Source of the DNA: Candidatus Enterocola sp.
GTDB taxonomy: Bacteria; Bacteroidota; Bacteroidia; Bacteroidales; Paludibacteraceae
Length of the DNA: 64,000 bases
Direction of reading: 5' to 3'
Assembly: GCA_045633865.1 (NCBI GenBank)
Contig: JAZQZD010000021.1
Span: 2,915-66,914, forward strand
Shown here: in pieces, positions 1 to 64,000 of the stretch
How positions within the stretch are numbered: the first letter of the stretch is position 1
Layout: every line of letters begins with the position of its first letter
Position numbers and translations under genes: made by a program
The notes under the pieces: model-generated
Databases searched by the model: none
Seen by the model: only the letters and a program-made list of their open reading frames with translations
Told to the model about the DNA's origin: nothing

Positions 1-1706
1 CTCGCATGGCTTATCGTGGTTCTTCTTCGCTAAACTTTAAAAAGAAATCTTACGCATTCTGCCCAGGTGCAGATATGTGTGGTCTAGACGAAGATAAATC
101 GCCAGACTTTGTTAAGACTAAAAAAATTGACATGTTAAGCCTTATTACAAATAATAAGAAAAAATCTGTTAAAGATAAGGATTGGGTTCTTTACGCTGCT
201 ACTCCAGACCCTTCTATGATGCGTAACATTTTAGCCATGGAAACATTCTCAGCAATGACAGGCAAATGGGGTGTTAAAAATCAATACGTAGAACTTTACG
301 TAGATGGTGTTTACCAAGGTGTTTACGTATTTATGGATAAGATTACCCAGAATATGGGTGAAGACGGCATTCAAAATGATGGTCGTGTTGAAGTTAAATG
401 GGAAGTGGATGGTTCTTCTAAAGGATTCATTGTTAAGTTTGACAAAACTGACTTGGCAGACCGTTACGAAATCCCTAACGGTGACCAAAAAACATTTGAA
501 TCTGCCATGAAAACAGGTAACACCGGCGTGATTTCTTACGGCACCGAAATTGACCAACGTTTTGAAATTGAATACCCAGAAAAAGAAGACGTAATAGACG
601 ATGGTGGTAGCTGGGCAGATGTGTACACATTTGTTAAAGGTAAAATTGATGCCTTTGAAAGTGCACTAAAAGATGGCGACTTCAACACAGTTCGTACAAT
701 TATCGACTACGAATCTTGGGCCGACTTCTTTATCCTTACCGAGTTTGCAAAAAATGGTGATGGTTATCGTGCATCTTGCGTATTTGTTTACGAAGGTGGC
801 TTGCTTAAAGCATACCCACTTTGGGACTACGAGTTAAGCTTTAACAACGAGACTCGCCAAGAACATGGCATTCAAAATACCACAGGTTTGTTAGTAGAAG
901 AAACAACATACAACAAGGTAAGTGGTGAGAATGGTACATTCCCTGCTCCATTCTGGTGGACAGGCAACTATTACAACCAAAAAACATACAAAGGTTTGTT
1001 GGATGACCCTTGCTTTGTTGCTATGGTAAATGCAAGATGGACTAAACATACTACTGATAAAGGAGCTTTGACTAAAACAAAAATGGACTCATTAGTTAGT
1101 GCATACAATACAGCATTAACCACCACCGATGCTACTGGTACTTATAATACACCACAAATGCGTGAGCAACAAAAATGGCCTTATAATGGTACAACCAGAG
1201 GTTTAACCTGTAATAGCAATAATATTGGTTATTATGGCAAAGGAGCTGGTAGTGCAATTTCTAAAGAAGTAGGTTATTATAAACAAAATAATGTAGAAGG
1301 CTCTTTGGACCAACTAAATGCTTGGATTGGCGATAGTGGCAGACGTGTTGGATTAGATGCAGAAATTGATAAACTGGCTGAAGACATAGAATTTGCCATT
1401 ACCGTGGTAGCTGATAAAACAACTACTACACCATGGCGTCCTGTAACCGTTACGGTAAACTCAAACTCTGGTTACGAATACAGCATTACACCAGAGCCTG
1501 CTAAGTTGGAAGAAAATGGTCACATGTACACCCTTTACTTTGCTCGTCCAGAGCGTACAGAGGGTCAAAACTTCACTACTATAGAAGATGCTTACACCTT
1601 TACTGCAACAACAGGACAAGCAGACCAATGTGGAACCACACAAGGCTCAACTACATCTGCAGAGGTTAAGATTGACTTGGCAGACGTAGAAGAAAATTGC
1701 GATTAA
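1..1706 (+). CDS. CotH-domain (atypical protein-kinase fold) giant secreted protein, C-terminal ~567 aa only; the gene continues left of the window (codons in phase from nt 3)
   Basis: The ORF is open to the window edge. It aligns colinearly with the last ~570 aa of the 1768-aa ORF at 15371..20677. Shared blocks are YRGSSSLNF.KKSYAFCPG, DWVLYAA, DPS.MRN, MTGKWGV, RYVEL.VDGVY.GVYVFMDKIT, GFIVKFDKTD, IDQRFEIEYPEK, YRASC.FVY, PLWD.ELSFNN and DPCFV. I recognise these as the CotH family pattern. Confidence 0.75.
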   Translation, partial: RMAYRGSSSLNFKKKSYAFCPGADMCGLDEDKSPDFVKTKKIDMLSLITNNKKKSVKDKDWVLYAATPDPSMMRNILAMETFSAMTGKWGVKNQYVELYVDGVYQGVYVFMDKITQNMGEDGIQNDGRVEVKWEVDGSSKGFIVKFDKTDLADRYEIPNGDQKTFESAMKTGNTGVISYGTEIDQRFEIEYPEKEDVIDDGGSWADVYTFVKGKIDAFESALKDGDFNTVRTIIDYESWADFFILTEFAKNGDGYRASCVFVYEGGLLKAYPLWDYELSFNNETRQEHGIQNTTGLLVEETTYNKVSGENGTFPAPFWWTGNYYNQKTYKGLLDDPCFVAMVNARWTKHTTDKGALTKTKMDSLVSAYNTALTTTDATGTYNTPQMREQQKWPYNGTTRGLTCNSNNIGYYGKGAGSAISKEVGYYKQNNVEGSLDQLNAWIGDSGRRVGLDAEIDKLAEDIEFAITVVADKTTTTPWRPVTVTVNSNSGYEYSITPEPAKLEENGHMYTLYFARPERTEGQNFTTIEDAYTFTATTGQADQCGTTQGSTTSAEVKIDLADVEENCD

Positions 1707-1744
1707 TAATTAGAACCTTAGTAAGAAAATAAAAAATACACGAT

Positions 1745-4700
1745 ATGAAAAGATTTTATAACAATACAATTATGAGTGGGGCTTTCAGCAAAGCCCTACG
1801 AGTGCTTGCCTTACTTTGCGTTCTATTAGGCGTTAGCAGTAGTGCGTGGGCAGGAGCTGGAATATTTTCATGGAACTTTAATTATTATCCAGGAGAAGGA
1901 TCGGATAAATGGTATAATAATTCAGAAGGTCATCAGATTACTAATACAGTAGATTTAGGTAAACTTGAAAAAGATCACTACATTAAGAATATAAGAATGA
2001 ATTTTTGGAAAGATGGTAGTGGAAATGTATGTTCAGGCACAGTTAAATTGAGTGGTTCTGGATTAAATAATACTGTTAATTTGAATGATTGGGGTGATAT
2101 ATCAGGGAATGATCACTTTATAAAGGGAGGTGCTGATATAAAATTACCTAATACGCCAGGTAATCATACAATTACCTTGTCATTCTCTGCAACTGGATCA
2201 ACAACGTCATCAAGTGGATGTAATGAACAATTAACATATACTGCAACAATCACCTACACCATAGCTGGCGGCGGTGGCGGTGGTGGTGACACCCCTAGTA
2301 GTTCGGATTGTGACCAAACTGGTAATTTCTATATTACTGGTGCTATTACTGGTGGATGGGGAGGTTCTTATTGGAATCTAATGCAACCAACAGAAGATGG
2401 CAAAGGATTCTACTATTTCTGGGCACAAGAAAAAGGAGAATTTAAGATTAGTGATCAAACCAATTGGAATGATAATTTTTGGAACGGAGTTAAAGTTTCT
2501 GGTGACTGTACTACCATAACAATTCCAAATGATAATGGTAAGATAGGTAATGGTCAGTTAAATACTGCCAACGTATATATCATATACAACCCTTGTACTG
2601 GTTATATCTGGACAGAAGAAGTAGCATGCTCTCAGGCTCCTGTATATACTGTTCCAGAGGTAGTAACAGTAGGATTTAACGAAAGCATCGATTTGAACAA
2701 AATTTGTTCTTCAACATCTGATGCTACAATCACATTTACTAAGAAATCTGGAACAGTCGCAACTTTAAATGGTACTACATTAACAGCAGGACAAACAGCA
2801 GGTACAGTAGTGATAAAAGCTACACAACCTCTAAAAACTCCATATTGTAGCGGTAGCGTTGAATTTTCTGTGAATATAGTAGAAAAAAGTATCATCCTAC
2901 TAGCAGAAGATGCTGTTAAGGACAGCCGCGACAACTGGACACTTAGTGCATATCTAGAACAAACAGGTTGTGAAGAAGATAAAACTATTAGTGAATATGG
3001 TTTCTTCCTTTGTGGAACAGAAACAAATGGTGGTTGCGTACCAACCTCTTCTAGTAACAACATTGTAGTTAAAAAAGAAGGTACCCTACTAAAAGGTGCT
3101 CACTTTACAGGTGTGGTGAATGCTAGCGATGTAGTTAGCGACTGGTATGGTTATCGTTCTTACGTAAAATTCACTGACGATACCTATCAACTATCTAGCG
3201 AAACACGTTACTTTACTAATTGTAACACAGTTTACGGAGATACCATTTACGTAACTATCGACAATACATTAACAGCAAATAGCAAGTGCGACTTCCGCTT
3301 CAAAAGCTTCGACGACGCTTGGGCTACTTTAAAAACCCACAAAACCATTTGTACTGTAGAAAATGTAACTATTGGCAATAAAACCCAAGAAAAAATTACC
3401 TTGGTTAAACCTGTGGTAATGCAAGTGGTACCAAATCTACAAGAAACTTATAAAGGAACAGAAGCTGTTGGTTTAAGTGGTGGTGATACGAATGATGCAA
3501 AGGCTATCTTCTTCCGCAACATAAACATGAATGGTGGTAAAGAATTGGTAGTACGCTCTATTAGCAAAACAGGTACACGTGCTACTCTAGAGCACATTGC
3601 TATTCGTCGTTCTAAAAACATTACATTAGACTATATCAACATTACAGGTACATCAAAAGAAGTGGCTACTGCTGATAATGCAATAGACATTGACAATGGT
3701 CAAGGTCTTAACAATACTGAAGGATTGGATACACACTGGAACTGTGCTACTCAAGGTGGTATTAGTGATGCTAACATTACCATTAAAAACTGTTTTATCC
3801 AATCATACGGTTTTACTTGCGTTCACGTTTCTGCATATGATGGCGTTACCTTTATAAATAACGAAATTAAAGCGTTGTATGATTTCGTCGCTGCTGATAA
3901 GATTAGTCACAGTAAAGGAACATTGGCAAATAATACTGCTTTATGGGGTGCTTCTGCTAAATTCTTGAATTCACAAAATATTACATTCGTTCGTAATAAC
4001 TTTACAGGTCAACACGCTACTTCAATTCTTTTACAAGGTACACAAAAAGTGTTGATTTACAACAATGTATTCTGGCACGAAAATGCTGTAAAATCTAAAT
4101 CTAATACAGTTGCAATTATTCGTTTAATGTCATTTGATGGTGATGACGAAGATTGTGCTTCTGAACACCCTGTACAAAATATTGGTATCTATTACAATAC
4201 CATGTTCTTAAAGGACAACTCAGTAGGTGCTGATTCTTATAACTATTTTGACTTCTTCCGTATTGGTGGAAATGAACAAACTGGATTTACTGGAAACTAC
4301 TATCCAGGTACCATAGAGTTTGACTATAACAACTGTTATTCTTACGACTACGACGTATATGGTAAGAATAAAAGTAATAATACCACAACAAACTACTTAC
4401 AATCTATGTCTGAAGACACATGGTGTGGTTCATTTAAGTACAACAACTTCTGGAGTGCATACGAAGAAGAAAAAGTTACTCCAAAACCTACACAATCTGC
4501 CTTTACTCTAGGTTCTGGTTGTAATACAAACTCAGGTAAAAACACATTTACCAATGTTAAAAACCTAGTATGTAAAACAGCTGCAGAAGAACCAGGTTCA
4601 TTGGTAATCAAAGGTGAAGGATTGAACATTGGTGCATATATTAAAACAGACGAGTCTGGATTGTTAACCTCTGATATGCAAATGATAGACCGTTTGGGTA

Positions 4701-6484
4701 ATGCTCGTCCATACGACCCAAGCCATACAGAAGGTGCTGGTAAATACACTGTAGGTGCTTATCAACAATCATTAGGAAATGAACTTTCTAAAATTATTTG
4801 GAATGGTAATGTTTCTACAGATTGGGACAACCGTAACAACTGGTACAAACCAAATGGTCAATTGGTAACTTGCGTGGATATTCTAACCGAAGATTTAGAG
4901 GTAGTTATCCCTGCTCCAAATACCACCAAATACCCTGTGCCAGAAGGTGGTGTGCTTCAATATCCTAAGTTGCCAAACATTGTGGAAGAAACAGATTTCT
5001 CTACCACACGTGCAACTACATGGTATGGCGAAGAAGTAACTGCAGGTAAAGGCCAAATTAGTAAACCTACTCAAGTGGCAAATAGCATTACAATGGAATA
5101 TGGTGCTGCACTTATTGGTGTAGAACAATTGACAGCTGGTGAGACCGAACGTTATACACAAGCATCAACTGAATTGATTGTTCCACGTAGTAAATGGATT
5201 TTGGTTGGTCCTATCATTAGACCATTCGACTCAAAAGGCCAAGCACGTGATATGGTTTCTGGTGATTATTTCATCGAAAAACAAGAACCACACGTTTGGA
5301 TGCATGAGGCTACTATGAATGCTACAAACGTAGCTTGGAAGAATCCATTCCCAGATTTGAATGTAACAGTTCCTGCAAACAAAGTATTTGCTATTCAAAT
5401 TGCAGATATGTATGGTACAGGATTTATGCTTCCAGCTGAAGTGTATAACAAAATTAAAGGTACTAATTATGATGGAACTAAACCTATCCAATACACCTTT
5501 ACAGGTCGCTTTACAAACGAAAGTGCATTGCCTACCTATACAGGTTTACAATCAGGTATTCCTGCGTTATTAAACAACAGTTATCCTGCAAATATTAATG
5601 TAGCAACCTTAATATCTAAGAAAGGTGGTACTGTACAAACTTATAATTACACTAATAAGTCATTTGGTGTAGTAACTGAAGGACTAATTATTGCTCAACA
5701 TGGTTTTGTTTACACAAGTAATGCTAATTCACTAGAAATTCCTCTAGAAGCATTCGAAACAAGTAATACAGAACATCGTAGTGGTTTAGAAATCTTGGCT
5801 AAGGCTAGTGTTAAAGTAAGCAATGAAAAAGCTCAAGCAAGTAGTACTGTAAACGTAACTGTTGACTGGTTGAAAGAAGATGTTATCAACTACGATACAG
5901 ATGCTCCAAAAGTATTTAATGCACAAGAAACTAAGTTGCCAGACTTATACATAATGCGCTACAACGAAAAATGGGCAGGTGTAAGAGTTCCAACACACGA
6001 AGAACCTATTCCACTAGGTATAAGAGTTTCTGCGGAAGATCAAATATTTGTATTCTCTTTGGAAAACATGGTTAACATGTCTAGCGTAATACTAGAAGAC
6101 CGCTTCGAAGGTAAGAACTATAACTTATCTGCAGGAGAAACTTGCACAGTAGAAGGTCTAGAAATTGGTGATTGTGAAGGACGCTTCTTCTTGAATCTAG
6201 GTGAACCAAAAGAAGAAGAATCTGATGATACAACTACAGATGTTGAAGATATCTCTTCAGATAAAGGAATATCTATTATCTCAACACAAAGTAGTGTAAT
6301 AGTAAGTTGTTCTTCTGATATAGAACTTCAAACTATATACATCAATGATATGAGTGGTAAAACTGCTGCATTCCGTGTTTCTGGTCAATATGTAGAAATA
6401 GAGCTTCCAGTGGCACAAGGTGTTTACACCGTAAACGTAATAGGTGACACAGCAAGTAAAACAGGAAAGGTGATATTAAAATAA
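1745..6484 (+). CDS. Giant (1579 aa) secreted right-handed beta-helix protein with CBM-like and Ig-like modules and a T9SS C-terminal sorting domain
   Basis: ATG start 38 nt after the upstream stop. Long signal peptide ending SSSAWA. Gly7 linker. F-Y-I-x-G..W..FK..W CBM-like module. Big_2-like segment. Periodic N-I-T/N-N-x-F beta-helix repeats (NITIKNCFIQSYGFTCVHVSAYDGVTFINNEIKA, ITFVRNNFTG, LIYNNVFW). C-terminus ...IYINDMSGKTAAFRVSGQYVEIELPVAQGVYTVNVIGDTASKTGKVILK matches a type-A T9SS CTD. Paralog of 20714..25702. Confidence 0.75.
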   Translation: MKRFYNNTIMSGAFSKALRVLALLCVLLGVSSSAWAGAGIFSWNFNYYPGEGSDKWYNNSEGHQITNTVDLGKLEKDHYIKNIRMNFWKDGSGNVCSGTVKLSGSGLNNTVNLNDWGDISGNDHFIKGGADIKLPNTPGNHTITLSFSATGSTTSSSGCNEQLTYTATITYTIAGGGGGGGDTPSSSDCDQTGNFYITGAITGGWGGSYWNLMQPTEDGKGFYYFWAQEKGEFKISDQTNWNDNFWNGVKVSGDCTTITIPNDNGKIGNGQLNTANVYIIYNPCTGYIWTEEVACSQAPVYTVPEVVTVGFNESIDLNKICSSTSDATITFTKKSGTVATLNGTTLTAGQTAGTVVIKATQPLKTPYCSGSVEFSVNIVEKSIILLAEDAVKDSRDNWTLSAYLEQTGCEEDKTISEYGFFLCGTETNGGCVPTSSSNNIVVKKEGTLLKGAHFTGVVNASDVVSDWYGYRSYVKFTDDTYQLSSETRYFTNCNTVYGDTIYVTIDNTLTANSKCDFRFKSFDDAWATLKTHKTICTVENVTIGNKTQEKITLVKPVVMQVVPNLQETYKGTEAVGLSGGDTNDAKAIFFRNINMNGGKELVVRSISKTGTRATLEHIAIRRSKNITLDYINITGTSKEVATADNAIDIDNGQGLNNTEGLDTHWNCATQGGISDANITIKNCFIQSYGFTCVHVSAYDGVTFINNEIKALYDFVAADKISHSKGTLANNTALWGASAKFLNSQNITFVRNNFTGQHATSILLQGTQKVLIYNNVFWHENAVKSKSNTVAIIRLMSFDGDDEDCASEHPVQNIGIYYNTMFLKDNSVGADSYNYFDFFRIGGNEQTGFTGNYYPGTIEFDYNNCYSYDYDVYGKNKSNNTTTNYLQSMSEDTWCGSFKYNNFWSAYEEEKVTPKPTQSAFTLGSGCNTNSGKNTFTNVKNLVCKTAAEEPGSLVIKGEGLNIGAYIKTDESGLLTSDMQMIDRLGNARPYDPSHTEGAGKYTVGAYQQSLGNELSKIIWNGNVSTDWDNRNNWYKPNGQLVTCVDILTEDLEVVIPAPNTTKYPVPEGGVLQYPKLPNIVEETDFSTTRATTWYGEEVTAGKGQISKPTQVANSITMEYGAALIGVEQLTAGETERYTQASTELIVPRSKWILVGPIIRPFDSKGQARDMVSGDYFIEKQEPHVWMHEATMNATNVAWKNPFPDLNVTVPANKVFAIQIADMYGTGFMLPAEVYNKIKGTNYDGTKPIQYTFTGRFTNESALPTYTGLQSGIPALLNNSYPANINVATLISKKGGTVQTYNYTNKSFGVVTEGLIIAQHGFVYTSNANSLEIPLEAFETSNTEHRSGLEILAKASVKVSNEKAQASSTVNVTVDWLKEDVINYDTDAPKVFNAQETKLPDLYIMRYNEKWAGVRVPTHEEPIPLGIRVSAEDQIFVFSLENMVNMSSVILEDRFEGKNYNLSAGETCTVEGLEIGDCEGRFFLNLGEPKEEESDDTTTDVEDISSDKGISIISTQSSVIVSCSSDIELQTIYINDMSGKTAAFRVSGQYVEIELPVAQGVYTVNVIGDTASKTGKVILK

Positions 6485-6490
6485 ATTAGT

Positions 6491-6518
6491 TAGGAGTGAG
6501 GAGTTAGGAGTGAGGAGT
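6491..6518 (+). repeat. Heptamer array (TAGGAGT/GAGGAGT)x4, starting 7 nt after the stop codon; it also forms the 5' arm of a hairpin with 6523..6534
   Basis: taggagt gaggagt taggagt gaggagt. gttaggagtgag pairs with ctcattcctaac (one G.U pair). Confidence 0.85.
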
Positions 6519-6568
6519 TATTCTCATTCCTAACCACAAAACCTAATAAATATAGAATAATTCAGAAT

Positions 6569-7012
6569 ATGAAAAATAGATATTTTATTTTAAGTGTATT
6601 GTTTTGGGCAATAGCCTCAGTTTTATTTGCAGTAAAACTACCTAGTTCTGCATATATGGGTGGAACTACTTGGGGAGGTGATAGTTATGAAGCTCAAATA
6701 TTTTCTGGTACATCTTTTAAAGGAAGTACATTGCTAACCACATCTAATGTAGATGTAGATACTGAAGTTTGTGAAAAAGCTGCTAATGATAACGGTGATC
6801 CAACTAAGTGCGGTATATGTTGTTATAATGACGTTTATTTAGTTTGTAAAGACAAAGGTGGCACAGACGAAGAATGTGGTGCTTTAAATGTGCAGTGCAA
6901 TCAATATTGTACAGAAGGTAGTTCCCTTCCTCTAGGCACTCCACTACTTCTTCTGCCTTTTGCACTAGTTTATGCTTTTGTAAGAAGAAAACGCAAAGAA
7001 GAAACTCTTTAA
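6569..7012 (+). CDS. Small (147 aa) Cys-rich protein with an N-terminal signal/anchor and a C-terminal LPLGT + hydrophobic helix + RRKRK tail
   Basis: ATG start. The N-terminal 27 aa are near-identical to the paralog at 25846. Eight Cys in the ectodomain (CGICC, CNQYC). It ends SSLPLGTPLLLLPFALVYAFVRRKRKEETL. The same position in both module copies supports a real gene. Confidence 0.6.
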   Translation: MKNRYFILSVLFWAIASVLFAVKLPSSAYMGGTTWGGDSYEAQIFSGTSFKGSTLLTTSNVDVDTEVCEKAANDNGDPTKCGICCYNDVYLVCKDKGGTDEECGALNVQCNQYCTEGSSLPLGTPLLLLPFALVYAFVRRKRKEETL

Positions 7013-7039
7013 ACTATTGAAACTATAATAATAGAGACA

Positions 7040-7073
7040 CAAAGGAACTTCAATTTACATTGGGGTTCCTTTG
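7040..7073 (+). terminator. Hairpin downstream of the small Cys-rich gene (9-bp stem caaaggaac/gttcctttg)
   Basis: Perfect 9-bp inverted repeat read directly from the sequence. The following U-tract is weak. Confidence 0.35.
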
Positions 7074-7107
7074 GTTGCTTAGTTAATGATTTATCAAGTA
7101 TTCTCTG

Positions 7108-7180
7108 CTGCCTCGACCTCACCGTCGGGGCAGTGGTGTTTTTAGCGGGGTGTTCTCTCTTTGTCGGGGCAGTTGTGTGT
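7108..7180 (+). repeat. Degenerate copy of the GGGGCAGTGGTGTGTT long-hairpin element, with the 3' arm motif duplicated in tandem
   Basis: ctgcctcgac...gtcggggcag hairpin followed by tggtgttttt, then a second gtcggggcagttgtgtgtt. It shares GGGGCAGTGGTGT and the downstream TATTGCRGATKGGTTT with the copy at 13604..13701. Confidence 0.5.
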
Positions 7181-7250
7181 TATTGCGGATGGTTTTATTT
7201 TGTTTAAGTAGTAAATTTAAATAATAAACGAAGGTTTTAATAAAAATTAT

Positions 7251-7258
7251 TATCTTTG
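7251..7258 (+). promoter_or_regulatory. Bacteroidota sigma-A -7 box (TATCTTTG) for cysS
   Basis: Exact match to the TAnnTTTG consensus, 28 nt upstream of the cysS ATG. Confidence 0.5.
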
Positions 7259-7285
7259 CAGTTTGAAAAAGTATAATTTATTATC

Positions 7286-8752
7286 ATGGAACACAAACTA
7301 ACCGTTTACAACACATTAACCCGTAAGAAGGAACAATTCGTACCAGTGCACAACAACTTAGTGGGTATGTATGTATGTGGACCTACAGTATATGGCGATG
7401 CTCACCTTGGACATGCTCGCCCTGCCATTACATTTGACCTACTTTTCCGTTACCTGCAAAAACTAGGTTACAAAGTGCGTTATGTGCGTAATATTACAGA
7501 TGTGGGTCACTTGGAACACGACGCAGACGAGGGTGAAGATAAGATTGCTAAAAAGGCTCGCCTTGAACAAAAAGAACCTATGGAAGTGGTGCAATATTTC
7601 TTGAACCGCTATCACAAAAATATGGAAGACCTAAATGTGCTTCCTCCTAGCATTGAGCCTCATGCTTCTGGCCACATTATAGAGCAAATTGAGTTTACAC
7701 AAAAAATTCTTGATGCTGGCTATGCTTATGTGAGCGAGGGAAGTGTGTATTTCGATGTGGAAAAATACAACAAAGACCACAACTATGGTAAGCTTTCTGG
7801 TCGCAATATCGATGAGCTTCTTGAAACTACTCGTGAGCTAGACGGCCAAAGCGAAAAACGTCGTAGTATGGACTTTGCCCTTTGGAAAAAGGCTCAACCT
7901 GAGCACATTATGCGTTGGCCATCTCCTTGGAGTGATGGTTTCCCAGGTTGGCACATGGAGTGTTCTGCTATGGGTTGCAAATACCTAGGCGAGGAGTTTG
8001 ACATCCACGGTGGCGGTATGGACCTAATGTTCCCTCACCATGAGTGTGAGATTGCACAATCTACTGCAGCACTTGGCAAGGAGTCTGTTCACTACTGGAT
8101 GCACAACAATATGATTACCATCAATGGTCAAAAGATGGGTAAATCGCTAGGCAACTTCATTACTCTTGAAGAACTATTTACTGGCAATCACAAGTTGCTT
8201 GCACAAGCTTATAGCCCAATGACTATTCGTTTCTTCATCTTGCAAGCTCACTATCGTAGCACAGTAGATTTTAGCAACGAAGCCCTACAAGCTTCTGAAA
8301 AGGGTTTACAACGCTTAATGGAGGCTTACGAACGTCTTGGCAAGCTTACTGCTTCTGCAGCTAGCACAGTAGATGTGAAAGGCTTAAGAGAAAAATGCGA
8401 TGAGGCTATGAACGACGACTTAAATTCTCCTATCGCTATTTCTTATCTGTTTGATGCTTGCAAGGCTATAAATAGCGTGAGCGATGGCAAGGCTACAATT
8501 TCTGCCGAAGACCTTGAGGAACTTAAATCTGTGTTTAAACTTTATATCGAAGATATCTTTGGTTTGAAAACTGATGCTAAGTCTGACGCTGGCACAGATG
8601 CTTACAAAAAAGCTATCGACCTACTTCTAAATATTCGTTTAGAGGCTAAACGCAACAAAGATTGGGGTACATCAGACAAAATCCGCAACGAACTTACTGC
8701 TCTTGGTTTCTCTATCAAAGATACCAAAGATGGGTTTGAGTGGAATCTATAA
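7286..8752 (+). CDS. cysS: Cysteine--tRNA ligase
   Basis: Class I aaRS motifs HLGHARP (HIGH) and KMGKSLGNF (KMSKS). Full-length similarity to CysS ([20 protein letters not shown]). Confidence 0.97.
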
Positions 8753-8783
8753 TAAATTTTTGAAATAATAAAAACTATATAAT

Positions 8784-9353
8784 ATGGCTAACGAAATTTT
8801 AATTGGAGATAAGATAAAGGCTTTCCGTGAAACTCGTAAATTGACTCGTGAACAACTTGCTGAGAATAGCGGATTGGAACTCTCACTTGTAGTAGAAATT
8901 GAGGAAAACACAAACATACCTTCTCTGTCTCCACTTATCAAGATAGCTCGTGCATTGGGTGTGCGCCTTGGCACTTTCCTTGATGACAACAATCACCTTG
9001 GACCTGAAATTTGCCGTGGTGGCGAGAGCGAAAAAACACTTAGTACTTCAAACACTAAGAGTCGTTCAAATTCTCACCTAAACTTTATGTCGCTTGCAAA
9101 ACGCAAGGCTGGACGCAATATGGAGCCTTTCATTATCAATATTGAGCCTGCTGACACAGAAAATCTACTTCTTTCTTCTCACGAGGGCGAAGAGTTTATC
9201 TATGTGCTAGAGGGCAAGGTGAATATTAAATATGGCATTAATGAATATGTGTTAGAGGCTGGCGATAGCATTTATTATGATTCTATCGTGGAACACTTGG
9301 TTTATGCTACTGAGTCTTCTAAGATTTTAGCTGTTGTTTATGCTCCATTCTAA
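8784..9353 (+). CDS. XRE-family HTH transcriptional regulator with a C-terminal cupin domain
   Basis: N-terminal HTH_3 pattern (IKAFRETRKLTREQLAENSGLELSLVVEIEENTNIPSLSPLIKIARALGV). C-terminal cupin pattern (HEGEEFIYVLEGKV...GDSIYYDS..H). Confidence 0.85.
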   Translation: MANEILIGDKIKAFRETRKLTREQLAENSGLELSLVVEIEENTNIPSLSPLIKIARALGVRLGTFLDDNNHLGPEICRGGESEKTLSTSNTKSRSNSHLNFMSLAKRKAGRNMEPFIINIEPADTENLLLSSHEGEEFIYVLEGKVNIKYGINEYVLEAGDSIYYDSIVEHLVYATESSKILAVVYAPF

Positions 9354-9362
9354 TGTTTTGCT

Positions 9363-11021
9363 ATGAAAAATTACGAACTTTCTACTAGAACCCTTGGAGA
9401 ATGGGTAGAATATTGGGCTGAGCAGACTCCTGACAAGGATTATATTGTGTATGCAGACCGTGGTCTTCGTTTCACATGGAAGGAGTTCAACGAACGTGTA
9501 AACCACCTTGCTAAAGGTATGCTTGCTATTGGCATTGAAAAGGGTACTCACGTGGGTCTTTGGGCTACTAATGTGCCAGACTGGTTGACTTTCCTTTATG
9601 CTTGTGCGCGTATTGGTGCTGTTTGCGTGACTGTGAACACCAATTATAAACAAAACGAGCTTGAGTATCTTTGCGAACACTCAGATATGCATACTCTTTG
9701 TATCATTGATGGTACTTGGGATTGCGACTATGTGGATATGACATACAAAATGCTTCCTGAACTTAAAACTTGCCAACGTGGTAAGTTAAACAGCGAGCGT
9801 TTCCCTAAGATGAAAAATGTGATCTACATAGGTCAAGAAAAACATCGTGGTATGTACAATACTGCTGAGATACTTCTTCTTGGTAGTTCTATTTCTGATG
9901 ATAAACTAAACGAAGCTAAAGCTAACGTAAATTGTCACGACGTGGTGAATATGCAATACACTTCTGGAACAACTGGTTTTCCAAAGGGTGTGATGCTTAC
10001 TCACTACAATATTTCAAACGATGGTTTCTTTACTGGCGAACACATGAAGTTTACTTCTGATGACAAACTTTGCGTGTGTGTGCCTCTTTTCCACTGCTTT
10101 GGTGTGGTGCTTGCTACTATGAACTGTTTGACACATGGTTGTACACAGGTGATGGTAGAAAAATTTGACCCTCTTGTAGTGCTTGCTTCTGTGCATCAAG
10201 AACGTTGTACTGCCCTTTATGGTGTGCCTACAATGTTTATTGCGGAGCTAAACCACCCTATGTTTAATATGTTTGACTTAACTTGTCTGCGCACAGGTAT
10301 TATGGCAGGTTCGCTTTGTCCTGTGGAGCTAATGCGTCAGGTGAGCGACAAAATGCATATGACTATTACTTCTGTGTATGGCTTAACAGAAACTTCTCCT
10401 GGTATGACTCAAACTACTGTGGAGGATAGTTTTGAAAAACGTTGTACTACTGTGGGTCGTGATTATCCTTTTGTGGAAGTGCAAGTAATAGACCCAGAAA
10501 CTGGCGAGATTTGTCCTCCTGGGGTGCAAGGCGAAATGTGTTGCCGTGGCTTCAATGTGATGAAGGGTTATTATAAAAACGAAAAGGCGACTGCGGAAAT
10601 TATCGACGCTAATGGATTCCTTCACTCTGGCGACCTTGGCGTGAAAGACGAAGATGGATATTACCGCATTACTGGTCGTATCAAGGATATGATTATTCGT
10701 GGTGGTGAAAATATTTACCCTCGCGAAATTGAGGAATTCCTTTATCACCTAGAGGGTGTGAGCGACGTGCAAGTAGCTGCTGTGCCTTCTAAAAAATATG
10801 GTGAGGAAGTGGGTGCGTTCATTATCCTTAAAGAAGGTGCTAAACTTGAACCAGAAGACGTGCGCGACTTCTGCAAGGGCAAAATTGCTCGTTACAAGAT
10901 TCCTAAATATGTGTTCTTTGTGGATAGTTTCCCTCTTACTGGTAGTGGCAAAATCCAAAAGTACAAACTTAAAGAACTAAGCCTTCAACTTTGTGCTGAA
11001 CAAGGGATTGAGGTGATATAG
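9363..11021 (+). CDS. AMP-binding acyl-CoA synthetase (fatty-acid--CoA ligase family)
   Basis: Adenylate-forming core motifs [53 protein letters not shown] and C-terminal GKIQK. Confidence 0.9.
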
Positions 11022-11056
11022 GTTGCAAAACCAAATCAAATTAAATCAAATACATT

Positions 11057-13576
11057 ATGAAAAAGTTATTACTTCTTATTGCGTCGCTTATTGCTTCGCT
11101 ATGTGCGTTCGCACAGGTTACTACCGACCCTGCGGTGATTCCATTGGGATACAAAGGCAAGATTGTGGTAACATTCGACCCTACTGGCACTCCTATGGCA
11201 GGTCAAACAACTTGCTATGCTCATACAGGTGCTACTACTACAGAAAAGGGAAACTGGACTTGTGCTCCTGCTTGGAAAACAAACACCGACAAATACAAAA
11301 TGACCAAGTCTGGAACAAAATGGGTGCTTACCATAGACGACCTTTACAGCTATTACGACTGTGCTAAAAGTATGGAAATCACTGGTTTGAACTTTGTGTT
11401 CCGCAACCAAGCAGCAACTGCTCAATCTGGCGACATTCTTTATCCTTTTGGCTTTGAAGACAAAGCTCCTACTACAAAAGTTCGTCCTAATGGCATTACA
11501 GAAGGTATTTTCTACGATGCCGCAGACCCTACAAAAGTGACTGTTTCACTTCAAGTGCCTCCAAGTAAATCTAATGTTACTGCAAAAAATGTTTACATTC
11601 TTTGCGAAGCAAATCATTGGAGTTTCAACAACAATTATCAATGTTATAAAGATGGCAACTATTTCTGGTACACCTTTACTGGCTTAACTGCTGGCAAGGA
11701 ATATGCTTTCCAATATGGCGTGAAAATGAGCAACGGTTCTTTTGTGCAAATTTCAGACCCATATTCTACAAAGGTGCTTCACCCAGACGACAAATGGGAA
11801 CCAAAACAAGTAGATCCTACTCTTATGGACTATCCAAATGGTGGTAATGGTTATGTAACTGTTATTCAACCAGGTAAAAAAGCTTTTCAATGGAGCGATG
11901 CTACCAAAAACTTCAAACGTCCAGATAAAAACAACCTTGTTATTTACGAAGTTTGGCCTTATATTTTCGCTAGTCAACGTAGTTTTAAAGCTATGCTTAC
12001 TCGTTTAGACTACTTTGAAAACCTTGGTGTGAATGCTATTGAATTTATGCCTCTTTGCGAGTTCGACGGCAACTTAAGCTGGGGTTATGCTCCAAACCAC
12101 TATTTTGCGTTGGATAAAGCATACGGTAGCGAAGAAGATTTCAAAACACTTGTTGACGAATGTCACAAACGTGGTATTGCTGTGATTGTGGATATGGTGT
12201 ACAACCATGCTACTGGCAACTGTTCTCACGAAAAACTTTATGGAGGCTATGGTAACTTAAAGGACAATCCATATTTCAATGTGAAGGCTCCTCATGGTGC
12301 GGCTGTGTTTGAAGACTGGAACCACGACTATGCTCCTGTAAAAAATTACTTAACAAATGCGTTGAAATTTTGGCTTACAGAATATAAAGTGGATGGTTTC
12401 CGTATGGACCTTTCTCATGGCCTTTGTGGTCCAAACTGTAACTCTCGATCGGCTAATATCAATTACTACTACAACAATGGGGTGAAAGCTGTGGCAAGTG
12501 ATGCTTACTTCATTCTTGAACACTGGGAAGGTATGGAAGAACGCGGTGGTTATGTAAACAATGGTATGATGTGTTGGGAAAATACCAACAACAACTACAT
12601 GCAACTTGCTATGGGTTGGTTGAAAGATGGTGATGCACTTGATGGGGCAAACAGAGACGGTTATGTGAGTTATACATCGTCTCACGACGAACAACGCCCT
12701 TTCTGGAAGGCTAAAAAATATGGTAATGGCTCTATTGCAACAAATGAAGCTACACGTTTGAGTCGTATTGCTGCTACTGTGGGTATGTGTGCTATGCTAA
12801 ATGGTCCTCAAATGTTCTATATGTTTGACGAAATTGGCTACGACTATTCTTTCTGCTCAAATGCTACTGGCACTGCAGGTGACAAAGACAAACCTGCATA
12901 TGGAGAGCCAACAACAGGATGTTACGACCTAGACCCTAAACCTATTCCAGAGGTGAAAGGCTGGTATACCAATGCAAATCGTATGAACCAATATCAAAAA
13001 CTTGGTCAATTGATACAACTTCGTACCAAACTTGCTCCTTCTGTTTTTGCTGGCAACCCTGCATCATCAGATTTAGCTAGTGGCAAACAACTTCGTAGCA
13101 TTATCTATGGTAGTGGAAACTCACGCATCTTTATTATTGCAAACTTTGGTACAACTGCCAAATCATTTACCTTGCCTACAGGCAATAGTTGGTACGACTA
13201 TCTTGCTGGAAGCCCTTCTCAACTTGCCGCAGGAAAATCTATTAGCCTTGCCGCAGGCGACATCAAAGCATACACAGCTACAAAATATGCTCTTCCAGAT
13301 GTGCCAAACGCATACGCATTCGTAGGCATTGAAGACGTGGAAGCAGAAGAAATGGCTAAATCTTCTATCTATCCTTCTATCACTTCAGACTTTGTGAAAA
13401 TAGATGCAGAAGAAGCAATCTCTGATGTTCAGGTAGTAGCACTTTCTGGTGCAATGTATTCTCCAAAATACACAGAAGAAGGCGTGGTGGATGTTACCTC
13501 TCTAGAAGAAGGCCTATATCTTCTAGTAGTTCGCTTCCAAACATACGAAAGAGCATTCAAGTTTATAAAAGAATAA
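11057..13576 (+). CDS. GH13 alpha-amylase-family glycoside hydrolase with a T9SS C-terminal sorting domain
   Basis: Signal peptide MKKLLLLIASLIASLCAFA. GH13 regions VDMVYNHA, GFRMDLSHG, EHWE and SSHDE. C-terminus SIYPSITSDFVKI...VTSLEEGLYLLVVRFQTYERAFKFIKE is typical of a T9SS CTD. Confidence 0.9.
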   Translation: MKKLLLLIASLIASLCAFAQVTTDPAVIPLGYKGKIVVTFDPTGTPMAGQTTCYAHTGATTTEKGNWTCAPAWKTNTDKYKMTKSGTKWVLTIDDLYSYYDCAKSMEITGLNFVFRNQAATAQSGDILYPFGFEDKAPTTKVRPNGITEGIFYDAADPTKVTVSLQVPPSKSNVTAKNVYILCEANHWSFNNNYQCYKDGNYFWYTFTGLTAGKEYAFQYGVKMSNGSFVQISDPYSTKVLHPDDKWEPKQVDPTLMDYPNGGNGYVTVIQPGKKAFQWSDATKNFKRPDKNNLVIYEVWPYIFASQRSFKAMLTRLDYFENLGVNAIEFMPLCEFDGNLSWGYAPNHYFALDKAYGSEEDFKTLVDECHKRGIAVIVDMVYNHATGNCSHEKLYGGYGNLKDNPYFNVKAPHGAAVFEDWNHDYAPVKNYLTNALKFWLTEYKVDGFRMDLSHGLCGPNCNSRSANINYYYNNGVKAVASDAYFILEHWEGMEERGGYVNNGMMCWENTNNNYMQLAMGWLKDGDALDGANRDGYVSYTSSHDEQRPFWKAKKYGNGSIATNEATRLSRIAATVGMCAMLNGPQMFYMFDEIGYDYSFCSNATGTAGDKDKPAYGEPTTGCYDLDPKPIPEVKGWYTNANRMNQYQKLGQLIQLRTKLAPSVFAGNPASSDLASGKQLRSIIYGSGNSRIFIIANFGTTAKSFTLPTGNSWYDYLAGSPSQLAAGKSISLAAGDIKAYTATKYALPDVPNAYAFVGIEDVEAEEMAKSSIYPSITSDFVKIDAEEAISDVQVVALSGAMYSPKYTEEGVVDVTSLEEGLYLLVVRFQTYERAFKFIKE

Positions 13577-13603
13577 AATTGGTTCTTAGGAATAAAGATT
13601 ACT

Positions 13604-13701
13604 ATAATAAAAGTTTAACATAAGTACAATTAATTTATCTAAACCTCCCACTGCCCTGCAGGGAATGAGATTATGTTCTCACCCGTGGGGCAGTGGTGTG
13701 T
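13604..13701 (+). repeat. ~100-bp long-hairpin intergenic element (terminator-like), copy 2 of 3
   Basis: Near-identical to 26291..26388 over its length (ataataaa..tttaacataagtacaattaattt.tctaaacctc.cactgccctgc...gggcagtggtgtgtt). The stem actgccc/gggcagt is extended by wobble and compensated pairs. Confidence 0.7.
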
Positions 13702-13752
13702 TTGGGGAAATTATTTTATTTATTGCAGATTTGGTTTAAAAAATTTTTTTTG

Positions 13753-13760
13753 TAATTTTG
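13753..13760 (+). promoter_or_regulatory. -7 box (TAATTTTG) for the 13797 gene
   Basis: TAnnTTTG match 37 nt upstream of the ATG. Confidence 0.4.
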
Positions 13761-13796
13761 TAAATAAAATAACGTGAAATAAGTATAATTAATTGT

Positions 13797-14435
13797 ATGA
13801 CAGATGGAATATTTGAATCAATTTCACAGGGAATCAGTAGAGAGAAAACTCAGGAAAATAGAAGAATTCAAGAAATCGCCGATGAACTCAGAAGACGCTG
13901 TTGCATATATGAGAAGAAATATGGAACTAGCAGCTCAAATGTAAGCATAGTACTAGAAAGAAAAGTTGCAGAAGAATTTGCTTCTGAGTTAGACCTATGG
14001 TTGCCAGTTAAACAAATGTTCGAAATAGGGGAACCAGGTCCATCTGGTAATGAGAATGATACTTATATTAAGCAAGAACATATTTACAAAGTTAATAACT
14101 TATTAAATAGTCAAGGAAGTGTCATACGACTATTTGATAAGGTAATACTACATAATACAATTTTCCCAGAAACTTCATACACATTTTATAAATTCACAGG
14201 ATTTAAGGGTAGTTCTATTATGCCAATATTTAGGCAAAATTTTATAAAGAACTCTTCTCCCGCTACTCAAATAGAGATTACCACGTATATGGCGGCTCTA
14301 GGCTTTGAATCTACAGAAAAGAAGGGCTGTTATACAAATTCTAAATATAAAGTTTGGGATGTGCTTCCTAGAAATGTTTTAAAGGATAAGGATGGTGATA
14401 TTTTCGTAATAGATGCAGAAATAGAATTATTATAA
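13797..14435 (+). CDS. Hypothetical protein; possibly a stand-alone small atypical kinase-fold domain of the type fused to polyvalent proteins of mobile elements
   Basis: ATG start with its own -7 box and a strong terminator. GNENDTYIK...IYKVNN (Gly-rich/ATP-site-like), HNTIFPETSY, and DVLPRNVLKDKDGDIFVIDAE (D-x4-N catalytic-loop-like plus a VID metal-binding-like motif). The function is an inference from recalled family patterns. Confidence 0.45.
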   Translation: MTDGIFESISQGISREKTQENRRIQEIADELRRRCCIYEKKYGTSSSNVSIVLERKVAEEFASELDLWLPVKQMFEIGEPGPSGNENDTYIKQEHIYKVNNLLNSQGSVIRLFDKVILHNTIFPETSYTFYKFTGFKGSSIMPIFRQNFIKNSSPATQIEITTYMAALGFESTEKKGCYTNSKYKVWDVLPRNVLKDKDGDIFVIDAEIELL

Positions 14436-14447
14436 TTTCTCAGTTTA

Positions 14448-14512
14448 AGCGAAAACGACCTAAGTTCGAGTGAAAACGACCTAAGTTCAGGCAAAAACGA
14501 CCTAAGTTTGAG
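14448..14512 (+). repeat. Three tandem 21-bp direct repeats (core GAAAACGACCTAAGTTC)
   Basis: Cores at 14451..14467, 14472..14488 and 14493..14509 (the last as aaaaacgacctaagttt), with an exact 21-nt period. They lie between the stop codon at 14433..14435 and the terminator. Confidence 0.85.
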
Positions 14513-14524
14513 TGTAGAACTTTT

Positions 14525-14580
14525 AGCGTTAAGTGTTAATATATTTAACATTTGACGCTATTTTTTTGTCTTTTTTTTTT
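14525..14580 (+). terminator. Rho-independent terminator (15-bp stem with 2 G.U pairs, then a T7..T10 tract)
   Basis: agcgttaagtgttaa / ttaacatttgacgct inverted repeat with a 5-nt loop, followed by atttttttgtctttttttttt. Confidence 0.8.
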
Positions 14581-14685
14581 AACATTTCCTCCCTTCTTTA
14601 CCCCCTCTTTTTACCCTCAAAACCTGTTCCATTTTAACGGCCGTTTGATTAATTAGTGTATTCGACATAAAACAAAGATATAGCA

Positions 14686-15327
14686 ATGAAAGAATTACCT
14701 TCTTTTATGATAGACTCAACCTTAACAGACGGTAGGGCAGAAACTATAATTGATTTTATGTTGTCGTGGTGCATAAGGTGTGCATCCATAGAGTACAAGG
14801 TGGAAGAGTACAAGATATTTCACAATTATTGCCGAAATATCCTAGCGAAATTGTTGGGAATTGAAAAGATAAACGATGATATACAATTTCAAAATATCCA
14901 AGTATGGAAAGGATGCCAATACATAGACTTGTGGGTAGAGTTGGAAGTAAAAGAAAATGAGCAAATAAACAAACATGCCATACTAATTGAGGATAAATAT
15001 TACGGACCATTAAGACAATGTAAAGATGACGACGGGGAGTATAGAAATCAATTGTTTGTATATAAAAAGAGGTTTGATGCGCATTACGAATCGGTTCGCA
15101 AAGAACAAGAAAAAAAAGGTCTAAAGCCAGAAGTTTGGCTTCCGCATTATGCACTAGTAACCTGTATTAAAAAGGAACCCCAAAAATTTGCGATATACGA
15201 CGCAGCAGGCGATTTAGGTTTTAATAAGTTCTACATAAAAGAACTTTTAGGTGAAATAAATAACAATCCAGCAGAAACCGAGAGTGACATATTCAATGAA
15301 TTCTGGTTCAGGTGGTTAAGCGACTAA
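14686..15327 (+). CDS. Hypothetical protein with a PD-(D/E)XK nuclease-like motif
   Basis: ATG start. YIDLWVELEV ... HAILIEDKYY gives a D ... E-x-K arrangement on predicted adjacent strands, as in PD-(D/E)XK nucleases. I recognise no other family. Confidence 0.45.
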   Translation: MKELPSFMIDSTLTDGRAETIIDFMLSWCIRCASIEYKVEEYKIFHNYCRNILAKLLGIEKINDDIQFQNIQVWKGCQYIDLWVELEVKENEQINKHAILIEDKYYGPLRQCKDDDGEYRNQLFVYKKRFDAHYESVRKEQEKKGLKPEVWLPHYALVTCIKKEPQKFAIYDAAGDLGFNKFYIKELLGEINNNPAETESDIFNEFWFRWLSD

Positions 15328-15370
15328 ATAAAGAGAAATACAAAACAAAATAATTAAAAACAACATACTT

Positions 15371-18300
15371 ATGAAAAATTTTACAAACAATTTTAAACAA
15401 TTTACCTCGCGCCTAAGCGCAAGGTGGCTTATTTTGGCCCTAATGATGCTTGTTGGAACAAGTAGTGCGTGGGCTAAAATATTTTATTCAGGAGACATTA
15501 TTTATGTAGATGCAACTGATTGCTCATGGTATGAGGGCGATGGATGTAATGCTTCAATATATTTTTGGGGAACAAATACCACTGGGCCTACTCACATGAC
15601 TAGAATTGCTGAAAGAATATACTCTTACACATTCACTAGTCAAATGAATGTAAGTAATTTTAAAGTATTTAGACAACCTACATCAAGTTCTGGTTGGGAT
15701 AATCAATATAATGGATTTGAAGGAAACTTTGATTCAATGGGTTCACATAATACTATCAAGGTAAACTCAAGCAGTAATGGTTTCTCTTGGTCTACCTACA
15801 CCCCTCCTTGCACTCCTCCAACATTAACATTAACAACAACATCTGCTACTGTTAACAAAGGAGAAACTGTTAACCTAACTACGTTGTCGGTAGCAACAGC
15901 AAGTAATGGTGGTACGATAGAATGGTCTACTAGTACAACTGGAAGCCCTGTAATTGATGCGAATGTCACTATATCTGCAACTAAAACATATTATGCAAAG
16001 GCAGTAAAAGACGGTTGTAAATCTGCTTCAAAATCTATTACAATTACAGCTGCTTGTTCAAAAGACTTCTATTTAGTAGGTTCTGATGCCACACTTTTTG
16101 GTACCGCATGGGAACCAAAAATTGAAGCAAATAAAATGGTTTGTGATCTAAATACATTAACAAAAACATATACAAATATAACTGTTGCTGCAAATACAAC
16201 AATAGAATATAAATATACAGGTTCAAGTGGTTGGGGAGATGCAGAATACCCTTCAAGTGGTAATGCATCATTTACAATTCCAACTGCAGGAACTTACAAT
16301 ATTACATTTACAGCTACCACTGATGGCAGTAAAATTACTGGTACTCCAGCTGTCACTTGGGAACAATCTTGCACCTCTGCTAAAGTAACTATATCAGATT
16401 GGAATATTTCAACTTTGTGCCCTGGTTCTTCTGGAACATTTAAATACACAGCTGCTCAAGGAGTTACTGTAACATGGGAAATGAATGAAAACAATAGTGA
16501 CTACGCAATAGTTTCGGACAATGGAACAGTAACTATTACATATAAAGGAACTTCTACTACAAATTCAAATAAACTGTTATATACTGTTTCAGGTGATGGC
16601 ATTTGTCCAGAAGAAGATGTAGATTCTAAAAAAACAATTTCTACAGCGGCTAAACCATCAATTTCTGCGTTGTCAGACCCAACTCAGACTATTTGCGATG
16701 GCACTAATGCTACTTTAACTGTAACTTCAGGCAAAGGAACCTACAATTGGGTAAGTTCTAATGGAGGAGAAGAAATAACATTAACTTCTAACTCTGTGCC
16801 AGTTAGTATAGCAGGAACATATACTGTTACTGCGACACAAAATGGTTGCGAAAGCGAACCTATTGAATTTACAGTTTCAGTAACTCCTGTTCCTGCCATT
16901 AACGATTTTGATATTACTCTTCCAAATAATCCAACATACAATGGTAGGCCACAAAATGCAATTGTAACTCCTAAGAATGGAATTACAGGTATGGGAGATG
17001 TAAATATTAGTTATTATAAAGGAGGTCAAAAAACAGACCCAATTAATGCAGGCGAATACACAGTAAAAATCTCTGTTGCAGCAGGTGACTCTTATTGTGC
17101 AATGGACGAGACAGAAATCGGCACATTCACTATCAACAAAGCAGATCAAACAACCGCATTAACTATTACTGCTTCTACAAATATCTGTGGCAAAGAAGCT
17201 ACATTCTCTGTAACTGGTGGCGATGGTACAGGAGATTACTCATATTCATTAGATAAAAATGATGCGGGAGTTTCATTAAATGGCACTACATTAACTGCTA
17301 CACAAAATGGCTCTGTTACTTTAAAAGTAAAAAAACTAGGTGACACAAACTATAATGATTCACAAGAAACAACAAAAGAGTTCAACTTCACAATGCCAAT
17401 TGAGAATGTAGAATTGGCCATTATAGAAGGTGAAAGTGCAACTGGTAAGTATTGTGTTGGACACCAAATCAAGTTCCAATTAACATACACTGGTTCTACT
17501 CCTACTTTTGATACAGAAAACTTCAGTTGGATTTTAGATAATTTTGAGTCTGAAATAAGCAATAATGTTGGAGGTATTGCATCTGGTGCAACATGGACAA
17601 CTACATTAGGTGCAAATGACACATCTTTAAAATTAAAATTAAAAGATTGCAACGGAAGTTGGAAAGAATCTACACCTATTACATTTGAGGTATATGAACG
17701 TCCAAGTGCTCCTGTATTTAATCCAAACTCTATTACAGTTTGCCAAGGTCAACCATTTACACTTCCTGGATCAGAAGCAGAAGGTTATATCTGGAGCGAT
17801 GCAACAGGCAAACCAACCACACCAAATAAGCCAAATGGTATAGATGCTACTGCAGAGTACTACGCTGTAATTAGCTTTGGTTGCCCTTCTGATGCAACTT
17901 TGTATACTGTCAATGTAAATAAGATTCCTACAATAACAGGTGCTTCTGTAACACAAACAAATAAAGAGATTACTTTGGAATCAGCTGCAGGTGCAGACAC
18001 AGAGTGGTCTGTAAGTCCTACAGAAAACGTAACATTAACAGATAATCGTGATGGCACTGCCACATTTGTTGCTACAGCAAATGGCGACTACACCATCACT
18101 GCTTCAAATGGTGTTTGTGCTCCTGTTTCTCACACAATCAAAGTTAGTGACGCCTTCTACATTTGGGTGCGTAATGCGAAAGAAAGTGATACTGCATATG
18201 GTCAGTTTTACTATCCTAACGAGAACTCAGAAGCAGTTCGTGGTGGTGCTATGTTCTATGCAGAATGCGATGCTCTTCCAACTAAAGACAATTATACCAC

Positions 18301-20677
18301 TTATAACAGAGGTGGACGCAAAGCTGATATTGTAAATGATGACTGCGACGGATACACATGGTATGGTTTTAAAGCTAGTGCAGACGTAATAGCAGGAACT
18401 AAATATTTCTATGTTCATGCTACAAATGACCTAAGTGATGGTGGCTACTATACCCACTCAAAACCACTAAAGAGCGCCTTATCTGGTGATGTATATTATA
18501 CACTAGGAACTACTGGAGATAGTTATAAAGGTTGGAATCTATCAACTGCTTCGGCTCCTTACGCAGGTCCTAAAGTTTATGCCCTAGGTTCAACCGTACT
18601 TGGCACTAACAAATTTGCAGCGCTTTATGTGACAGATTGTTCTGGTAAAGAAATTACAGGTTATCAATGGTATAAAGATGGACAACCTTATTCTTCTGTA
18701 TGCTCTTACGTAGGCAAAAAAGGTGCAGAAGATAGCAATGCAGGTTTAAGCAACAACATTCGTCCTGCAGAAGCAGGTAACTATAGCTGTACTGTAACTT
18801 ACGAAGATGGTACTACAGCTACTTCTGCAGCAGTTGAGATAAGTGGTTCTTATAATCGTTCATTTACCTCTAACATACCTGTTTTAGTAGTAAATACAGG
18901 TAGTAAAGGTTTCCCAGATTGTACTGGTTTGAGCGGTCAAACTGCATCAAAAAATGCTTCTACATTTAAAGAGAAACGTTCTGTTGATGTTAAGATATAT
19001 GAAGGTGAAACACTAGTTTACGACCGTAAGGCTCGCATGAACTACCGTGGTTCTTCATCGCTAAACTTTGTAAAGAAATCATACGCATTCTGTCCAGGCG
19101 ATGCTAATTGCGAAGAAAAAGATGGTCAAGCAGATTACGTAAAAACAGCCAAACTAAATATGCTTGGCGTTGGTACTGCATGCGACAAAGATTGGGTTCT
19201 TTATGCTGCCGCAGCAGACCCTTCACTTATGCGTAACCGCCTAGTTTTTGACTCTTATAAAGCAATGACAGGTAAATGGGGCGTAAATAGTCGATATGTA
19301 GAACTTATTGTTGATGGCGTATACAAAGGTGTTTATGTATTCATGGATAAAATTACTATGAACAATGACCGTGTAAAAATAAATGAAGATAAAGGTTTTA
19401 TAGTAAAATTTGATAAAACCGACAGAGAAGACCGCGTAGGTGGTCTCAATGGTGTATTTGGAGACGAAAAAACCTTTAAAACATCACATACTGGTAAGGA
19501 TGATATCGGCACCTACGATACTAGCATCGACCAACGCTTTGAAATAGAATACCCTGAAAAAGATGATTATAAAACAGGTTGGAAAGCAAGAGTGGATGGA
19601 ATTCAAGGTATGTTCCAAGCCTTTGAGGACGCTCTAAAACAAGGCGATTATGCTACCGTACAAAAATACATCGACTATACATCTTGGGCAGATTGGTTCA
19701 TCATTAATGAATTTACCAAAAACGTAGACGCCTATCGTGCAAGCTGTATCTTCGTTTATACAGGCGAAGCAGGTGCTAAAATTGAGGCTCGTCCACTTTG
19801 GGACCAAGAGTTGAGTTTCAATAACCAAGCTTCAAATGGTACTAGCGATAAAGGTAGCAATTCTACTACAGGTTTATTAATACAACACTCTAATGTATAC
19901 TCTGATGCATTTGGAGCACCATTCTGGTTTACTGGTGGTGGTTCAGATATAACAGGAGGTTTATTAAGCGACCCATGTTTTGTGCAAGTAGTAAAAGAAC
20001 GTTGGAATATGCATCAATCTGGTGCTTTGAGTAAGAAGTCATTAGAAGATTTAGTTGATGAATATGAAGACGACCTAGCTCCAGAAGGAACTACTGAAAA
20101 TGCACTAAAACGTGAAACCACATTCTGGATAGGAAAAAGCCGTGGCACATGTGATTGTAGTTACGATACAGACAATGCTACTGCAACTGGTTATCAAAAC
20201 AAAACTTTCGAAGAATCTAAAGGTACTATTACCAATTGGATAAGCGATGCTGCTGCAAGCGAAGCCAAAGGTCGTCGTGCTGGTCTTACTACAGCAATTA
20301 ACGGTTTAACCGGTGCAAGCTTTAGCATTCAAATTATTCCATCTGAAGCTAAAACAACCCCATGGGAACCTGTAGAAATAGCAGTTAGCGTAACACCAGC
20401 TGGTTATGATTATAAGTTGGAATATACCGACAATGACTTGGGTAGTGTGGCAAACACAATTATAAAAGAAGAAGGTGACAAAATCACTTATCGCATTCCT
20501 CGTCCTAGTGCATGGGGAACAGGTGATGCAGAAGAAGGCGCACGTGCTGATATTGAATATGGCATTAAAGCTACGTTGAGCGTTCAAGAAGGTACTACCG
20601 TTTGCGGTAGCCAAGCTGCCCCATCTTCAACTGGCAAAATTATCTTGCAAGACGAAGATAATGACAACTGTAAATAA
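15371..20677 (+). CDS. Giant (1768 aa) secreted protein: extended signal peptide, CBM-like and Ig-like/MBG-like repeats, C-terminal CotH (atypical kinase) domain; no recognisable T9SS CTD
   Basis: Signal peptide ending TSSAWA. Cys-flanked Ig-like repeats (e.g. ICDGTNATLTVTSGKGTYNWVSS...GTYTVTATQNGCES). MBG-like unit (YNGRPQ...NAGEYTVKISV...FTINKA). CotH blocks from ~residue 1190 (NYRGSSSLNFVKKSYAFCPG ... RYVELIVDGVYKGVYVFMDKIT ... IDQRFEIEYPEKD ... YRASCIFVY ... RPLWDQELSFNN). It ends ...VCGSQAAPSSTGKIILQDEDNDNCK. Confidence 0.85.
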   Translation: MKNFTNNFKQFTSRLSARWLILALMMLVGTSSAWAKIFYSGDIIYVDATDCSWYEGDGCNASIYFWGTNTTGPTHMTRIAERIYSYTFTSQMNVSNFKVFRQPTSSSGWDNQYNGFEGNFDSMGSHNTIKVNSSSNGFSWSTYTPPCTPPTLTLTTTSATVNKGETVNLTTLSVATASNGGTIEWSTSTTGSPVIDANVTISATKTYYAKAVKDGCKSASKSITITAACSKDFYLVGSDATLFGTAWEPKIEANKMVCDLNTLTKTYTNITVAANTTIEYKYTGSSGWGDAEYPSSGNASFTIPTAGTYNITFTATTDGSKITGTPAVTWEQSCTSAKVTISDWNISTLCPGSSGTFKYTAAQGVTVTWEMNENNSDYAIVSDNGTVTITYKGTSTTNSNKLLYTVSGDGICPEEDVDSKKTISTAAKPSISALSDPTQTICDGTNATLTVTSGKGTYNWVSSNGGEEITLTSNSVPVSIAGTYTVTATQNGCESEPIEFTVSVTPVPAINDFDITLPNNPTYNGRPQNAIVTPKNGITGMGDVNISYYKGGQKTDPINAGEYTVKISVAAGDSYCAMDETEIGTFTINKADQTTALTITASTNICGKEATFSVTGGDGTGDYSYSLDKNDAGVSLNGTTLTATQNGSVTLKVKKLGDTNYNDSQETTKEFNFTMPIENVELAIIEGESATGKYCVGHQIKFQLTYTGSTPTFDTENFSWILDNFESEISNNVGGIASGATWTTTLGANDTSLKLKLKDCNGSWKESTPITFEVYERPSAPVFNPNSITVCQGQPFTLPGSEAEGYIWSDATGKPTTPNKPNGIDATAEYYAVISFGCPSDATLYTVNVNKIPTITGASVTQTNKEITLESAAGADTEWSVSPTENVTLTDNRDGTATFVATANGDYTITASNGVCAPVSHTIKVSDAFYIWVRNAKESDTAYGQFYYPNENSEAVRGGAMFYAECDALPTKDNYTTYNRGGRKADIVNDDCDGYTWYGFKASADVIAGTKYFYVHATNDLSDGGYYTHSKPLKSALSGDVYYTLGTTGDSYKGWNLSTASAPYAGPKVYALGSTVLGTNKFAALYVTDCSGKEITGYQWYKDGQPYSSVCSYVGKKGAEDSNAGLSNNIRPAEAGNYSCTVTYEDGTTATSAAVEISGSYNRSFTSNIPVLVVNTGSKGFPDCTGLSGQTASKNASTFKEKRSVDVKIYEGETLVYDRKARMNYRGSSSLNFVKKSYAFCPGDANCEEKDGQADYVKTAKLNMLGVGTACDKDWVLYAAAADPSLMRNRLVFDSYKAMTGKWGVNSRYVELIVDGVYKGVYVFMDKITMNNDRVKINEDKGFIVKFDKTDREDRVGGLNGVFGDEKTFKTSHTGKDDIGTYDTSIDQRFEIEYPEKDDYKTGWKARVDGIQGMFQAFEDALKQGDYATVQKYIDYTSWADWFIINEFTKNVDAYRASCIFVYTGEAGAKIEARPLWDQELSFNNQASNGTSDKGSNSTTGLLIQHSNVYSDAFGAPFWFTGGGSDITGGLLSDPCFVQVVKERWNMHQSGALSKKSLEDLVDEYEDDLAPEGTTENALKRETTFWIGKSRGTCDCSYDTDNATATGYQNKTFEESKGTITNWISDAAASEAKGRRAGLTTAINGLTGASFSIQIIPSEAKTTPWEPVEIAVSVTPAGYDYKLEYTDNDLGSVANTIIKEEGDKITYRIPRPSAWGTGDAEEGARADIEYGIKATLSVQEGTTVCGSQAAPSSTGKIILQDEDNDNCK

Positions 20678-20713
20678 TTAGAACCTTAGTAAGAAAAATA
20701 AAAAATACACAAT

Positions 20714-23700
20714 ATGAAAAGATTTTATAACAATACATTAATCGGTGGGGCTTTCAGTAAAGCCCTACGAGTTGTAGCCTTACTTTGCGTTCTATTAGGC
20801 ATAAGTGGCAATGCATGGGGAGCATACTACCTACATTATAACAATACTGGTTCCCACACCAAAGATGTTGGTGCTTCTGATTTAAAATGGACAGATGGAG
20901 TAGAGCCAGTAGATAATGTATGTACTTGGACAATCTCAACTTCAGCATGGGATAACTATGTTTACATTATGTCTAGTAAAACTAATAAAACAATTTTAGA
21001 TATTACTGGAGCTACGATTTCAAATAAATCATCAAATATAGATTTTGGTAATATTTCTGACCATAATAGTAAAAAACTATTCTATTTTAAGCAAAAAAGT
21101 GCTAAACAAATAACAATAACAATTACCTATAATCTATCTACAAAGGTTATTACACTTGCAGACGGTAGTGCTGGTACTTGTACCCCTTCTGCTACCATTA
21201 CAGGTGCATCTTATGATGGAACAAAAATTACGTTAAGCGGGACTGTAACTGAAGTATGTACAAGTAGTATTGTAACATGGTACGGTTGGCAATATAAAAC
21301 TGATGTTAATGCAGATTGGTCTACTAGTACGTATATAGAAGGAAAGGGAAAGGCTGGTTCTAACCAACATCAAACAACAACATCTCCTCTTAATTATACT
21401 AATACTTGGACAGGATTTGAAGAAGGTAAAACCTATTATTTTAGAGCTTATGCCCTTCAGGGTTCAACATGGTACTCAGACAATAAAATCTTATCTGTAA
21501 CCATCCCCAAAGGTGGTGGTAGCACAGGAGAAGCCGATTGTAGTGGTGTGGTTTATTTGGATCCAAATATATACGTTGGAGATGATGCTTGGTTTGCTGC
21601 TTATTTCTTTGGTAATGAAGATATATGGGTTGAAATGACACCTGCGTGTGATGGTTTATATAAAGCAATGATTCCAGATGGAGCCACAGGAGTAACTTTT
21701 GTTAGAAAAAATCCAGCTGATAAAACACTTGAGAGCTGGAATAATAAATGGAATCAAACTGTTGATTTACAAATACAGACTAATAAATATTTTAAGGTAG
21801 AAAATTGGAATGCTTCAGATGGTAAGGAAACAGGTACTTGGTATGATACCGATTGCACCGATGGTTGTATACCTGCTGAGCAACCTTCTACCAACGTGCT
21901 ACTTTCTCGCGAGGCGATTGTAAACAAATCTGCTAAAACAGCACAACTTTTTGGTTACCTAAAATCAATTAAGGCACCAGATTGTCCAACGTCTGAAATT
22001 GCTGATTATGGTTTCTTCTATTGCATGGTAAACGATGGTGATACACCTTGTACTCCTACTCCAACTTCAAGCAGTACAAAAATAGCTGCAGATCCAAGTC
22101 CGGCCTTGTCACGTGGCATGGAATTTACTGCAACAGTTGGTCTTATTAAAGAACCATCTGATGCTCTTCAAGATGGTAAAACATATTACTATCGTGCGTA
22201 TGCAAAAATTGATGATAAATATATTTTATCTGGTGAGATTCGCTCATTTAGCACCGACCCTTGTATTCCTCAATACGGTGGTTTGTCTGATAAATACAAT
22301 GGTAAACCTATTGTATATACCATCAATGCAGATCCTTCGTTTGCAGCCAACGACTGTAAATTGCACTTTAACTCATTGCAAGCTGCTATCGACCACCTAA
22401 AAGCAACCAATACAAAAGATGATGACTTTAAGTATGTAACTTTGAATAATGGTTCATATAACTTGAATCAACCAGTAGAAATGCGAGTAGTTTACTACGA
22501 CGATACCCCAGATGATAATACTAAAACTTATATCTATAGAGGTAAAGAGATTGGTGAAAACGAATCTTTTGTCTATGCTGGTGACGACAAACCTGCAAAT
22601 GCCAATCTGATCCAGGATTTTAATAAATCAGGAGCAGATGCCAAAAATACACTATCTATTAAAGCTGGTAGCGATAAAGCAAAACCTTGGATTCACCACA
22701 TTGTAATACGTAATAGTAAGAACATACTATTAGACTCTCTATGTATTTATTCTGATCCAAAAGATTATGATGCAACAAAAGCTGGTAATCAACTAAAAAG
22801 TGATAACGCTTTAGAAATAGACATCAATACAACCAAATGGAATATGATTGAAGTGCAAAGCGATTGCAACTCGTATACAAGATCAGATAATGATGGTAGC
22901 TTAACATTTACCAATATGTGCGATGCTAATATTGTGGTACAAAACTGTATGATTGGTTCTGCTGGTTTTACAGGATTGCACCTATCTGCATACGATGGTA
23001 TTACCTTTAAAAACAATGAATTTGAAGCAATATTTAGTGCTCAAGCAGATAATAATGTGAAGCATAGAAATATGATTAATTATGGTGCTTCAGCTAAATT
23101 TGTTGCATGTAAAAACATCAAGTTTATTCAAAATAACTTCCGTGGCTCGCACCCTACACTAATGTGGTTGCAAGAGTGTCAGAATGTACTTATTATGAAT
23201 AATGTATTCTGGTACACCAATGAATTAGACAAGAAAAATGCTTCTGATGCCAATGCGGATACACCTGACAATGCTGCATTGCGACTTGTACACCAATTTG
23301 GTGCAAAAGATAGTGTAGAAAACGTTGCTGCTTATTATAATACATTCTATGTAGCAGAAACCGATGTAAAAGATAAGTACAACTTCTTGTATTTTTCTAA
23401 TACAGTTAATAATAATAGTTCATCGAATGCAAAATTTAAAATTAATACTATTTATTTCAAATATAACAATTGTTATAGCTACGATTCTGGAGTTCCAGGA
23501 AGATCAAATAGTAGTAAGACGATTACGGATAATAATAGACAAAACGCTGCCTATATTCCCGAACCTTTCTTAGGTAAGGACGTAGCGACAAACAATTTCT
23601 GTCCTAACAACTTCTGGAGTGAATATGACCAAATAGAATACAACAAACTTGCAGAAGATAAAAAAGCAAGTTATGTTTCTGCTTTTGCATTTGGCTGTAC

Positions 23701-25702
23701 AGATAATGAATTTATAAACGTTAAAAGCCAAGTATGTTCTACTACAGCATCTGGTCCAGCTTCATTAATAGTAAAAGGTAAAGGTATGGATTATGGTGTT
23801 AAACCTGATATTAGCACAACAGGTATTACACTAGAACCTAATGAACAATATGCAGACCGCTATATCATAGGTGCACGTCCTGCAAATGGAGAGAAATGGA
23901 CTTATGGTGCATACCAAAGTAAAGATGAAATAACTACTCAAACTATCTATTGGGTTGGTGTTTCTAGTGATTGGGATGACCGCAACAACTGGGAATACGA
24001 AACAGAGGTTGATGGTAAAATGGTTCGTCAACGTGTATCTTGTATCAATACACTTTCTGAAGATTTAAAAGTAGTAATTGAAGAAATTGGTACTGTAGAA
24101 ATTGCTGGTGGTAGAAAATGGCCTCAAGTACCTGCAAGCTTTACAGAGAATAGAACCAATAGCGAATACGATGAACACGTATCTGCTGGTTTAGGTACCG
24201 GTAAAACTCCTACCAAGTTCGCTAGTACTATCGAACTAGAATATGGTGCTGGTCTAAGAGGTGTGGAAAACTTAAATGATGGAACTATGCGTTACGACCA
24301 AGCAATTGTTCATTTCGATGCAGAACGCAACAAATGGTTGCTAGTTGGTCCTATCATTAGACCATTTGACACAGAGAAAAATGATGGAACAACACGTAAT
24401 GTAAATTCTGGTGACTATTTCAGAAACTTTGAACCTCAAATTTATATGCACGGAACTGTAGTGGATGGTAACACTATTTCTTGGGGCAAAACATTTGGAG
24501 ATTTGAATGTAAATGTAACACCAGATACTGTATTTGCAATTAATGCATCAGTTCTATATGGTAAATATTACGACACAGCAGAGGATTACCTAAAATATGA
24601 AGGTATTAAAGTGGATGATAAAGCTCCAATACCTTACAGATTTACTGGTCGTTTTGCTGTAGAGGAGTATGAAACAGAAGGTGCATACCAATATACACTA
24701 AAGAAAACCAACGATAAGAACCTTATAAACAACGTTTATCCATGTAACCTTGATGCTAAATATATAGAAGAACAAGGATTTGGTACCATTAACGTATATG
24801 ACTATAACATAGCTTCGTTTGTAAGTACTAGCGAAGCAAGTCCAACGGGCAACGTTTATATCAAAGCTCAAAATGGTTTCGTGTTTACACCAAATGAAGG
24901 TAAACAATTAAAATTGACCAATGATATTCTTGCAGAAGGTTCTACACGTACTCGTGCAGGAGAAATTCCTTTACCAACATTCTCACTAAATGTGGATAAT
25001 GCGAATACAACAAAACCTGGTGCAAGTAACATTGTAGTACGCTACGACGAGTTCTTAGGTACATCTGAAGAATCTCTTCTTAACACACCAAAAGTATTTA
25101 CCAGAAATTCTGACACACCAGAAGCATACATCATTCACAATGATGGTAAATATACTCGTTTAGATGCTGGTAAAGAAAAAGTAACTATCCCATTGGGTGT
25201 ACGTTTAATGAAACCAATGAACTTAACATTTGAAAAAGTTTATAACGAAGGTTACGACGAAGTAGTATTAGTAGATACAAAAACTCAAAAATTCTATAAC
25301 CTACTAAAACGTACATACACTACAGATGTGTTAAGCGAAGGTGATACAGAAGGTCGTTTCTATCTAAACTTAACTGTTTCTGGCGATGATGACCTTGACG
25401 ATGAAGGTGATAACCCAGGAGGAGACGATATTGTAGATGATGATGATGTTTCTACTGAAGTGGAAGAAACTATTGAAGAACCTCAAATCAACATCTATAC
25501 TGTAGACAACAGTATTGTTAGAGTTTCTTCTGTCGGCACAGTTCTAAAAACTATTTACGTAAGTGATATGACTGGTCGTACAGATGAATACAGCGTAGAT
25601 GGTAATTATGTAGAACTTCAATTGCCAGTTTCTAGCGGTGTTTATACTGTAACAGTAGTAGGTGAAACAGCAAGTAAAATAGGAAAAGTGATACTTAAAT
25701 AG
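20714..25702 (+). CDS. Giant (1662 aa) secreted right-handed beta-helix protein with a T9SS C-terminal sorting domain (paralog of 1745..6484)
   Basis: The signal peptide is near-identical to the paralog. Beta-helix repeats (IVVQNCMIGSAGFTGLHLSAYDGITFKNNEFEA, IKFIQNNFRG, LIMNNVFW). Shared blocks WDDRNNW, LVGPIIRPFD and EGRFYLNL. Acidic linker, then CTD ...IYVSDMTGRTDEYSVDGNYVELQLPVSSGVYTVTVVGETASKIGKVILK. Confidence 0.8.
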   Translation: MKRFYNNTLIGGAFSKALRVVALLCVLLGISGNAWGAYYLHYNNTGSHTKDVGASDLKWTDGVEPVDNVCTWTISTSAWDNYVYIMSSKTNKTILDITGATISNKSSNIDFGNISDHNSKKLFYFKQKSAKQITITITYNLSTKVITLADGSAGTCTPSATITGASYDGTKITLSGTVTEVCTSSIVTWYGWQYKTDVNADWSTSTYIEGKGKAGSNQHQTTTSPLNYTNTWTGFEEGKTYYFRAYALQGSTWYSDNKILSVTIPKGGGSTGEADCSGVVYLDPNIYVGDDAWFAAYFFGNEDIWVEMTPACDGLYKAMIPDGATGVTFVRKNPADKTLESWNNKWNQTVDLQIQTNKYFKVENWNASDGKETGTWYDTDCTDGCIPAEQPSTNVLLSREAIVNKSAKTAQLFGYLKSIKAPDCPTSEIADYGFFYCMVNDGDTPCTPTPTSSSTKIAADPSPALSRGMEFTATVGLIKEPSDALQDGKTYYYRAYAKIDDKYILSGEIRSFSTDPCIPQYGGLSDKYNGKPIVYTINADPSFAANDCKLHFNSLQAAIDHLKATNTKDDDFKYVTLNNGSYNLNQPVEMRVVYYDDTPDDNTKTYIYRGKEIGENESFVYAGDDKPANANLIQDFNKSGADAKNTLSIKAGSDKAKPWIHHIVIRNSKNILLDSLCIYSDPKDYDATKAGNQLKSDNALEIDINTTKWNMIEVQSDCNSYTRSDNDGSLTFTNMCDANIVVQNCMIGSAGFTGLHLSAYDGITFKNNEFEAIFSAQADNNVKHRNMINYGASAKFVACKNIKFIQNNFRGSHPTLMWLQECQNVLIMNNVFWYTNELDKKNASDANADTPDNAALRLVHQFGAKDSVENVAAYYNTFYVAETDVKDKYNFLYFSNTVNNNSSSNAKFKINTIYFKYNNCYSYDSGVPGRSNSSKTITDNNRQNAAYIPEPFLGKDVATNNFCPNNFWSEYDQIEYNKLAEDKKASYVSAFAFGCTDNEFINVKSQVCSTTASGPASLIVKGKGMDYGVKPDISTTGITLEPNEQYADRYIIGARPANGEKWTYGAYQSKDEITTQTIYWVGVSSDWDDRNNWEYETEVDGKMVRQRVSCINTLSEDLKVVIEEIGTVEIAGGRKWPQVPASFTENRTNSEYDEHVSAGLGTGKTPTKFASTIELEYGAGLRGVENLNDGTMRYDQAIVHFDAERNKWLLVGPIIRPFDTEKNDGTTRNVNSGDYFRNFEPQIYMHGTVVDGNTISWGKTFGDLNVNVTPDTVFAINASVLYGKYYDTAEDYLKYEGIKVDDKAPIPYRFTGRFAVEEYETEGAYQYTLKKTNDKNLINNVYPCNLDAKYIEEQGFGTINVYDYNIASFVSTSEASPTGNVYIKAQNGFVFTPNEGKQLKLTNDILAEGSTRTRAGEIPLPTFSLNVDNANTTKPGASNIVVRYDEFLGTSEESLLNTPKVFTRNSDTPEAYIIHNDGKYTRLDAGKEKVTIPLGVRLMKPMNLTFEKVYNEGYDEVVLVDTKTQKFYNLLKRTYTTDVLSEGDTEGRFYLNLTVSGDDDLDDEGDNPGGDDIVDDDDVSTEVEETIEEPQINIYTVDNSIVRVSSVGTVLKTIYVSDMTGRTDEYSVDGNYVELQLPVSSGVYTVTVVGETASKIGKVILK

Positions 25703-25707
25703 GTAGT

Positions 25708-25735
25708 TAGGAGTGTGGAGTTAGGAGTGAGGAAT
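25708..25735 (+). repeat. Heptamer array (KAGGAGT-like x4) starting 6 nt after the stop codon
   Basis: taggagt gtggagt taggagt gaggaat. The homologous array is at 6491..6518. Confidence 0.8.
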
Positions 25736-25736
25736 T

Positions 25737-25813
25737 TTGCGAGTAAGCGAGGGCAGTGATAAGCTTGCTTAAGCACTGCCGAGCGAAAGCAAAATCACGA
25801 GCGCAGCTCGTAA
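25737..25813 (-). repeat. MITE/REP-like two-hairpin element, copy 1 (reverse orientation), inserted in the spacer between the beta-helix gene and the small gene
   Basis: The core taagcttgcttaag is flanked by ggcagtg/cactgcc arms, with a second hairpin acgagc-gca-gctcgt. The segment is absent from the otherwise homologous spacer at 6519..6568. Confidence 0.75.
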
Positions 25814-25845
25814 CTTCTATCCTAAGAAATAAAAAATTATAGATT

Positions 25846-26268
25846 ATGAAAAATAGATATTTTATTTTAAGTATATTGTTTTGGGCTATCGCCTCAGTTT
25901 GTTTAGCGATTAAATTGCCTGCTTCTCCATTTATTTCAGAATATGCATACGCAGACTCTGATAATGAATCTTATGTATCTAGTATTGGCACCCAAATTAT
26001 GAATCATGCTATGCTAAGTGCGTATAATGGTGAGTGTGATGAATATAGAGAAGGTGGTCAATTATGGCAAGGTGATGCCAATGGTTGTACTGAATGTTGT
26101 GATCGCAACTTCCCTTCTGGTGTTGACCGTGAAGGACGTGCAAAATGCTATGATATGTGTGATACTCCACTTGGTATGCCTCTAGGTACTACACTTTGTT
26201 TAGCACCTTTCGCACTTGCCTATGCTGGTTTTATGTTCTACCGTCGTAGAAAAGAAAATGCAGAATAA
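25846..26268 (+). CDS. Small (140 aa) Cys-rich protein with an N-terminal signal/anchor and a C-terminal MPLGT + hydrophobic helix + RRRK tail (paralog of 6569..7012)
   Basis: N-terminus MKNRYFILSILFWAIASVCLAIKLP. CTECC and CYDMC motifs. It ends TPLGMPLGTTLCLAPFALAYAGFMFYRRRKENAE. Confidence 0.6.
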   Translation: MKNRYFILSILFWAIASVCLAIKLPASPFISEYAYADSDNESYVSSIGTQIMNHAMLSAYNGECDEYREGGQLWQGDANGCTECCDRNFPSGVDREGRAKCYDMCDTPLGMPLGTTLCLAPFALAYAGFMFYRRRKENAE

Positions 26269-26290
26269 GCCTAAACTTCTTATGTTTCCA

Positions 26291-26388
26291 TAATAAAGAT
26301 TTAACATAAGTACAATTAATTTTTCTAAACCTCACACTGCCCTGCCGGACATGAGATTTTGTTCTCACCGGTAGGGCAGTGGTGTGTT
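26291..26388 (+). repeat. ~100-bp long-hairpin intergenic element, copy 3 of 3
   Basis: 13-bp stem actgccctgccgg / ccggtagggcagt (one G.U pair) with a ~19-nt loop. The left flank is identical in pattern to 13604..13647. Confidence 0.7.
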
Positions 26389-26400
26389 GAATAAAAACAC

Positions 26401-26434
26401 AAAAGACTGATAACCTTGCGATTATCAGTCTTTT
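26401..26434. terminator. Bidirectional rho-independent terminator (10-bp perfect stem, A-run on the left, T-run on the right)
   Basis: aaaagactgataa ccttgcga ttatcagtcttttt. It lies between the small Cys-rich gene (+) and the tRNA-Leu 3' end (-). Confidence 0.75.
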
Positions 26435-26521
26435 TGGTACCCAGACCCGGGATCGAACCGGGATGGAAGTGAATCCACTGGTGTTTGAGACCAGCGCGTC
26501 TACCGATTCCGCCATCTGGGC
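26435..26521 (-). tRNA. tRNA-Leu (anticodon CAA), type II with a long variable arm, CCA encoded
   Basis: The reverse complement reads GCCCAGATGGCGGAATCGGTAGACGCGCTGGTCTCAAACACCAGTGGATTCACTTCCATCCCGGTTCGATCCCGGGTCTGGGTACCA. Acceptor GCCCAGA/TCTGGGT. Anticodon stem CTGGT/ACCAG with loop CTCAAAC. T arm CCCGG-TTCGATC-CCGGG. 87 nt. Confidence 0.93.
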
Positions 26522-26551
26522 AATTGGCTTGCTTTGTTTTCAAAAGCACGG

Positions 26552-26559
26552 CAAAGGTA
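26552..26559 (-). promoter_or_regulatory. -7 box (TACCTTTG on the minus strand) for tRNA-Leu
   Basis: The plus strand reads caaaggta. This is about 30 nt upstream of the tRNA 5' end. Confidence 0.45.
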
Positions 26560-26607
26560 ATTAATCTTTTTTAGATATGAAAATTTTTTTGCATAAATTC
26601 TTTTTGT

Positions 26608-26615
26608 TACCTTTG
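26608..26615 (+). promoter_or_regulatory. -7 box (TACCTTTG) for the manC-lptB-symporter unit
   Basis: TAnnTTTG match 30 nt upstream of the ATG at 26645. Confidence 0.5.
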
Positions 26616-26644
26616 CCCGAATAAAACTTAAATCAAATACAGAT

Positions 26645-27727
26645 ATGGACTATAATAATTTTTGTGTGATAATGGCTGGTGGTGTAGGTAGCCGTTTTTG
26701 GCCATTTTCACGAAACGATAAACCTAAACAATTTCTAGATTTCTTTGGTACAGGTCGTTCTCTTTTGCAAATGACATTCGACCGTTTTGCTAAAGTGATT
26801 CCTGCTTCAAATATTATCATAGTAAGTAATGCGGCTTATAAAGACTTGATTATGGAACAACTTCCTATTATCAAACCTAGTCAAATTCTTCTTGAGCCTT
26901 GCCGTAGAAATACTGCTCCATGTATTGCTTACGCTATGAGTCACATTAAGGCTATCAATCCAAATGCAAGCATGGTGGTGGCCCCTTCAGACCACCTTAT
27001 TACCAAGGAAATGGAGTTTCTTAATGCTATAGAACGTGGTTTAAATTTTGTAAGCAACAACAATAGTTTGCTTACACTTGGTATTAAACCAAATCGTCCA
27101 GAAACTGGATATGGATATATTCAAGCTCATGTGGATGCTGATGGCGACTTTAAACCTGTGAAAACTTTTACGGAAAAACCAAACTTAGAACTTGCGAAAG
27201 TATTTGTAAATTCTGGTGAGTTTTTCTGGAATTCTGGTGTGTTTATGTGGAGTGTTAACACTATTGATGCTGCATTTAAAGAGTTCCTTCCAGAGATTTC
27301 TCAAAAATTTGAGGCTGGTATGGATAAAATGAACACAGAGAATGAACAATCTTTCATAGATGAGATTTTCCCTACTTGTCAAAATATTTCTATCGACTAT
27401 GGTATTATGGAGCATGCTCGTGAGGTATATATGCTTTCTGGCGACTATGGTTGGTCTGATATGGGTACTTGGGGTGCACTTAAAGATATTGCAGAAGGCG
27501 ATGAAAATGGAAATGTTGTTTTAAAATGCAAAAGCTTAACATACGACAGCAACGATAATATTGTGGTGCTTCCAGAGGGTAAACTTGCTGTTATTCAGGG
27601 ACTAGAAGGATATATAGTAGTGGAGTCTGACAATGCTTTATTAATATGTAAAGCTTCTGACGAACAACGTATCCGTCAGTTTGTCAACGATGTTAGTATG
27701 TTGGAGGATAACGAAAACTTTATTTAA
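26645..27727 (+). CDS. manC: Mannose-1-phosphate guanylyltransferase (nucleotidyltransferase domain only)
   Basis: N-terminal [19 protein letters not shown] signature, then PSDHLI, GYGYI and WSDMGTW, typical of the ManC/CpsB N-terminal half. Confidence 0.85.
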
Positions 27728-27735
27728 CGAAAGAT

Positions 27736-28485
27736 ATGAGTGAAGAAAAGATGATTCTCCGCACGGAGCATTTAGTGAAACGCTATGGCAAACGTACCGT
27801 AGTAAACGACGTTTCTATTAATGTAACTCAAGGTGAGATTGTTGGTTTGCTTGGTCCTAATGGAGCTGGTAAGACTACTACTTTCTACATGACTACTGGA
27901 TTAGTAAAACCTAATGCGGGGAAAATCTTTCTAAACGATTTAGATATTTCTAAATATCCTGTTTATCGCAGAGCACAAATTGGTATTGGTTATTTGGCAC
28001 AGGAGGCGTCTGTTTTTCGTGATATGTCTGTTGAGAACAATATACGTTCTGTGCTTGAGATGACAAACTTTTCAAAAGAATATCAAAAGGAAAAACTTGA
28101 ATCTCTTATAGAGGAGTTTCACCTTTCTCATGTGCGTAAGAGTCTTGGCACTCAGCTCTCTGGTGGTGAACGTCGCCGTTGTGAGATTGCTCGTTGCATG
28201 GCTATTGAACCTAAATTTATAATGCTTGATGAGCCTTTTGCTGGTGTGGACCCTATTGCTGTGCAGGATATTCAACAAATAGTTTCCAAACTAAAGGAAA
28301 AGAATATAGGTATTCTTATTACCGACCACAATGTACATGAAACTTTATGTATCACAGATAGAGCTTACATGCTTTTTGAGGGTAAGGTGATGTTTCAAGG
28401 TACTGCAGAGGTGTTGGCAGAGAATCCTATTGTGCGTGAAAAATATTTAGGTGTAAACTTCGAACTACGTAAAGTAAATGGCTGA
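27736..28485 (+). CDS. lptB: LPS export ABC transporter ATP-binding protein
   Basis: Walker [14 protein letters not shown], signature LSGGERRR, Walker [13 protein letters not shown]. Length (~250 aa) and the C-terminal REKYLG match LptB. Confidence 0.88.
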
Positions 28486-29851
28486 GATACAGGATTTTTT
28501 CCTTAATATTTTATCGGATTTTAGTGGCTTCCTTTGGGGAGTGCCAATGATAGTGTTGCTATTTGGTACACACTTGTTTTTAACATTTAGAACTGGAGGT
28601 GTGCAACGTCATATCGGCACAGCTATAAAGATGACTCTTAGTGGTAGCAAGGCTGGTGGCGACATAAGCAACTTTAGTGCTCTTATGGTAGCAATGGCTG
28701 CTACTGTAGGAACAGGAAATATCATTGGTGTGGGCACTGCTATTGCTTTAGGTGGACCTGGTGCTGTGTTTTGGTGCTGGCTCACAGGTGTGTTTGGCAT
28801 TGCTACCAAATATGCAGAAGCTCTTCTTTCTGTGAAATATCGCTACAAAACAGATAGTGGTACTATGATTGGTGGCCCTATGGTTGTGCTAGAAAAGGCT
28901 CTTAAAATGAAGCCTTTAGCTATATTCTTCTGTATTACTACTATTGCAGCTGCGTTTGGTATTGGTAATATGAATCAAGCCAACTCTGTGTCTGTGCTTC
29001 TTAACGAAAACTTTGGTGTGTCACCATATATCACCGGTATTGTAATGGCAGTGTTAGTTGGTATTATCACTTTTGGAGGTATCAAATGGCTTGCTCGTGT
29101 GTGTGAGGTGTTTGTGCCTTTTATGGCTGTGATATATATAATAGGTTGTGTAGCAATACTTATTCTGAACTATGAGTATGTAGGTGAGGCTCTAAAACTT
29201 ATTATCACTTCTGCTTTCACTCCTGTGGCAATAGGAGGTGGTTTAACTGGTGGTGGTATAATGATTGCCATGCGTTATGGTATTTCTCGTGGTCTTTTCT
29301 CAAATGAATCTGGTCTTGGCTCTGCTCCTATTGTGTCTGCTGCAGCTAGAACTGAAAATGCTGTGAAACAAGCACTTATAGCATCGTCTGCTACTTTTTG
29401 GGATACAGTAATTATCTGTGCTCTTACTGGTATAGTGCTTGTGACTAGTGTGCTAGTCTATCCAGATATCAATTTCCACGATGGTGCTGTGCTTACCAAT
29501 ATGGCATTTACAAAACTTCATGCTTGGGGTGGTCCTCTGCTTACAGTTGCTCTACTTACCTTCGTCTTTTCTACTATTTTAGGTTGGTCTTATTATGCCG
29601 AACGTTGCCTAGAATACATAAGTGGTAAAAAAGCATTAGTTTACTTTAGAATAATTTGGTCTTTAGCAATTTTTGTAGGTTGCGTTGCAAAACTAGACCT
29701 TGTTTGGGTGTTCTCCGACTGTGCTAATGCCCTAATGGCTATTCCTAATATTATTTCGCTTCTGCTTCTAAGTGGTGTAGTAGCGTCTGAAACAAAAAAG
29801 TATCTAAACAAGGATCGGATAAACGAATACGATCCAACAATACAGCATTAG
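28478..29851 (+). CDS. Alanine/glycine:cation (sodium) symporter family protein (AGCS)
   Basis: Multi-TM protein with AGCS blocks ([46 protein letters not shown]). It overlaps the lptB end by 8 nt. Confidence 0.88.
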
Positions 29852-29895
29852 AGTTTTTTAAGGGTGTATTTCTCGTTGAACGAAAAAAATATAAT

Positions 29896-30615
29896 ATGAA
29901 AAAGATAATTACTTTAGCTTCTTTAATAGTAATGATGGTGGCCTGTACAGTGCCATATTATTATGGTAATGCAGACTTTGAAGATATACCACTTCCAGAG
30001 ACTGGCTATATGGATGAAGGACTTCTTGGTGGATTTAAGTCTGGTGATATTTTGTTCACTTCTGAGTGGGTGTCTGAGTTTGGTGGATATTCAAATGGTG
30101 GTATTTACCCATCAAATCTTCACGACTCTCTTACCACTGGTATTTTAAATCAATATAGTTCGTATCCAAAACCAGAGGGCCATTTTGCTGTAGTGCATTA
30201 CAATGATTATATAGCTAGTACAGAGAAAAATAAGGCAGCTTTCATTTTGCCAGAACCTACTGTGGTGGAGTATGTGAAAGTGGCAAATTCTACATATACC
30301 TATTGGGCTATCAAAACTGGTGATGATGGTTTTGGTTCTTGCCGTGCATACAAAGATGGTGATTGGTTCAAGGTAACATTTACAGGATACAATGCTTGTG
30401 GAGAAAATGTGGGTTCTGTGGATTATTATTTAGCAGATTTCCGTGAAGGAAAGTCTTTTATTGAGGAATCTTGGGCCTATGTAGATTTGTCAACACTTGG
30501 AAGATGTGTGAACAAGGTAGAAATCTCTTTTAGTGGCACAGATATAGGTGAGTATGGACTTAATACTCCCACTTATTGCGTGATAGATGAAATAGGCTAT
30601 CGTATATATGATTAA
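29896..30615 (+). CDS. DUF4465-like lipoprotein
   Basis: Lipoprotein signal ...MMVAC. FEDIPLP...GY, WAIKTGDDGFG, DWFKVTFTGYN, YYLADFREG, SFSGTDIGEYGLNTPTYCVIDEIGY resemble the DUF4465 family pattern as I recall it. Confidence 0.65.
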   Translation: MKKIITLASLIVMMVACTVPYYYGNADFEDIPLPETGYMDEGLLGGFKSGDILFTSEWVSEFGGYSNGGIYPSNLHDSLTTGILNQYSSYPKPEGHFAVVHYNDYIASTEKNKAAFILPEPTVVEYVKVANSTYTYWAIKTGDDGFGSCRAYKDGDWFKVTFTGYNACGENVGSVDYYLADFREGKSFIEESWAYVDLSTLGRCVNKVEISFSGTDIGEYGLNTPTYCVIDEIGYRIYD

Positions 30616-30644
30616 AAATTGTGGCGAATGTCACAATTTTTTTT
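30616..30644 (+). terminator. Rho-independent terminator (aattgtg...cacaatt stem followed by T8)
   Basis: 7-bp perfect stem and a T-run immediately after the DUF4465-like stop codon. Confidence 0.7.
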
Positions 30645-30685
30645 GTATTTCTACGTTATATCCTTATAAATATCAGCAATTTTAT

Positions 30686-30693
30686 TAACTTTG
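30686..30693 (+). promoter_or_regulatory. -7 box (TAACTTTG) for ruvA-sprA
   Basis: TAnnTTTG match 26 nt upstream of the ruvA ATG. Confidence 0.5.
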
Positions 30694-30718
30694 TCGGTTC
30701 TTAAGATAAGATAAATTT

Positions 30719-31318
30719 ATGTTTGAATATATAAACGGGGAAATTACTTCATTATCACCTACTTATGCTGTCTTGGATGTGCACGGAGTGGGTTTTGGTG
30801 TAAATATTTCTCTTTCCACATATACAGCCATTCAAGATAAAAAGGATGCAAAATTATATCTTTATGAAGTAATTCGTGAAGATTCTTTTACTTTGTATGG
30901 TTTTGCTACATCTGCAGAAAGAAGTATGTTTCTTCTTCTTTTGTCTGTGCAGGGTGTGGGTGCTGCTACTGCTCGTATGATTCTTTCTTCACTTTCTGTA
31001 TATGAAATTTGTGATGCTGTGCAAACAGGCAATGCTGTTCTTATCAAGGCCGTGAAGGGTATTGGTGCAAAAACTGCACAACGTATTATTTTAGACCTTA
31101 AAGATAAGGTTCTAGAAATTTCTGCCTCTGAAGGTGCTCCTGCTGTGGCTCCAAAGGCTTCTCCTGTGTCTTCAGAAATTCAGAATGAGGCGGTTTCTGC
31201 ACTAGTAATGTTGGGCTTCGCAACTTCTGCTACCCAAAAAGTGGTGTCGTCTATCTTGGCTGAAGAACCAGACCTGAAAGTAGAACAAGTAATCAAAAAA
31301 GCACTGAAAATGCTGTAA
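30719..31318 (+). CDS. ruvA: Holliday junction branch migration complex subunit RuvA
   Basis: Typical N-terminus M.EYI.G.I....P..AVLDV.GVG. HhH region VQGVGAATARMILS and KGIGAKTAQRIILDLKDK. C-terminal domain III. Confidence 0.93.
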   Translation: MFEYINGEITSLSPTYAVLDVHGVGFGVNISLSTYTAIQDKKDAKLYLYEVIREDSFTLYGFATSAERSMFLLLLSVQGVGAATARMILSSLSVYEICDAVQTGNAVLIKAVKGIGAKTAQRIILDLKDKVLEISASEGAPAVAPKASPVSSEIQNEAVSALVMLGFATSATQKVVSSILAEEPDLKVEQVIKKALKML

Positions 31319-31340
31319 CTCCTAACTCCTAACTCCTAAC
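31316..31340 (+). repeat. Heptamer array (TAACTCC)x3.5 filling the whole ruvA-sprA spacer
   Basis: The first unit contains the ruvA TAA stop. The array ends directly at the sprA TTG start. Confidence 0.9.
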
Positions 31341-34300
31341 TTGAAGAAGTTTTTCTACATATTAGCATTACTTTCTGTTTCGCTTGCGGTTTTCGCTCAG
31401 GCGACAGGGGATAGTATTGCCAATAAAGAAGAGTCTCAGCTTCGTTTTCCTATTCCTAAAAACTACGTTGAAAATTACAACGACCTTGGTCAATCTACAC
31501 CTGCGTCACTTCCTATTCCAGACAATGTGGTTACAGAGGTGGTTTACGACCCAGATACAGACAGATATTATTTTCAATCAAAAGTTGGTGACGAAGACCT
31601 AGGAACTCCTTTTTATCTTACAAGTGAAGAGTTTGCAGAATACCAAGCTTTAAGGTCTCAACAAGAATATTATAAAGCAAAAGTGAGCGAAGAAAAGGGT
31701 AAAAAACATGAAATTTCGTTCACAGATATGAAGTTTGATATTGGCCCTGCCGACAAGGTGTTTGGACCTGGTGGTGTGCAACTTAAGCTTCAAGGTTCTG
31801 TAGAACTTATCTTTGCTCTTCAATTTAAAAAGCTTAAAGACCCAGCGCTTAGCGAGCGTTCTCAAAATCCTGCTCCAACATTCGATTTTGATGAGAAAAT
31901 TCAGCTGAATGTGAGTGGTTCTGTGGGTGATAAACTGAATTTTGGACTTAATTACAACACAGAGGCTACTTTCGACTTCGACCAATCTATGCTTAAACTG
32001 CAATATGAAGGCAAGGAAGATGATATTATCAAAAAATTGGAAGCAGGTAATGTGAGTATGCCTCTTACTGGTTCTCTTATTACTGGTAATACTTCACTTT
32101 TTGGTTTTAAAACAGACCTTCAGTTTGGTAAACTTAATGTGAGTGCAGTGGTGTCTCAACAAGAGTCTGAGTCTCAAACTATTAATACTACAGGTGCTCA
32201 AACTACCGATTTTCATATTTCTATTGACCAATACGACGAAAATCGCCACTATTTCCTTTCTCATTTCTTCCGCGAACACTATGATGAGTGGATGAAGGAT
32301 GTGCCAAATATTTCATCTGGTGTGTCTGTCACAAATATTGAGGTGTGGGTAACTAATAAAAACTCAATTAACTATCAAAATACTACAAATGTGGTGGCTT
32401 TCGCCGATCTTGGTGAACCAGAACGCATTTATAATTCATCTTTTGCTTCTTCTGGAAGTATTCCTTCAAATGGTGCGAATACATTGTTCTCACAAGTGGT
32501 GCAAGCCAATAACGGTTTGCCAGATATTTATGAGGTGGATTCGTATCTGAAAGCTTGGAATATGGAGGCAGGTACAGACTTTGCAAAACTTGAAGGTGCT
32601 AGAAAACTAGAATCTTCAGATTATGTGCTAAACAAGGAATTGGGTTATATCTCATTGAAGTCTGCACTTAATAATGATGAAATTTTGGCTGTGGCCTATC
32701 AATATACCTACAAAGGTAAGGTTTATACTGTGGGTGAACTTAGTACTGCTACCACAGAAACTACGAAGCCACTTGCCCTTAAATTGCTGAAATCTACCGA
32801 CAAGTCGCCACTTCTTCCTACGTGGGATTTGATGATGAAGAATATCTATTCTCTTGGTGCATATCAAGTTCAGAGCAATAAGTTTACTCTGAATATTATG
32901 TATAAAAATGACTCTACAGGTATAGATTTACGTTATATCACAGAAGGTCCTATTGCCAAGAAACCTCTTTTATGGGTAATGAACCTAGACCATTTAGACT
33001 CTCAACAAAATGAAAAACCAAATGGTGATGGTATGTTTGACTTTGTAGAGGGTTATACTATTATTTCACAAAATGGTAAAATTATCTTCCCAGTGGTGGA
33101 GCCTTTTGGTTCGCATTTGGCTAAAAAGCTAAACAACGACCCTTATTTAGTGAAGAAATATGTTTACCAAGAGCTTTATGATTCTACATTAACCACAGCT
33201 CAAGAGTTTGCTGAAAAGAATAAGTTCTATCTTGAGGGTGAATATCGTGCTTCTTCTGGTAGCGAGATTAGGCTAAATGCTATGAATGTGCCTAAGGGTT
33301 CTGTGAAGGTTACTGCTGGTGGTGTGCAACTTACTGAAAATGTGGACTATACCGTCGATTATATGATGGGTGTGGTAACCATTATGAATCAAGATCTTAT
33401 AGATTTAGGTACTCCTATTAGTGTTACTATGGAGAGCCAATCTATGTTTAATATGAAGCGTAAGTCTCTTATAGGCACACACTTAGACTACGCATTCACC
33501 GACAACTTCAATGTTGGGGGTACTGTGATGTACCTTTCAGAAAAACCTCTTACAGAAAAAGTTGGCTATGGCGACGACCCTGTAGCAAATACTGTATGGG
33601 GCTTGAATATGTCGTATAGAGACCAATTTCAATCTGTTACCGATTGGTTAAATAAACTGCCTATACTCAACCTTAAGCAAGCTTCTACTGTGGCATTTGA
33701 TGCCGAGTTTGCTCACATGATTCCTGGCACGGCCAAGGGCGCGCAAGGTAAAGTTTATGTAGATGACTTCGAGTCTACTACAGTTGGTTATGATGTTAGA
33801 TATGCAAGCAATTGGCGTCTTGCAAGTACTCCTTCTAGATTTGCGGAGTCTGGTTTGTCAAACAATATTGAGTATGGCAAAAACCGTGCTTTGCTTTCTT
33901 GGTACTACATAGACAATATGTTTAACCAATCTACATCTAGCACTCCTAGCCATATCAGAAAGGATAAACAACAACTTTCAAATCATTTCGTTCGTCAGGT
34001 TTCTGAAAATGAAATTTTCCCAAATAGAGAGTTGGTTTATGGTCAGTCTAGTTATATTCAAACTTTAGACTTGGCTTATCATCCAACAGAACGTGGTCCT
34101 TACAATATTTATGCAGAAAACTTCGATTCTGAGGGTAAACTTATCAATCCAGCTACTAAGTGGGGTGGTGTGATGCGTAAGTTGGAAACTACAGACTTTG
34201 AGACCAACAATATTGAGTACTTAGAGTTTTGGGTAATGGACCCATTTGTGTACAACGATGGTACAATGACTGGTGGTGACCTTTATTTCAACTTCGGTGA

Positions 34301-37300
34301 TATTTCTGAGGATATTCTAAAAGATGGTCGTAAGTTCTATGAAAATGGACTTCCTGTGGAATTGGACGAAAGTGCAATAGTTTCTACCGTTTGGGGTAAG
34401 GTGCCTACAAAACAATCTGTTGTTTATGCATTTGATGCCACAGAGGCTGCTAGAAAAGCTCAAGATACTGGTCTAAATGGTCTTTCTACAGAGCAAGAGT
34501 TCAATCATGAATCTTATAAGACATTCGTAGAAAAACTATCTGCCAAACTTTCTCCAGATGCTCGTCAGAGAATGATGGAAGATAAATTCTCTCCACTCAA
34601 CGACCCTGCTGGTGACAATTTCCACCACTATCGTGGCACAGACTACGACAATGCCGAAGTAGGAGTGTTGGAACGTTATCGTTATTATAATGGTACGGAG
34701 GGCAACTCTCAAACCACATCTGAAAACGAGTCTTATACCACAGCTTCTTCAAACAAACCAGATTATGAAGATATCAATGTGGATAATACTTTGAGCGATA
34801 GTGAAAAATATTTTGAATATAGGGTTTCACTTCGTCCAGAGGATATGAATGTGGGTCAAAACTATATCACAGATATGGTTACCTCTTCTGTTACTCTTAA
34901 AAATGGAGAAACAGGTACAGTGCGTTGGTATCAGTTCAAAATTCCACTACGCGATGCAGACAATTATACTTCTTATGGTAGCATTCGTAGCTTTAAGTCT
35001 ATACGTTTTATGCGTATGTACTTAACTGGTTTCACTCACGATGTAAACTTAAGGTTTGCTAGAATGGAACTAGTAAAAGGTGAATGGAGAACATATCAAA
35101 AAGAACTTGACAAGGCAAATCATAATGATGCCACAATACTAGAGGTGTCTTCTGTAAACATTGAAGAAAATGCTGACAAACAACCAGTAAACTATGTGTT
35201 GCCTCCAGGTGTTTCTCGTGAGATAGACCCTTCTCAACAACAAGTTCGCCAAGAAAACGAACAGTCTATGGTGCTTAGAATACACAATTTGTATCCAAAA
35301 GATGCTCGTGCTGTGTATAAGAAATTTGGTGGTTATGATATGCGTCAGTATGGAAAACTTGAAATGTTTGTCCATGCAGAGGCTCTACCAGAAGATGATA
35401 CCAATCTAACTGATAGAGATATGAAGTTGTTTATCAGATTGGGTTCAGATTATCAAAACAACTATTATGAATATGAGGTGCCTCTTACCCTTACACCAGC
35501 TGGTATTTATTCTAACAATACCACATCGGATCGCAAGGTTGTATGGCCAAGCGAAAATAAAATAGAATTACCATTGGAGCTTCTTACCAACCTTAAAAAG
35601 GCACGTAATGAAGAGAAGAATCGTAACCACTCTTCTGTAACCAACCTAACAGAATATTCTACACTAGACCCTGCAAATCCTAACAATAGAATTACTATTA
35701 TGGGTAACCCAAGTTTGGGCGAGGTGGAAGTGTTTATGATTGGTATTCGAAATGCTTCAAAGGCAGTGAAGAGTGCAGAGGTGTGGGTAAATGAACTTCT
35801 GCTTACAGACTTCGATGAGCAAGGCGGTGTGGCTGCTCGTGCTAGTTTGGATATTGCTCTTTCAGACTTCATTACACTTAATGCTGCTGGCCGTATAGAA
35901 ACAATTGGTTATGGTGGTATAGAACAAAAAGTACAAGAGCGTCGTCAAGACGATTATTATCAATACAATGTGAATGCTGGTATCGACCTAGGTAAACTAT
36001 TGCCAGAAAAGGCTAATACTGTCATTCCTATTCGTTATTCTCTTTCTCATGAGATTGTAAATCCAAAATACAATCCGCTAGATAAGGATATTTTATTGAA
36101 GGATGCTCTAGAAGCTACAGCAAATAAAGAACAACGCGATTCTATTTTAAATGTGGCTCAAGATATGACCATGACTCAGAGTCTTTCTGTGCCTGGTATT
36201 CGTGTGGGTATTACAAGCAAAGATGGTCCACGTCCTTGGGACCCTGCAAACTTCACAGTAGGTGGCTCTTACTCTCAAACAGAGTCTCGCGATCCAAATA
36301 CTACTCGTGAGGTAGAGCAATATAGCAATGCTTATGGTCAATATGAATTCTCTTGGAGTCCAAAACCTGTAGAACCATTTGCCAAGATTAAGTCTATTCA
36401 AAACAATAAGCACATGAAGTGGCTTACTGATTTTGGTTTCTACTATGCTCCTAAATTGTTCTCTTTCAAAACAAACTTTGTGAGAAACTACTATGAGCAA
36501 GTGACAAGGGATTTTGAAAATCCAGACCAAAAAATGGACCCAACATTTGCCAAAGATTTCATGTGGAGCAATGAGTTCGACCTTGCTTGGGATATTACAA
36601 AAAATATCAAATTCACATTTACATCTAGCAACAATTCTCTTATCACCGAAAATGATGGAGGTGTAAATAGCGAGTTGTATCCAGATGAATATGAAATGTG
36701 GAAGGATTCTGTTTGGAATAGCCTTTCTCACTTAGGTTCTCCTCAAGACTACAACCAACGTGTTACATTGTCTTGGAATGTTCCATTCAATAAAATGCCT
36801 GCTCTAAACTGGATTCAAGGTAATATTAAGTATGATGGTACTTACCAATGGTTAAGTGGCACAGATATTATTGCCAATACTGCTATGAGTAAAGGTACTA
36901 TTCAAGCAGATGGTAAATTCAATTTTGAATCTCTTTACAACAAGTCTGAATATTTAAAAGAGATAAATAGAAAGTATGGTTCTACCAATGCTCCAAAACC
37001 TAAGAAACAAAAAGAGTATAACCAGAAACTTAAACTTCAAGCTGGTGATACTGTTGTGGTTCGCCACCGTTTGAACGATAAGAAGGTGAGAATTAAAGCT
37101 ACAGCAGATGGTAAAGCTGTGCAATTAAAACATAAAGTGCTTGATGCAAACAGTATTAAAGTGTTTGCAACAAAAGGTGCTGAGGTGGAACTTACAGTAA
37201 TTTCTGGTGGTCCTCAACCTGCCAATATGGTATTTACCGATGTGTTGGCTCGTGTAGCTATGCTTATCAGAAATGTATCGTTCAATTACTCTCAAACAGA

Positions 37301-38582
37301 TGGAACTACACTTCCTGGTTATCTTCCTTCTGTTCAAGGCTTGGGTATGAGTTCGTTCAACAACAAAACTGCTCCTACATTTGCCTTTGTAGTAGGTATT
37401 CAAGAAGATGATATTCTAGATAAAGCTCTTTCTAATGGTTGGTTGCTAACTACCGATGCTGTTTACAATCCTGCTCAGTTTGTGCATACCGAAACATTCA
37501 AGGCTACAGCCTTAGTTGAGCCTTTCCCAGGTATTAAAATTAACGTTCAGGCAGACCGTCAATATGTAAACAATCGTAGTGTTCAGTTCTCTTCTGGTAG
37601 CAATTTAACAAACTTAGATGGTAGTCTTTCTATGAGTTATGTTGCCATTGGTACTGCATTTACTAGTGTGCGTGGTGGTGTGTTTACCGACGAACTATTC
37701 AATAATTTCTTAGCATATAGAAATGTAATTAAGAACAGACTTGAAAGTCAAAACAATCCTACCTCTGGTTATTCACTAAATTCTGATGATGTGTTAGTGC
37801 CAGCATTCCTTGCTGCATATGCAGGTAGAGATGCATACAAGGTTGATACTAAGTCTGTGCCTAAGTTCTGGTCATTCCTTCCAAACTGGCAAGTTACTAT
37901 CACTGCATTAAATAGAATTCCTTGGGTGAAAGAACACTTCAGAAGTGTAAATATTACTCATGGCTATACCTGTAAATATCAAATTGGTTCATTCTCTTCA
38001 GACCAAACATTTACCTCTATAAATGGTGATGACTTTGGTTATGTTGAAGATGTGCTTTCTGGTGGACTTCTACCTTCTAGCCGTTATGCTCTAGGTGCCG
38101 TTACAATCAACGAACAATTTAGTCCTCTTGTTGGTCTTGACATGAACTTAAAAAATAGTTTAAGCTTCAAGGCTGAATGGCGTCGTGGTAGAAATATGGG
38201 TCTTAACATAGCAAGTAACCAAATTGTTGAATCTTCAAACAACGAATATGTTGTGGGTATAGGTTACAAGTTTAGCGACCTTAAGTTCAATATGAAGACA
38301 GCGAAGTCTTCAAAACAAGTGAAAAACGACCTTACTCTTCGCGCCGATTTCTCTATCAAGGATGCAAAAACATTAGTTCGTAAGATAGAACTTAACCAAA
38401 CACAAGCTACAGCTGGTGACCTAGTTACCACCTTCAAATTTGCCGCAAACTACGTATTTAGCGAACGTCTAAACTTTAGCTTATTCTACGACCTACAAAT
38501 GCGTACTCCTGTGGTATCTACTTCATATCCTACTTTGAACTCTGAGGTGGGTATTAGTGCCAAGATTCTTCTTACTCGATAA
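31341..38582 (+). CDS. sprA: T9SS outer-membrane translocon SprA (Sov); TTG start codon
   Basis: 2413 aa, the size class of SprA. Signal peptide (M)KKFFYILALLSVSLAVFAQA. Family-wide similarity as I recall it (e.g. LKLQYEGKEDDIIKKLEAGNVSMPL, C-terminal beta-barrel strands). There is no in-frame ATG before residue ~130. Confidence 0.9.
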   Translation: MKKFFYILALLSVSLAVFAQATGDSIANKEESQLRFPIPKNYVENYNDLGQSTPASLPIPDNVVTEVVYDPDTDRYYFQSKVGDEDLGTPFYLTSEEFAEYQALRSQQEYYKAKVSEEKGKKHEISFTDMKFDIGPADKVFGPGGVQLKLQGSVELIFALQFKKLKDPALSERSQNPAPTFDFDEKIQLNVSGSVGDKLNFGLNYNTEATFDFDQSMLKLQYEGKEDDIIKKLEAGNVSMPLTGSLITGNTSLFGFKTDLQFGKLNVSAVVSQQESESQTINTTGAQTTDFHISIDQYDENRHYFLSHFFREHYDEWMKDVPNISSGVSVTNIEVWVTNKNSINYQNTTNVVAFADLGEPERIYNSSFASSGSIPSNGANTLFSQVVQANNGLPDIYEVDSYLKAWNMEAGTDFAKLEGARKLESSDYVLNKELGYISLKSALNNDEILAVAYQYTYKGKVYTVGELSTATTETTKPLALKLLKSTDKSPLLPTWDLMMKNIYSLGAYQVQSNKFTLNIMYKNDSTGIDLRYITEGPIAKKPLLWVMNLDHLDSQQNEKPNGDGMFDFVEGYTIISQNGKIIFPVVEPFGSHLAKKLNNDPYLVKKYVYQELYDSTLTTAQEFAEKNKFYLEGEYRASSGSEIRLNAMNVPKGSVKVTAGGVQLTENVDYTVDYMMGVVTIMNQDLIDLGTPISVTMESQSMFNMKRKSLIGTHLDYAFTDNFNVGGTVMYLSEKPLTEKVGYGDDPVANTVWGLNMSYRDQFQSVTDWLNKLPILNLKQASTVAFDAEFAHMIPGTAKGAQGKVYVDDFESTTVGYDVRYASNWRLASTPSRFAESGLSNNIEYGKNRALLSWYYIDNMFNQSTSSTPSHIRKDKQQLSNHFVRQVSENEIFPNRELVYGQSSYIQTLDLAYHPTERGPYNIYAENFDSEGKLINPATKWGGVMRKLETTDFETNNIEYLEFWVMDPFVYNDGTMTGGDLYFNFGDISEDILKDGRKFYENGLPVELDESAIVSTVWGKVPTKQSVVYAFDATEAARKAQDTGLNGLSTEQEFNHESYKTFVEKLSAKLSPDARQRMMEDKFSPLNDPAGDNFHHYRGTDYDNAEVGVLERYRYYNGTEGNSQTTSENESYTTASSNKPDYEDINVDNTLSDSEKYFEYRVSLRPEDMNVGQNYITDMVTSSVTLKNGETGTVRWYQFKIPLRDADNYTSYGSIRSFKSIRFMRMYLTGFTHDVNLRFARMELVKGEWRTYQKELDKANHNDATILEVSSVNIEENADKQPVNYVLPPGVSREIDPSQQQVRQENEQSMVLRIHNLYPKDARAVYKKFGGYDMRQYGKLEMFVHAEALPEDDTNLTDRDMKLFIRLGSDYQNNYYEYEVPLTLTPAGIYSNNTTSDRKVVWPSENKIELPLELLTNLKKARNEEKNRNHSSVTNLTEYSTLDPANPNNRITIMGNPSLGEVEVFMIGIRNASKAVKSAEVWVNELLLTDFDEQGGVAARASLDIALSDFITLNAAGRIETIGYGGIEQKVQERRQDDYYQYNVNAGIDLGKLLPEKANTVIPIRYSLSHEIVNPKYNPLDKDILLKDALEATANKEQRDSILNVAQDMTMTQSLSVPGIRVGITSKDGPRPWDPANFTVGGSYSQTESRDPNTTREVEQYSNAYGQYEFSWSPKPVEPFAKIKSIQNNKHMKWLTDFGFYYAPKLFSFKTNFVRNYYEQVTRDFENPDQKMDPTFAKDFMWSNEFDLAWDITKNIKFTFTSSNNSLITENDGGVNSELYPDEYEMWKDSVWNSLSHLGSPQDYNQRVTLSWNVPFNKMPALNWIQGNIKYDGTYQWLSGTDIIANTAMSKGTIQADGKFNFESLYNKSEYLKEINRKYGSTNAPKPKKQKEYNQKLKLQAGDTVVVRHRLNDKKVRIKATADGKAVQLKHKVLDANSIKVFATKGAEVELTVISGGPQPANMVFTDVLARVAMLIRNVSFNYSQTDGTTLPGYLPSVQGLGMSSFNNKTAPTFAFVVGIQEDDILDKALSNGWLLTTDAVYNPAQFVHTETFKATALVEPFPGIKINVQADRQYVNNRSVQFSSGSNLTNLDGSLSMSYVAIGTAFTSVRGGVFTDELFNNFLAYRNVIKNRLESQNNPTSGYSLNSDDVLVPAFLAAYAGRDAYKVDTKSVPKFWSFLPNWQVTITALNRIPWVKEHFRSVNITHGYTCKYQIGSFSSDQTFTSINGDDFGYVEDVLSGGLLPSSRYALGAVTINEQFSPLVGLDMNLKNSLSFKAEWRRGRNMGLNIASNQIVESSNNEYVVGIGYKFSDLKFNMKTAKSSKQVKNDLTLRADFSIKDAKTLVRKIELNQTQATAGDLVTTFKFAANYVFSERLNFSLFYDLQMRTPVVSTSYPTLNSEVGISAKILLTR

Positions 38583-38602
38583 TATCGATTTTATAAGGTA
38601 AT

Positions 38603-38689
38603 TTACTCGCTACGCTCGTGATTCTTGGCTGCACTCGGCAATGCTTAAGCAAGCTTATCATTGCTCTCATTTGCACAAGAATTCCTCAC
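38603..38689 (+). repeat. MITE/REP-like two-hairpin element, copy 2
   Basis: ttactcgctacgctcgtga...ctcggcaatgcttaagcaagcttatcattgctctc...aattcctcac. The spurious ORF 38618..38824 runs through it. Confidence 0.8.
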
Positions 38690-38730
38690 TTTTTAACGAA
38701 AAAAATTGCATTTTTTTCGTTAAAAATTAC

Positions 38731-38738
38731 TATCTTTG
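38731..38738 (+). promoter_or_regulatory. -7 box (TATCTTTG) for the oadGAB operon
   Basis: TAnnTTTG match about 100 nt upstream of the oadG ATG. Confidence 0.4.
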
Positions 38739-38836
38739 CCTCAAATTTGCATTTTTATGCAGTATTTATGTATAATTATGCAAAATTTATGAATATACAG
38801 GAATATTTTTGGAGAAATAACTAAACTTTTAATAAT

Positions 38837-39142
38837 ATGAACTTTATTTTATTACAAGCAGCTCCTGTAGCAGAATTGTCAAATTGGGACAAATTCATCG
38901 AGGCTCTACTTCTTATGGCCATTGGTATGCTTACAGTGTTCGCTGTACTTTTAATTATTATTGCGTTAGGTACGCTTCTAATCAAAACAGTGAATAAATT
39001 CTTCCCAGAAGAAGTAAAACCAGTTGCAAAAGCTGCCGCGGCAGTGCAAGCAGTTGACCAAAATATTCAAGAAGCCATCAACAAAGCTATTATGGCTATA
39101 AGCGGTGGTAAAAAACAAGCACAAAAAATCGAAAAAATATAA
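38837..39142 (+). CDS. oadG: Na+-translocating decarboxylase gamma subunit (OadG family)
   Basis: Small protein with a single N-terminal TM helix, directly preceding the alpha and beta subunits. Confidence 0.7.
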   Translation: MNFILLQAAPVAELSNWDKFIEALLLMAIGMLTVFAVLLIIIALGTLLIKTVNKFFPEEVKPVAKAAAAVQAVDQNIQEAINKAIMAISGGKKQAQKIEKI

Positions 39143-39153
39143 AACTTTAAACT

Positions 39154-41001
39154 ATGGCAAAGAAAAGACAAGTTAAGTTTTCTCTATTATTTAGAGATAT
39201 GTGGCAATCCGCTGGTAAATATGTACCACGTGTTGACCAATTAGTTAAAGTAGCTCCTGCTATTGTAAAAATGGGTTGCTTTGCTCGTGTTGAAACCAAC
39301 GGTGGTGGTTTTGAACAAGTAAACCTACTTTACGGCGAAAACCCAAATAAAGCTGTACGTGAGTGGACAAAACCTTTCCACGAAGCAGGTATCCAAACTC
39401 ACATGCTAGACCGTGCTCTTAACGGTTTACGTATGAACCCAGTTCCAGCAGACGTTCGTCAACTTTTCTATAAAGTGAAGAAAAAACAAGGTACCGACAT
39501 CGCTCGTACTTTCTGTGGTTTAAACGATACACGCAATATCATACCTTCTATTAAATATGCTCACGATGGTGGTATGATTTCTCAATGCTGTCTTTGTATT
39601 ACTTTCTCTCCACTTCACACTGTGGAATATTATACAAAAATGGCGTTTGAACTTATCGAAGCTGGTGCAGACGAAATCTGCTTAAAAGACATGGCTGGTA
39701 TCGGTCGTCCTGCTTCTCTAGGCGAAATCGTTAAAAACATTAAAGCTAAATATCCAGAACTTCCTATCCAATATCACTCACACGCTGGTCCTGGTTTCAG
39801 CATGGCTTCTATTCTTGAAGTTTGTAAAGCTGGTTGCGACTATGTTGATGTAGGTATGGAACCACTTTCTTGGGGTACAGGTCACGCAGACGTGTTAGCT
39901 GTTCAAGCTATGCTTAAAGATGCTGGCTTCGACGTGCCAGAAATCAACATGGAAGCTTACATGGAAGTACGTACTCAAGTACAAGCTATGATGGACGACT
40001 TCTTAGGTTATTACATCCCAGCTCGTAATCGTCAAATGAACTCTCTTCTTATCGGTCCTGGTCTTCCTGGCGGTATGATGGGTAGCTTAATGAACGACTT
40101 AAACGACGCTCTTGATAGCCTAAACAAATATTTTGCTAAAAACGGCAAACCAGAAATGACCCAAGACCAAATGCTTATCAAACTATTCAACGAGGTAGCA
40201 TACGTATGGCCAAAAATGGGTTATCCACCACTTGTAACTCCATTTAGCCAATATGTGAAAAACATGGCTCAAATGAACGTTATCCAAATGGAAAAAGGTC
40301 GTGAACGTTGGAGCATGATTGCAGACGATATTTGGGATATGCTTCTTGGCAAATCTGGTAGTCTTCCTGGACCTATCGCTCCAGAACTTATCGAAAAAGC
40401 AAAACAACAAGGTCGTGAATTCTTCACTGGCAACCCACAAGACTCTTATCCAGATGCTCTAGAAGGTTTCCGTAAAGAAATGGCTGAAAATGGTTGGGAA
40501 CTTGGCGAAGATGACGAAGAACTATTCGAGCTTGCTATGCACCCACAACAATATCGTCTATACAAATCTGGCCAAGCTAAAGCAGACTTCGAAGCAGATC
40601 TAGCTAAGAAGAAAGAAGCTAAAGCTGCTGCTGGTGGTGCAGCTCTTCCTCAAACTGTGGAAGTACAAGTAAACGGTGTTTCTTATAAAGTAACCGTTGG
40701 TGAAGCTGGTGCAATGCCTGCTGCTTCTGCTGCTCCTGCTGCTGCCGCTGCTGCTGGTACTGGCGAAGGTAAAGAACTTGCTGCTCCACTAGAAGGTAAA
40801 TTCTACCTAGTAAAAGCACAAGGCGAACCTGCAGTGAAAGTAGGCGACGTAGTGAAAGCTGGTCAAACAGTTTGCTACATCGAGGCTATGAAAACTTTCA
40901 ACGCTATTGCTGCTGAATGCGATGGTGTTATTACAGAAATCTGCTTCAACGCAGGTGCTGCAGTATCTGAAGATGACGTATTGATGAAAATCAAAGGATA
41001 A
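39154..41001 (+). CDS. oadA: Oxaloacetate decarboxylase alpha subunit (carboxyltransferase plus biotinyl domain)
   Basis: HMGL-like/PYC_OADA carboxyltransferase region, Ala/Pro linker, and a biotinyl-lysine motif EAMKTF in a C-terminal lipoyl-like domain. Confidence 0.85.
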   Translation: MAKKRQVKFSLLFRDMWQSAGKYVPRVDQLVKVAPAIVKMGCFARVETNGGGFEQVNLLYGENPNKAVREWTKPFHEAGIQTHMLDRALNGLRMNPVPADVRQLFYKVKKKQGTDIARTFCGLNDTRNIIPSIKYAHDGGMISQCCLCITFSPLHTVEYYTKMAFELIEAGADEICLKDMAGIGRPASLGEIVKNIKAKYPELPIQYHSHAGPGFSMASILEVCKAGCDYVDVGMEPLSWGTGHADVLAVQAMLKDAGFDVPEINMEAYMEVRTQVQAMMDDFLGYYIPARNRQMNSLLIGPGLPGGMMGSLMNDLNDALDSLNKYFAKNGKPEMTQDQMLIKLFNEVAYVWPKMGYPPLVTPFSQYVKNMAQMNVIQMEKGRERWSMIADDIWDMLLGKSGSLPGPIAPELIEKAKQQGREFFTGNPQDSYPDALEGFRKEMAENGWELGEDDEELFELAMHPQQYRLYKSGQAKADFEADLAKKKEAKAAAGGAALPQTVEVQVNGVSYKVTVGEAGAMPAASAAPAAAAAAGTGEGKELAAPLEGKFYLVKAQGEPAVKVGDVVKAGQTVCYIEAMKTFNAIAAECDGVITEICFNAGAAVSEDDVLMKIKG

Positions 41002-41006
41002 GAACT

Positions 41007-42251
41007 ATGGGAGAAATATTAAGTAAAATCTATGACATGACAGCCATAGGCGCCATTGTGGAAGATCCTCGCTTCCTTATTATGTACGCCTTAGCTTTCG
41101 TCCTTCTATACTTAGGTATTAAGAAGGAATTTGAACCACTTCTTTTAGTGCCAATCGCTTTCGGTGTGCTTATTGCAAACTTCCCTGGCGGTGGTATGGG
41201 TGTGCTAGGTGCCGATGGTGAAGGCCTAGTTCACTACATGAAAGATGGTGTTGAGGTTTCTAAAAACGTGTACGAAATGTCTCTTCCAGAGATTGCACAC
41301 GACTTAGGCATTATGAACCTTATTTACTACGCATTAATCAAATCTGGTCTGCTTCCTCCTATCATCTTTATGGGTGTAGGTGCGCTTACCGACTTTGGAC
41401 CAATGCTACGCAACCTTAAACTTGCTATTTTCGGTGCAGGTGCTCAATTTGGTATCTTTGCAGTACTTCTAGTGGCTTCTCAATTCTTTACACTACAAGA
41501 AGCAGGCTCGCTTGCTATCATTGGTGGTGCCGACGGTCCTACTGCTATCTTTACCACACTTAAACTTGCTCCACACTTGCTAGCTCCTATTGCTATTGCT
41601 GCATATTCATATATGGCGTTAGTGCCAGTGATTATTCCATTAGTGGTAAAACTTACTTGCTCTAAAAAAGAACTTATGATCAACATGAAGGAACAAGACA
41701 AACTTTATCCTTCTAAAACTGAGTTCAAAAACATGAGAGCGCTTAAGATTATCTTCCCTATTGCTGTTACTACTATCGTGGCTATCATTGTGCCAGATGC
41801 AGTGTCTCTAGTAGGTATGCTTATGTTTGGTAACCTTATCAAAGAAATTGGTGCAAACACTTCTCGCTTGTTTGAAACAGCTTCAAACGGCATTATGAAT
41901 GCTGCTACCATTTTCCTAGGTCTATCTGTAGGTGCTACTATGACTGTAGATGCTTTCCTAAACTTCCAAACTCTAGGTATCGTGGCAGGTGGTTTCCTTG
42001 CATTCGGTTTCTCTATCTTTGGTGGTATCCTTTTAGTGAAAGTAATGAACCTATTCAGCAAAAAGAAAATCAATCCACTTGTTGGTGCAACTGGTCTAAG
42101 TGCTGTGCCTATGGCTTCTCGTGTAGCTAACGACATCGCGCTTAAATACGACCCTAAAAACCACGTGTTAAACTACTGTATGTCGTCTAACGTGGCTGGC
42201 GTAATTGGTAGTGCTGTGGCAGCGGGTATTTTAATTTCCTTTTTAGGTTAA
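41007..42251 (+). CDS. oadB: Na+-translocating decarboxylase beta subunit
   Basis: Polytopic membrane protein with OadB/GcdB/MmdB blocks (GADGPTAIF, GATGLSAVPMASRV, SSNVAGVIGSAVAAG). Confidence 0.9.
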   Translation: MGEILSKIYDMTAIGAIVEDPRFLIMYALAFVLLYLGIKKEFEPLLLVPIAFGVLIANFPGGGMGVLGADGEGLVHYMKDGVEVSKNVYEMSLPEIAHDLGIMNLIYYALIKSGLLPPIIFMGVGALTDFGPMLRNLKLAIFGAGAQFGIFAVLLVASQFFTLQEAGSLAIIGGADGPTAIFTTLKLAPHLLAPIAIAAYSYMALVPVIIPLVVKLTCSKKELMINMKEQDKLYPSKTEFKNMRALKIIFPIAVTTIVAIIVPDAVSLVGMLMFGNLIKEIGANTSRLFETASNGIMNAATIFLGLSVGATMTVDAFLNFQTLGIVAGGFLAFGFSIFGGILLVKVMNLFSKKKINPLVGATGLSAVPMASRVANDIALKYDPKNHVLNYCMSSNVAGVIGSAVAAGILISFLG

Positions 42252-42280
42252 TCCGCCTACAAAACAAAATACATTTACAA

Positions 42281-42319
42281 AGCGTTTGAGGAATTTTCCT
42301 CAAACGCTTTTCTTTTTTT
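42281..42319 (+). terminator. Rho-independent terminator (11-bp perfect stem agcgtttgagg/cctcaaacgct followed by a T-rich tract)
   Basis: Read directly from the sequence, 30 nt after the oadB stop codon. Confidence 0.85.
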
Positions 42320-42330
42320 ATTTAATTTCT

Positions 42331-42338
42331 TATATTTG
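42331..42338 (+). promoter_or_regulatory. -7 box (TATATTTG) preceding a structured leader and the flippase gene
   Basis: TAnnTTTG match about 130 nt upstream of the ATG at 42471. Confidence 0.4.
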
Positions 42339-42470
42339 TGTACTTATTACCCCTGTAAGGGGTAACTCTTAAGTTGTAGGCAGGTGTTAAGCGTTAGCGC
42401 AACGCCTGTATTAAATGATAATAATAAAGGGCACCCCCGTAGGGTGGTGCAACCGAGCCGTAGGCGAGCA

Positions 42471-43769
42471 ATGCAAATCAAAAACAAATATATCAACCGA
42501 TTTCTGCAATCGCGCATTGTGAGAAACACTAGCGTGCTTCTGAGCGGCAATATGCTTGCCCAGATAATCACTTTGGCGGCATACCCAATCATTTCTCGTA
42601 TATACAGTCCAGAAGAGTTGGGTACGCTCAATCTGTTTGTTTCTATATTTGCAATTTTTGTGCTTCTTGCCAATGCAGAATACCAAAACGTATTGGTTTT
42701 TCACAAAGAGGAAAAAGACCTTCCATCTGCGTTAGCTGTTTGCTTATCTTGTGTAGCTTTGGTTTCTGCGATTGTGCTTATTACCGTGCCATTCTCGGCT
42801 GAAATCTCATCTCTATTTGGTTCTACCGACCTTGCCGATTGGTATTTTCTTATGCCACTCTACGTGGCGGCCACAGCTATTTGGAATATCTGCGATAGCC
42901 TTGTGATTAGAAAGAAACTATTCAAGTATATTTCTTTTTACTTAGTTCTAATTGCGCTTTATAATGTAGGTCTTAAAATCCTTTTAGGTCATCTTGGTTG
43001 GGGTACAGCGGGTCTTATCATTTCTGCAGTTTCAGGTTCTGTATTGATATTGTTAGCGGTATGCTTATATGCACAGTGGAGAGACAAATTATTTTCTTCA
43101 TTAGGTGAACGACCAACATGGGCATCAACTCTAGCTATTGCGCGTGAATATATCAAATTTCCAAAATTTTCTCTTAGCAGAAAAACCTTAAATTTGCTAT
43201 CTAAGTCGCTCCCTATATTTCTGTTGTCTGCTCACTTTGGTATGGAGGAGATAGGACTTTATTCTATGGGTCTTTTGCTTGCTCATACTCCAATAAATGT
43301 GGCATGTGGTTCGCTTTATAAAATCATGTTCCGCTTTGTGTCTGAAAAGGTTTGGAACAAAGAAAAAATACTTCCTGTTATAAAGAAATACATAGCCTCT
43401 GTACTCATGGTAGGCATTCCTTCTTTTGCGTTGTTGTATTTTATCCTTCCAGATCTTACTTCTATTATCTTAGGTGAAAATTGGCGTACTTCTGGCGAAT
43501 ACATTCGACTAATGCTCCCTTGGCTTTTGGCGTTTAGTATATCAAATGTTATAGACTTCCTTCCTCAACTTTTTAAGAGACAAGAGGGACTACTTATCTT
43601 TGAGATTATTGATATAGTTTGTAAACTTTCAGTGTTGCTATTTGGTATTTATCTTGGTGATTTTTATATTACATTAATAATGTTTTTTATTATTTGTTTT
43701 GTTATTAATGTGTTTAAAATATTTTGGTATATAACTGTGGCTTTGGGATATGAAAAGGGATTACATTAA
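42471..43769 (+). CDS. Oligosaccharide/polysaccharide flippase (Wzx/MOP superfamily)
   Basis: About 12 TM segments. N-terminus MQIKNKYINRFLQSRIVRNTSVLLSGNMLAQIITLAAYPIISRIYSPEELG is typical of polysaccharide biosynthesis (Wzx-like) proteins. I moved the start to the first ATG, because the GTG-extended part lies in GC-rich hairpins. Confidence 0.7.
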   Translation: MQIKNKYINRFLQSRIVRNTSVLLSGNMLAQIITLAAYPIISRIYSPEELGTLNLFVSIFAIFVLLANAEYQNVLVFHKEEKDLPSALAVCLSCVALVSAIVLITVPFSAEISSLFGSTDLADWYFLMPLYVAATAIWNICDSLVIRKKLFKYISFYLVLIALYNVGLKILLGHLGWGTAGLIISAVSGSVLILLAVCLYAQWRDKLFSSLGERPTWASTLAIAREYIKFPKFSLSRKTLNLLSKSLPIFLLSAHFGMEEIGLYSMGLLLAHTPINVACGSLYKIMFRFVSEKVWNKEKILPVIKKYIASVLMVGIPSFALLYFILPDLTSIILGENWRTSGEYIRLMLPWLLAFSISNVIDFLPQLFKRQEGLLIFEIIDIVCKLSVLLFGIYLGDFYITLIMFFIICFVINVFKIFWYITVALGYEKGLH

Positions 43770-45309
43770 ACTTAATTTATCAAATGCATGGACGCAGAAT
43801 GATTGTGTTTATGTAATGGGTTATGCATTTGTTGATGACAGATATTTGTCTTCCCAAAACTTAGTTGATTTCTTTTCAAATGTTGCTACTATCGATGAGT
43901 TTTCACAGAAGCTACAAAGACTAAATGGTATTTTCTCTGTAATTATTTGCCGAGACAACTTTGTTGTTGCTGCTATAGATACTACACGTTTATATCCTAT
44001 TTTTTATTCGTATGTGGGTGGTACCTGGAACATTACAGACAATCCATATTTAATATTGTCTCAGCAGAGCACTATTTCCTCTACTTCGCTCAAGCAAATT
44101 CGTAGCTCGTTTGCTGTATTGGAGGGAAATACCCTAGTGGAAGGAATTTATCAGATAAAGCCAGGGTCGATTATAAGATTTCTTGAAAATGGATTAACTG
44201 AAAATTATCAATATTTTCATTACAATGTAGCAGGCCAAGAGGTCATAAGCGGAGAAAAGTCTCAACTGCTTTTGGTGTTGAAACAGGCTGTAAAACGACT
44301 AGTTCAAAAGGCAGATGGAAGACAAATTGTAGTGCCAATGAGTGCAGGATACGATTCTCGCATTATCCTTTGTTTGCTTAAAGAGCATGGCTACAAAAAT
44401 GTACTTACATACACTATGGGGTCCAATGTTGAGAGTTCAGAGGTACATATAGCCTGTAAAGTGGCAAATACTCTCGGTTATCCTCATTTCCAAATAGATT
44501 TAAATCTAGTAGGAGAGGAACTTGATTTCTCAGATTTCAATGATTATGTAAAGCATGAGGGGGCACTTACAAACTTTTGTTGGTGCGAGGAATATGCGTG
44601 TGTTAAGTGGTTGCAAAAAAGATCACTTTTGAATGAAGATGCTATTTTTGTGCCTGGTCATGCTGGAGATTTTTTTGCGGGTTCACATCTTGCCAAGTCT
44701 CTTATTACAGAACATTCTTCTATGTCCGCTCTAGTTTATGGTATATTGTTTAACAATTTTGAGGCGAATAGAGGGTTTAAAACATCTTATATAAGGGAAG
44801 AATTTAATTCATTAAAGACGTACGGAGATTATCCTCCTTCTCTTTACAATGCATTTGTATTTACTAATCGTTTAACGCATTTTATTACTAATTCTGCGCG
44901 TGCTTTTACATTCTTTGGGTATGAAGTTGTTATGCCTTTGTGGGATTTGGACTTTTTGCAATTTATGAGAAGACTTCCTATGCAACAGTTGCATCATTGT
45001 GCTTTATACAACGAGTGTGTTGAGGTGGTTTTTGAAGAGTATAATGTAAATTTCTCAAAGAAAAAACTTCCTGTTTCAGTTTATCGTAAACAATATATAA
45101 AGAACGTACTAAGTGTATTTTTGCCTTCTATATTGTTATCAAAACTCAAGAAATCTACTATAGATGTGCTAGGTGGTTGGCACTTAGCTAATATTCTGTG
45201 CAAGGATTTTACATATTATGCAAACAAGTCTGCCAAGCCCTATTCTATAAATTCAGCACTTACAGAATGGTATATTGGCTCTGTTAAGAAACTACTAAAT
45301 AAAGATTAG
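43750..45309 (+). CDS. Asparagine synthase-related PP-loop ATPase, lacking the N-terminal Cys nucleophile
   Basis: PP-loop-like VVPMSAGYDSRII, with an AsnB-like N-terminal fold segment (NGIFSVII...AAIDTTRLYPIFY). It starts MKRD rather than MCG. It overlaps the flippase by 20 nt. Confidence 0.6.
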   Translation: MKRDYIKLNLSNAWTQNDCVYVMGYAFVDDRYLSSQNLVDFFSNVATIDEFSQKLQRLNGIFSVIICRDNFVVAAIDTTRLYPIFYSYVGGTWNITDNPYLILSQQSTISSTSLKQIRSSFAVLEGNTLVEGIYQIKPGSIIRFLENGLTENYQYFHYNVAGQEVISGEKSQLLLVLKQAVKRLVQKADGRQIVVPMSAGYDSRIILCLLKEHGYKNVLTYTMGSNVESSEVHIACKVANTLGYPHFQIDLNLVGEELDFSDFNDYVKHEGALTNFCWCEEYACVKWLQKRSLLNEDAIFVPGHAGDFFAGSHLAKSLITEHSSMSALVYGILFNNFEANRGFKTSYIREEFNSLKTYGDYPPSLYNAFVFTNRLTHFITNSARAFTFFGYEVVMPLWDLDFLQFMRRLPMQQLHHCALYNECVEVVFEEYNVNFSKKKLPVSVYRKQYIKNVLSVFLPSILLSKLKKSTIDVLGGWHLANILCKDFTYYANKSAKPYSINSALTEWYIGSVKKLLNKD

Positions 45310-45312
45310 ATT

Positions 45313-45999
45313 ATGAAAATACCCATTCTTAATTCTTTGCTAGATTTGGTTTTCCCTAAACTTTGTGTTTGTTGTGGAGGTGTGCTTATGGAGGGAGAGG
45401 AGAATATCTGTCTCACTTGCCTTTATACGCTTCCTCGTGTGGTAGAAAAGGATTATACAGACAACAAGGTAATGGAGATATTTCTTGGTCGTGTGAGGCT
45501 AGAAAAGGCTATGTCGTGGTGTCATTTTGATAAGGAGACAAAAGTCCAAAATATTCTTCATCATATTAAGTATAAGGGTAAATCTAAATTTGCAAGTCAG
45601 ATAGGGGAGATAATGGCTCGTGAAATGCTAGATCTCTTTGCGGATATTGATGCTATAGTACCAGTCCCTTTACATCCTAAAAAGGAGAAGATGAGAGGTT
45701 ATAATCAGTCTGAGGAGATTGCCAGGGGCGTGCAAGAGGTTGTGGGTTTGCCTATATTTTCGCAGCTTATTGAGCGTACTCGTTTTAGTGAAACTCAAAC
45801 TCATAAAAACAAGGAGGAACGTTGGAAGAATGCCGTAGATCTTTTTAAACTTTCTCCAAACGATGGCTTTGAGGGTAAACATATTCTTCTTATCGACGAT
45901 GTGCTTACTACTGGTTCTACCGCCATAGCGTGCCTTAAATGCCTCGAACAAATTCCAAATGTAAAATTGAGTTTTCTTTCGTTAGCAGTAGGAAGGTAA
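45313..45999 (+). CDS. ComF family protein (phosphoribosyltransferase domain)
   Basis: N-terminal Cys4 (CVCC...CLTC) and the C-terminal PRTase motif ILLIDDVLTTGST. Confidence 0.8.
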   Translation: MKIPILNSLLDLVFPKLCVCCGGVLMEGEENICLTCLYTLPRVVEKDYTDNKVMEIFLGRVRLEKAMSWCHFDKETKVQNILHHIKYKGKSKFASQIGEIMAREMLDLFADIDAIVPVPLHPKKEKMRGYNQSEEIARGVQEVVGLPIFSQLIERTRFSETQTHKNKEERWKNAVDLFKLSPNDGFEGKHILLIDDVLTTGSTAIACLKCLEQIPNVKLSFLSLAVGR

Positions 46000-46023
46000 A
46001 GTAACTCCTAATTGATATGAACA

Positions 46024-46100
46024 TTACTCGCTACGCTCGTGAATACAGTCTGCACTCGGCATAACTTAAGCAAGCTTAGTTCTGCTCTCGTTTGAACTGT
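46024..46100 (+). repeat. MITE/REP-like element, copy 3 (right end diverged; overlaps the birA stop and last codons)
   Basis: ttactcgctacgctcgtga...ctcggcataacttaagcaagcttagttctgctctcgtttgaac. The birA stop (46076..46078) and the codons for ...REQN lie inside it. Confidence 0.75.
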
Positions 46101-46822
46101 ATTTCTTTAAACGCATATCTACGTTTGTTGCCTTCCATATCTTCGATGATAAGATGTCCGTCGTTTTCCACATCCACAATCTTGCCTAGGAATTTTCCGT
46201 TTTCGTCTACATACTCTCTTACTTGGCTATTAAATAGTAGGTTGTTGAAGTAGTTTTCACGTAGTAGCTCCACGTTGGAATACGCAAGAGAATAGACTTT
46301 GTCAAATCTTTCTAATATACTTTGTAGGAGTTCCGGTACAGATGTCTCTCGGCCTATAATGTTGAATAGTGAAATAGGGTTTGGAGCATCGCTTTTAAAT
46401 ATCTTTTGATTTACATTTAGTCCCAAACCTATAATGCAAGTACTAATGCCTGCTGAGGTAAGATTGTTTTCAATAAGAATACCTGCAATCTTGTCTTCCT
46501 TGTAGTAAATATCGTTTGGCCACTTTATGCTAAAGCCATCGGTATATGAATTAAGCACATCTACTATTGCCACAGATATAGCTTGGGATATTAGGAATTG
46601 ACTTTTGATTGGCAGACTTGTTGGGCGAAGCAAGATACTACAAAGTATGTTTTGCCCCGCTTCTGCTTCCCACACATTGGTAAGTTGTCCGCGTCCTTTC
46701 GTCTGAAAAGACGTAGAAATCACAATGCCTTCTTGTGGGTCGTCCTCCATTACCAACCTTTGCAAATATGCATTGGTAGAGTCGCACTCGTTGATATGTA
46801 TAATGTTAAATCTGCTTGTCAT
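46076..46822 (-). CDS. birA: Biotin--[acetyl-CoA-carboxylase] ligase (group I, no HTH domain)
   Basis: BPL motif QTKGRGQLTNVWEAEAG (GRGRxxRxW-like), KWPNDIY and GIGLNVNQ. Confidence 0.85.
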   Translation of the reverse strand: MTSRFNIIHINECDSTNAYLQRLVMEDDPQEGIVISTSFQTKGRGQLTNVWEAEAGQNILCSILLRPTSLPIKSQFLISQAISVAIVDVLNSYTDGFSIKWPNDIYYKEDKIAGILIENNLTSAGISTCIIGLGLNVNQKIFKSDAPNPISLFNIIGRETSVPELLQSILERFDKVYSLAYSNVELLRENYFNNLLFNSQVREYVDENGKFLGKIVDVENDGHLIIEDMEGNKRRYAFKEIQFKREQN

Positions 46823-46838
46823 TGCTTTCGCTTAATAA

Positions 46839-46846
46839 CAAAATTA
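46839..46846 (-). promoter_or_regulatory. Possible -7 box (TAATTTTG on the minus strand) for birA, partly formed by the end of repeat copy 4
   Basis: The plus strand reads caaaatta, 17 nt upstream of the birA ATG. Confidence 0.3.
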
Positions 46847-46941
46847 TTCGGGCTACGCCCTCATGATTGTTGGCTGCGCTCGGCATAACTTAAGCAAGCT
46901 TAGTTCTGCTCTCACTTGCACAACAATTCCTCACTCCTCAC
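46844..46941 (+). repeat. MITE/REP-like two-hairpin element, copy 4
   Basis: ttattcgggctacgccctcatga...ctcggcataacttaagcaagcttagttctgctctc...aattcctcactcctcac. The stop codon of the 46931..48490 gene lies in its terminal heptamers. Confidence 0.8.
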
Positions 46942-48490
46942 TAAACCTACACACCTGCGAAGCCTCGCTTTCGTTTTGCATTCGGTTCACTGCAGTTACT
47001 ATGTATTTGTAGTGAAGTGGATTCATATCTTCAGGGAAGGTATATTCAGTTTCAGAACCTACATAGATAATCTTTGTAGGGTCATATTGGTCTATTACGC
47101 TACTTTTATAGTCTATAGCATAAACTATATAATACCACGCTTTGTCGGCTTGTTTTGGAGTCTTATCTGCGTCCCAACATAGTTTAGGTTTTGAACCCAT
47201 TAGTTCGAGTCTTACATTCTCTGGTTTCACAGGGGCAGTATGACTCAATTTAGGATAATTAGGTGCGATTGCGTGGTGCTTGAAGTATGCTGTTTGCAAA
47301 CTGTCTTTATATTCATTTTTGTTTGCAAGAAGCATATCACCACTCCAAAAACAATTGCCACTAATATTCTCTGCCACTCTAGTAGGGTTCAGTTTTTTTG
47401 CGATTTGGTCTTGACTTCTGCTCACATCTTGTCCAATATACATTTGCACATCTGGTGCTTTATTTTCTTTCCACCAATTAAATAATGTGGTATAGTTTGC
47501 TGCAGGGTGACCCACTTCCCAATAAAGTTGAGGAATTATATAGTCTACCCAACCATTGTTTGCCCAAAGCTGAGTGTCGGCATATAGATTGTCGTAGTTA
47601 CTTAGTCCGTTTGTTTCACTTCCTGTTTCGTCTTGTTGCTTATTTCTATAGATGCCAAATGGGCTAACGCCAAACTTAACGTATGGTTTAATAGCCTTGA
47701 TTGTGTCAGATAGTTCTTTTACAAGTAGGTTTACATTATCTCTACGCCAACGTTCTATTTCTCCTTGTTCGTAGCCTTTATTTAAACCATACTTTTTAAA
47801 GGTGTCGTTGTCTGGAAGTTTCAGACCTTGTATTGGATATGGATAGAAATAGTCGTCCATGTGAATGCCATCTATATCATATCTTTTTACTATATCGGAA
47901 ATTACTTTCACAATATGTGCTCTACTATCTGGCACCCCAGGGTTAAACATAAGTTGGTTTCCGTATGAGAAAAACATATAGCGTTTTTCATAGTAGATAT
48001 GATGCCATACTAGTCTGTTTTTAGTCTTATTGGCATTCGCTCTATATGGGTTTACCCATGCGTGAAGTTCCATGTGGCGTTTATGACATTCTTCTGTCAT
48101 AAAATGTAATGGGTCAAAGAAAGGGTCTGGACTTTTCCCTTGTTCGCCAGTTAGGAATCTACTCCATGGCTCATATTCAGATTCGTAGAAGGCGTCAGCT
48201 TCTGGTCTTACCTGAAATATAATCACATTAATTCCCAACTTTTGATATTCATCTAGTTGTTTTCTTATATACTCTTTCCACTCGTCAGAGGAAAGGGTAG
48301 GATACACATTATTATATATAGTATGCATCCACACTCCTCTAAACTCACGTTTTGGTGCTTTGTAGGCAGATGTTACTTCCTGAATTTCCATTTGTGGAAG
48401 TTCTTCTATAAGGCTTTTCTTCTTTTTTGGTCTTGCCTCTACACCCATGCAAACAAGCGCCGCAAGTAATATAAGAAATATTCGTTTCAT
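46931..48490 (-). CDS. GHL10 (DUF187/YngK-like) family-10-like glycosyl hydrolase, secreted
   Basis: Signal peptide. EFRGVWMHTIYN...GINVIIFQVRPEADAFYESEYEPWSRFLTG...HAWVNPYRA is characteristic of the GHL10 family. The C-terminal ~100 aa is a beta-sandwich-like domain. Confidence 0.7.
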   Translation of the reverse strand: MKRIFLILLAALVCMGVEARPKKKKSLIEELPQMEIQEVTSAYKAPKREFRGVWMHTIYNNVYPTLSSDEWKEYIRKQLDEYQKLGINVIIFQVRPEADAFYESEYEPWSRFLTGEQGKSPDPFFDPLHFMTEECHKRHMELHAWVNPYRANANKTKNRLVWHHIYYEKRYMFFSYGNQLMFNPGVPDSRAHIVKVISDIVKRYDIDGIHMDDYFYPYPIQGLKLPDNDTFKKYGLNKGYEQGEIERWRRDNVNLLVKELSDTIKAIKPYVKFGVSPFGIYRNKQQDETGSETNGLSNYDNLYADTQLWANNGWVDYIIPQLYWEVGHPAANYTTLFNWWKENKAPDVQMYIGQDVSRSQDQIAKKLNPTRVAENISGNCFWSGDMLLANKNEYKDSLQTAYFKHHAIAPNYPKLSHTAPVKPENVRLELMGSKPKLCWDADKTPKQADKAWYYIVYAIDYKSSVIDQYDPTKIIYVGSETEYTFPEDMNPLHYKYIVTAVNRMQNESEASQVCRFSEE

Positions 48491-48494
48491 ATTT

Positions 48495-48527
48495 TAACTC
48501 CTAACTCCTAACTCCTAACTCCTAACT
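48495..48527 (+). repeat. Heptamer array (TAACTCC)x4.7, i.e. (AGGAGTT)n on the coding (minus) strand
   Basis: It encodes the last residues LGVRS and the TAG stop of gltX, and then the whole 17-nt spacer up to the next ATG. Confidence 0.9.
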
Positions 48528-50019
48528 GTTGCACCGCAACCTCAAGTCTTCTTAAAGTTTCTTCTTTACCAATAAACTCAGTAATGTCAAACATGTGAGG
48601 ACCTTTGCCTTCACCTACAATGCAAAGACGGAATGCATTCATCACTTGACCAGTATGTTTGCCATTATCTGCTATCCACTGCATCACTGCTTGTTCTGCA
48701 TTGTGTGCAGAGAAGTCTTCAAGGCTTGCAAGAAACTCGCCTAGTGCGCGCATATCTTCTGGTGAATTTTCTTTCCAACGTTTAGCACGTGTCTTCTCGT
48801 CGTAGCTAGTTGGTGCCACAAAGAAATAGTCACAGTTTGCCCAAAGATCTTTTACAAAGTTGCAACGAGCTTTAGTAAGTGCTACCACTTTTTCTACCTT
48901 TTCAGCGTCAGCTTTAATGCCTTTTTCTTCTAGCATTGGCATAAATGCTGCTGCGATTTCGCTATCAGATTTTTGTTGTAGGTATTCGTGGTTGAACCAT
49001 TTGCCTTTTTCATAATCAAACTTAGCACCACTTTTGCTCACGCGTTTAAGTGAAAACTCGTTGATAAGTTCTTCCATTGTGAAGAATTCTTTATCTGTTT
49101 CGCCGTGCCATCCTAGTAGTGCAAGGAAGTTTACTACTGCTTCTGGGAAGTAGCCTGCTTCTCTATAGCCAGAAGATTTGTCTCCTGTTTTAGGATCCAC
49201 CCAATCTAGTGGGAACACAGGGAAACCAAGTCTATCACCATCACGTTTGCTTAGTTTACCATTGCCGTCAGGTTTTAGTAGTAGAGGTAGGTGAGCAAAT
49301 TCAGGTCTTTCCCAACCAAAGTATTTATAAAGTAGCACGTGAAGTGGGGCAGAAGGCAACCATTCTTCGCCACGGATCACATGTGATATTTCCATTAAGT
49401 GGTCGTCCACAATGTTTGCAAGGTGGTATGTTGGTAGGTCGTCTGCAGATTTGTAAAGCACCTTGTCGTCTAGGATAGATGAGTTAATCTTCACTTCACC
49501 ACGAATAAGGTCATTTACTATAATATCTTCACCTGGTTCAATCTTTATTCTCACTACATAGTTTTCGCCGGCAGCTATCTTTGCATCGGTAGCTTCTTTG
49601 CCAAGTACTAGTGAGTTGTTCATCATCATACGAGTTTTGGCATCGTATTGGAAGTTTGCAATTTCAGCACGTTTAGCCTCAAGTTCTGCAGGGGTGTCAA
49701 ATGCAATATATGCAAGGTCTTTGTCTAAAAGTTCTTTTACATAACCTCTATAAATATCTCTTCTTTCACTTTGTCTGCAGGTAGCTACTCCGTTTTCAAT
49801 ACCTTCGTCGAAACGAATGCCTAGCCATTCAAGTGATTCAATAATATATTTTTCTGCCCCTGGCACAAAGCGGGTAGAGTCTGTATCTTCTATACGAAGA
49901 ATCATTTTACCACCGTTTTGTTTTGCAAACAGATAATTGTATAATGCTGTACGTACGCCCCCTATGTGTAGAGCTCCTGTTGGACTTGGTGCAAATCGCA
50001 CTCTAACTTCTTTCATCAT
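48508..50019 (-). CDS. gltX: Glutamate--tRNA ligase
   Basis: [14 protein letters not shown] (HIGH) and KLSKR (KMSKS). Full-length GltX similarity. Confidence 0.95.
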
Positions 50020-51824
50020 AAAAATTTATTTTCTATTTCGTTATTATTTATTATCACTGATATTTTTTTACCCTGAGTGGTATAGATTTGGTTTTCACAT
50101 TTAGAAAGTTTTTCTATCAAACCTCTCATTTGAGATTCACTTAGGGTCGTGCCCCCTTTAATAGCTTTTCTTTCTGCTATCTTGAGTGCTAAGTTTTTCT
50201 TAATCTCTGTCTTTACATCTTTTTCATCCATACACATGGTAATGAAATCCTCTAGTAGTGCTTCTGCACTAATATTGTTCATACTATTTGGTACGGCTGT
50301 AATTTGGTAACTGTGTTTCCCAAAACTTTCAAATGTAAATCCTACCTCTTCTAGTTCTTCTTTAATCTCGTTGAAGATTAGGTCTTCTTTTGTATCTAGT
50401 TCCACTGCTTCTGGGAATAGTAAAGGTTGGCTATGCACTTCTAATAGTTCAAGTTCTTTAAGAGTGTCTTCAAAGTTTATTTGCAGACTAGCCCTGTATT
50501 GATCTACCACTTTTATTCCTTCACGAACAGGCAAAATTATGAATTTATTTTCAGATTGCATCACGTGAAGGCTGCTAAAGTCTTCTACTATTTCCAATTT
50601 CGACCATGAACTTTCTGCCTTACTTTCCTTTACTTCTCTTGCTGCATTATAAAGAGTTTCCCAATTTTGTGCAGGTCTATTTGAGCTAAAGGTCTTTTCA
50701 GAATGTGTGTGAAATGGATTATAATTTGGATTATAACTTACTTTTGGTGGAGCAACATATTCCATTGGTTTGCCTGTAAAGGCTGGAATATCTGGTGCAT
50801 CTTCTTGGTCGAAGTCGATACTTGGCACAGAGTTCGATTTGCCTAGTGCTTCTTTCACCGTTGCCGAAAGAATAGGGAAGATAGATTTCTCGTCTTCAAA
50901 CTTTACCTCTGTTTTAGTAGGATGAATATTCACATCAATCTTATCTGCATCCATTTCAAAGAAGATAAAGTATGCAGGTTTCACATCTGGCATAAGTAGT
51001 TTGTCGTAAGACATACTTATTGCCTTATGGAAATATGGATGTTGAATATACCTATTATTAACAAAAAAGAATTGTGGACAATTTCTCTTAAGTGCTGCTT
51101 CTGGTGTGCCAATGTATCCAGAAATCTTGCCCAATGTCGTCTCTATAGAAATAGGTAATAGTTTTTGATTCCATTTCAACCCAAATAGTGAACAAATGCG
51201 TTGCAATCTGTTTTCTTTTGGCAGATTGAATACTGTTTTGTCATTATGCACTAAAGTAAAAGCTATCTGTGGATGAGCAAGTGTGATTTGTTCAAACACA
51301 GAAACTATATGCCTAAACTCAGTATCGTTTGGTTTAAGGAACTTCCTACGCGCGGGTACATTATAAAATATGTCTCTTACAGTAATGTCTGTACCTTTTG
51401 GGCATTGTATGCACTCTTGACAAACTAAGTCGGCTGCAGTATATTCCACTCGTGTGCCTAGTGTGTCTTCTTCTCTTCTGGTTCTCACCTCTACAAATGC
51501 CACAGCTGAGATAGAAGCAAGTGCTTCCCCTCTAAAGCCCATAGTGGAAAGAGAAAACAGATCATTTACATCTGCTATCTTCGATGTGGCGTGTGGCTGA
51601 AATGCCATTACAGCGTCGTCGGCAGACATACCTTTCCCATTATCTATTATTCTAATGGAAGTCCTGCCTGCTTCTTTAATGTAAATATCAATTTTTGTAG
51701 CACCTGCGTCTATAGAGTTTTCCACAAGTTCCTTCACCACAGAAGATGGTCGTTGTACCACCTCTCCCGCAGCAATTTGGTTTGATACTACTTCAGGTAA
51801 TATGTGTATTATATTTTCAGACAT
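50016..51824 (-). CDS. mutL: DNA mismatch repair protein MutL
   Basis: GHKL ATPase N-terminus ([40 protein letters not shown]). Its stop overlaps the gltX start (ATGA). Confidence 0.95.
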
Positions 51825-52095
51825 AATTTATAAATAGGTAAGCACCCACTATAATAATACCTATAATGATACCTAGTCTCATTTTTGAGCTTTTGTCGGC
51901 TCTTGTATCTTCTAGACTTTCTCTAAACTTGCCACGAATAGAATCTTCAAAAGAGTGCTTTCTTTTACTCTCGTACTCCATTTCTAGTTCTTTACGCACT
52001 CTCTCCTCCGACTGTTGAAGCCTTTCTTTATGCTCGTCGTAATATCTAGGTTTTAGATTAAACTGACGTGGTTTTCTTAATTTAAATAATCCCAT
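51817..52095 (-). CDS. Hypothetical small tail-anchored membrane protein
   Basis: 92-aa ORF with a charged N-terminal part and a single C-terminal TM segment ([19 protein letters not shown]). It overlaps the mutL start by 8 nt, which suggests coupling. Confidence 0.4.
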   Translation of the reverse strand: MGLFKLRKPRQFNLKPRYYDEHKERLQQSEERVRKELEMEYESKRKHSFEDSIRGKFRESLEDTRADKSSKMRLGIIIGIIIVGAYLFINYV

Positions 52096-52116
52096 AAATT
52101 TTAATTTATTTGAATA

Positions 52117-52205
52117 TTACGTAATGCTTTCGCATTACGTGATTACAGGCGTCGCTCGGCAATGCTTAAGCAAGCTTATCATTGCTCTCACTAGCACTGT
52201 AATTC
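52117..52205 (+). repeat. MITE/REP-like two-hairpin element, copy 5
   Basis: ttacgtaatgctttcgcattacgtga (9-bp hairpin)...ctcggcaatgcttaagcaagcttatcattgctctc...aattc. The xth stop and last codons (...LQC*) lie inside it. Confidence 0.8.
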
Positions 52206-52955
52206 TACATAAATCGGGCAGTGGTCTGAATGCACCACGTGTTGCCAGATTTCTGCTTTCACAAGTTTGTCTCTTAATGGCTCAGATGCCATGTGATAGT
52301 CTATTCTCCAACCTGCATTTCTGCTTCTAGAGTTAAATCTATAGCTCCACCAACTATATTGTTCAGCACGGTCATCGAACACCCTAAAGGTGTCAATCAT
52401 TCCACTTTCAAGAAACTCAGTTACCCAATCGCGTTCCTCTGGCAAGAAACCAGACACACCCTTTTGTCTCTCAGGGTGATTAATATCTATAGGTGTGTGA
52501 GCTATATTGTAGTCTCCACACACTAGGATATTAGGTCTTTCTTTTCTTAGTTCATCAATAAAGACTTTGAAGTCTGCAAGAAACTCCATCTTAAATGCTT
52601 GACGTTCGTCGCCAGATGTGCCCGAAGGAATATACACACATATAAGAGTAAAATCGCCATAGTCTGCTCTTATCACTCTACCTTCTGAGTCGTACTTAGC
52701 ATTTCCCATGCCGTAAACTACATTGTCAGGTTTCACCTTAGTAAATATAGCCACTCCACTATAACCCTTTTTCTCCGCACAAGTATAATAGCAGTTAAAC
52801 CCAAGTTCCTCAAAAGCCTTTGTGTCTATTTGGTCGGCTTGTGCCTTGGTCTCTTGTAGGCAAAGCACATCAATATCAGTTTCACCCACCCAAGAAATAA
52901 GGCCTTTGCCAATAGCCGCTCTAATGCCGTTTACGTTATAAGAAACTATTTTCAT
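52191..52955 (-). CDS. xth: Exodeoxyribonuclease III
   Basis: EEP-family motifs: SYNVNGIRA, LCLQETK, GDYNIAH, SDHCP. Confidence 0.93.
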   Translation of the reverse strand: MKIVSYNVNGIRAAIGKGLISWVGETDIDVLCLQETKAQADQIDTKAFEELGFNCYYTCAEKKGYSGVAIFTKVKPDNVVYGMGNAKYDSEGRVIRADYGDFTLICVYIPSGTSGDERQAFKMEFLADFKVFIDELRKERPNILVCGDYNIAHTPIDINHPERQKGVSGFLPEERDWVTEFLESGMIDTFRVFDDRAEQYSWWSYRFNSRSRNAGWRIDYHMASEPLRDKLVKAEIWQHVVHSDHCPIYVELQC

Positions 52956-53713
52956 TTTTTTGTTTGATTTTCTTTTACCTTTTTAAATAGTTCAGATGCG
53001 AAAACTAGATTGTCTAGGTTTTCGTTGTTTGAAGTAAAGATAGTATCCTTGCTACCTTCCCAACCTTTCTCACCTTTATGAATGAAAAGGATTTTGTCTC
53101 CAATCTCCATCACAGAGTTCATATCGTGAGTGTTCACAATAGTAGTAATATTGTTTTCACGAGTAATCTCTTGTATAAGTTGGTCTATAGTAAGAGAAGT
53201 CTTAGGATCTAGACCAGAGTTTGGCTCGTCGCAGAAAAGGTAGGTAGGTTCAAGCACAATAGCACGAGCAATAGCCGCACGTTTTTGCATACCACCACTT
53301 ATCTCAGAAGGGAATAGTTTTGCAGCATGAGAAAGTCCCACGCGGTCCAAACAAAATGCCACACGTTTTTCCCATTCTTTTCTTGTTTTGTCAGAAAACA
53401 TCTCTAGTGGGAAACGCACATTTTCTTCCACAGTCATAGAGTCGAATAGGGCAGAACCTTGGAAAAGCATACCAATTTCTTGTCTTAAAAGAGCAGTTTC
53501 TTTATTAGACATTTTAGTGAAATCTCTTCCGTTGTATAGAATTTGACCTTTATCCACTTGGTGAATACCAATCACGCTTTTCATTAGCACTGTCTTACCA
53601 GAACCACTTTGACCAATGATAAGGTTGGTTTTGCCTGCCTCAAAGGTAAAAGAAATGTCTTTAAGCACTTCTTTACCATTAAATGATTTATATACGTTGC
53701 GAACTTCTATCAT
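52952..53713 (-). CDS. ABC transporter ATP-binding protein (MlaF-like)
   Basis: Walker A GQSGSGKT, signature ISGGMQKR, Walker B LFCDEPNSGLDP. It is paired with a MlaE-like permease. Confidence 0.8.
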   Translation of the reverse strand: MIEVRNVYKSFNGKEVLKDISFTFEAGKTNLIIGQSGSGKTVLMKSVIGIHQVDKGQILYNGRDFTKMSNKETALLRQEIGMLFQGSALFDSMTVEENVRFPLEMFSDKTRKEWEKRVAFCLDRVGLSHAAKLFPSEISGGMQKRAAIARAIVLEPTYLFCDEPNSGLDPKTSLTIDQLIQEITRENNITTIVNTHDMNSVMEIGDKILFIHKGEKGWEGSKDTIFTSNNENLDNLVFASELFKKVKENQTKK

Positions 53714-54447
53714 ACCAATAAAATATCAGTTAATAATACATTAAGTAGTAGGATAATGATACTACTATTTACCACAGCATTTGTACTTGCTTTACCCACG
53801 TCTAGTGCGCCGCCGTATGCATAATATCCATAGTAAGACGAAACCGACGAAATCACAAATGCAAAGAAAAGTGACTTAATAATAGAATATGTTACGTAGA
53901 AAGGTTCAAATGCGTATTGAATACCGATTACATATTTTGAAGGAGAGATAATTCCAGAGAATGAAATTAAATATCCACCCAAAATACCAACAAACATACT
54001 AAATACTACTAGCACAGGCATAATGGTAACAAGACCTAAAATCTTAGGTAAGATTAAATAGTTTGGAGCATTCACACCCATAATTTTTAGAGCATCGATT
54101 TGCTCGGTGATACGCATTGTGCCAATCTCAGATGCAATATTAGAACCTACTTTACCAGCCAAAATTAAACAAAGGATGGTAGATGAGAATTCCAAAAGAA
54201 GTGTATCACGAGTAGTAAGACCAGTTACATAGTCTGGAAGCAAAGGGTTTTCTGTGTTAAGCACCATTTGCATGGTAATCACCGCCCCAATAAAGAATGA
54301 GATAATAATAACGATACCCAATGAATCGATACCCAATTTCTCCACCTCTTTCACATATTGTTTGCCTAGCAAACGCCATCTTTGTGGAAGTTTAAACACT
54401 CTTTGCATAAGCAACGAGTATCTTCCTACGTGTTCTATTATATTCAT
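53710..54447 (-). CDS. MlaE-family ABC transporter permease
   Basis: ~245 aa polytopic protein with the MlaE pattern (GAVITMQ...AGKVGSNIASEIGTMRITEQIDAL..MG). Confidence 0.8.
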   Translation of the reverse strand: MNIIEHVGRYSLLMQRVFKLPQRWRLLGKQYVKEVEKLGIDSLGIVIIISFFIGAVITMQMVLNTENPLLPDYVTGLTTRDTLLLEFSSTILCLILAGKVGSNIASEIGTMRITEQIDALKIMGVNAPNYLILPKILGLVTIMPVLVVFSMFVGILGGYLISFSGIISPSKYVIGIQYAFEPFYVTYSIIKSLFFAFVISSVSSYYGYYAYGGALDVGKASTNAVVNSSIIILLLNVLLTDILLV

Positions 54448-54468
54448 AATTTAAGTATTATATTCTAA

Positions 54469-55977
54469 TTAAAACTTATAAAATCTTTCTGTAGTGAAAC
54501 TTCCATTTTTATGGTCAACAACCAAAATATAACAACCATTGCTTAAATTTGGCATCTCCTCATTAGGTTTCAAAGAACCATAGTTTCTACCACTAATATC
54601 AAAAATGTTAATTCTTAAAGCAGTATCCCAAATCTCAGGATTAATTTGACCTGCACTCAATGCAGAAATTGTCTTCTCTGTATTAGTATCTTCTATATCT
54701 GTACTAAAAGAGTTACTTTTAGTGTAAACATAAGCAGAAATATTACATTTAAAAATTTCTTCAGTGGCATCCTTACCCATTGGTTCCCATTCTCCATCAG
54801 AGAAGAACCATTGATTGTCGTGTAAAACAATACCTTCATTGTAATTCTCTTTTATAAACTCAACAGGAACAGCGAATTCATATTCAGCGGTGAATATCAT
54901 TTCAACAAATATAGGTTCACCTTTAGATACTACTGGAGTCGTTAATTTATGAAGGTGCATGCCAGGATATTTGATAGTTTCCTCTTCACCTACGTAAAAA
55001 GGAGTCACTTCTCCATTTGTACCTCTCACTACTATTCTAAGTTTGGTATTAGGATGAGGAATATAAGTTGCTATATATTCTATACTTTCATCTTTTTCTA
55101 TTTCATATGCTATTAAAACAGTAGTAGGTTCATTTGCTTCAAACCCAATTCTAGCATTACTATTAGATTTAGAATATGTATAAACATTATCTATCTTGTC
55201 AGTAGAAATGAAACCATTGAATGATGTACATCTTTTATCTATTTCGGTGTCTTTATAACTAACCCAGAAATAACCCTTATCACCCCATTGTTCTCCCCAA
55301 GTATTTCTTACTAACCATGCTCCTTTGCTATCATCCCAACCTATTATGCTAATAGCATGATTGGAAACATCTTCATCCTCACTTCCAATAAATTCATAAA
55401 AGTAGGTGTCCTTATTGTAAAATGTATTATTGAAATACATAGATGCAAATACAGAACCATATTCCATGATAGCTTCCTTAATCGCTATTTTATCATCTTT
55501 TGGTAAATCGCTAGTTTCTATAATATAAGCATGAATATCCTCTACAGAATAATTAGGACAATCGTTATTCCCTTCTTCTATCTCTCCAGTCGCTTTCAAA
55601 TATACAGGAGTTTTCAGCATATTATTTATTGCAGAAACAATGGCTTCATTTCCTCCTGATTGAATATTGATACCTTTGAAACCAAGTTCTTTTGCACAAT
55701 TTACATAAACTACAGGAGAAAGATAACCACTTTCAGAACCATTTTTATAAAATAAAGATTGAGAAACGTCACATGCAGTATATGCCCAACAGGTATTTGT
55801 TTGCCCTTGGTCTCTTGCAGGTAGCATTATATTCAAATCCCTTGAATCGTATTCAGAAGGCAAAGTTGACCTCTTATGCGTTACACTATACTTGTGAAAA
55901 TCAAAGGGAGCAGGAGTATAAGAATATATTCCCATGCAATAAATAAGTCCAATTAATAGCAATAATTTCTTTTTCAT
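54469..55977 (-). CDS. Papain-like (C1 family) cysteine peptidase with a T9SS C-terminal sorting domain
   Basis: Catalytic Cys context QGQTNTCWAYTA, His NHAISIIGWDD, and NTWGEQWGDKGYFWVSY. C-terminus ...INIFDISGRNYG...LSNGCYILVVDHKNGSFTTERFYKF. Confidence 0.85.
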   Translation of the reverse strand: MKKKLLLLIGLIYCMGIYSYTPAPFDFHKYSVTHKRSTLPSEYDSRDLNIMLPARDQGQTNTCWAYTACDVSQSLFYKNGSESGYLSPVVYVNCAKELGFKGINIQSGGNEAIVSAINNMLKTPVYLKATGEIEEGNNDCPNYSVEDIHAYIIETSDLPKDDKIAIKEAIMEYGSVFASMYFNNTFYNKDTYFYEFIGSEDEDVSNHAISIIGWDDSKGAWLVRNTWGEQWGDKGYFWVSYKDTEIDKRCTSFNGFISTDKIDNVYTYSKSNSNARIGFEANEPTTVLIAYEIEKDESIEYIATYIPHPNTKLRIVVRGTNGEVTPFYVGEEETIKYPGMHLHKLTTPVVSKGEPIFVEMIFTAEYEFAVPVEFIKENYNEGIVLHDNQWFFSDGEWEPMGKDATEEIFKCNISAYVYTKSNSFSTDIEDTNTEKTISALSAGQINPEIWDTALRINIFDISGRNYGSLKPNEEMPNLSNGCYILVVDHKNGSFTTERFYKF

Positions 55978-55979
55978 AG

Positions 55980-58040
55980 TTATTTCTTTATTTCTGGATA
56001 AGCAATTCTAGTATGATAAATATTCTTTAGTTTTTCCTTAAGTATTTCTTTAGCTTCGCTAATTTCTTTTAGTGTAATAGGAGCTCTATCTAGATAGTGC
56101 TCAGAAATCTGCGCATCAACAATTTTATCTACCAAATTGTTGATACTTTCATCATTATATTCAGGCAAACTTCTAGAAGCAGCTTCCACGGTGTCGCAAA
56201 TCATTACAATAGCTTGTTCCTTCGTATAAGGATTAGGTCCCGCATAGCTAAATTTTTCCGCATCCACATTTTCATTAGGATGTTCGTTTACATATTTATT
56301 ATAAAAATATCTAGTAATACTCTTACCATGGTGAGTTTCTATAAACTCAATAATACTTCTAGGAAGTCCATATTCTTTAGCAATCTTAACACCATCTTTC
56401 ACATGATTTGTAATAATGATAGAACTTTCTTCTGCATTCAATTTATCATGAGGGTTAATGCCCTTTGCCTGATTCTCAGCAAAGAAAGGTGGATTGCTAA
56501 TCTTGCCTACATCGTGATATAAAGCACCTGCTCTAGCCAACAATGGATTTGCACCTATCTTGTTGGCAATCTCCACCGCTAGATTCGAAACTTGAGTACA
56601 ATGTTGGAATGTGCCAGGAACAGTCTCAGAAAGTTTTCTCATCAGCGGAGTGTTTATATCACTAAGTTCTATAAGTCTAACATTAGAAATGAATCCAAAA
56701 ATTTGTTCAATGATATAAATGAAAGGATATGCAAAAAGCAATAAAAGTCCATTAATAACAAAAAATACAAAAGTCATCCAATTCACCTCAAAAATACTAG
56801 AGTCAGAAGTCAGTCCATAACCAAGGAAGAACAAGCAATATGTACAAATAATGAAAATAGCTGTTCTCACAAGTTGAGAACGTTGAGATAAATCTCTTAA
56901 AGTACTAACAGTTACCATACCCGCAGTAGCTTGTAGTAAAACAAACTCAAAAGGTGAAGGTACCACAATAGATGAAATAAAAATTGTGATATAATTAGCA
57001 TAAAGAGCAGTTCTAGTATCAAAGAATGTACTTACAATAATAGGCAAAATAGCAAACGGAATAATATAGATCAACGACGCAGAAGCGTGAGTTATAATAA
57101 GAGAAGTTCCGCCACAGAAGAATACTATCATAAGCAGCAACAACGTTATAACTCGTTTACTATTGTAAAGTTGTTGTCTAAACAGTCTTAAGTAAACATA
57201 AAATAAAGCCATCAAACAAATGATAAGTAGAGAACGACCAATCAAAAGTTTAGAACGTTCATTAAATGTTTGCCCTTGTTTCTCTTCTTTCTCCTTGCTA
57301 AGTGAATTAAGAATCTTTGCCTTTTCCTCAGTAACAATATCACCACGGTCAATAATTCTTTCTCCAGCTTGAACCATACCCTCAGAGATAGAAATATTAT
57401 TTATACGTTCAGTCTTAATAAGGTTTGTAGTATTGGCATCATACAACACGTTATTACTGATATATGATTCAATCTTCCACAGTGAAAGCCAGTTTGGATT
57501 GAAATAACTAGGGAAATCTTTCTTTATTTCAGCCATAGCAGAAGTAGGAGTATAAAGACTACTAGCAGAAATAGCAGAAGTAATCATGTCTCTTTTGAGC
57601 ATAATAGTGCTATCCTTGCGGTCTGTAGCTACCTTCAAATCATTTGCTGAAATTACCCCTATATTATAAATTTCATGAAGTTTGCTTTTAACATAATGAA
57701 GAGCAATAGAGTCCTCAGCCTTTAGAGTATATTCACTCTTAAGCTTATTTTCTAAATTGGTTAGATTCTCAATCTCTGTTCTATAAACACTAGAATCATA
57801 CTCGAAATAAGAAGGAGATGTTTCTATATTTTTTCTCTCAATAGCTAAATCATTAGAAGTTTTATATATAGGAAAATCGTATGGCGCAGTCAATAAATCG
57901 TTTTGCCATGGCTTGCCTATCTCAAACTGAAACGGGTCCAGTGAGGTGCTAGGTAATAAAAGGATAATGACTACTATAGAAATGATGAATAACCCATTCT
58001 TATAGATTTCACTCCATATTTTAGAAGATTTTTTACTCAT
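55980..58040 (-). CDS. 7TM-HD (HDIG) membrane phosphohydrolase, PgpH-like
   Basis: Extracellular domain, 7 TM segments, and an HD domain (HCTQVSNLAV...LYHDVGK...HH). I placed the start at MSKKSSK (58040) because a minus-strand -7 box at 58072..58079 would put the transcription start downstream of the ATG at 58067. Confidence 0.8.
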   Translation of the reverse strand: MSKKSSKIWSEIYKNGLFIISIVVIILLLPSTSLDPFQFEIGKPWQNDLLTAPYDFPIYKTSNDLAIERKNIETSPSYFEYDSSVYRTEIENLTNLENKLKSEYTLKAEDSIALHYVKSKLHEIYNIGVISANDLKVATDRKDSTIMLKRDMITSAISASSLYTPTSAMAEIKKDFPSYFNPNWLSLWKIESYISNNVLYDANTTNLIKTERINNISISEGMVQAGERIIDRGDIVTEEKAKILNSLSKEKEEKQGQTFNERSKLLIGRSLLIICLMALFYVYLRLFRQQLYNSKRVITLLLLMIVFFCGGTSLIITHASASLIYIIPFAILPIIVSTFFDTRTALYANYITIFISSIVVPSPFEFVLLQATAGMVTVSTLRDLSQRSQLVRTAIFIICTYCLFFLGYGLTSDSSIFEVNWMTFVFFVINGLLLLFAYPFIYIIEQIFGFISNVRLIELSDINTPLMRKLSETVPGTFQHCTQVSNLAVEIANKIGANPLLARAGALYHDVGKISNPPFFAENQAKGINPHDKLNAEESSIIITNHVKDGVKIAKEYGLPRSIIEFIETHHGKSITRYFYNKYVNEHPNENVDAEKFSYAGPNPYTKEQAIVMICDTVEAASRSLPEYNDESINNLVDKIVDAQISEHYLDRAPITLKEISEAKEILKEKLKNIYHTRIAYPEIKK

Positions 58041-58071
58041 GTTTGCTTCCTTAAGATATATAATCAATCTA

Positions 58072-58079
58072 CAAAGATA
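58072..58079 (-). promoter_or_regulatory. -7 box (TATCTTTG on the minus strand) for the pgpH-like gene train
   Basis: The plus strand reads caaagata. Confidence 0.45.
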
Positions 58080-58111
58080 CGAAAATATTAAGATATATCT
58101 GTAATTTTTGC

Positions 58112-58119
58112 TAAATTTG
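58112..58119 (+). promoter_or_regulatory. -7 box (TAAATTTG) for the DUF3467 gene
   Basis: TAnnTTTG match 48 nt upstream of the ATG at 58167. Confidence 0.45.
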
Positions 58120-58166
58120 CACCTTATTTAATATAAAAGAATAATTTTTAAAAGAAAATCAGCGAT

Positions 58167-58478
58167 ATGAAAGACGAAAAATCAACCACTCAATTAAATA
58201 TTGAGATACCAGCAGATTTAGAAGAAGTATATTCAAATTTAGCAGTAATAGCACATTCATCAAGCGAATTTGTAATAGATTTTATTAGGGTAATGCCAAA
58301 TATGCCAAAATCAAAAGTAAAATCTAGGATTATTATGAATCCAGAACATGCAAAACGCTTATTAGCTGCATTAAGTCAAAATATTGAAAAATATGAGCAA
58401 CAATTCGGAGAAATTGTTTTACCAGAAAATAGAAAGTCTATGCCAATTTCAAATTGGAACTTCAAAGGAGAAGCGTAA
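58167..58478 (+). CDS. DUF3467 domain protein
   Basis: YSNLAVIAHSSSEFVIDFIRVMPNMPKSKVKSRIIMNPEHAKRLLAAL matches the DUF3467 pattern as I recall it. The position upstream of rpsL is conserved in Bacteroidales. Confidence 0.7.
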   Translation: MKDEKSTTQLNIEIPADLEEVYSNLAVIAHSSSEFVIDFIRVMPNMPKSKVKSRIIMNPEHAKRLLAALSQNIEKYEQQFGEIVLPENRKSMPISNWNFKGEA

Positions 58479-58483
58479 TTTAA

Positions 58484-58506
58484 TTAGGAATTAGGAATTA
58501 GGAATT
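58484..58506 (+). repeat. Heptamer array (TTAGGAA)x3, a variant of the AGGAGTT family, starting 6 nt after the stop codon
   Basis: ttaggaa ttaggaa ttaggaa tt. Confidence 0.85.
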
Positions 58507-58588
58507 GTGAAATTTTCGCTAAACAATAAAAAATCAATATTTTAGCAAAAAAAGATAAGTGAAATTTTGCAGATTAAAATAAAATCCG

Positions 58589-58596
58589 TACCTTTG
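58589..58596 (+). promoter_or_regulatory. -7 box (TACCTTTG) with an upstream TTTG (58566..58569) for the str operon
   Basis: TAnnTTTG match with a TTTG 19 nt upstream, 62 nt before the rpsL ATG. Confidence 0.55.
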
Positions 58597-58657
58597 CAAC
58601 CCAAAAGTGTAAAAGAAGCAAAATAACATAAATAATTTTAAACTAAACTTTTAAACA

Positions 58658-59068
58658 ATGCCTACTATTCAACAATTAGTAAGAAAAGGAAGAACAGCCT
58701 TGACAGAAAAGAGTACTGCTCCTGCGTTGGATGCATGTCCTCAACGTCGCGGTGTTTGTGTAAGGGTTTACACAACAACTCCTAAAAAACCAAATTCGGC
58801 ATTACGTAAAGTGGCACGTGTTCGTTTAACCAACCAAAAAGAGGTTAACTCTTACATTCCAGGAGAAGGACACAACCTACAAGAACACTCTATCGTAATG
58901 ATTCGTGGTGGTCGTGTTAAAGACCTTCCAGGTGTACGTTATCACATCGTTCGTGGTACTTTAGATACTGCAGGTGTAGCAAGCCGTACACAACGTCGTT
59001 CTAAATATGGTGCTAAACGTCCTAAACCAGGTCAAGCTCCAGCAGCCGCAAAAGGCAAAAAGAAATAA
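58658..59068 (+). CDS. rpsL: 30S ribosomal protein S12
   Basis: [12 protein letters not shown]...[16 protein letters not shown] is the universal S12 sequence. Confidence 0.98.
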
Positions 59069-59190
59069 TTAAGAAATAACAGTTATTAATACTGTTTTGG
59101 TTTGAGTCCTTCGGGACTAGGTTGAGTAAATTAGTTCAGCGGAACTTTTTGAAGACGAAAGGCAACCCAAAACGGAAAAATTTAAAAACA

Positions 59191-59667
59191 ATGAGAAAAG
59201 CTAAACCAAAGAAAAGGGTCGTATTACCAGATCCTATTTTCGGCGATGTTATGGTTAGTAAATTTGTTAACCACCTAATGTACGATGGTAAAAAAACTAT
59301 CGCCTATACTATTTTCTACTCTGCCTTAGAAGTCGTTAAAGGCAAAATGGCTAATGAAGACAAGCCAGCTCTTGAAATTTGGAAAAAAGCTCTAGAAAAC
59401 ATCACTCCACAAGTTGAGGTTAAATCTCGTCGTATCGGTGGTGCTACTTTCCAAGTTCCTACAGAAATACGTCCAGAACGTAAAGAATCAATTTCAATGA
59501 AAAACTTAATCCAGTACTCTCGTAAAAGAGGCGGTAAAACTATGGCTGATAAACTAGCAGCTGAAATCGTTGACGCTTATAATATGCAAGGTGCTGCTTA
59601 CAAACGTAAAGAAGATATGCACAAAATGGCAGAAGCTAACCGTGCATTCGCTCACTTCCGTTTCTAA
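59191..59667 (+). CDS. rpsG: 30S ribosomal protein S7
   Basis: [19 protein letters not shown]...[13 protein letters not shown] moved the start to the ATG; the TTG-extended 23 codons are not S7-like. Confidence 0.96.
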
Positions 59668-59686
59668 TTTTTAAAGACAGAGAAAA

Positions 59687-61804
59687 ATGGCAAAAGCAGA
59701 TTTAAAATACACCAGAAACATTGGTATTATGGCGCACATCGATGCTGGTAAAACTACCACATCAGAACGTATCCTATTCTATACCGGTTTAACACACAAA
59801 ATTGGTGAGGTACACGACGGTGCGGCTACAATGGACTGGATGGAACAAGAACAAGAACGTGGTATTACTATTACATCAGCAGCTACTACCACATTCTGGA
59901 ACTATAAAAACGACAAATATAAAATCAACTTGATTGACACCCCAGGGCACGTTGACTTTACAGTGGAAGTAGAACGTTCACTTCGTATTCTTGACGGTGC
60001 TGTGGCTGCATTCTGTGCTGTAGGTGGTGTAGAACCTCAATCAGAAACAGTATGGCGTCAAGCTGACAAATATAGCGTTCCACGTATTGGTTACGTAAAC
60101 AAAATGGACCGTTCAGGTGCAGACTTCTTCGACGTAGTTCGTCAAGTAAAAGAAGTTTTAGGTGCAAACCCAGTTGCAATCCAAATTCCTATCGGTGCTG
60201 AAGAAACTTTCAAAGGTGTAGTTGACCTTGTTAAAATGAAAGCTATCGTTTGGAACAACGAAACCATGGGCGCTGACTATTCAGTAGAAGATATTCCAGC
60301 AGACTTACAAGCTGAAGCAGAAGAATGGCGTGCTAAAATGTTAGACGCTGTAGCTGAATTCGACGACGAGTTAATGGAAAAATACTTCGAAGATCCAGAA
60401 ACAATCACAGAAGACGAAATCAAACGTGCTATCCGTAAAGGTACTCTAAGCATGTCAATGACTCCAATGATTTGTGGTTCTTCATTCAAAAACAAAGGTG
60501 TACAAACTATGCTAGACTCAGTTTGTGCTTACCTTCCATCACCAATGGATACAGAAGAAATCATCGGTCACGCAGCTGATGACGAAGAAGTACAAATCGT
60601 ACGTCACCCAGACGAATCAGAACCTCTATGTGCATTAGCGTTTAAAATCGCTACTGACCCATATGTAGGTCGTCTATGTTTCTTCCGTGTTTATTCAGGT
60701 AAAATCGATGCAGGTTCTTACATCTGGAATGCACGTTCAGGTAAAAAAGAACGTATCTCACGTATCTTCCAAATGCACTCAAACAAACAAAACCCAGTTG
60801 ATTGTATTGGTGCTGGTGATATCGGTGCAGGTGTAGGTTTCAAAGATATCCGTACAGGTGACACACTATGTAGCGAAGATATGCCAATGACTCTTGAGTC
60901 TATCGACTTCCCAGATCCAGTTATCGGTATCGCTATTGAACCAAAAACTCAAAAAGACTTAGACAAACTAGGTAATGGTCTTGCAAAACTAGCTGAAGAA
61001 GACCCAACATTCACAGTTAGAACTGACGAACAATCTGGTCAAACTATCATCAGCGGTATGGGTGAGCTTCACCTTGAAATCATTATCGACCGTCTAAAAC
61101 GTGAGTTCAAAGTAGAATGTAACCAAGGTCGTCCACAAGTATCTTACAAAGAAGCTATCACCAACACAGTTGACATCCGTGAAGTTTACAAAAAACAATC
61201 AGGTGGTCGTGGTAAATTCGCTGATATGGTACTTAAAGTTGGTCCAGCTGACGAAGATTTCCAAGGCGAACTTCAATTCATCGACGAAGTAAAAGGTGGT
61301 AACATTCCTAAAGAATTCATCCCTTCTATCCAAAAAGGTTTCACAGCAGCTATGCGTAATGGTGTGCTAGCAGGTTACCCAGTTAACCGCCTTAAAGTAG
61401 TAGTAGTGGATGGTTCTTATCACCCAGTGGACTCTGACCAATTATCATACGAAATTTGTGCACAAATAGCATTCAAAAATGCTTGCGCTAAAGCAAGACC
61501 AGTTCTTCTAGAACCTATAATGAAAGTGGAAGTTGTTACTCCAGAAGAAAACATGGGTGATGTTATCGGTGACTTAAACAAACGTCGTGGTCAAGTAGAA
61601 GGTATGGAAACCAGCCGTTCTGGTGCACGTGTTGTAAAAGCTAAAGTACCTCTAGCAGAAATGTTCGGTTACGTAACAGCTTTACGTACTATCACATCAG
61701 GTCGTGCAACCTCTTCTATGGAATTCTCTCACTATGCTGAGGTTTCTACACAAATTGCAAAAGCAGTATTAACTGAAGCAAAAGGTAGAGTAGATTTACT
61801 ATAA
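59687..61804 (+). CDS. fusA: Elongation factor G
   Basis: G1 [21 protein letters not shown]. Full-length EF-G similarity. Confidence 0.98.
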
Positions 61805-61817
61805 TAATTAACCGAGT

Positions 61818-61847
61818 AGAGGGTTAGTAAATGATTCTTAACCCTCT
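61818..61847 (+). terminator. Hairpin between fusA and rpsJ (agagggtta/taaccctct), a possible attenuator or terminator
   Basis: 9-bp stem read directly from the sequence. The U-tract is poor. Confidence 0.3.
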
Positions 61848-61867
61848 CTCTTAAATAAATAATAAAA

Positions 61868-62173
61868 ATGACACCAAAAATCAGAATCAAACTAAGATCT
61901 TACGATTTCAATTTAGTTGACAAATCAGCTGAAAAAATCGTTAAAACAGTAAAAGCAACAGGTGCAGTAGTAAGCGGTCCAATTCCATTACCAACTCACA
62001 AACGTTATTTCACTGTAAACCGTTCAACATTCGTTAATAAGAAATCTCGTGAACAATTCCAATTGTTCTCATACAAACGTCTTATTGACATTCACAATTC
62101 AACTTCTAAAACCATTGACGCTCTAATGAAATTAGAATTACCAAGTGGTGTACAAGTTGAAATCAAAGCGTAA
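61868..62173 (+). CDS. rpsJ: 30S ribosomal protein S10
   Basis: [10 protein letters not shown]...LD, GPIPLPT, R..F.V.RS..V.KKSREQF. Confidence 0.97.
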
Positions 62174-62210
62174 TAAATATATTTTACAAATCATTTAATA
62201 ATACATTGAA

Positions 62211-62828
62211 ATGCCAGGATTAATAGGAAAAAAAATCGGAATGACATCCGTTTTCAGTGCTGATGGTAAAAATGTACCATGCACTGTTATCGAAGCTGGT
62301 CCTTGTGTTGTTACCCAAATCAAAACTCTTGAAAAAGACGGTTATGATGCTATCCAATTAGGTTTCTCTGAAAAATCAGAAAAACACACAAACAAAGCAG
62401 AAGCAGGTCTTTTCAAGAAAGTAGGTGTAGCTCCACAACGCCACTTGGTTGAGTTCAAAGGATTTGAAGGCGATATCAAAGTAGGTGACGTTATCACCGT
62501 TGATATGTTCGCTGATACCTCTTGGGTAGACGTAATCGGTACCTCTAAAGGTAAAGGTTTCCAAGGTGTTGTTAAACGTCATGGTTTCGGTGGTGTAGGT
62601 CAATCTACTCACGGTCAACATAACCGTTTAAGAGCTCCAGGTTCTATCGGTGCTTGTTCTTACCCAGCAAAAGTGTTTAAAGGAATGCGTATGGCAGGCC
62701 AAACAGGCAATGCACGCGTTACCGTTGAAAACCTTGAGATTTTAAAATTGATTCCTGAAAATAACCTTATCTTAATTAAAGGTTCAGTACCAGGAGCAAA
62801 AGGTTCAATCGTAATAGTAAATAAATAA
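62211..62828 (+). CDS. rplC: 50S ribosomal protein L3
   Basis: [31 protein letters not shown], and a Gln in the STHGQHNR context. Confidence 0.97.
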
Positions 62829-63457
62829 TGGAACTAAGTATATATAACATCGAAGGAAAAGACACCGGCAAGAAGATTTCATTAGATGAATCTATCTTCG
62901 GAATTGAGCCTAACGATCACGCTATTTACTTAGATGTGAAACAATACATGGCTAATAATCGCCAAGGTACTCACAAATCTAAACAAAGAAGCGAAGTAGC
63001 TGGTAGTACACGTAAGTTAGGTCGTCAAAAAGGTGGTGGCGGTGCTCGCCCTGGTGATATCAAATCACCTGTTCGTGTAGGTGGTGGTCGCATATTTGGT
63101 CCAGTGCCACGTGATTACAACTTTAAACTAAACAAAAAAGTTAAACAACTAGCACGTAAATCTGCGCTTTCATATAAAGTTAGAGAAAATGCTCTAGTTA
63201 TCGTAGAAGACTTCAATTTTGAAGCTCCAAAGACAAAAAATTACGTTGCAATGCTTAAAAACTTAAAATGTGACGATAAAAAATCACTTTTAGTTTTATC
63301 AGAAGCAAATAAAAACGTATATTTGTCAGCTCGTAACTTAGCAAAAGCTAACGTTATGATTTCAGCAGACGTTAATACCTATAGCATCCTTGATGCAAAA
63401 TACATGGTGTTAACTGAAAAAGCAGTGGCAGATTTAACAGCATCATTTAACGCTTAA
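62828..63457 (+). CDS. rplD: 50S ribosomal protein L4
   Basis: [29 protein letters not shown]. The start overlaps the rplC stop (TAATG). Confidence 0.95.
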
Positions 63458-63471
63458 GGAGGAAATAAGTA

Positions 63472-63762
63472 ATGAGTATAATTATCAAACCTATCGTTAC
63501 AGAAAAGGCAACTTTACTTACAGAAAAACTTAATCGTTATTCTTTCAAAGTTAATAAAGATGCCAATAAAATACAGATCAAAAAAGCTGTAGAAGCTGCT
63601 TATAACGTGACTGTAGTTGATGTCAACACTTCTATTGTACGTGGTAAAAACAAAACACGCTACACTAAAGCTGGCATCATTAAAGGTGCAACTTCTGACT
63701 ACAAAAAAGCAGTAGTTACACTTAAAGAAGGAGATTTAATCGATTTTTATAGCAACATTTAA
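63472..63762 (+). CDS. rplW: 50S ribosomal protein L23
   Basis: IIKPIVTEKA...YSFKV...ANKIQIKKAVE..Y.V.V..VNT. Confidence 0.95.
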   Translation: MSIIIKPIVTEKATLLTEKLNRYSFKVNKDANKIQIKKAVEAAYNVTVVDVNTSIVRGKNKTRYTKAGIIKGATSDYKKAVVTLKEGDLIDFYSNI

Positions 63763-63771
63763 TAAAATAAA

Positions 63772-64000
63772 ATGGCTGTACGTAAATTCAACCCAACAAC
63801 ACCGGGGCAAAGACACAAGATTATTGGAACATTTGACACAATTACTGCAAGTGCTCCAGAAAAATCTCTTGTAGTTGGTAAAAAATCAACAGGTGGTCGT
63901 AACAACGCAGGTAAAATGACCATGCGCTATTTAGGTGGCGGACACAAGAGAAAATTCAGAGTAATTGATTTCAAGCGAGAAAAAGACGGTATCCCTGCAA
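63772..64000 (+). CDS. rplB: 50S ribosomal protein L2, N-terminal part (runs off the right edge of the window)
   Basis: My translation from the ATG at 63772 gives [25 protein letters not shown]...[29 protein letters not shown]. This ORF is not in the supplied track because it is open-ended. Confidence 0.9.

Follow-up and report, generated by a model that had tools for sequence, protein, structure and literature searches.

Which function binds together three genes that occur twice, in the same order and on the same strand, within one short stretch of a gut bacterial genome? The question is raised by the window, i.e. the whole stretch of 64 kb of Candidatus Enterocola sp. DNA that was analysed. 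A first-pass annotation had described the duplicated gene order, and all six reading frames were recovered by ORF calling on the plus strand. The complete copy consists of gene 1 (15371-20677), gene 2 (20714-25702) and gene 3 (25846-26268). Copy 1 consists of a gene 1 whose 5' part is cut by the window edge, leaving the CotH and C-terminal domains (3-1706), a gene 2 of 1579 aa supported by ORF and paralog alignment (1745-6484), and a gene 3 of 147 aa supported by ORF and paralog alignment (6569-7012). In the complete copy, gene 2 begins 36 nt after gene 1, and gene 3 begins 143 nt after gene 2; the corresponding spacers of copy 1 are 38 and 84 nt, in agreement with the sizes given before. At the protein level the paralogs are 45% identical for gene 1 across the CotH and C-terminal part (E 2e-114), 34% for gene 2 over ~1320 aligned columns (E 1e-171) and 39% for gene 3 (E 1e-19). 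Judged by these alignments, the two copies are true and old paralogs.

The unit was found in 59 loci, all of which belong to Paludibacteraceae, Candidatus Enterocola or other Bacteroidales gut MAGs. Several loci are present per assembly, and the copy number is about 3-6 per genome. Other genomes contributed 65 distinct homologues of gene 2, and the adjacency of genes 2 and 3 was determined for the 55 that were testable. Gene 3 was located directly downstream of gene 2, 0-242 nt apart, in 53 of these 55 cases, an arrangement far beyond chance. A large, CTD-less secreted gene 1 on the same strand was observed upstream of gene 2 in 39 of 41 loci, and its extended signal peptide was the same throughout. 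A CotH domain was present in only 21 of these 39 upstream partners; the other 18 carry none, and the pair of genes 2 and 3 is unchanged there. Thus, CotH is optional and swappable, whereas genes 2 and 3 form the invariant core. The expectation that the triad recurs outside this genome was consequently borne out for its three genes, whereas it failed for CotH as a constant member. Locus L005 contains a natural fusion of genes 1 and 2, in which CotH, beta-helix and CTD share a single ORF of 2930 aa; in L033 and L061 CotH is encoded by a separate gene after gene 3. The co-occurrence in many genomes, the conserved intergenic elements and the natural fusion agree with the proposal that the three genes form a functional unit. 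No described system of this composition was found in the literature, as the first-pass annotation had stated.

The intergenic regions were analyzed for signs of a common transcript. The spacer between genes 1 and 2 (20678..20713, plus strand) carries the element AGAACCTTAGTAAGAA..AAAATAAAAAATACAC(A/G)AT directly 5' of the ATG. This spacer is nearly invariant, about 33 nt long across loci, and its element was kept in 24 of 26 loci examined, with flanking proteins just 30-45% identical. Within the window the element occurs solely at 1713-1727 and 20681-20695. The spacer between genes 2 and 3 contains a stable hairpin (25707..25825, plus strand; dG -44.1 kcal/mol, z -4.0), whose 5' arm consists of tandem TTAGGAG/TGAGGAG heptamers and whose loop holds a palindromic insert of ~75 nt. 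The corresponding hairpin of copy 1 is located at 6489..6547 (plus strand; dG -26.4 kcal/mol, z -5.4). This architecture is kept in other loci with differing sequences. Matches to a sigma-70-type promoter numbered 58 versus 50 expected from shuffles, and the Bacteroidetes-type -33/-7 pattern occurred at chance frequency with none in the module. With promoter matches at chance level, the absence of promoters between the genes is no evidence either way. Terminator-like sites were found in modest excess (14 versus 7.6 expected from shuffles). Of the co-transcription suggested previously, the part concerning genes 1 and 2 is well supported, whereas simple read-through into gene 3 is not established because of the strong conserved hairpin in front of it. 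Given this hairpin, gene 3 may be expressed differently or separately.

Gene 2 encodes a secreted protein of 1662 aa (20714..25702, plus strand). It begins with an extended conserved signal peptide followed by a variable head (about aa 37-390); the N-terminal ~390 aa could not be aligned between the window paralogs. Behind the head lies a right-handed beta-helix (about aa 530-1030); beta-sandwich domains come next, and an acidic linker leads to the T9SS type A CTD. The helix and the CTD of this protein were undetectable by HMM: TIGR04183 and PF18962 gave no match at E<=0.01 on the complete copy, the paralog reached 18.3 bits at a cut-off of 23, and a sub-threshold Pfam Beta_helix match was obtained with the copy-1 paralog only. 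An AF2 model of aa 500-1662 (mean pLDDT 76.7, about 70-85 in the CTD region) exhibited regular short strands in the helix region, across aa ~530-950. Foldseek matched this region to CBA120 TSP2, Depo32 and Pel9A, i.e. tailspike depolymerases and a pectate lyase, with a probability of 0.98-1.0. The last ~75 residues (CTD at aa ~1590-1662, 25481..25699, plus strand, ending GKVILK) superposed on 8gl6_D, the RemA-CTD in the T9SS complex, with a TM of 0.81 and an rmsd of 1.6 Å (75 columns, 25% identity, probability 1.00). Furthermore, TIGR04183 matched 10 of 12 members of the gene 2 family at E<=0.01 (best E 6.4e-07). The earlier assignment of a beta-helix with a T9SS CTD is hence borne out by the relatives, the AF2 model and Foldseek, and on this modelled structure gene 2 is a T9SS type A cargo. 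The translocon gene itself, SprA, is encoded at 31341..38582 (plus strand; PF14349 SprA_N, E 2e-203), 5.6 kb downstream of the unit, and carries the identity named before.

Gene 1 encodes a giant protein of 1768 aa that is secreted via Sec (15371..20677, plus strand). Its middle part is exchangeable, with CotH in about half of the modules. It comprises an extended signal peptide (aa 1-35), arrays of Ig-like and CBM-like domains, the CotH domain and a family-specific C-terminal domain; Pfam recognised CotH plus weak Ig and CBM_20 matches. The C-terminal domain was delineated by an alignment of 29 gene 1 C-termini and is an Ig-like domain of roughly the last 120 aa (20318..20674, plus strand). 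A TTPW motif and two invariant Cys are found in it, and its acidic tail ends in Cys (..LQDEDNDNCK); P56, C137 and C159 were invariant in the 29 sequences. The domain is common to gene 1 proteins with and without CotH, bar one distant clade, and most of those without CotH have kept both the MKNFTNNFKQFTSRLSARWLI.. signal peptide and the two-Cys C-terminal domain. No match to Por_Secre_tail or CHU_C at E<=1 was obtained with any of the 29 C-termini. The domain was also considered as a divergent T9SS CTD and rejected, since the HMM search was null and hhalign gave a probability of 1.2% against the gene 2 CTD profile. A search of the PDB with its profile revealed nothing significant. Gene 1 could instead carry an unrecognised export signal, or it could reside in the periplasm.

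Gene 3 encodes a Cys-rich protein of 140 aa (25846..26268, plus strand), which was characterised by ORF, alignment and AF2 model. Its sequence holds 8 Cys, and a hydrophobic helix lies at either end, the C-terminal one being followed by RRRK, in line with the two terminal hydrophobic segments noted before. The N-terminal helix, or signal peptide, is followed by an (I/V)TLPSSSY motif, a disordered linker and a helical pair of the form CxxCC...CxxxC; then come a PLGT motif, a predicted transmembrane helix and the RRRK tail. The AF2 model is of low confidence (pLDDT 56), and both topology and compartment are predicted. The 91 clusters of the family consist of stand-alone proteins throughout, nearly all of them 105-166 aa long. 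Neither Pfam nor NCBIfam matched gene 3, its profile gave nothing significant against the PDB, and PADLOC made no defence-system assignment. All members have a tripartite tail of PLG(T/S) or PLDA, ~17-20 hydrophobic residues and RRRK. A general sorting signal of the exosortase, rhombosortase or sortase type was considered for this tail and rejected: a search of the window and of ~1 Mb of loci found it outside the family only once, on a 75-aa antisense ORF, which we take as chance. The window contained no sortase-like gene, and no NCBIfam sorting model corresponded to the tail.

On balance we lean towards the view that the unit is a multi-copy operon specific to the Paludibacteraceae/Candidatus Enterocola lineage which builds a T9SS-dependent surface protein complex with a swappable head. 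Genes 1 and 2 would be translated from one mRNA in fixed proportion. The gene 2 protein would be exported through SprA by means of its type A CTD, and gene 1 would dock onto it via the conserved C-terminal domain. Gene 1 might arrive at the surface together with gene 2 as a T9SS passenger, or be assembled with it afterwards. As evidence for contact between the proteins, gene adjacency and one natural fusion are indirect. Gene 3 may serve gene 2 as a dedicated factor for assembly or holding that faces the periplasm, with its C-terminal helix in the inner membrane. With its variable N-terminal heads and 3-6 paralogs in each genome, the family would then cover a range of binding or enzymatic specificities, probably directed at glycans such as starch-like polymers. 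CotH, where present, would add a surface-exposed phosphotransferase activity. With so many copies in abundant uncultured Paludibacteraceae of the herbivore and human gut, the unit likely shapes the binding of particles, glycans, hosts or phages. The first-pass annotation had offered an adhesin or surface-assembly module as one of two options, and this option is nearer to the evidence than the other, a kinase with its substrate.

Two further observations have been counted in favour of such a surface complex. CotH domains in extracellular polysaccharide-degrading complexes have a precedent in the cellulosome, and according to Pfam annotation a T9SS CTD is present on many CotH proteins of Bacteroidota.

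A stronger form of the surface complex is two-partner T9SS export, a mode so far unrecognised. Here, the CTD-less giant, often with a CotH kinase, would dock by its conserved two-Cys domain on the beta-helix carrier and pass SprA as its passenger, and the Cys-rich inner-membrane protein would hold or match the partners. We consider this form rather doubtful; we know of no cargo for which passenger export through the T9SS has been demonstrated. If true, it would amount to a modular T9SS display of interchangeable heads, with an active kinase on the bacterial surface.

The common view holds that the T9SS recognises its cargo singly, each protein by its own CTD. A conserved operon of CTD carrier, CTD-less partner and small membrane protein therefore points to cargo-specific assembly factors, possibly to passenger export. 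Gene 2 resembles type A cargo such as RemA of Flavobacterium johnsoniae in its Sec signal peptide, its large beta-rich passenger, its acidic linker and its C-terminal Ig-like CTD of ~75 residues, which superposes on the T9SS-bound RemA-CTD. To our knowledge, known type A cargo never requires a dedicated neighbour gene. Unlike RemA-type cargo, gene 2 is locked to the gene of a small Cys-rich membrane protein and to a CTD-less partner gene. In operons of the sprCDBF type, a giant T9SS surface protein with a type B CTD is encoded together with cargo-specific accessory genes, a PorP/SprF-like gene being adjacent. The present unit likewise pairs a giant T9SS-exported surface protein with accessory genes. 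In contrast to the sprCDBF type, the accessory protein is a helical Cys-rich protein of 140 aa instead of a PorP/SprF beta-barrel, and the CTD is of type A; neither Pfam nor NCBIfam detected a PorP_SprF domain in the unit.

Would the complex serve mainly to degrade glycans? In this glycan-harvesting alternative to the surface complex as outlined above, the beta-helix is an active lyase or hydrolase and CBM26-like modules of genes 1 and 2 hold starch-like or host glycans, so that the unit constitutes a T9SS-displayed alternative to Sus. It is a narrower version of the surface-complex explanation and compatible with it. The gene 2 fold is that of polysaccharide lyases, glycoside hydrolases and tailspike depolymerases, with Foldseek matches to GH110, GH28, GH136, PL9, fucoidan lyase and phage depolymerases, and many polar residues of the helix are invariant. 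CBM26 exceeded the Pfam cut-off in gene 1 of L035 (50.8 bits) and appears in precomputed annotations of gene 1 and gene 2 relatives, CBM26-like modules being present in many gene 2 members; in the window's own proteins, starch-binding-like modules stayed under the Pfam cut-offs. Moreover, an alpha-amylase gene is located between the two window modules, and this position between module copies is syntenic in L004 and L020. However, the helix matched no CAZy-type family, many of its invariant residues are accounted for by Asn ladders, and beta-helices are common in pure adhesins too. SusC/SusD or transporter genes are missing from the unit. We rate dedicated glycan harvesting as possible but improbable.

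The surface complex also has to be weighed against a dedicated kinase-plus-substrate module, in which gene 2, gene 3 or both are phosphorylated by the gene 1 CotH domain and a surface layer is thereby patterned or assembled, by analogy with Bacillus CotH and its substrates CotB and CotG. The domain itself (aa 1224-1625, 19040..20245, plus strand) matched Pfam PF08757 with an E of 1.4e-36 and 127.1 bits, at a gathering score cut-off of 23.8, and the edge-cut gene 1 of copy 1 reached 106.5 bits (E 2.5e-30). Thus, the previous CotH call holds well over the cut-off for both copies. Single-sequence phmmer of the CotH region against the PDB gave an E of 0.94 at best, and a usable alignment to the B. 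cereus structure 5JD9 required a 17-sequence profile (E 8.5e-11). In this alignment D1453 (NVDAY; nt 19727-19729, plus strand) coincides with the catalytic-loop Asp in NFDGF of 5JD9, and D1478 (PLWD; nt 19802-19804, plus strand) with the metal-binding Asp in PWDY. Both are invariant in the 17 sequences. In B. subtilis CotH the catalytic-loop and metal-binding Asp are D228 and D251, respectively (PMC7821199). D1453 would correspond to D228 and D1478 to D251, the step from B. cereus to B. subtilis being made by the equal 23-residue spacing. Ser1458 stands in place of the catalytic-loop Asn of Bacillus CotH (HNY in B. cereus, five residues past the catalytic Asp). This Ser is invariant among the 17 aligned Bacteroidota CotH sequences, as are the D, S, D and N altogether. 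On this alignment the exchange of Asn for Ser1458 is a clade-wide substitution and not a decay of the window copy. The suspicion of a decayed relic is refuted by the kept D228- and D251-equivalent residues, and by its residues the gene 1 CotH appears catalytically intact, i.e. a putative kinase.

Besides the intact catalytic Asp residues, the kinase-plus-substrate reading can draw on the three arrangements in which CotH is tied to the beta-helix/small protein pair (upstream, fused, downstream) and on Bacillus, where CotH is likewise clustered with its substrates (PMC7821199). The unit shares with Bacillus CotH/CotB/CotG the CotH fold family, the conserved catalytic and metal-binding Asp and the clustering with genes of surface-layer proteins. 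However, Bacillus CotH is a single-domain protein of 42 kDa which works inside the mother cell on Ser/Lys/Arg-rich repeats, whereas the CotH domain of gene 1 belongs to an exported protein of 1768 aa and is dispensable for the module. No Ser/Lys/Arg-rich tandem-repeat substrate was found in the adjacent genes 2 and 3; the densest stretch had 12 such residues in 30 and was an ordinary segment. Genes 2 and 3 are still conserved in the 18 of 39 modules whose gene 1 is missing CotH, and close relatives of this CotH domain are also encoded as single genes in unrelated surroundings. In addition, we know of no ATP supply outside the cell, which leaves an extracellular kinase without an obvious source. 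The claim of a module organised around a kinase, made in the first-pass annotation, is thus unsupported with CotH in 21 of 39 partners only, no repeat substrate and stand-alone relatives, and we judge the reading to be quite unlikely.

The surface complex gives these CotH domains a context of another kind. As in the cellulosomal CotH proteins (C. thermocellum CseP/Cthe_0044 and Cthe_0239; dockerin-CotH of anaerobic fungi), CotH would be part of a carbohydrate-binding extracellular multi-protein assembly, and the hosts are, as here, gut or fibre-degrading anaerobes. Cellulosomal attachment proceeds by dockerin and cohesin; in contrast, Pfam detected no dockerin on gene 1, and the proposed link is that of its C-terminal domain to a T9SS cargo. 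Bacteroidota proteins combining CotH with their own T9SS CTD (PF08757 + PF18962) are common in relatives from Flavobacteriia, Chitinophagia and Cytophagia at ~30% identity. The L005 fusion reproduces this architecture. Unlike these proteins, the window CotH protein has no CTD, which is supplied by the neighbouring gene. The unit places the unexplained extracellular CotH of gut anaerobes in a defined genetic setting, and the occurrence of the scaffold with and without CotH constitutes a natural control.

A variable surface coat for immune or phage evasion, in which the paralogs with divergent heads are alternately expressed shields or decoys, is very unlikely: it would account for the place of the unit in variable regions beside defence genes (AbiE, Abi_2, GmrSD, PIN/ParD and HipA-like genes in L002, L003 and L019, a polyvalent-protein kinase gene within the window) and for the several divergent copies per genome, with gene 2 heads that defy alignment between the window paralogs, but no invertible promoter or recombinase was found beside the window copies, just weak inverted repeats, and several genomes show the locus in synteny near cysS, so that the defence genes may merely share an integration hot spot.

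Finally, a facultative gene on the plus strand precedes gene 1 by 43 nt and encodes a cytoplasmic protein of 213 aa (14686..15327). Pfam gave no match to this protein, and PADLOC assigned no system to the upstream genes; only a weak PDC-S26 match (E 2.7e-4) was obtained, with the L004 homologue of the 213-aa protein. Weak matches to thioredoxin (E 0.05-1) were set aside, as the homologues do not share the CxxC. The protein contains a PD-(D/E)xK-like motif (IDLWVELE...ILIEDK), by which it may be nuclease-like. Homologues with 46-51% identity occupy the same position in L001 and L004, and the gene is also present in L005, L013, L032 and L035.

All six open reading frames proposed in the first-pass annotation, which form two copies of the same three-gene order, are present in the window exactly as described. 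The complete copy 2 consists of gene 1 (15371-20677, + strand, 1768 aa) for a giant CotH protein, gene 2 (20714-25702, + strand, 1662 aa) for a beta-helix cargo of the type IX secretion system (T9SS) and gene 3 (25846-26268, + strand, 140 aa) for a small Cys-rich membrane protein. Copy 1 comprises gene 1 (3-1706, +, cut by the window edge), gene 2 (1745-6484, +) and gene 3 (6569-7012, +). Genes 1 and 2 are separated by 38 nt in copy 1 and 36 nt in copy 2, genes 2 and 3 by 84 nt and 143 nt, respectively. Comparison of the copies revealed 45% identity for gene 1 (E 2e-114), 34% for gene 2 (E 1e-171) and 39% for gene 3 (E 1e-19); in gene 2, the first ~390 residues did not align between them at all. 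Judged by sequence, the module copies are old paralogs. Their neighbours are ordinary housekeeping genes (cysS, acyl-CoA synthetase, alpha-amylase, ruvA, sprA, oxaloacetate decarboxylase, gltX, mutL and fusA). The 839-aa alpha-amylase gene (11057-13576, +) lies between the module copies and is syntenic in the surveyed loci L004 and L020.

When one genome of each GTDB species was scanned by pattern, 59 module loci emerged, about 3-6 per assembly. All belong to Paludibacteraceae, to the Bacteroidales genus Candidatus Enterocola or to unnamed Bacteroidales MAGs, and they include gut samples of cattle, sheep, yak and horse. For gene 2, ~112 full-length homologues were found in 5.8 billion proteins, the few named ones being from Paludibacteraceae MAGs; CotH fragments 94% identical to that of the window also carry a Paludibacteraceae label, which places the window in this group. 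In all loci open reading frames were called and scored with HMMs for four candidate families, which gave 65 distinct gene 2 homologues. A gene 3 homologue was located 0-242 nt downstream of gene 2 in 53 of the 55 cases with enough downstream sequence. Upstream, a large gene 1-type frame on the same strand preceded 39 of the 41 complete gene 2 homologues with upstream sequence. Thus, the three genes are kept as a unit beyond the window.

Gene 1 starts with a long signal peptide (MKNFTNNFKQFTSRLSARWLILALMMLVGTSSAWA) and contains Ig-like modules and weak starch-binding-like matches; a T9SS sorting domain was not detectable in it. Its CotH domain (aa 1224-1625) scored 127 bits in a Pfam search (gathering score 23.8), and a profile of 17 CotH relatives aligned to the B. 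cereus CotH structure 5JD9 with an E value of 8.5e-11. The catalytic-loop residue D1453 (NVDAY) and the metal-binding residue D1478 (PLWD) are invariant in the CotH alignment and correspond to D228 and D251 of B. subtilis CotH, mutation of which inactivates the kinase (PMC7821199). With both Asp residues kept, the domain is not decayed. The Asn following the catalytic Asp in Bacillus is replaced by Ser in gene 1. Since the same Ser is found in all aligned Bacteroidota CotH proteins, this exchange is a clade trait rather than decay.

Only 21 of the 39 upstream partners contain CotH. Among the CotH-less partners, most have Ig_7, PKD or CBM26 modules and the same extended signal peptide. Except for one distant clade, whose partner ends in ...KYLWAIY, they also share the C-terminal domain of gene 1 (~110 aa), which contains a TTPW motif as well as two invariant Cys and has an acidic tail with a Cys at its end. 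Locus L005 (15444-24236) contains a natural fusion, a single 2930-aa frame in which CotH (aa ~816-1230) is followed by beta-helix and C-terminal sorting domain (CTD); a homologue of gene 3 begins 15 nt behind this frame. At two loci of a distant clade, L033 (4207-6315) and L061 (17133-19286), a ~700-aa CotH gene is situated 3' of gene 3 and not within gene 1. Furthermore, single-gene CotH domains 40-45% identical to that of the window occur in unrelated neighbourhoods, and farther Bacteroidota CotH proteins often possess a T9SS CTD of their own. The CotH-less partners, the fusion, the CotH genes behind gene 3 and the stand-alone CotH genes argue that CotH is a recurrent but optional passenger of the scaffold. 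The earlier proposal of a kinase encoded together with its substrate is weakened by this dispensability, by the stand-alone relatives and by the finding that no repeat-type CotH substrate is encoded in the module.

Gene 2 of copy 2 matched no Pfam or NCBIfam model. The type A sorting-domain model TIGR04183 was matched by 10 of 12 gene 2 family members. In an AlphaFold2 model of aa 500-1662 (mean pLDDT 76.7), a right-handed beta-helix is accompanied by several beta-sandwich domains, by an acidic linker that is disordered and, at the end, by an Ig-like domain. In Foldseek searches this terminal domain superposed on the RemA-CTD in the T9SS complex (8gl6_D; TM 0.81, rmsd 1.6 A), and the helix matched phage tailspike depolymerases, GH110, GH28, GH136 and pectate lyase Pel9A. 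Starch-binding-like modules (CBM26 or CBM20) were observed in many module copies, in genes 1 and 2. The signal peptides of the two giant proteins (15371-15475 for gene 1, 20714-20821 for gene 2) are of unusual length and strongly conserved; in that of gene 2, M1, K2, F4, N7, T8, R19 and A22-L27 are invariant in 12 members. They recall the extended signal peptides known from other secreted proteins of very large size.

When 1.84 billion representatives were searched exhaustively with a profile, the gene 3 family came to 91 clusters, nearly all of 105-166 aa; in none of them did it occur as one domain within a longer protein. The N-terminal hydrophobic segment is conserved and has a cleavage site of the AxA type. 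After it come the best-conserved motif of the family, (I/V)TLPSSSY, a variable linker, a region with six conserved Cys (C...CxxCC...CxxxC), a PLG(T/S) or PLDA sequence and finally a hydrophobic helix with RRRK as its tail. The structure model was poor (pLDDT 56); it shows one helix at either end and, between them, a short pair of helices that bears Cys. The C-terminal tail has a layout like a sorting signal. No curated model matched it, and in ~1 Mb of related loci it was essentially absent from other proteins, the sole match being a 75-aa antisense frame, taken as chance. A plain membrane anchor is the simpler reading.

In 24 of 26 loci examined, genes 1 and 2 are joined by an almost unchanged spacer of ~33 nt (AGAACCTTAGTAAGAA..AAAATAAAAAATACACRAT, then ATG), which is far better conserved than the flanking coding sequence, the proteins of which have diverged to 30-45% identity. 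In the window this element occurs only at the two gene 1-gene 2 junctions (1707-1744 and 20678-20713), and it has the same position in L001-L040. Its conservation is strong evidence that genes 1 and 2 are jointly transcribed and that the translation start of gene 2 is constrained; the spacer may serve in translation initiation or in regulation. In most loci a very stable hairpin lies just 3' of the gene 2 stop codon, in the window at 6489-6547 (copy 1) and 25707-25825 (copy 2), and also in the spacers of L004, L007, L013 and L020. Five of the six folded spacers gave z-scores of -4 to -7.4 and the sixth -2.6. The 5' arm is formed by tandem heptamers (TTAGGAG/TGAGGAG or GGTGATx), and the hairpin is kept across loci while its sequence changes. 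A ~75-nt palindromic insert in the loop, present in copy 2 as well as in L002, L006, L010, L019, L032 and L035, accounts for the difference in spacing (143 against 84 nt). The hairpin is not followed by a T-run. It may attenuate, stabilise or process the transcript. Consequently, the co-transcription assumed in the first-pass annotation stands for genes 1 and 2, and for gene 3, with the strong hairpin intervening, it is only plausible. Terminator-like hairpins are located 5' (14524-14560) and 3' (26401-26434) of the copy 2 unit.

The gene context shows a co-inherited unit with the T9SS cargo gene 2 and the small membrane protein gene 3 as its core, and with gene 1 as a CTD-less partner of conserved ends and interchangeable middle. 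Genes 1 and 2 would be made together, and gene 1 would bind gene 2 via its conserved C-terminal domain and reach the surface with it. Gene 3 could face the periplasm and serve gene 2 as its dedicated factor. A role in binding or degrading glycans at the cell surface is suggested by the predicted fold of the helix, by the CBM26-like modules and by the amylase in synteny, and the divergent heads together with multiple paralogs suggest a repertoire of specificities. We infer these functions from sequence, structure prediction and gene context. The module is classed among the T9SS surface-protein loci, a known kind. Its nearest analogues are T9SS cargo with cargo-specific accessory genes for the architecture and the cellulosome CotH module, the function of which is unexplained, for the CotH part. 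Unusual are the obligatory small Cys-rich partner and the CTD-less companion with swappable heads. Full-text literature searches found neither a published CotH-T9SS link nor a description of such a unit in Paludibacteraceae, in agreement with the initial impression that no system of this composition had been described.

Several further features surround copy 2. A direct repeat of ~105 nt (~88% identity; 13600-13707 and 26285-26397) with an internal hairpin (CACTGCCC...GGGCAGTG) encloses 12.6 kb with a polyvalent-protein kinase gene, a PD-(D/E)xK-like gene and module copy 2. This element also occurs 3' of gene 3 in L017, L019, L022, L024 and L035; it could be REP-like, act as a terminator or mark the boundary of an insertion. 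It adjoins a tRNA-Leu(CAA) gene (26435-26521, - strand) directly 3' of the module. Sites beside tRNA genes are typical for island integration; no integrase was seen. Three tandem 21-nt repeats (GAAAACGACCTAAGTTCGAGT; 14451-14514), unique in the window, precede the hairpin at 14524-14560. Upstream of the module, a 212-aa protein (13797-14435, +) matches Kinase-PolyVal (PF18762, E 1.8e-26), a kinase domain found in polyvalent proteins of phages and conjugative elements; it is a second kinase-like gene of the neighbourhood and unrelated to CotH. The ~210-aa cytoplasmic protein with a PD-(D/E)xK-like motif is encoded just 5' of gene 1 (14686-15327, +) and has no family match. Homologues of 46-51% identity (among them L001 1228-1869, L004 3938-4555, L005 5175-5801, L032 4052-4666 and L035 355-1005) place this gene directly upstream of gene 1 in ~7 modules, and it may be a facultative fourth member or a hitch-hiking gene. 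In L002, L003, L019 and L020, the flanks show module copies close to cysS, within a variable region that is rich in AbiEi/AbiEii, Abi_2, GmrSD, PIN, ParD and HipA-like defence and toxin-antitoxin genes.

Follow-up and report, generated by a model that had tools for sequence, protein, structure and literature searches.

Several C-terminal protein-sorting signals of bacteria, namely LPXTG, PEP-CTERM and GlyGly-CTERM, share a tripartite layout in which a motif, a short hydrophobic segment and a cluster of basic residues follow one another at the extreme C-terminus. MYXO-CTERM likewise combines a Cys motif with a C-terminal hydrophobic segment and an Arg cluster. The PEP-CTERM and GlyGly-CTERM tags are found on many unrelated proteins per genome and come with a dedicated enzyme. 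Dedicated single-target sortase systems, as described by Haft, are said usually to have the enzyme adjoining the target gene. In Bacteroidota, the only sorting signals that are, to our knowledge, well established are the T9SS C-terminal domains and the lipoprotein export signals. Here, we consider two small Cys-rich proteins from a 64-kb stretch of Candidatus Enterocola DNA (the window; Table 1), whose tails had been likened to such signals in the original prediction. As far as the layout goes, this likeness is real.

Both small ORFs end, as first read, in P-L-G-T followed by a short hydrophobic stretch that includes Pro and then by R-R-[KR]-[RK], and in both the tail directly follows a CxxxC motif (C101-C105 in copy 2 and C110-C114 in copy 1). 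The tail string of copy 2 is present where it had been placed, though the 34 residues quoted earlier lacked the leading Asp of the 35 that the DNA encodes. The two proteins are 39% identical overall and are paralogues; their shared tail architecture is thus attributable to common descent rather than convergence, and the two tails do not count as independent events. A crude six-frame scan of the window revealed no hydrophobic-plus-basic C-termini beyond those of these two ORFs. The best 19-residue Kyte-Doolittle means of the tails, 1.58 in copy 2 and 1.95 in copy 1, are within the range expected for a membrane-spanning segment.

Table 1. Coordinates of the two modules, their small Cys-rich proteins and the T9SS translocon gene in the 64-kb window.
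Feature	Position	Strand	Details
Giant protein A1, C-terminal part (CotH domain)	6..1706	+	Pfam CotH E=2.5e-30; gene runs off window start
Giant protein B1	1745..6484	+	1579 aa; beta-helix, T9SS-type C-terminal domain
Small Cys-rich protein, copy 1	6569..7012	+	147 aa plus stop; eight ectodomain Cys; third gene of module 1; from ORF list
Copy 1 tail, residues 115-147	6911..7009	+	TEGSSLPLGTPLLLLPFALVYAFVRRKRKEETL
Copy 1 tail, motif P121-L-G-T124	6929..6940	+	preceded by linker TEGSSL
Copy 1 tail, hydrophobic segment P125-V138	6941..6982	+	only 14 residues, with Pro130
Copy 1 tail, basic cluster R139-K143	6983..6997	+	followed by end EETL
Giant protein A2	15371..20677	+	1768 aa; signal peptide, CBM20/Ig-like regions, CotH kinase-like domain
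Giant protein B2	20714..25702	+	1662 aa; signal peptide, beta-helix region, T9SS-type C-terminal domain ending ...GKVILK
Small Cys-rich protein, copy 2	25846..26268	+	140 aa plus stop; third gene of module 2; from ORF list
Copy 2, predicted Sec signal peptide, residues 1-21	25846..25908	+	MKNRYFILSILFWAIASVCLA; n-region, h-region, small-x-A pattern
Copy 2, Cys-rich core, residues 64-105	26035..26160	+	six cysteines: C64, C81, C84, C85, C101, C105
Copy 2 tail, residues 106-140	26161..26265	+	D-TPLGMPLGTTLCLAPFALAYAGFMFYRRRKENAE; 35 codons; sequence read directly
Copy 2 tail, motif P112-L-G-T115	26179..26190	+	preceded by linker DTPLGM
Copy 2 tail, hydrophobic segment T116-Y132	26191..26241	+	
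Copy 2 tail, basic cluster R133-K136	26242..26253	+	followed by end ENAE
SprA/Sov, T9SS outer-membrane translocon	31341..38582	+	TIGR04189, 2658.6 bits

A 37-position profile of the tail, run with plain index-free HMMER against 1.84 billion representative proteins, recovered 31 matches at E<=1e-3. The great majority of these (27/31) are proteins of 132-166 aa that share the same signal peptide, LPxSxY motif and Cys core and carry the tail at their extreme C-terminus; the remainder comprises two fragments of 90 and 66 aa, a PlsY fusion and a repetitive protein of 5144 aa. The latter two are not unrelated carriers: the fusion (P0054, 214 aa) joins PlsY to a segment homologous to the Cys core and tail of these very proteins and is a chimera or a miscall, and the 5144-aa protein (P0058) has neither the matched stretch nor a PLG[TS] motif. 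Hence, no unrelated protein among the 1.84 billion representatives was found with the tail, in a search whose 37-position profile would miss strongly diverged versions, and about 260 kb of related loci likewise hold no instance outside the family. When the profile was run in a word-indexed search, it retrieved nothing but family fragments of 41-62 aa; this search missed known full-length members and was judged insensitive, so that the index-free search was relied upon instead. Sharing of the tail by several unrelated proteins or domain architectures, which is a hallmark of sorting signals, is not seen, and none of the ectodomain homologues found has another kind of C-terminal anchor. That the tail is confined to a single set of homologous small proteins speaks against the earlier suggestion of an uncharacterised sorting tag, and is the first part of what the original prediction had itself named as evidence against it; the tail is most likely a membrane anchor peculiar to these proteins rather than a new general protein-sorting signal.

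The family itself (about 131-166 aa) is lineage-restricted and previously undescribed. Copy 2 has 29 homologue clusters in metagenomes, and all members are confined to Candidatus Enterocola and Paludibacteraceae MAGs; the carriers are uncultured gut Bacteroidales, among them the MAGs JAZKYP01, JAZOMZ01, JAZKXZ01, JAFWXW01, CALDPN01 and JAXJWL01. Scans of both copies against Pfam, NCBIfam, PHROGs and PADLOC returned nothing significant (for NCBIfam, no family whatsoever), a profile search of PDB with the small protein gave nothing beyond a match to the Fas TM peptide, transmembrane in nature and attributable to chance (E=2.2), and a Foldseek comparison of the better AF2 model with PDB had no match at E<=0.001. 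Literature searches on XrtF/exosortase, on Enterocola and on CotH with T9SS turned up nothing of relevance to these proteins.

The tripartite layout is present at the extreme C-terminus of all 58 family members, including both window proteins, with 6-11 residues left to the end when counted from the first basic one. The letters PLGT vary within the family, whose motif is P-x-[GD]-x or, in more detail, P-[LIVTA]-[GD]-[TSEA], with variants such as PIGE, PLGE, PTGS, PAGE, PVGE, PLDA, LDAS and PLET. In most members, the motif abuts the hydrophobic segment, which spans 14-18 residues and whose outer half, or the stretch immediately preceding it, contains as many as three Pro and one Gly; in 10 of the 58, only 14 uncharged residues separate a Glu from the basic cluster. 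In copy 2 numbering, Y126 and R133 are invariant and L119, A127 and R134 are at least 90% conserved; the first Arg of the basic cluster is invariant in an alignment of 30 sequences and at least 90% conserved in one of 53. When pairs with less than 50% overall identity are compared among the 58 distinct members, the hydrophobic stretch (54%) and the basic cluster (56%) are far more conserved than the ectodomain (19-25%); the tail is more than a product of chance. At those tail residues that are conserved, codon identity amounts to only 0.24-0.68 and does not exceed that of the conserved cysteines (0.47-0.79), which argues that the tail is maintained by selection on the protein sequence rather than by recent gene conversion or other DNA exchange. 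Such conservation amid synonymous variation indicates that specific residues of the segment matter, not just its hydrophobicity. The proteins P0007 and P0013 have near-identical bodies with swapped tails.

The N-terminus has the features of a Sec signal peptide with a predicted signal-peptidase I site, namely a basic n-region, an h-region of 12-17 residues and a small-x-[AS] site before [VI]-x-L-P, which is kept even in members with unrelated h-regions. Directly after it, at the predicted mature N-terminus, lies the motif x-x-L-P-x-S-x-[YF]; A21, L24, P25 and S27 are invariant or nearly so, and the N-terminal region retains 68% identity in distant pairs. A lipoprotein N-terminus formed via Cys19 was considered and rejected, as this Cys is not conserved and the residue at -1 is Val rather than Gly, Ala or Ser. 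The ectodomain has an even number of cysteines in 58/58 members (six in 43, eight in 14 and four in one), with the extra ones gained in pairs. This even count points to an oxidising extracytoplasmic location, and the N-terminal domain is accordingly predicted to be extracytoplasmic. It also eliminates the idea of a free Cys that bonds to the conserved C-terminal Cys of the giant protein A encoded upstream (see below). AF2 gave a poor model with 30 sequences (mean pLDDT 56); with the 53-sequence alignment, the mean for copy 1 rose to 68 with a confident Cys hairpin. The Cys-rich core is thereby predicted to be a disulfide-stapled helical hairpin, with helices at residues 78-88 and 95-106 in copy 2 and at 78-95 and 100-116 in copy 1 (block-mean pLDDT 85-91 over residues 81-110). 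In the models, the hairpin is followed by what appears to be a kinked transmembrane helix: residues 119-139 in copy 2, and 124-127 and 129-145 in copy 1, the break at 128 falling two residues before Pro130.

The genomic context of the family is strict. The small gene (C) comes last in a module in which it is preceded by two genes for giant proteins, A and B, in that order; A is a secreted protein that often has a CotH domain, and B is a beta-helix protein with a T9SS C-terminal domain. Of the 21 instances of the small gene, 20 have a B gene 9-167 nt upstream with a product ending in ...GVY..V.G..A...KVILK, and the 21st (locus L012) begins too near the locus edge to show it; an A gene lies further upstream wherever the sequence suffices. 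The window has two such modules, with B1 and B2 immediately upstream of small genes 1 and 2, respectively. The two B proteins are 34% identical to each other, and the C-terminus of B is conserved in all related loci; B2 shows weak matches to Por_Secre_tail and DUF6383, and a sequence search of protein B against PDB gave only noise. The available part of A1 is 45% identical to the C-terminal part of A2, whose CotH domain is recognised by Pfam at E=1.4e-36. A2 is without a T9SS C-terminal domain and ends in ...IILQDEDNDNCK, a motif conserved across loci; the conserved C-terminal region of A has the pattern I-x-L-x-D-E-x-N-x-x-C. SprA, which is encoded in the window, shows the organism to possess a T9SS. 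Between the two modules, the spacers that separate A from B hardly differ, and those that separate B from C have a 14-nt tandem repeat in common; over the first ~12 positions of the small gene, even distant homologues use identical codons. The downstream neighbours of the small gene vary between loci and none of them are proteases.

Drawing these strands together, we propose that the tail is probably a C-terminal stop-transfer anchor of one family, in which the small protein would be a type I inner-membrane protein and a partner of the giant proteins. The Sec signal peptide, probably cleaved after Ala21, would take the small protein across the inner membrane until the 14-18-residue hydrophobic segment stops translocation, with the R-R-[KR]-[RK] cluster kept cytoplasmic by the positive-inside rule. 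The outcome would be an N-out, C-in protein that presents a small domain with 3-4 disulfides at the periplasmic face of the inner membrane. The P-x-[GD]-x motif and the invariant Tyr would then lie at opposite membrane interfaces, the former as a helix cap and hinge and the latter as an interfacial aromatic, possibly with a specific helix-helix contact, rather than as a site for a protease or transpeptidase. As the small gene is always the last of the A-B-C module, we infer that C may be a dedicated periplasmic partner of the giant proteins before B leaves via the T9SS, be it as a tether, a holdase, an assembly factor or an inhibitor; it is the synteny that suggests this role. A plain stop-transfer anchor was the fallback of the original prediction and has come out better supported, although the short, Pro-rich and highly conserved segment also fits a cleavable signal. 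This hydrophobic segment is also shorter, and less favourable to a helix, than would be expected of a plain anchor in bacteria.

A cleavable signal is the first of the alternatives to be weighed. Here, the tail would be a sorting signal dedicated to this family, with a distal membrane enzyme, rhomboid/rhombosortase-like, exosortase-like or other, recognising P-L-[GD]-x-P together with the short Pro-containing helix; once the tail is removed, the mini-protein would either go free or be linked to a lipid or glycan, and would join the A/B surface proteins. The tripartite layout at the very C-terminus, with its basic residues close to the end, is what such a signal would look like, as is the short span with helix-breaking Pro and Gly in its outer half. 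The motif that abuts the segment in most members, the retention of specific tail residues at the amino-acid level despite synonymous change, and the modular behaviour of the tail seen in the P0007/P0013 swap can also be cited in its favour. Against these stand the restriction of the tail to a single homologous family, the lack of any ectodomain homologue with another C-terminal anchor among those found, and the degeneracy of the motif, which has G or D at position 3 and T, S, E or A at position 4. Further, no NCBIfam or Pfam sorting-signal model matches the small proteins at E<=1. The original prediction had also placed any processing enzyme outside the window, and the Pfam map of the 64 kb indeed shows no sortase, exosortase, rhomboid or CPBP protease; nor is there a candidate enzyme in the module or the flanks of related loci. 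On balance, we regard a cleaved tail as unlikely. Its more specific form, a new signal with one cargo family in which an intramembrane or membrane-associated enzyme with its gene elsewhere cleaves the very short helix in its Pro/Gly-rich outer half (P-L-[GD]-x-P-L-L-L-L-P-F) and the mini-protein leaves with or joins the A/B surface complex, is rather improbable.

It is similarly doubtful that the small protein is a two-helix hairpin in the membrane, with an uncleaved N-terminal signal anchor pairing with the C-terminal helix, the Cys-rich part forming a periplasmic loop and both ends being conserved through packing on each other or on a partner. The unusual conservation of the N-terminal segment noted above, with W13, A16 and S17 invariant among closer members, would be explained by such packing, and the positive charges at both termini (MKNR..., ...RRRK) fit an N-in, C-in topology; copy 1 also has a faint match to the PADLOC '2TM effector' at E=0.03, below significance. 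However, the h-regions of divergent members differ and measure 12-13 residues, yet they still end in small-x-A or small-x-S before [VI]-x-L-P, and examples like MKKQILLIVMTLCAMSAMA before VSLP and MKLRLYILVLFSSLVTAVFA before VTLP have the pattern of a cleaved Sec signal peptide. Moreover, the conservation of the head is partly at the DNA level, in its identical first codons, which goes against a purely protein-level constraint.

The remaining alternative, that the conserved ends, with the tail among them, serve a cassette-like locus of variable surface proteins as handles for recombination and are kept alike by gene conversion between paralogous modules with no function for the tail peptide, would account for module junctions that are more conserved than the gene bodies (the proteins being only 34-45% identical), for the codon-identical start of the small gene and for the mosaic distribution of tail types, but the codon analysis speaks against gene conversion as the cause of tail conservation while not clearing the first ~12 codons, and we hold this explanation to be very improbable.

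If the preferred reading of the tail as a plain anchor is true, the finding is mostly an ordinary one, which removes one candidate from the list of new sorting signals. What it would leave is an undescribed family of small disulfide-rich membrane proteins, without a relative in Pfam, NCBIfam or PDB, whose genes strictly accompany those of two giant surface proteins, one of CotH type and the other a beta-helix cargo of the T9SS, in an uncultured gut lineage (Candidatus Enterocola / Paludibacteraceae). This coupling offers a handle on how very large T9SS cargos are dealt with in the periplasm. Were the tail to be cleaved, it would add one more sorting system to those of Bacteroidota; A-B-C would then be a new three-component surface system in which C, by being anchored in the inner membrane and then let go, sets the timing of T9SS export or licenses it.

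The comparison with described systems clarifies what sets this tail apart. It resembles the sortase signal in its layout, and copy 1 even reads L-P-L-G-T, with the composition of LPXTG. As had been recognised from the outset, PLGT is nevertheless distinct from LPXTG: the order is G-T rather than T-G, the L-P-x-T-G motif of TIGR01167 is absent, and the Leu before the Pro is not conserved; the host, moreover, is a diderm Bacteroidales with a T9SS, and the tail is limited to one family. With PEP-CTERM/exosortase and GlyGly-CTERM/rhombosortase, it shares a short hydrophobic span of ~14-18 residues, Pro/Gly at the outer end, an Arg-rich terminus and a carrier that is a secreted protein of a diderm bacterium. 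In contrast to those tags with their many unrelated carriers, it has a single family; none of the members has a P-E-P motif, a conserved GG at the segment start is absent, with only a few members showing LGG upstream of PLG, and neither window protein matches TIGR02595 or TIGR03501. MYXO-CTERM and other Cys-associated tags have a comparable Cys motif shortly before the hydrophobic segment and Arg cluster, whereas here the last Cys sits 7-15 residues ahead of the motif as part of an even-numbered disulfide set. The actual sorting signal of the module is the T9SS C-terminal domain of protein B (type A, TIGR04183 / DUF6383), a beta-sandwich of about 70-80 residues rather than a transmembrane tail; the small protein has no such domain. 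Finally, generic type I bitopic inner-membrane proteins have the same succession of signal peptide, extracytoplasmic domain, one C-terminal helix and short basic cytoplasmic end, from which the present family differs in a span that is shorter, richer in Pro and far more conserved in sequence than such an anchor needs.

The ORFs and translated intervals of the two small Cys-rich proteins bear out the original observation that both share the same tail, which in each sequence is directly preceded by a CxxxC motif. A six-frame scan of the 64 kb for a hydrophobic stretch followed by at least three Arg/Lys within 12 residues of the stop recovered a matching C-terminus in these two small ORFs only. 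The two copies are paralogues with 39% identity; hence, the repeated tail is one inherited feature rather than two independent ones.

Features of the two modules and their surroundings (window coordinates unless a related locus, L, is named)
Feature	Coordinates	Strand	Description
Small ORF, copy 1	6569..7012	+	147 aa
Small ORF, copy 2	25846..26268	+	140 aa
Tail of copy 1	6911..7009	+	encodes TEGSSLPLGTPLLLLPFALVYAFVRRKRKEETL
Tail of copy 2	26161..26265	+	encodes D-TPLGMPLGTTLCLAPFALAYAGFMFYRRRKENAE
First ~12 codons, small genes	6569..6604; 25846..25881		identical codons
Modules 1 and 2	6..7012; 15371..26268		A-B-C
Ends of protein A	1630..1703; 20600..20674		acidic, Cys near C-terminus
A-B spacers	1704..1744; 20675..20713		almost identical
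B-C spacers	6482..6568; 25700..25845		open with 14-nt tandem repeat
Hairpin and T-run, 3' of copy 1	7105..7203		terminator-like score
39-nt tandem repeat	7124-7203		overlaps hairpin
Inverted repeat, 3' of copy 2	26335..26395		GC-rich
7-nt repeat, window	6488-6520; 25700-25733; 31316-31341; 46928-46942; 48495-48527; 58482-58506		intergenic
7-nt repeat, related loci	L010 9919-9947; L012 147-161; L017 9850-9864; L019 9933-9947
Protein upstream of module 2	13797..14435		212 aa, PF18762
Protein upstream of module 2	14686..15327		213 aa, no family

Sorting signals such as LPXTG, PEP-CTERM and GlyGly-CTERM mark proteins that are unrelated to one another and have an enzyme that co-occurs with them. 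The decisive test of the proposal that the tail is a tag of this kind was a profile of 37 positions built from 20 tails of both types (alignment A2), scored by plain HMMER against all 1.84 billion representative proteins, which gave 31 matches at E<=0.001. Twenty-seven of these are proteins of 132-166 aa that carry the tail at the very end together with the head, LPxSxY motif and Cys core of the family, and two others are fragments, 90 and 66 aa long. Another, the metagenomic protein P0054 (214 aa), fuses a PlsY-like N-terminus to a segment with homology to both the Cys core and the tail of this very family; on account of that homology we reject this only apparent 'other carrier' as an independent one, and its most likely origin is a chimera of assembly or gene calling. 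P0058 (5144 aa) was also rejected: it is repetitive and contains neither a matched stretch nor a PLG[TS] motif. A word-indexed search with the same profile returned only family fragments of 41-62 aa and is given little weight, since it left out the known full-length members; across ~260 kb of related loci, the tail occurs on family members only. The tail is thus family-specific as far as these searches see, given that a 37-position profile needs ~35 bits for significance in a protein set of this size and would miss strongly diverged tails. No NCBIfam sorting-signal model matches it, nor is it common to unrelated proteins, as Haft-type tags generally are. Accordingly, the sorting-tag half of the original prediction finds no support in the 31 matches, and its alternative, a stop-transfer anchor, is the one we favor.

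Among 5.8 billion proteins, 29 clusters are homologous to the 140-aa protein; they are metagenome-derived without exception and 131-150 aa in length save for one 108-aa fragment, with no Pfam domain and no informative name; the family as a whole has no relative in Pfam, NCBIfam, PHROG, PADLOC or PDB. When one genome per GTDB species was scanned, the gene was confined to Candidatus Enterocola, Paludibacteraceae and 'uncultured Bacteroidales' MAGs, with two to three matches per MAG; some of these MAGs bear SGB identifiers, and the source of one is sheep rectum. The 58 distinct members compiled from the homologue and genome searches and the related loci share a signal-peptide-like head (MKNRYFILSVLFWAIASV..A), a [VI]-x-L-P-x-S-x-[YF] motif immediately past the probable cleavage site, ~35 variable residues, the C...CxxCC...CxxxC pattern of the Cys core, a linker that terminates in P-x-[GD]-x, and a hydrophobic segment, commonly LLLPFA[LI][AV]YA, followed by R-[RK]-x-[RK].

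The conserved parts of the protein are its head and tail: in member pairs less than 50% identical overall, mean identity is 68% in the signal peptide, 67% in the mature N-terminal motif, 19% in the variable region, 25% in the Cys core, 36% in the linker and motif, 54% in the hydrophobic segment and 56% in the basic cluster. PLGT itself is only loosely a signature of the tail. Its position is also occupied by PLGS, PLGE, PIGE, PTGS, PAGE, PVGE, PLDA/T/V/I, LDAS/LDAN and PLET, among others, giving a consensus of P-hydrophobic-[GD]-x, often with a Pro directly after it, and the (near-)invariant residues, namely a Leu, a Tyr with a small residue behind it and the first two arginines, lie deeper in the tail. 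Among distant homologues, codons are identical in 24-68% of pairs at conserved tail residues and in 47-79% at conserved cysteines. As the tail is no higher, selection on it acts at the amino-acid level, and recent gene conversion homogenising it is rejected. The first ~12 codons of the gene, in contrast to this, are identical even at synonymous sites in both copies and the related loci, including homologues less than 55% identical in protein, which suggests that the 5' end is constrained as DNA or RNA, or that it recombines. The tail types are spread mosaically among members: the metagenomic homologues P0007 and P0013, and likewise P0012 and P0035, have near-identical bodies with different tails (...TTLCLAPFALAYAGFMFYRRRKENAE vs ...PLLLLPFIA[IV]YAVIRRRK...), so that family members have exchanged tails.

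All 58 members have an even number of cysteines between signal peptide and tail (six in 43, eight in 14 and four in one), a pattern typical of an extracytoplasmic domain held by intramolecular disulfides. An AlphaFold2 model of the 147-aa copy from a 53-sequence alignment (mean pLDDT 68) has a confidently placed helical hairpin (78-95 and 100-116; block-mean pLDDT 85-91 over 81-110) and a C-terminal helix (124-145) with a break at 128, two residues ahead of Pro130; an earlier model from 30 sequences was weaker with the same elements, and Foldseek found no relative in PDB. The 19-residue hydropathy means of the tails, 1.58 and 1.95, are within the membrane-spanning range. The head has a basic n-region and an h-region of 12-17 residues, and its small-x-A/S site is retained even where the h-regions are unrelated, which fits a predicted cleaved Sec signal peptide. 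Together, these features point to a type I (N-out, C-in) protein, in which the predicted cytoplasmic end, counted from the first basic residue, is only 6-11 residues long. We consider it probable that the tail is a type I stop-transfer anchor.

The amino-acid-level selection, the mosaic tail types and the short, Pro-containing hydrophobic span (14 residues in copy 1; in 10 of the 58 members just 14 uncharged residues separate a Glu from the basic cluster) exceed the needs of a generic anchor and keep alive two further options, a specific helix-helix contact and a cleavage signal dedicated to the family. The latter, which would call for an enzyme encoded elsewhere in the genome, appears unlikely: the Pfam map of the window, in which a papain-like protease and SprA (TIGR04189, 2658.6 bits; the T9SS translocon is present in this organism) accompany genes of housekeeping and metabolism, has no sortase, exosortase, rhomboid or CPBP protease and offers no candidate enzyme, and the genes 3' of the small gene vary by locus (DUF4062/HATPase, acetyltransferase, nucleotidyltransferase, permease; tRNA-Leu in the window). 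It seems similarly improbable that the protein is a two-helix hairpin membrane protein. Least likely of all, the head and tail would be recombination handles, against which stands the codon identity of the tail, not above that of the cysteines.

The presumptive anchor belongs to a three-gene module whose order, A, B and C, with the small gene (C) always last, is strictly conserved in the window and in loci L001-L021; the window has two such modules and each related MAG two to three. Protein B, ~1480-1790 aa long, combines a beta-helix region with a T9SS-type C-terminal domain that is highly conserved and ends in GVY..V.G..A...KVILK. It lies 9-167 nt upstream of the small gene in 20 of the 21 instances; in the other one, locus L012, the sequence starts too near the small gene to display it. 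Upstream of B is protein A, a further giant secreted protein, which in the window combines a CotH kinase-like domain (E=1e-30 to 1e-36) with CBM20/Ig-like regions and lacks a T9SS domain. The C-terminus of A, here and in the related loci, is formed by a conserved acidic motif, [IV]-x-L-x-D-E-x-N-[DE]-x-C-x, and a second Cys usually lies ~20 residues upstream. Copy 1 is followed by a GC-rich, terminator-like hairpin, and both small genes by a GC-rich inverted repeat containing GGGCAGTGGTG, which fits an operon end. From the strict synteny with A and B, we infer that the small protein would serve as their dedicated periplasmic partner, acting on one or both as a tether, holdase, assembly factor or inhibitor.

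The two modules resemble each other more closely at their non-coding junctions than in their genes, with just 34-45% identity between modules for the A and B proteins; both B-C spacers open with AGTTAGGAGTG[AT]GGA. Several intergenic spots carry the same 7-nt unit in tandem, GGAGTTA/GGAGTGA (TAACTCC in reverse complement), with 10 matches in the window vs 0 expected; one of these spots lies directly 5' of the SprA start and two directly 3' of B-gene stops. Just upstream of module 2, a protein with a 'kinase of polyvalent proteins' domain (E=1.8e-26) and one without a family may represent an inserted or mobile element.

The A-B-C module matches no described system, and both it and the small protein family are undescribed. 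The tail has the layout of LPXTG, PEP-CTERM and GlyGly-CTERM signals but lacks their motifs; judged from sequence, it probably works like a stop-transfer anchor and resembles a Haft-type sorting tag in layout only. Within the module, protein B alone has a true sorting signal, its T9SS C-terminal domain.
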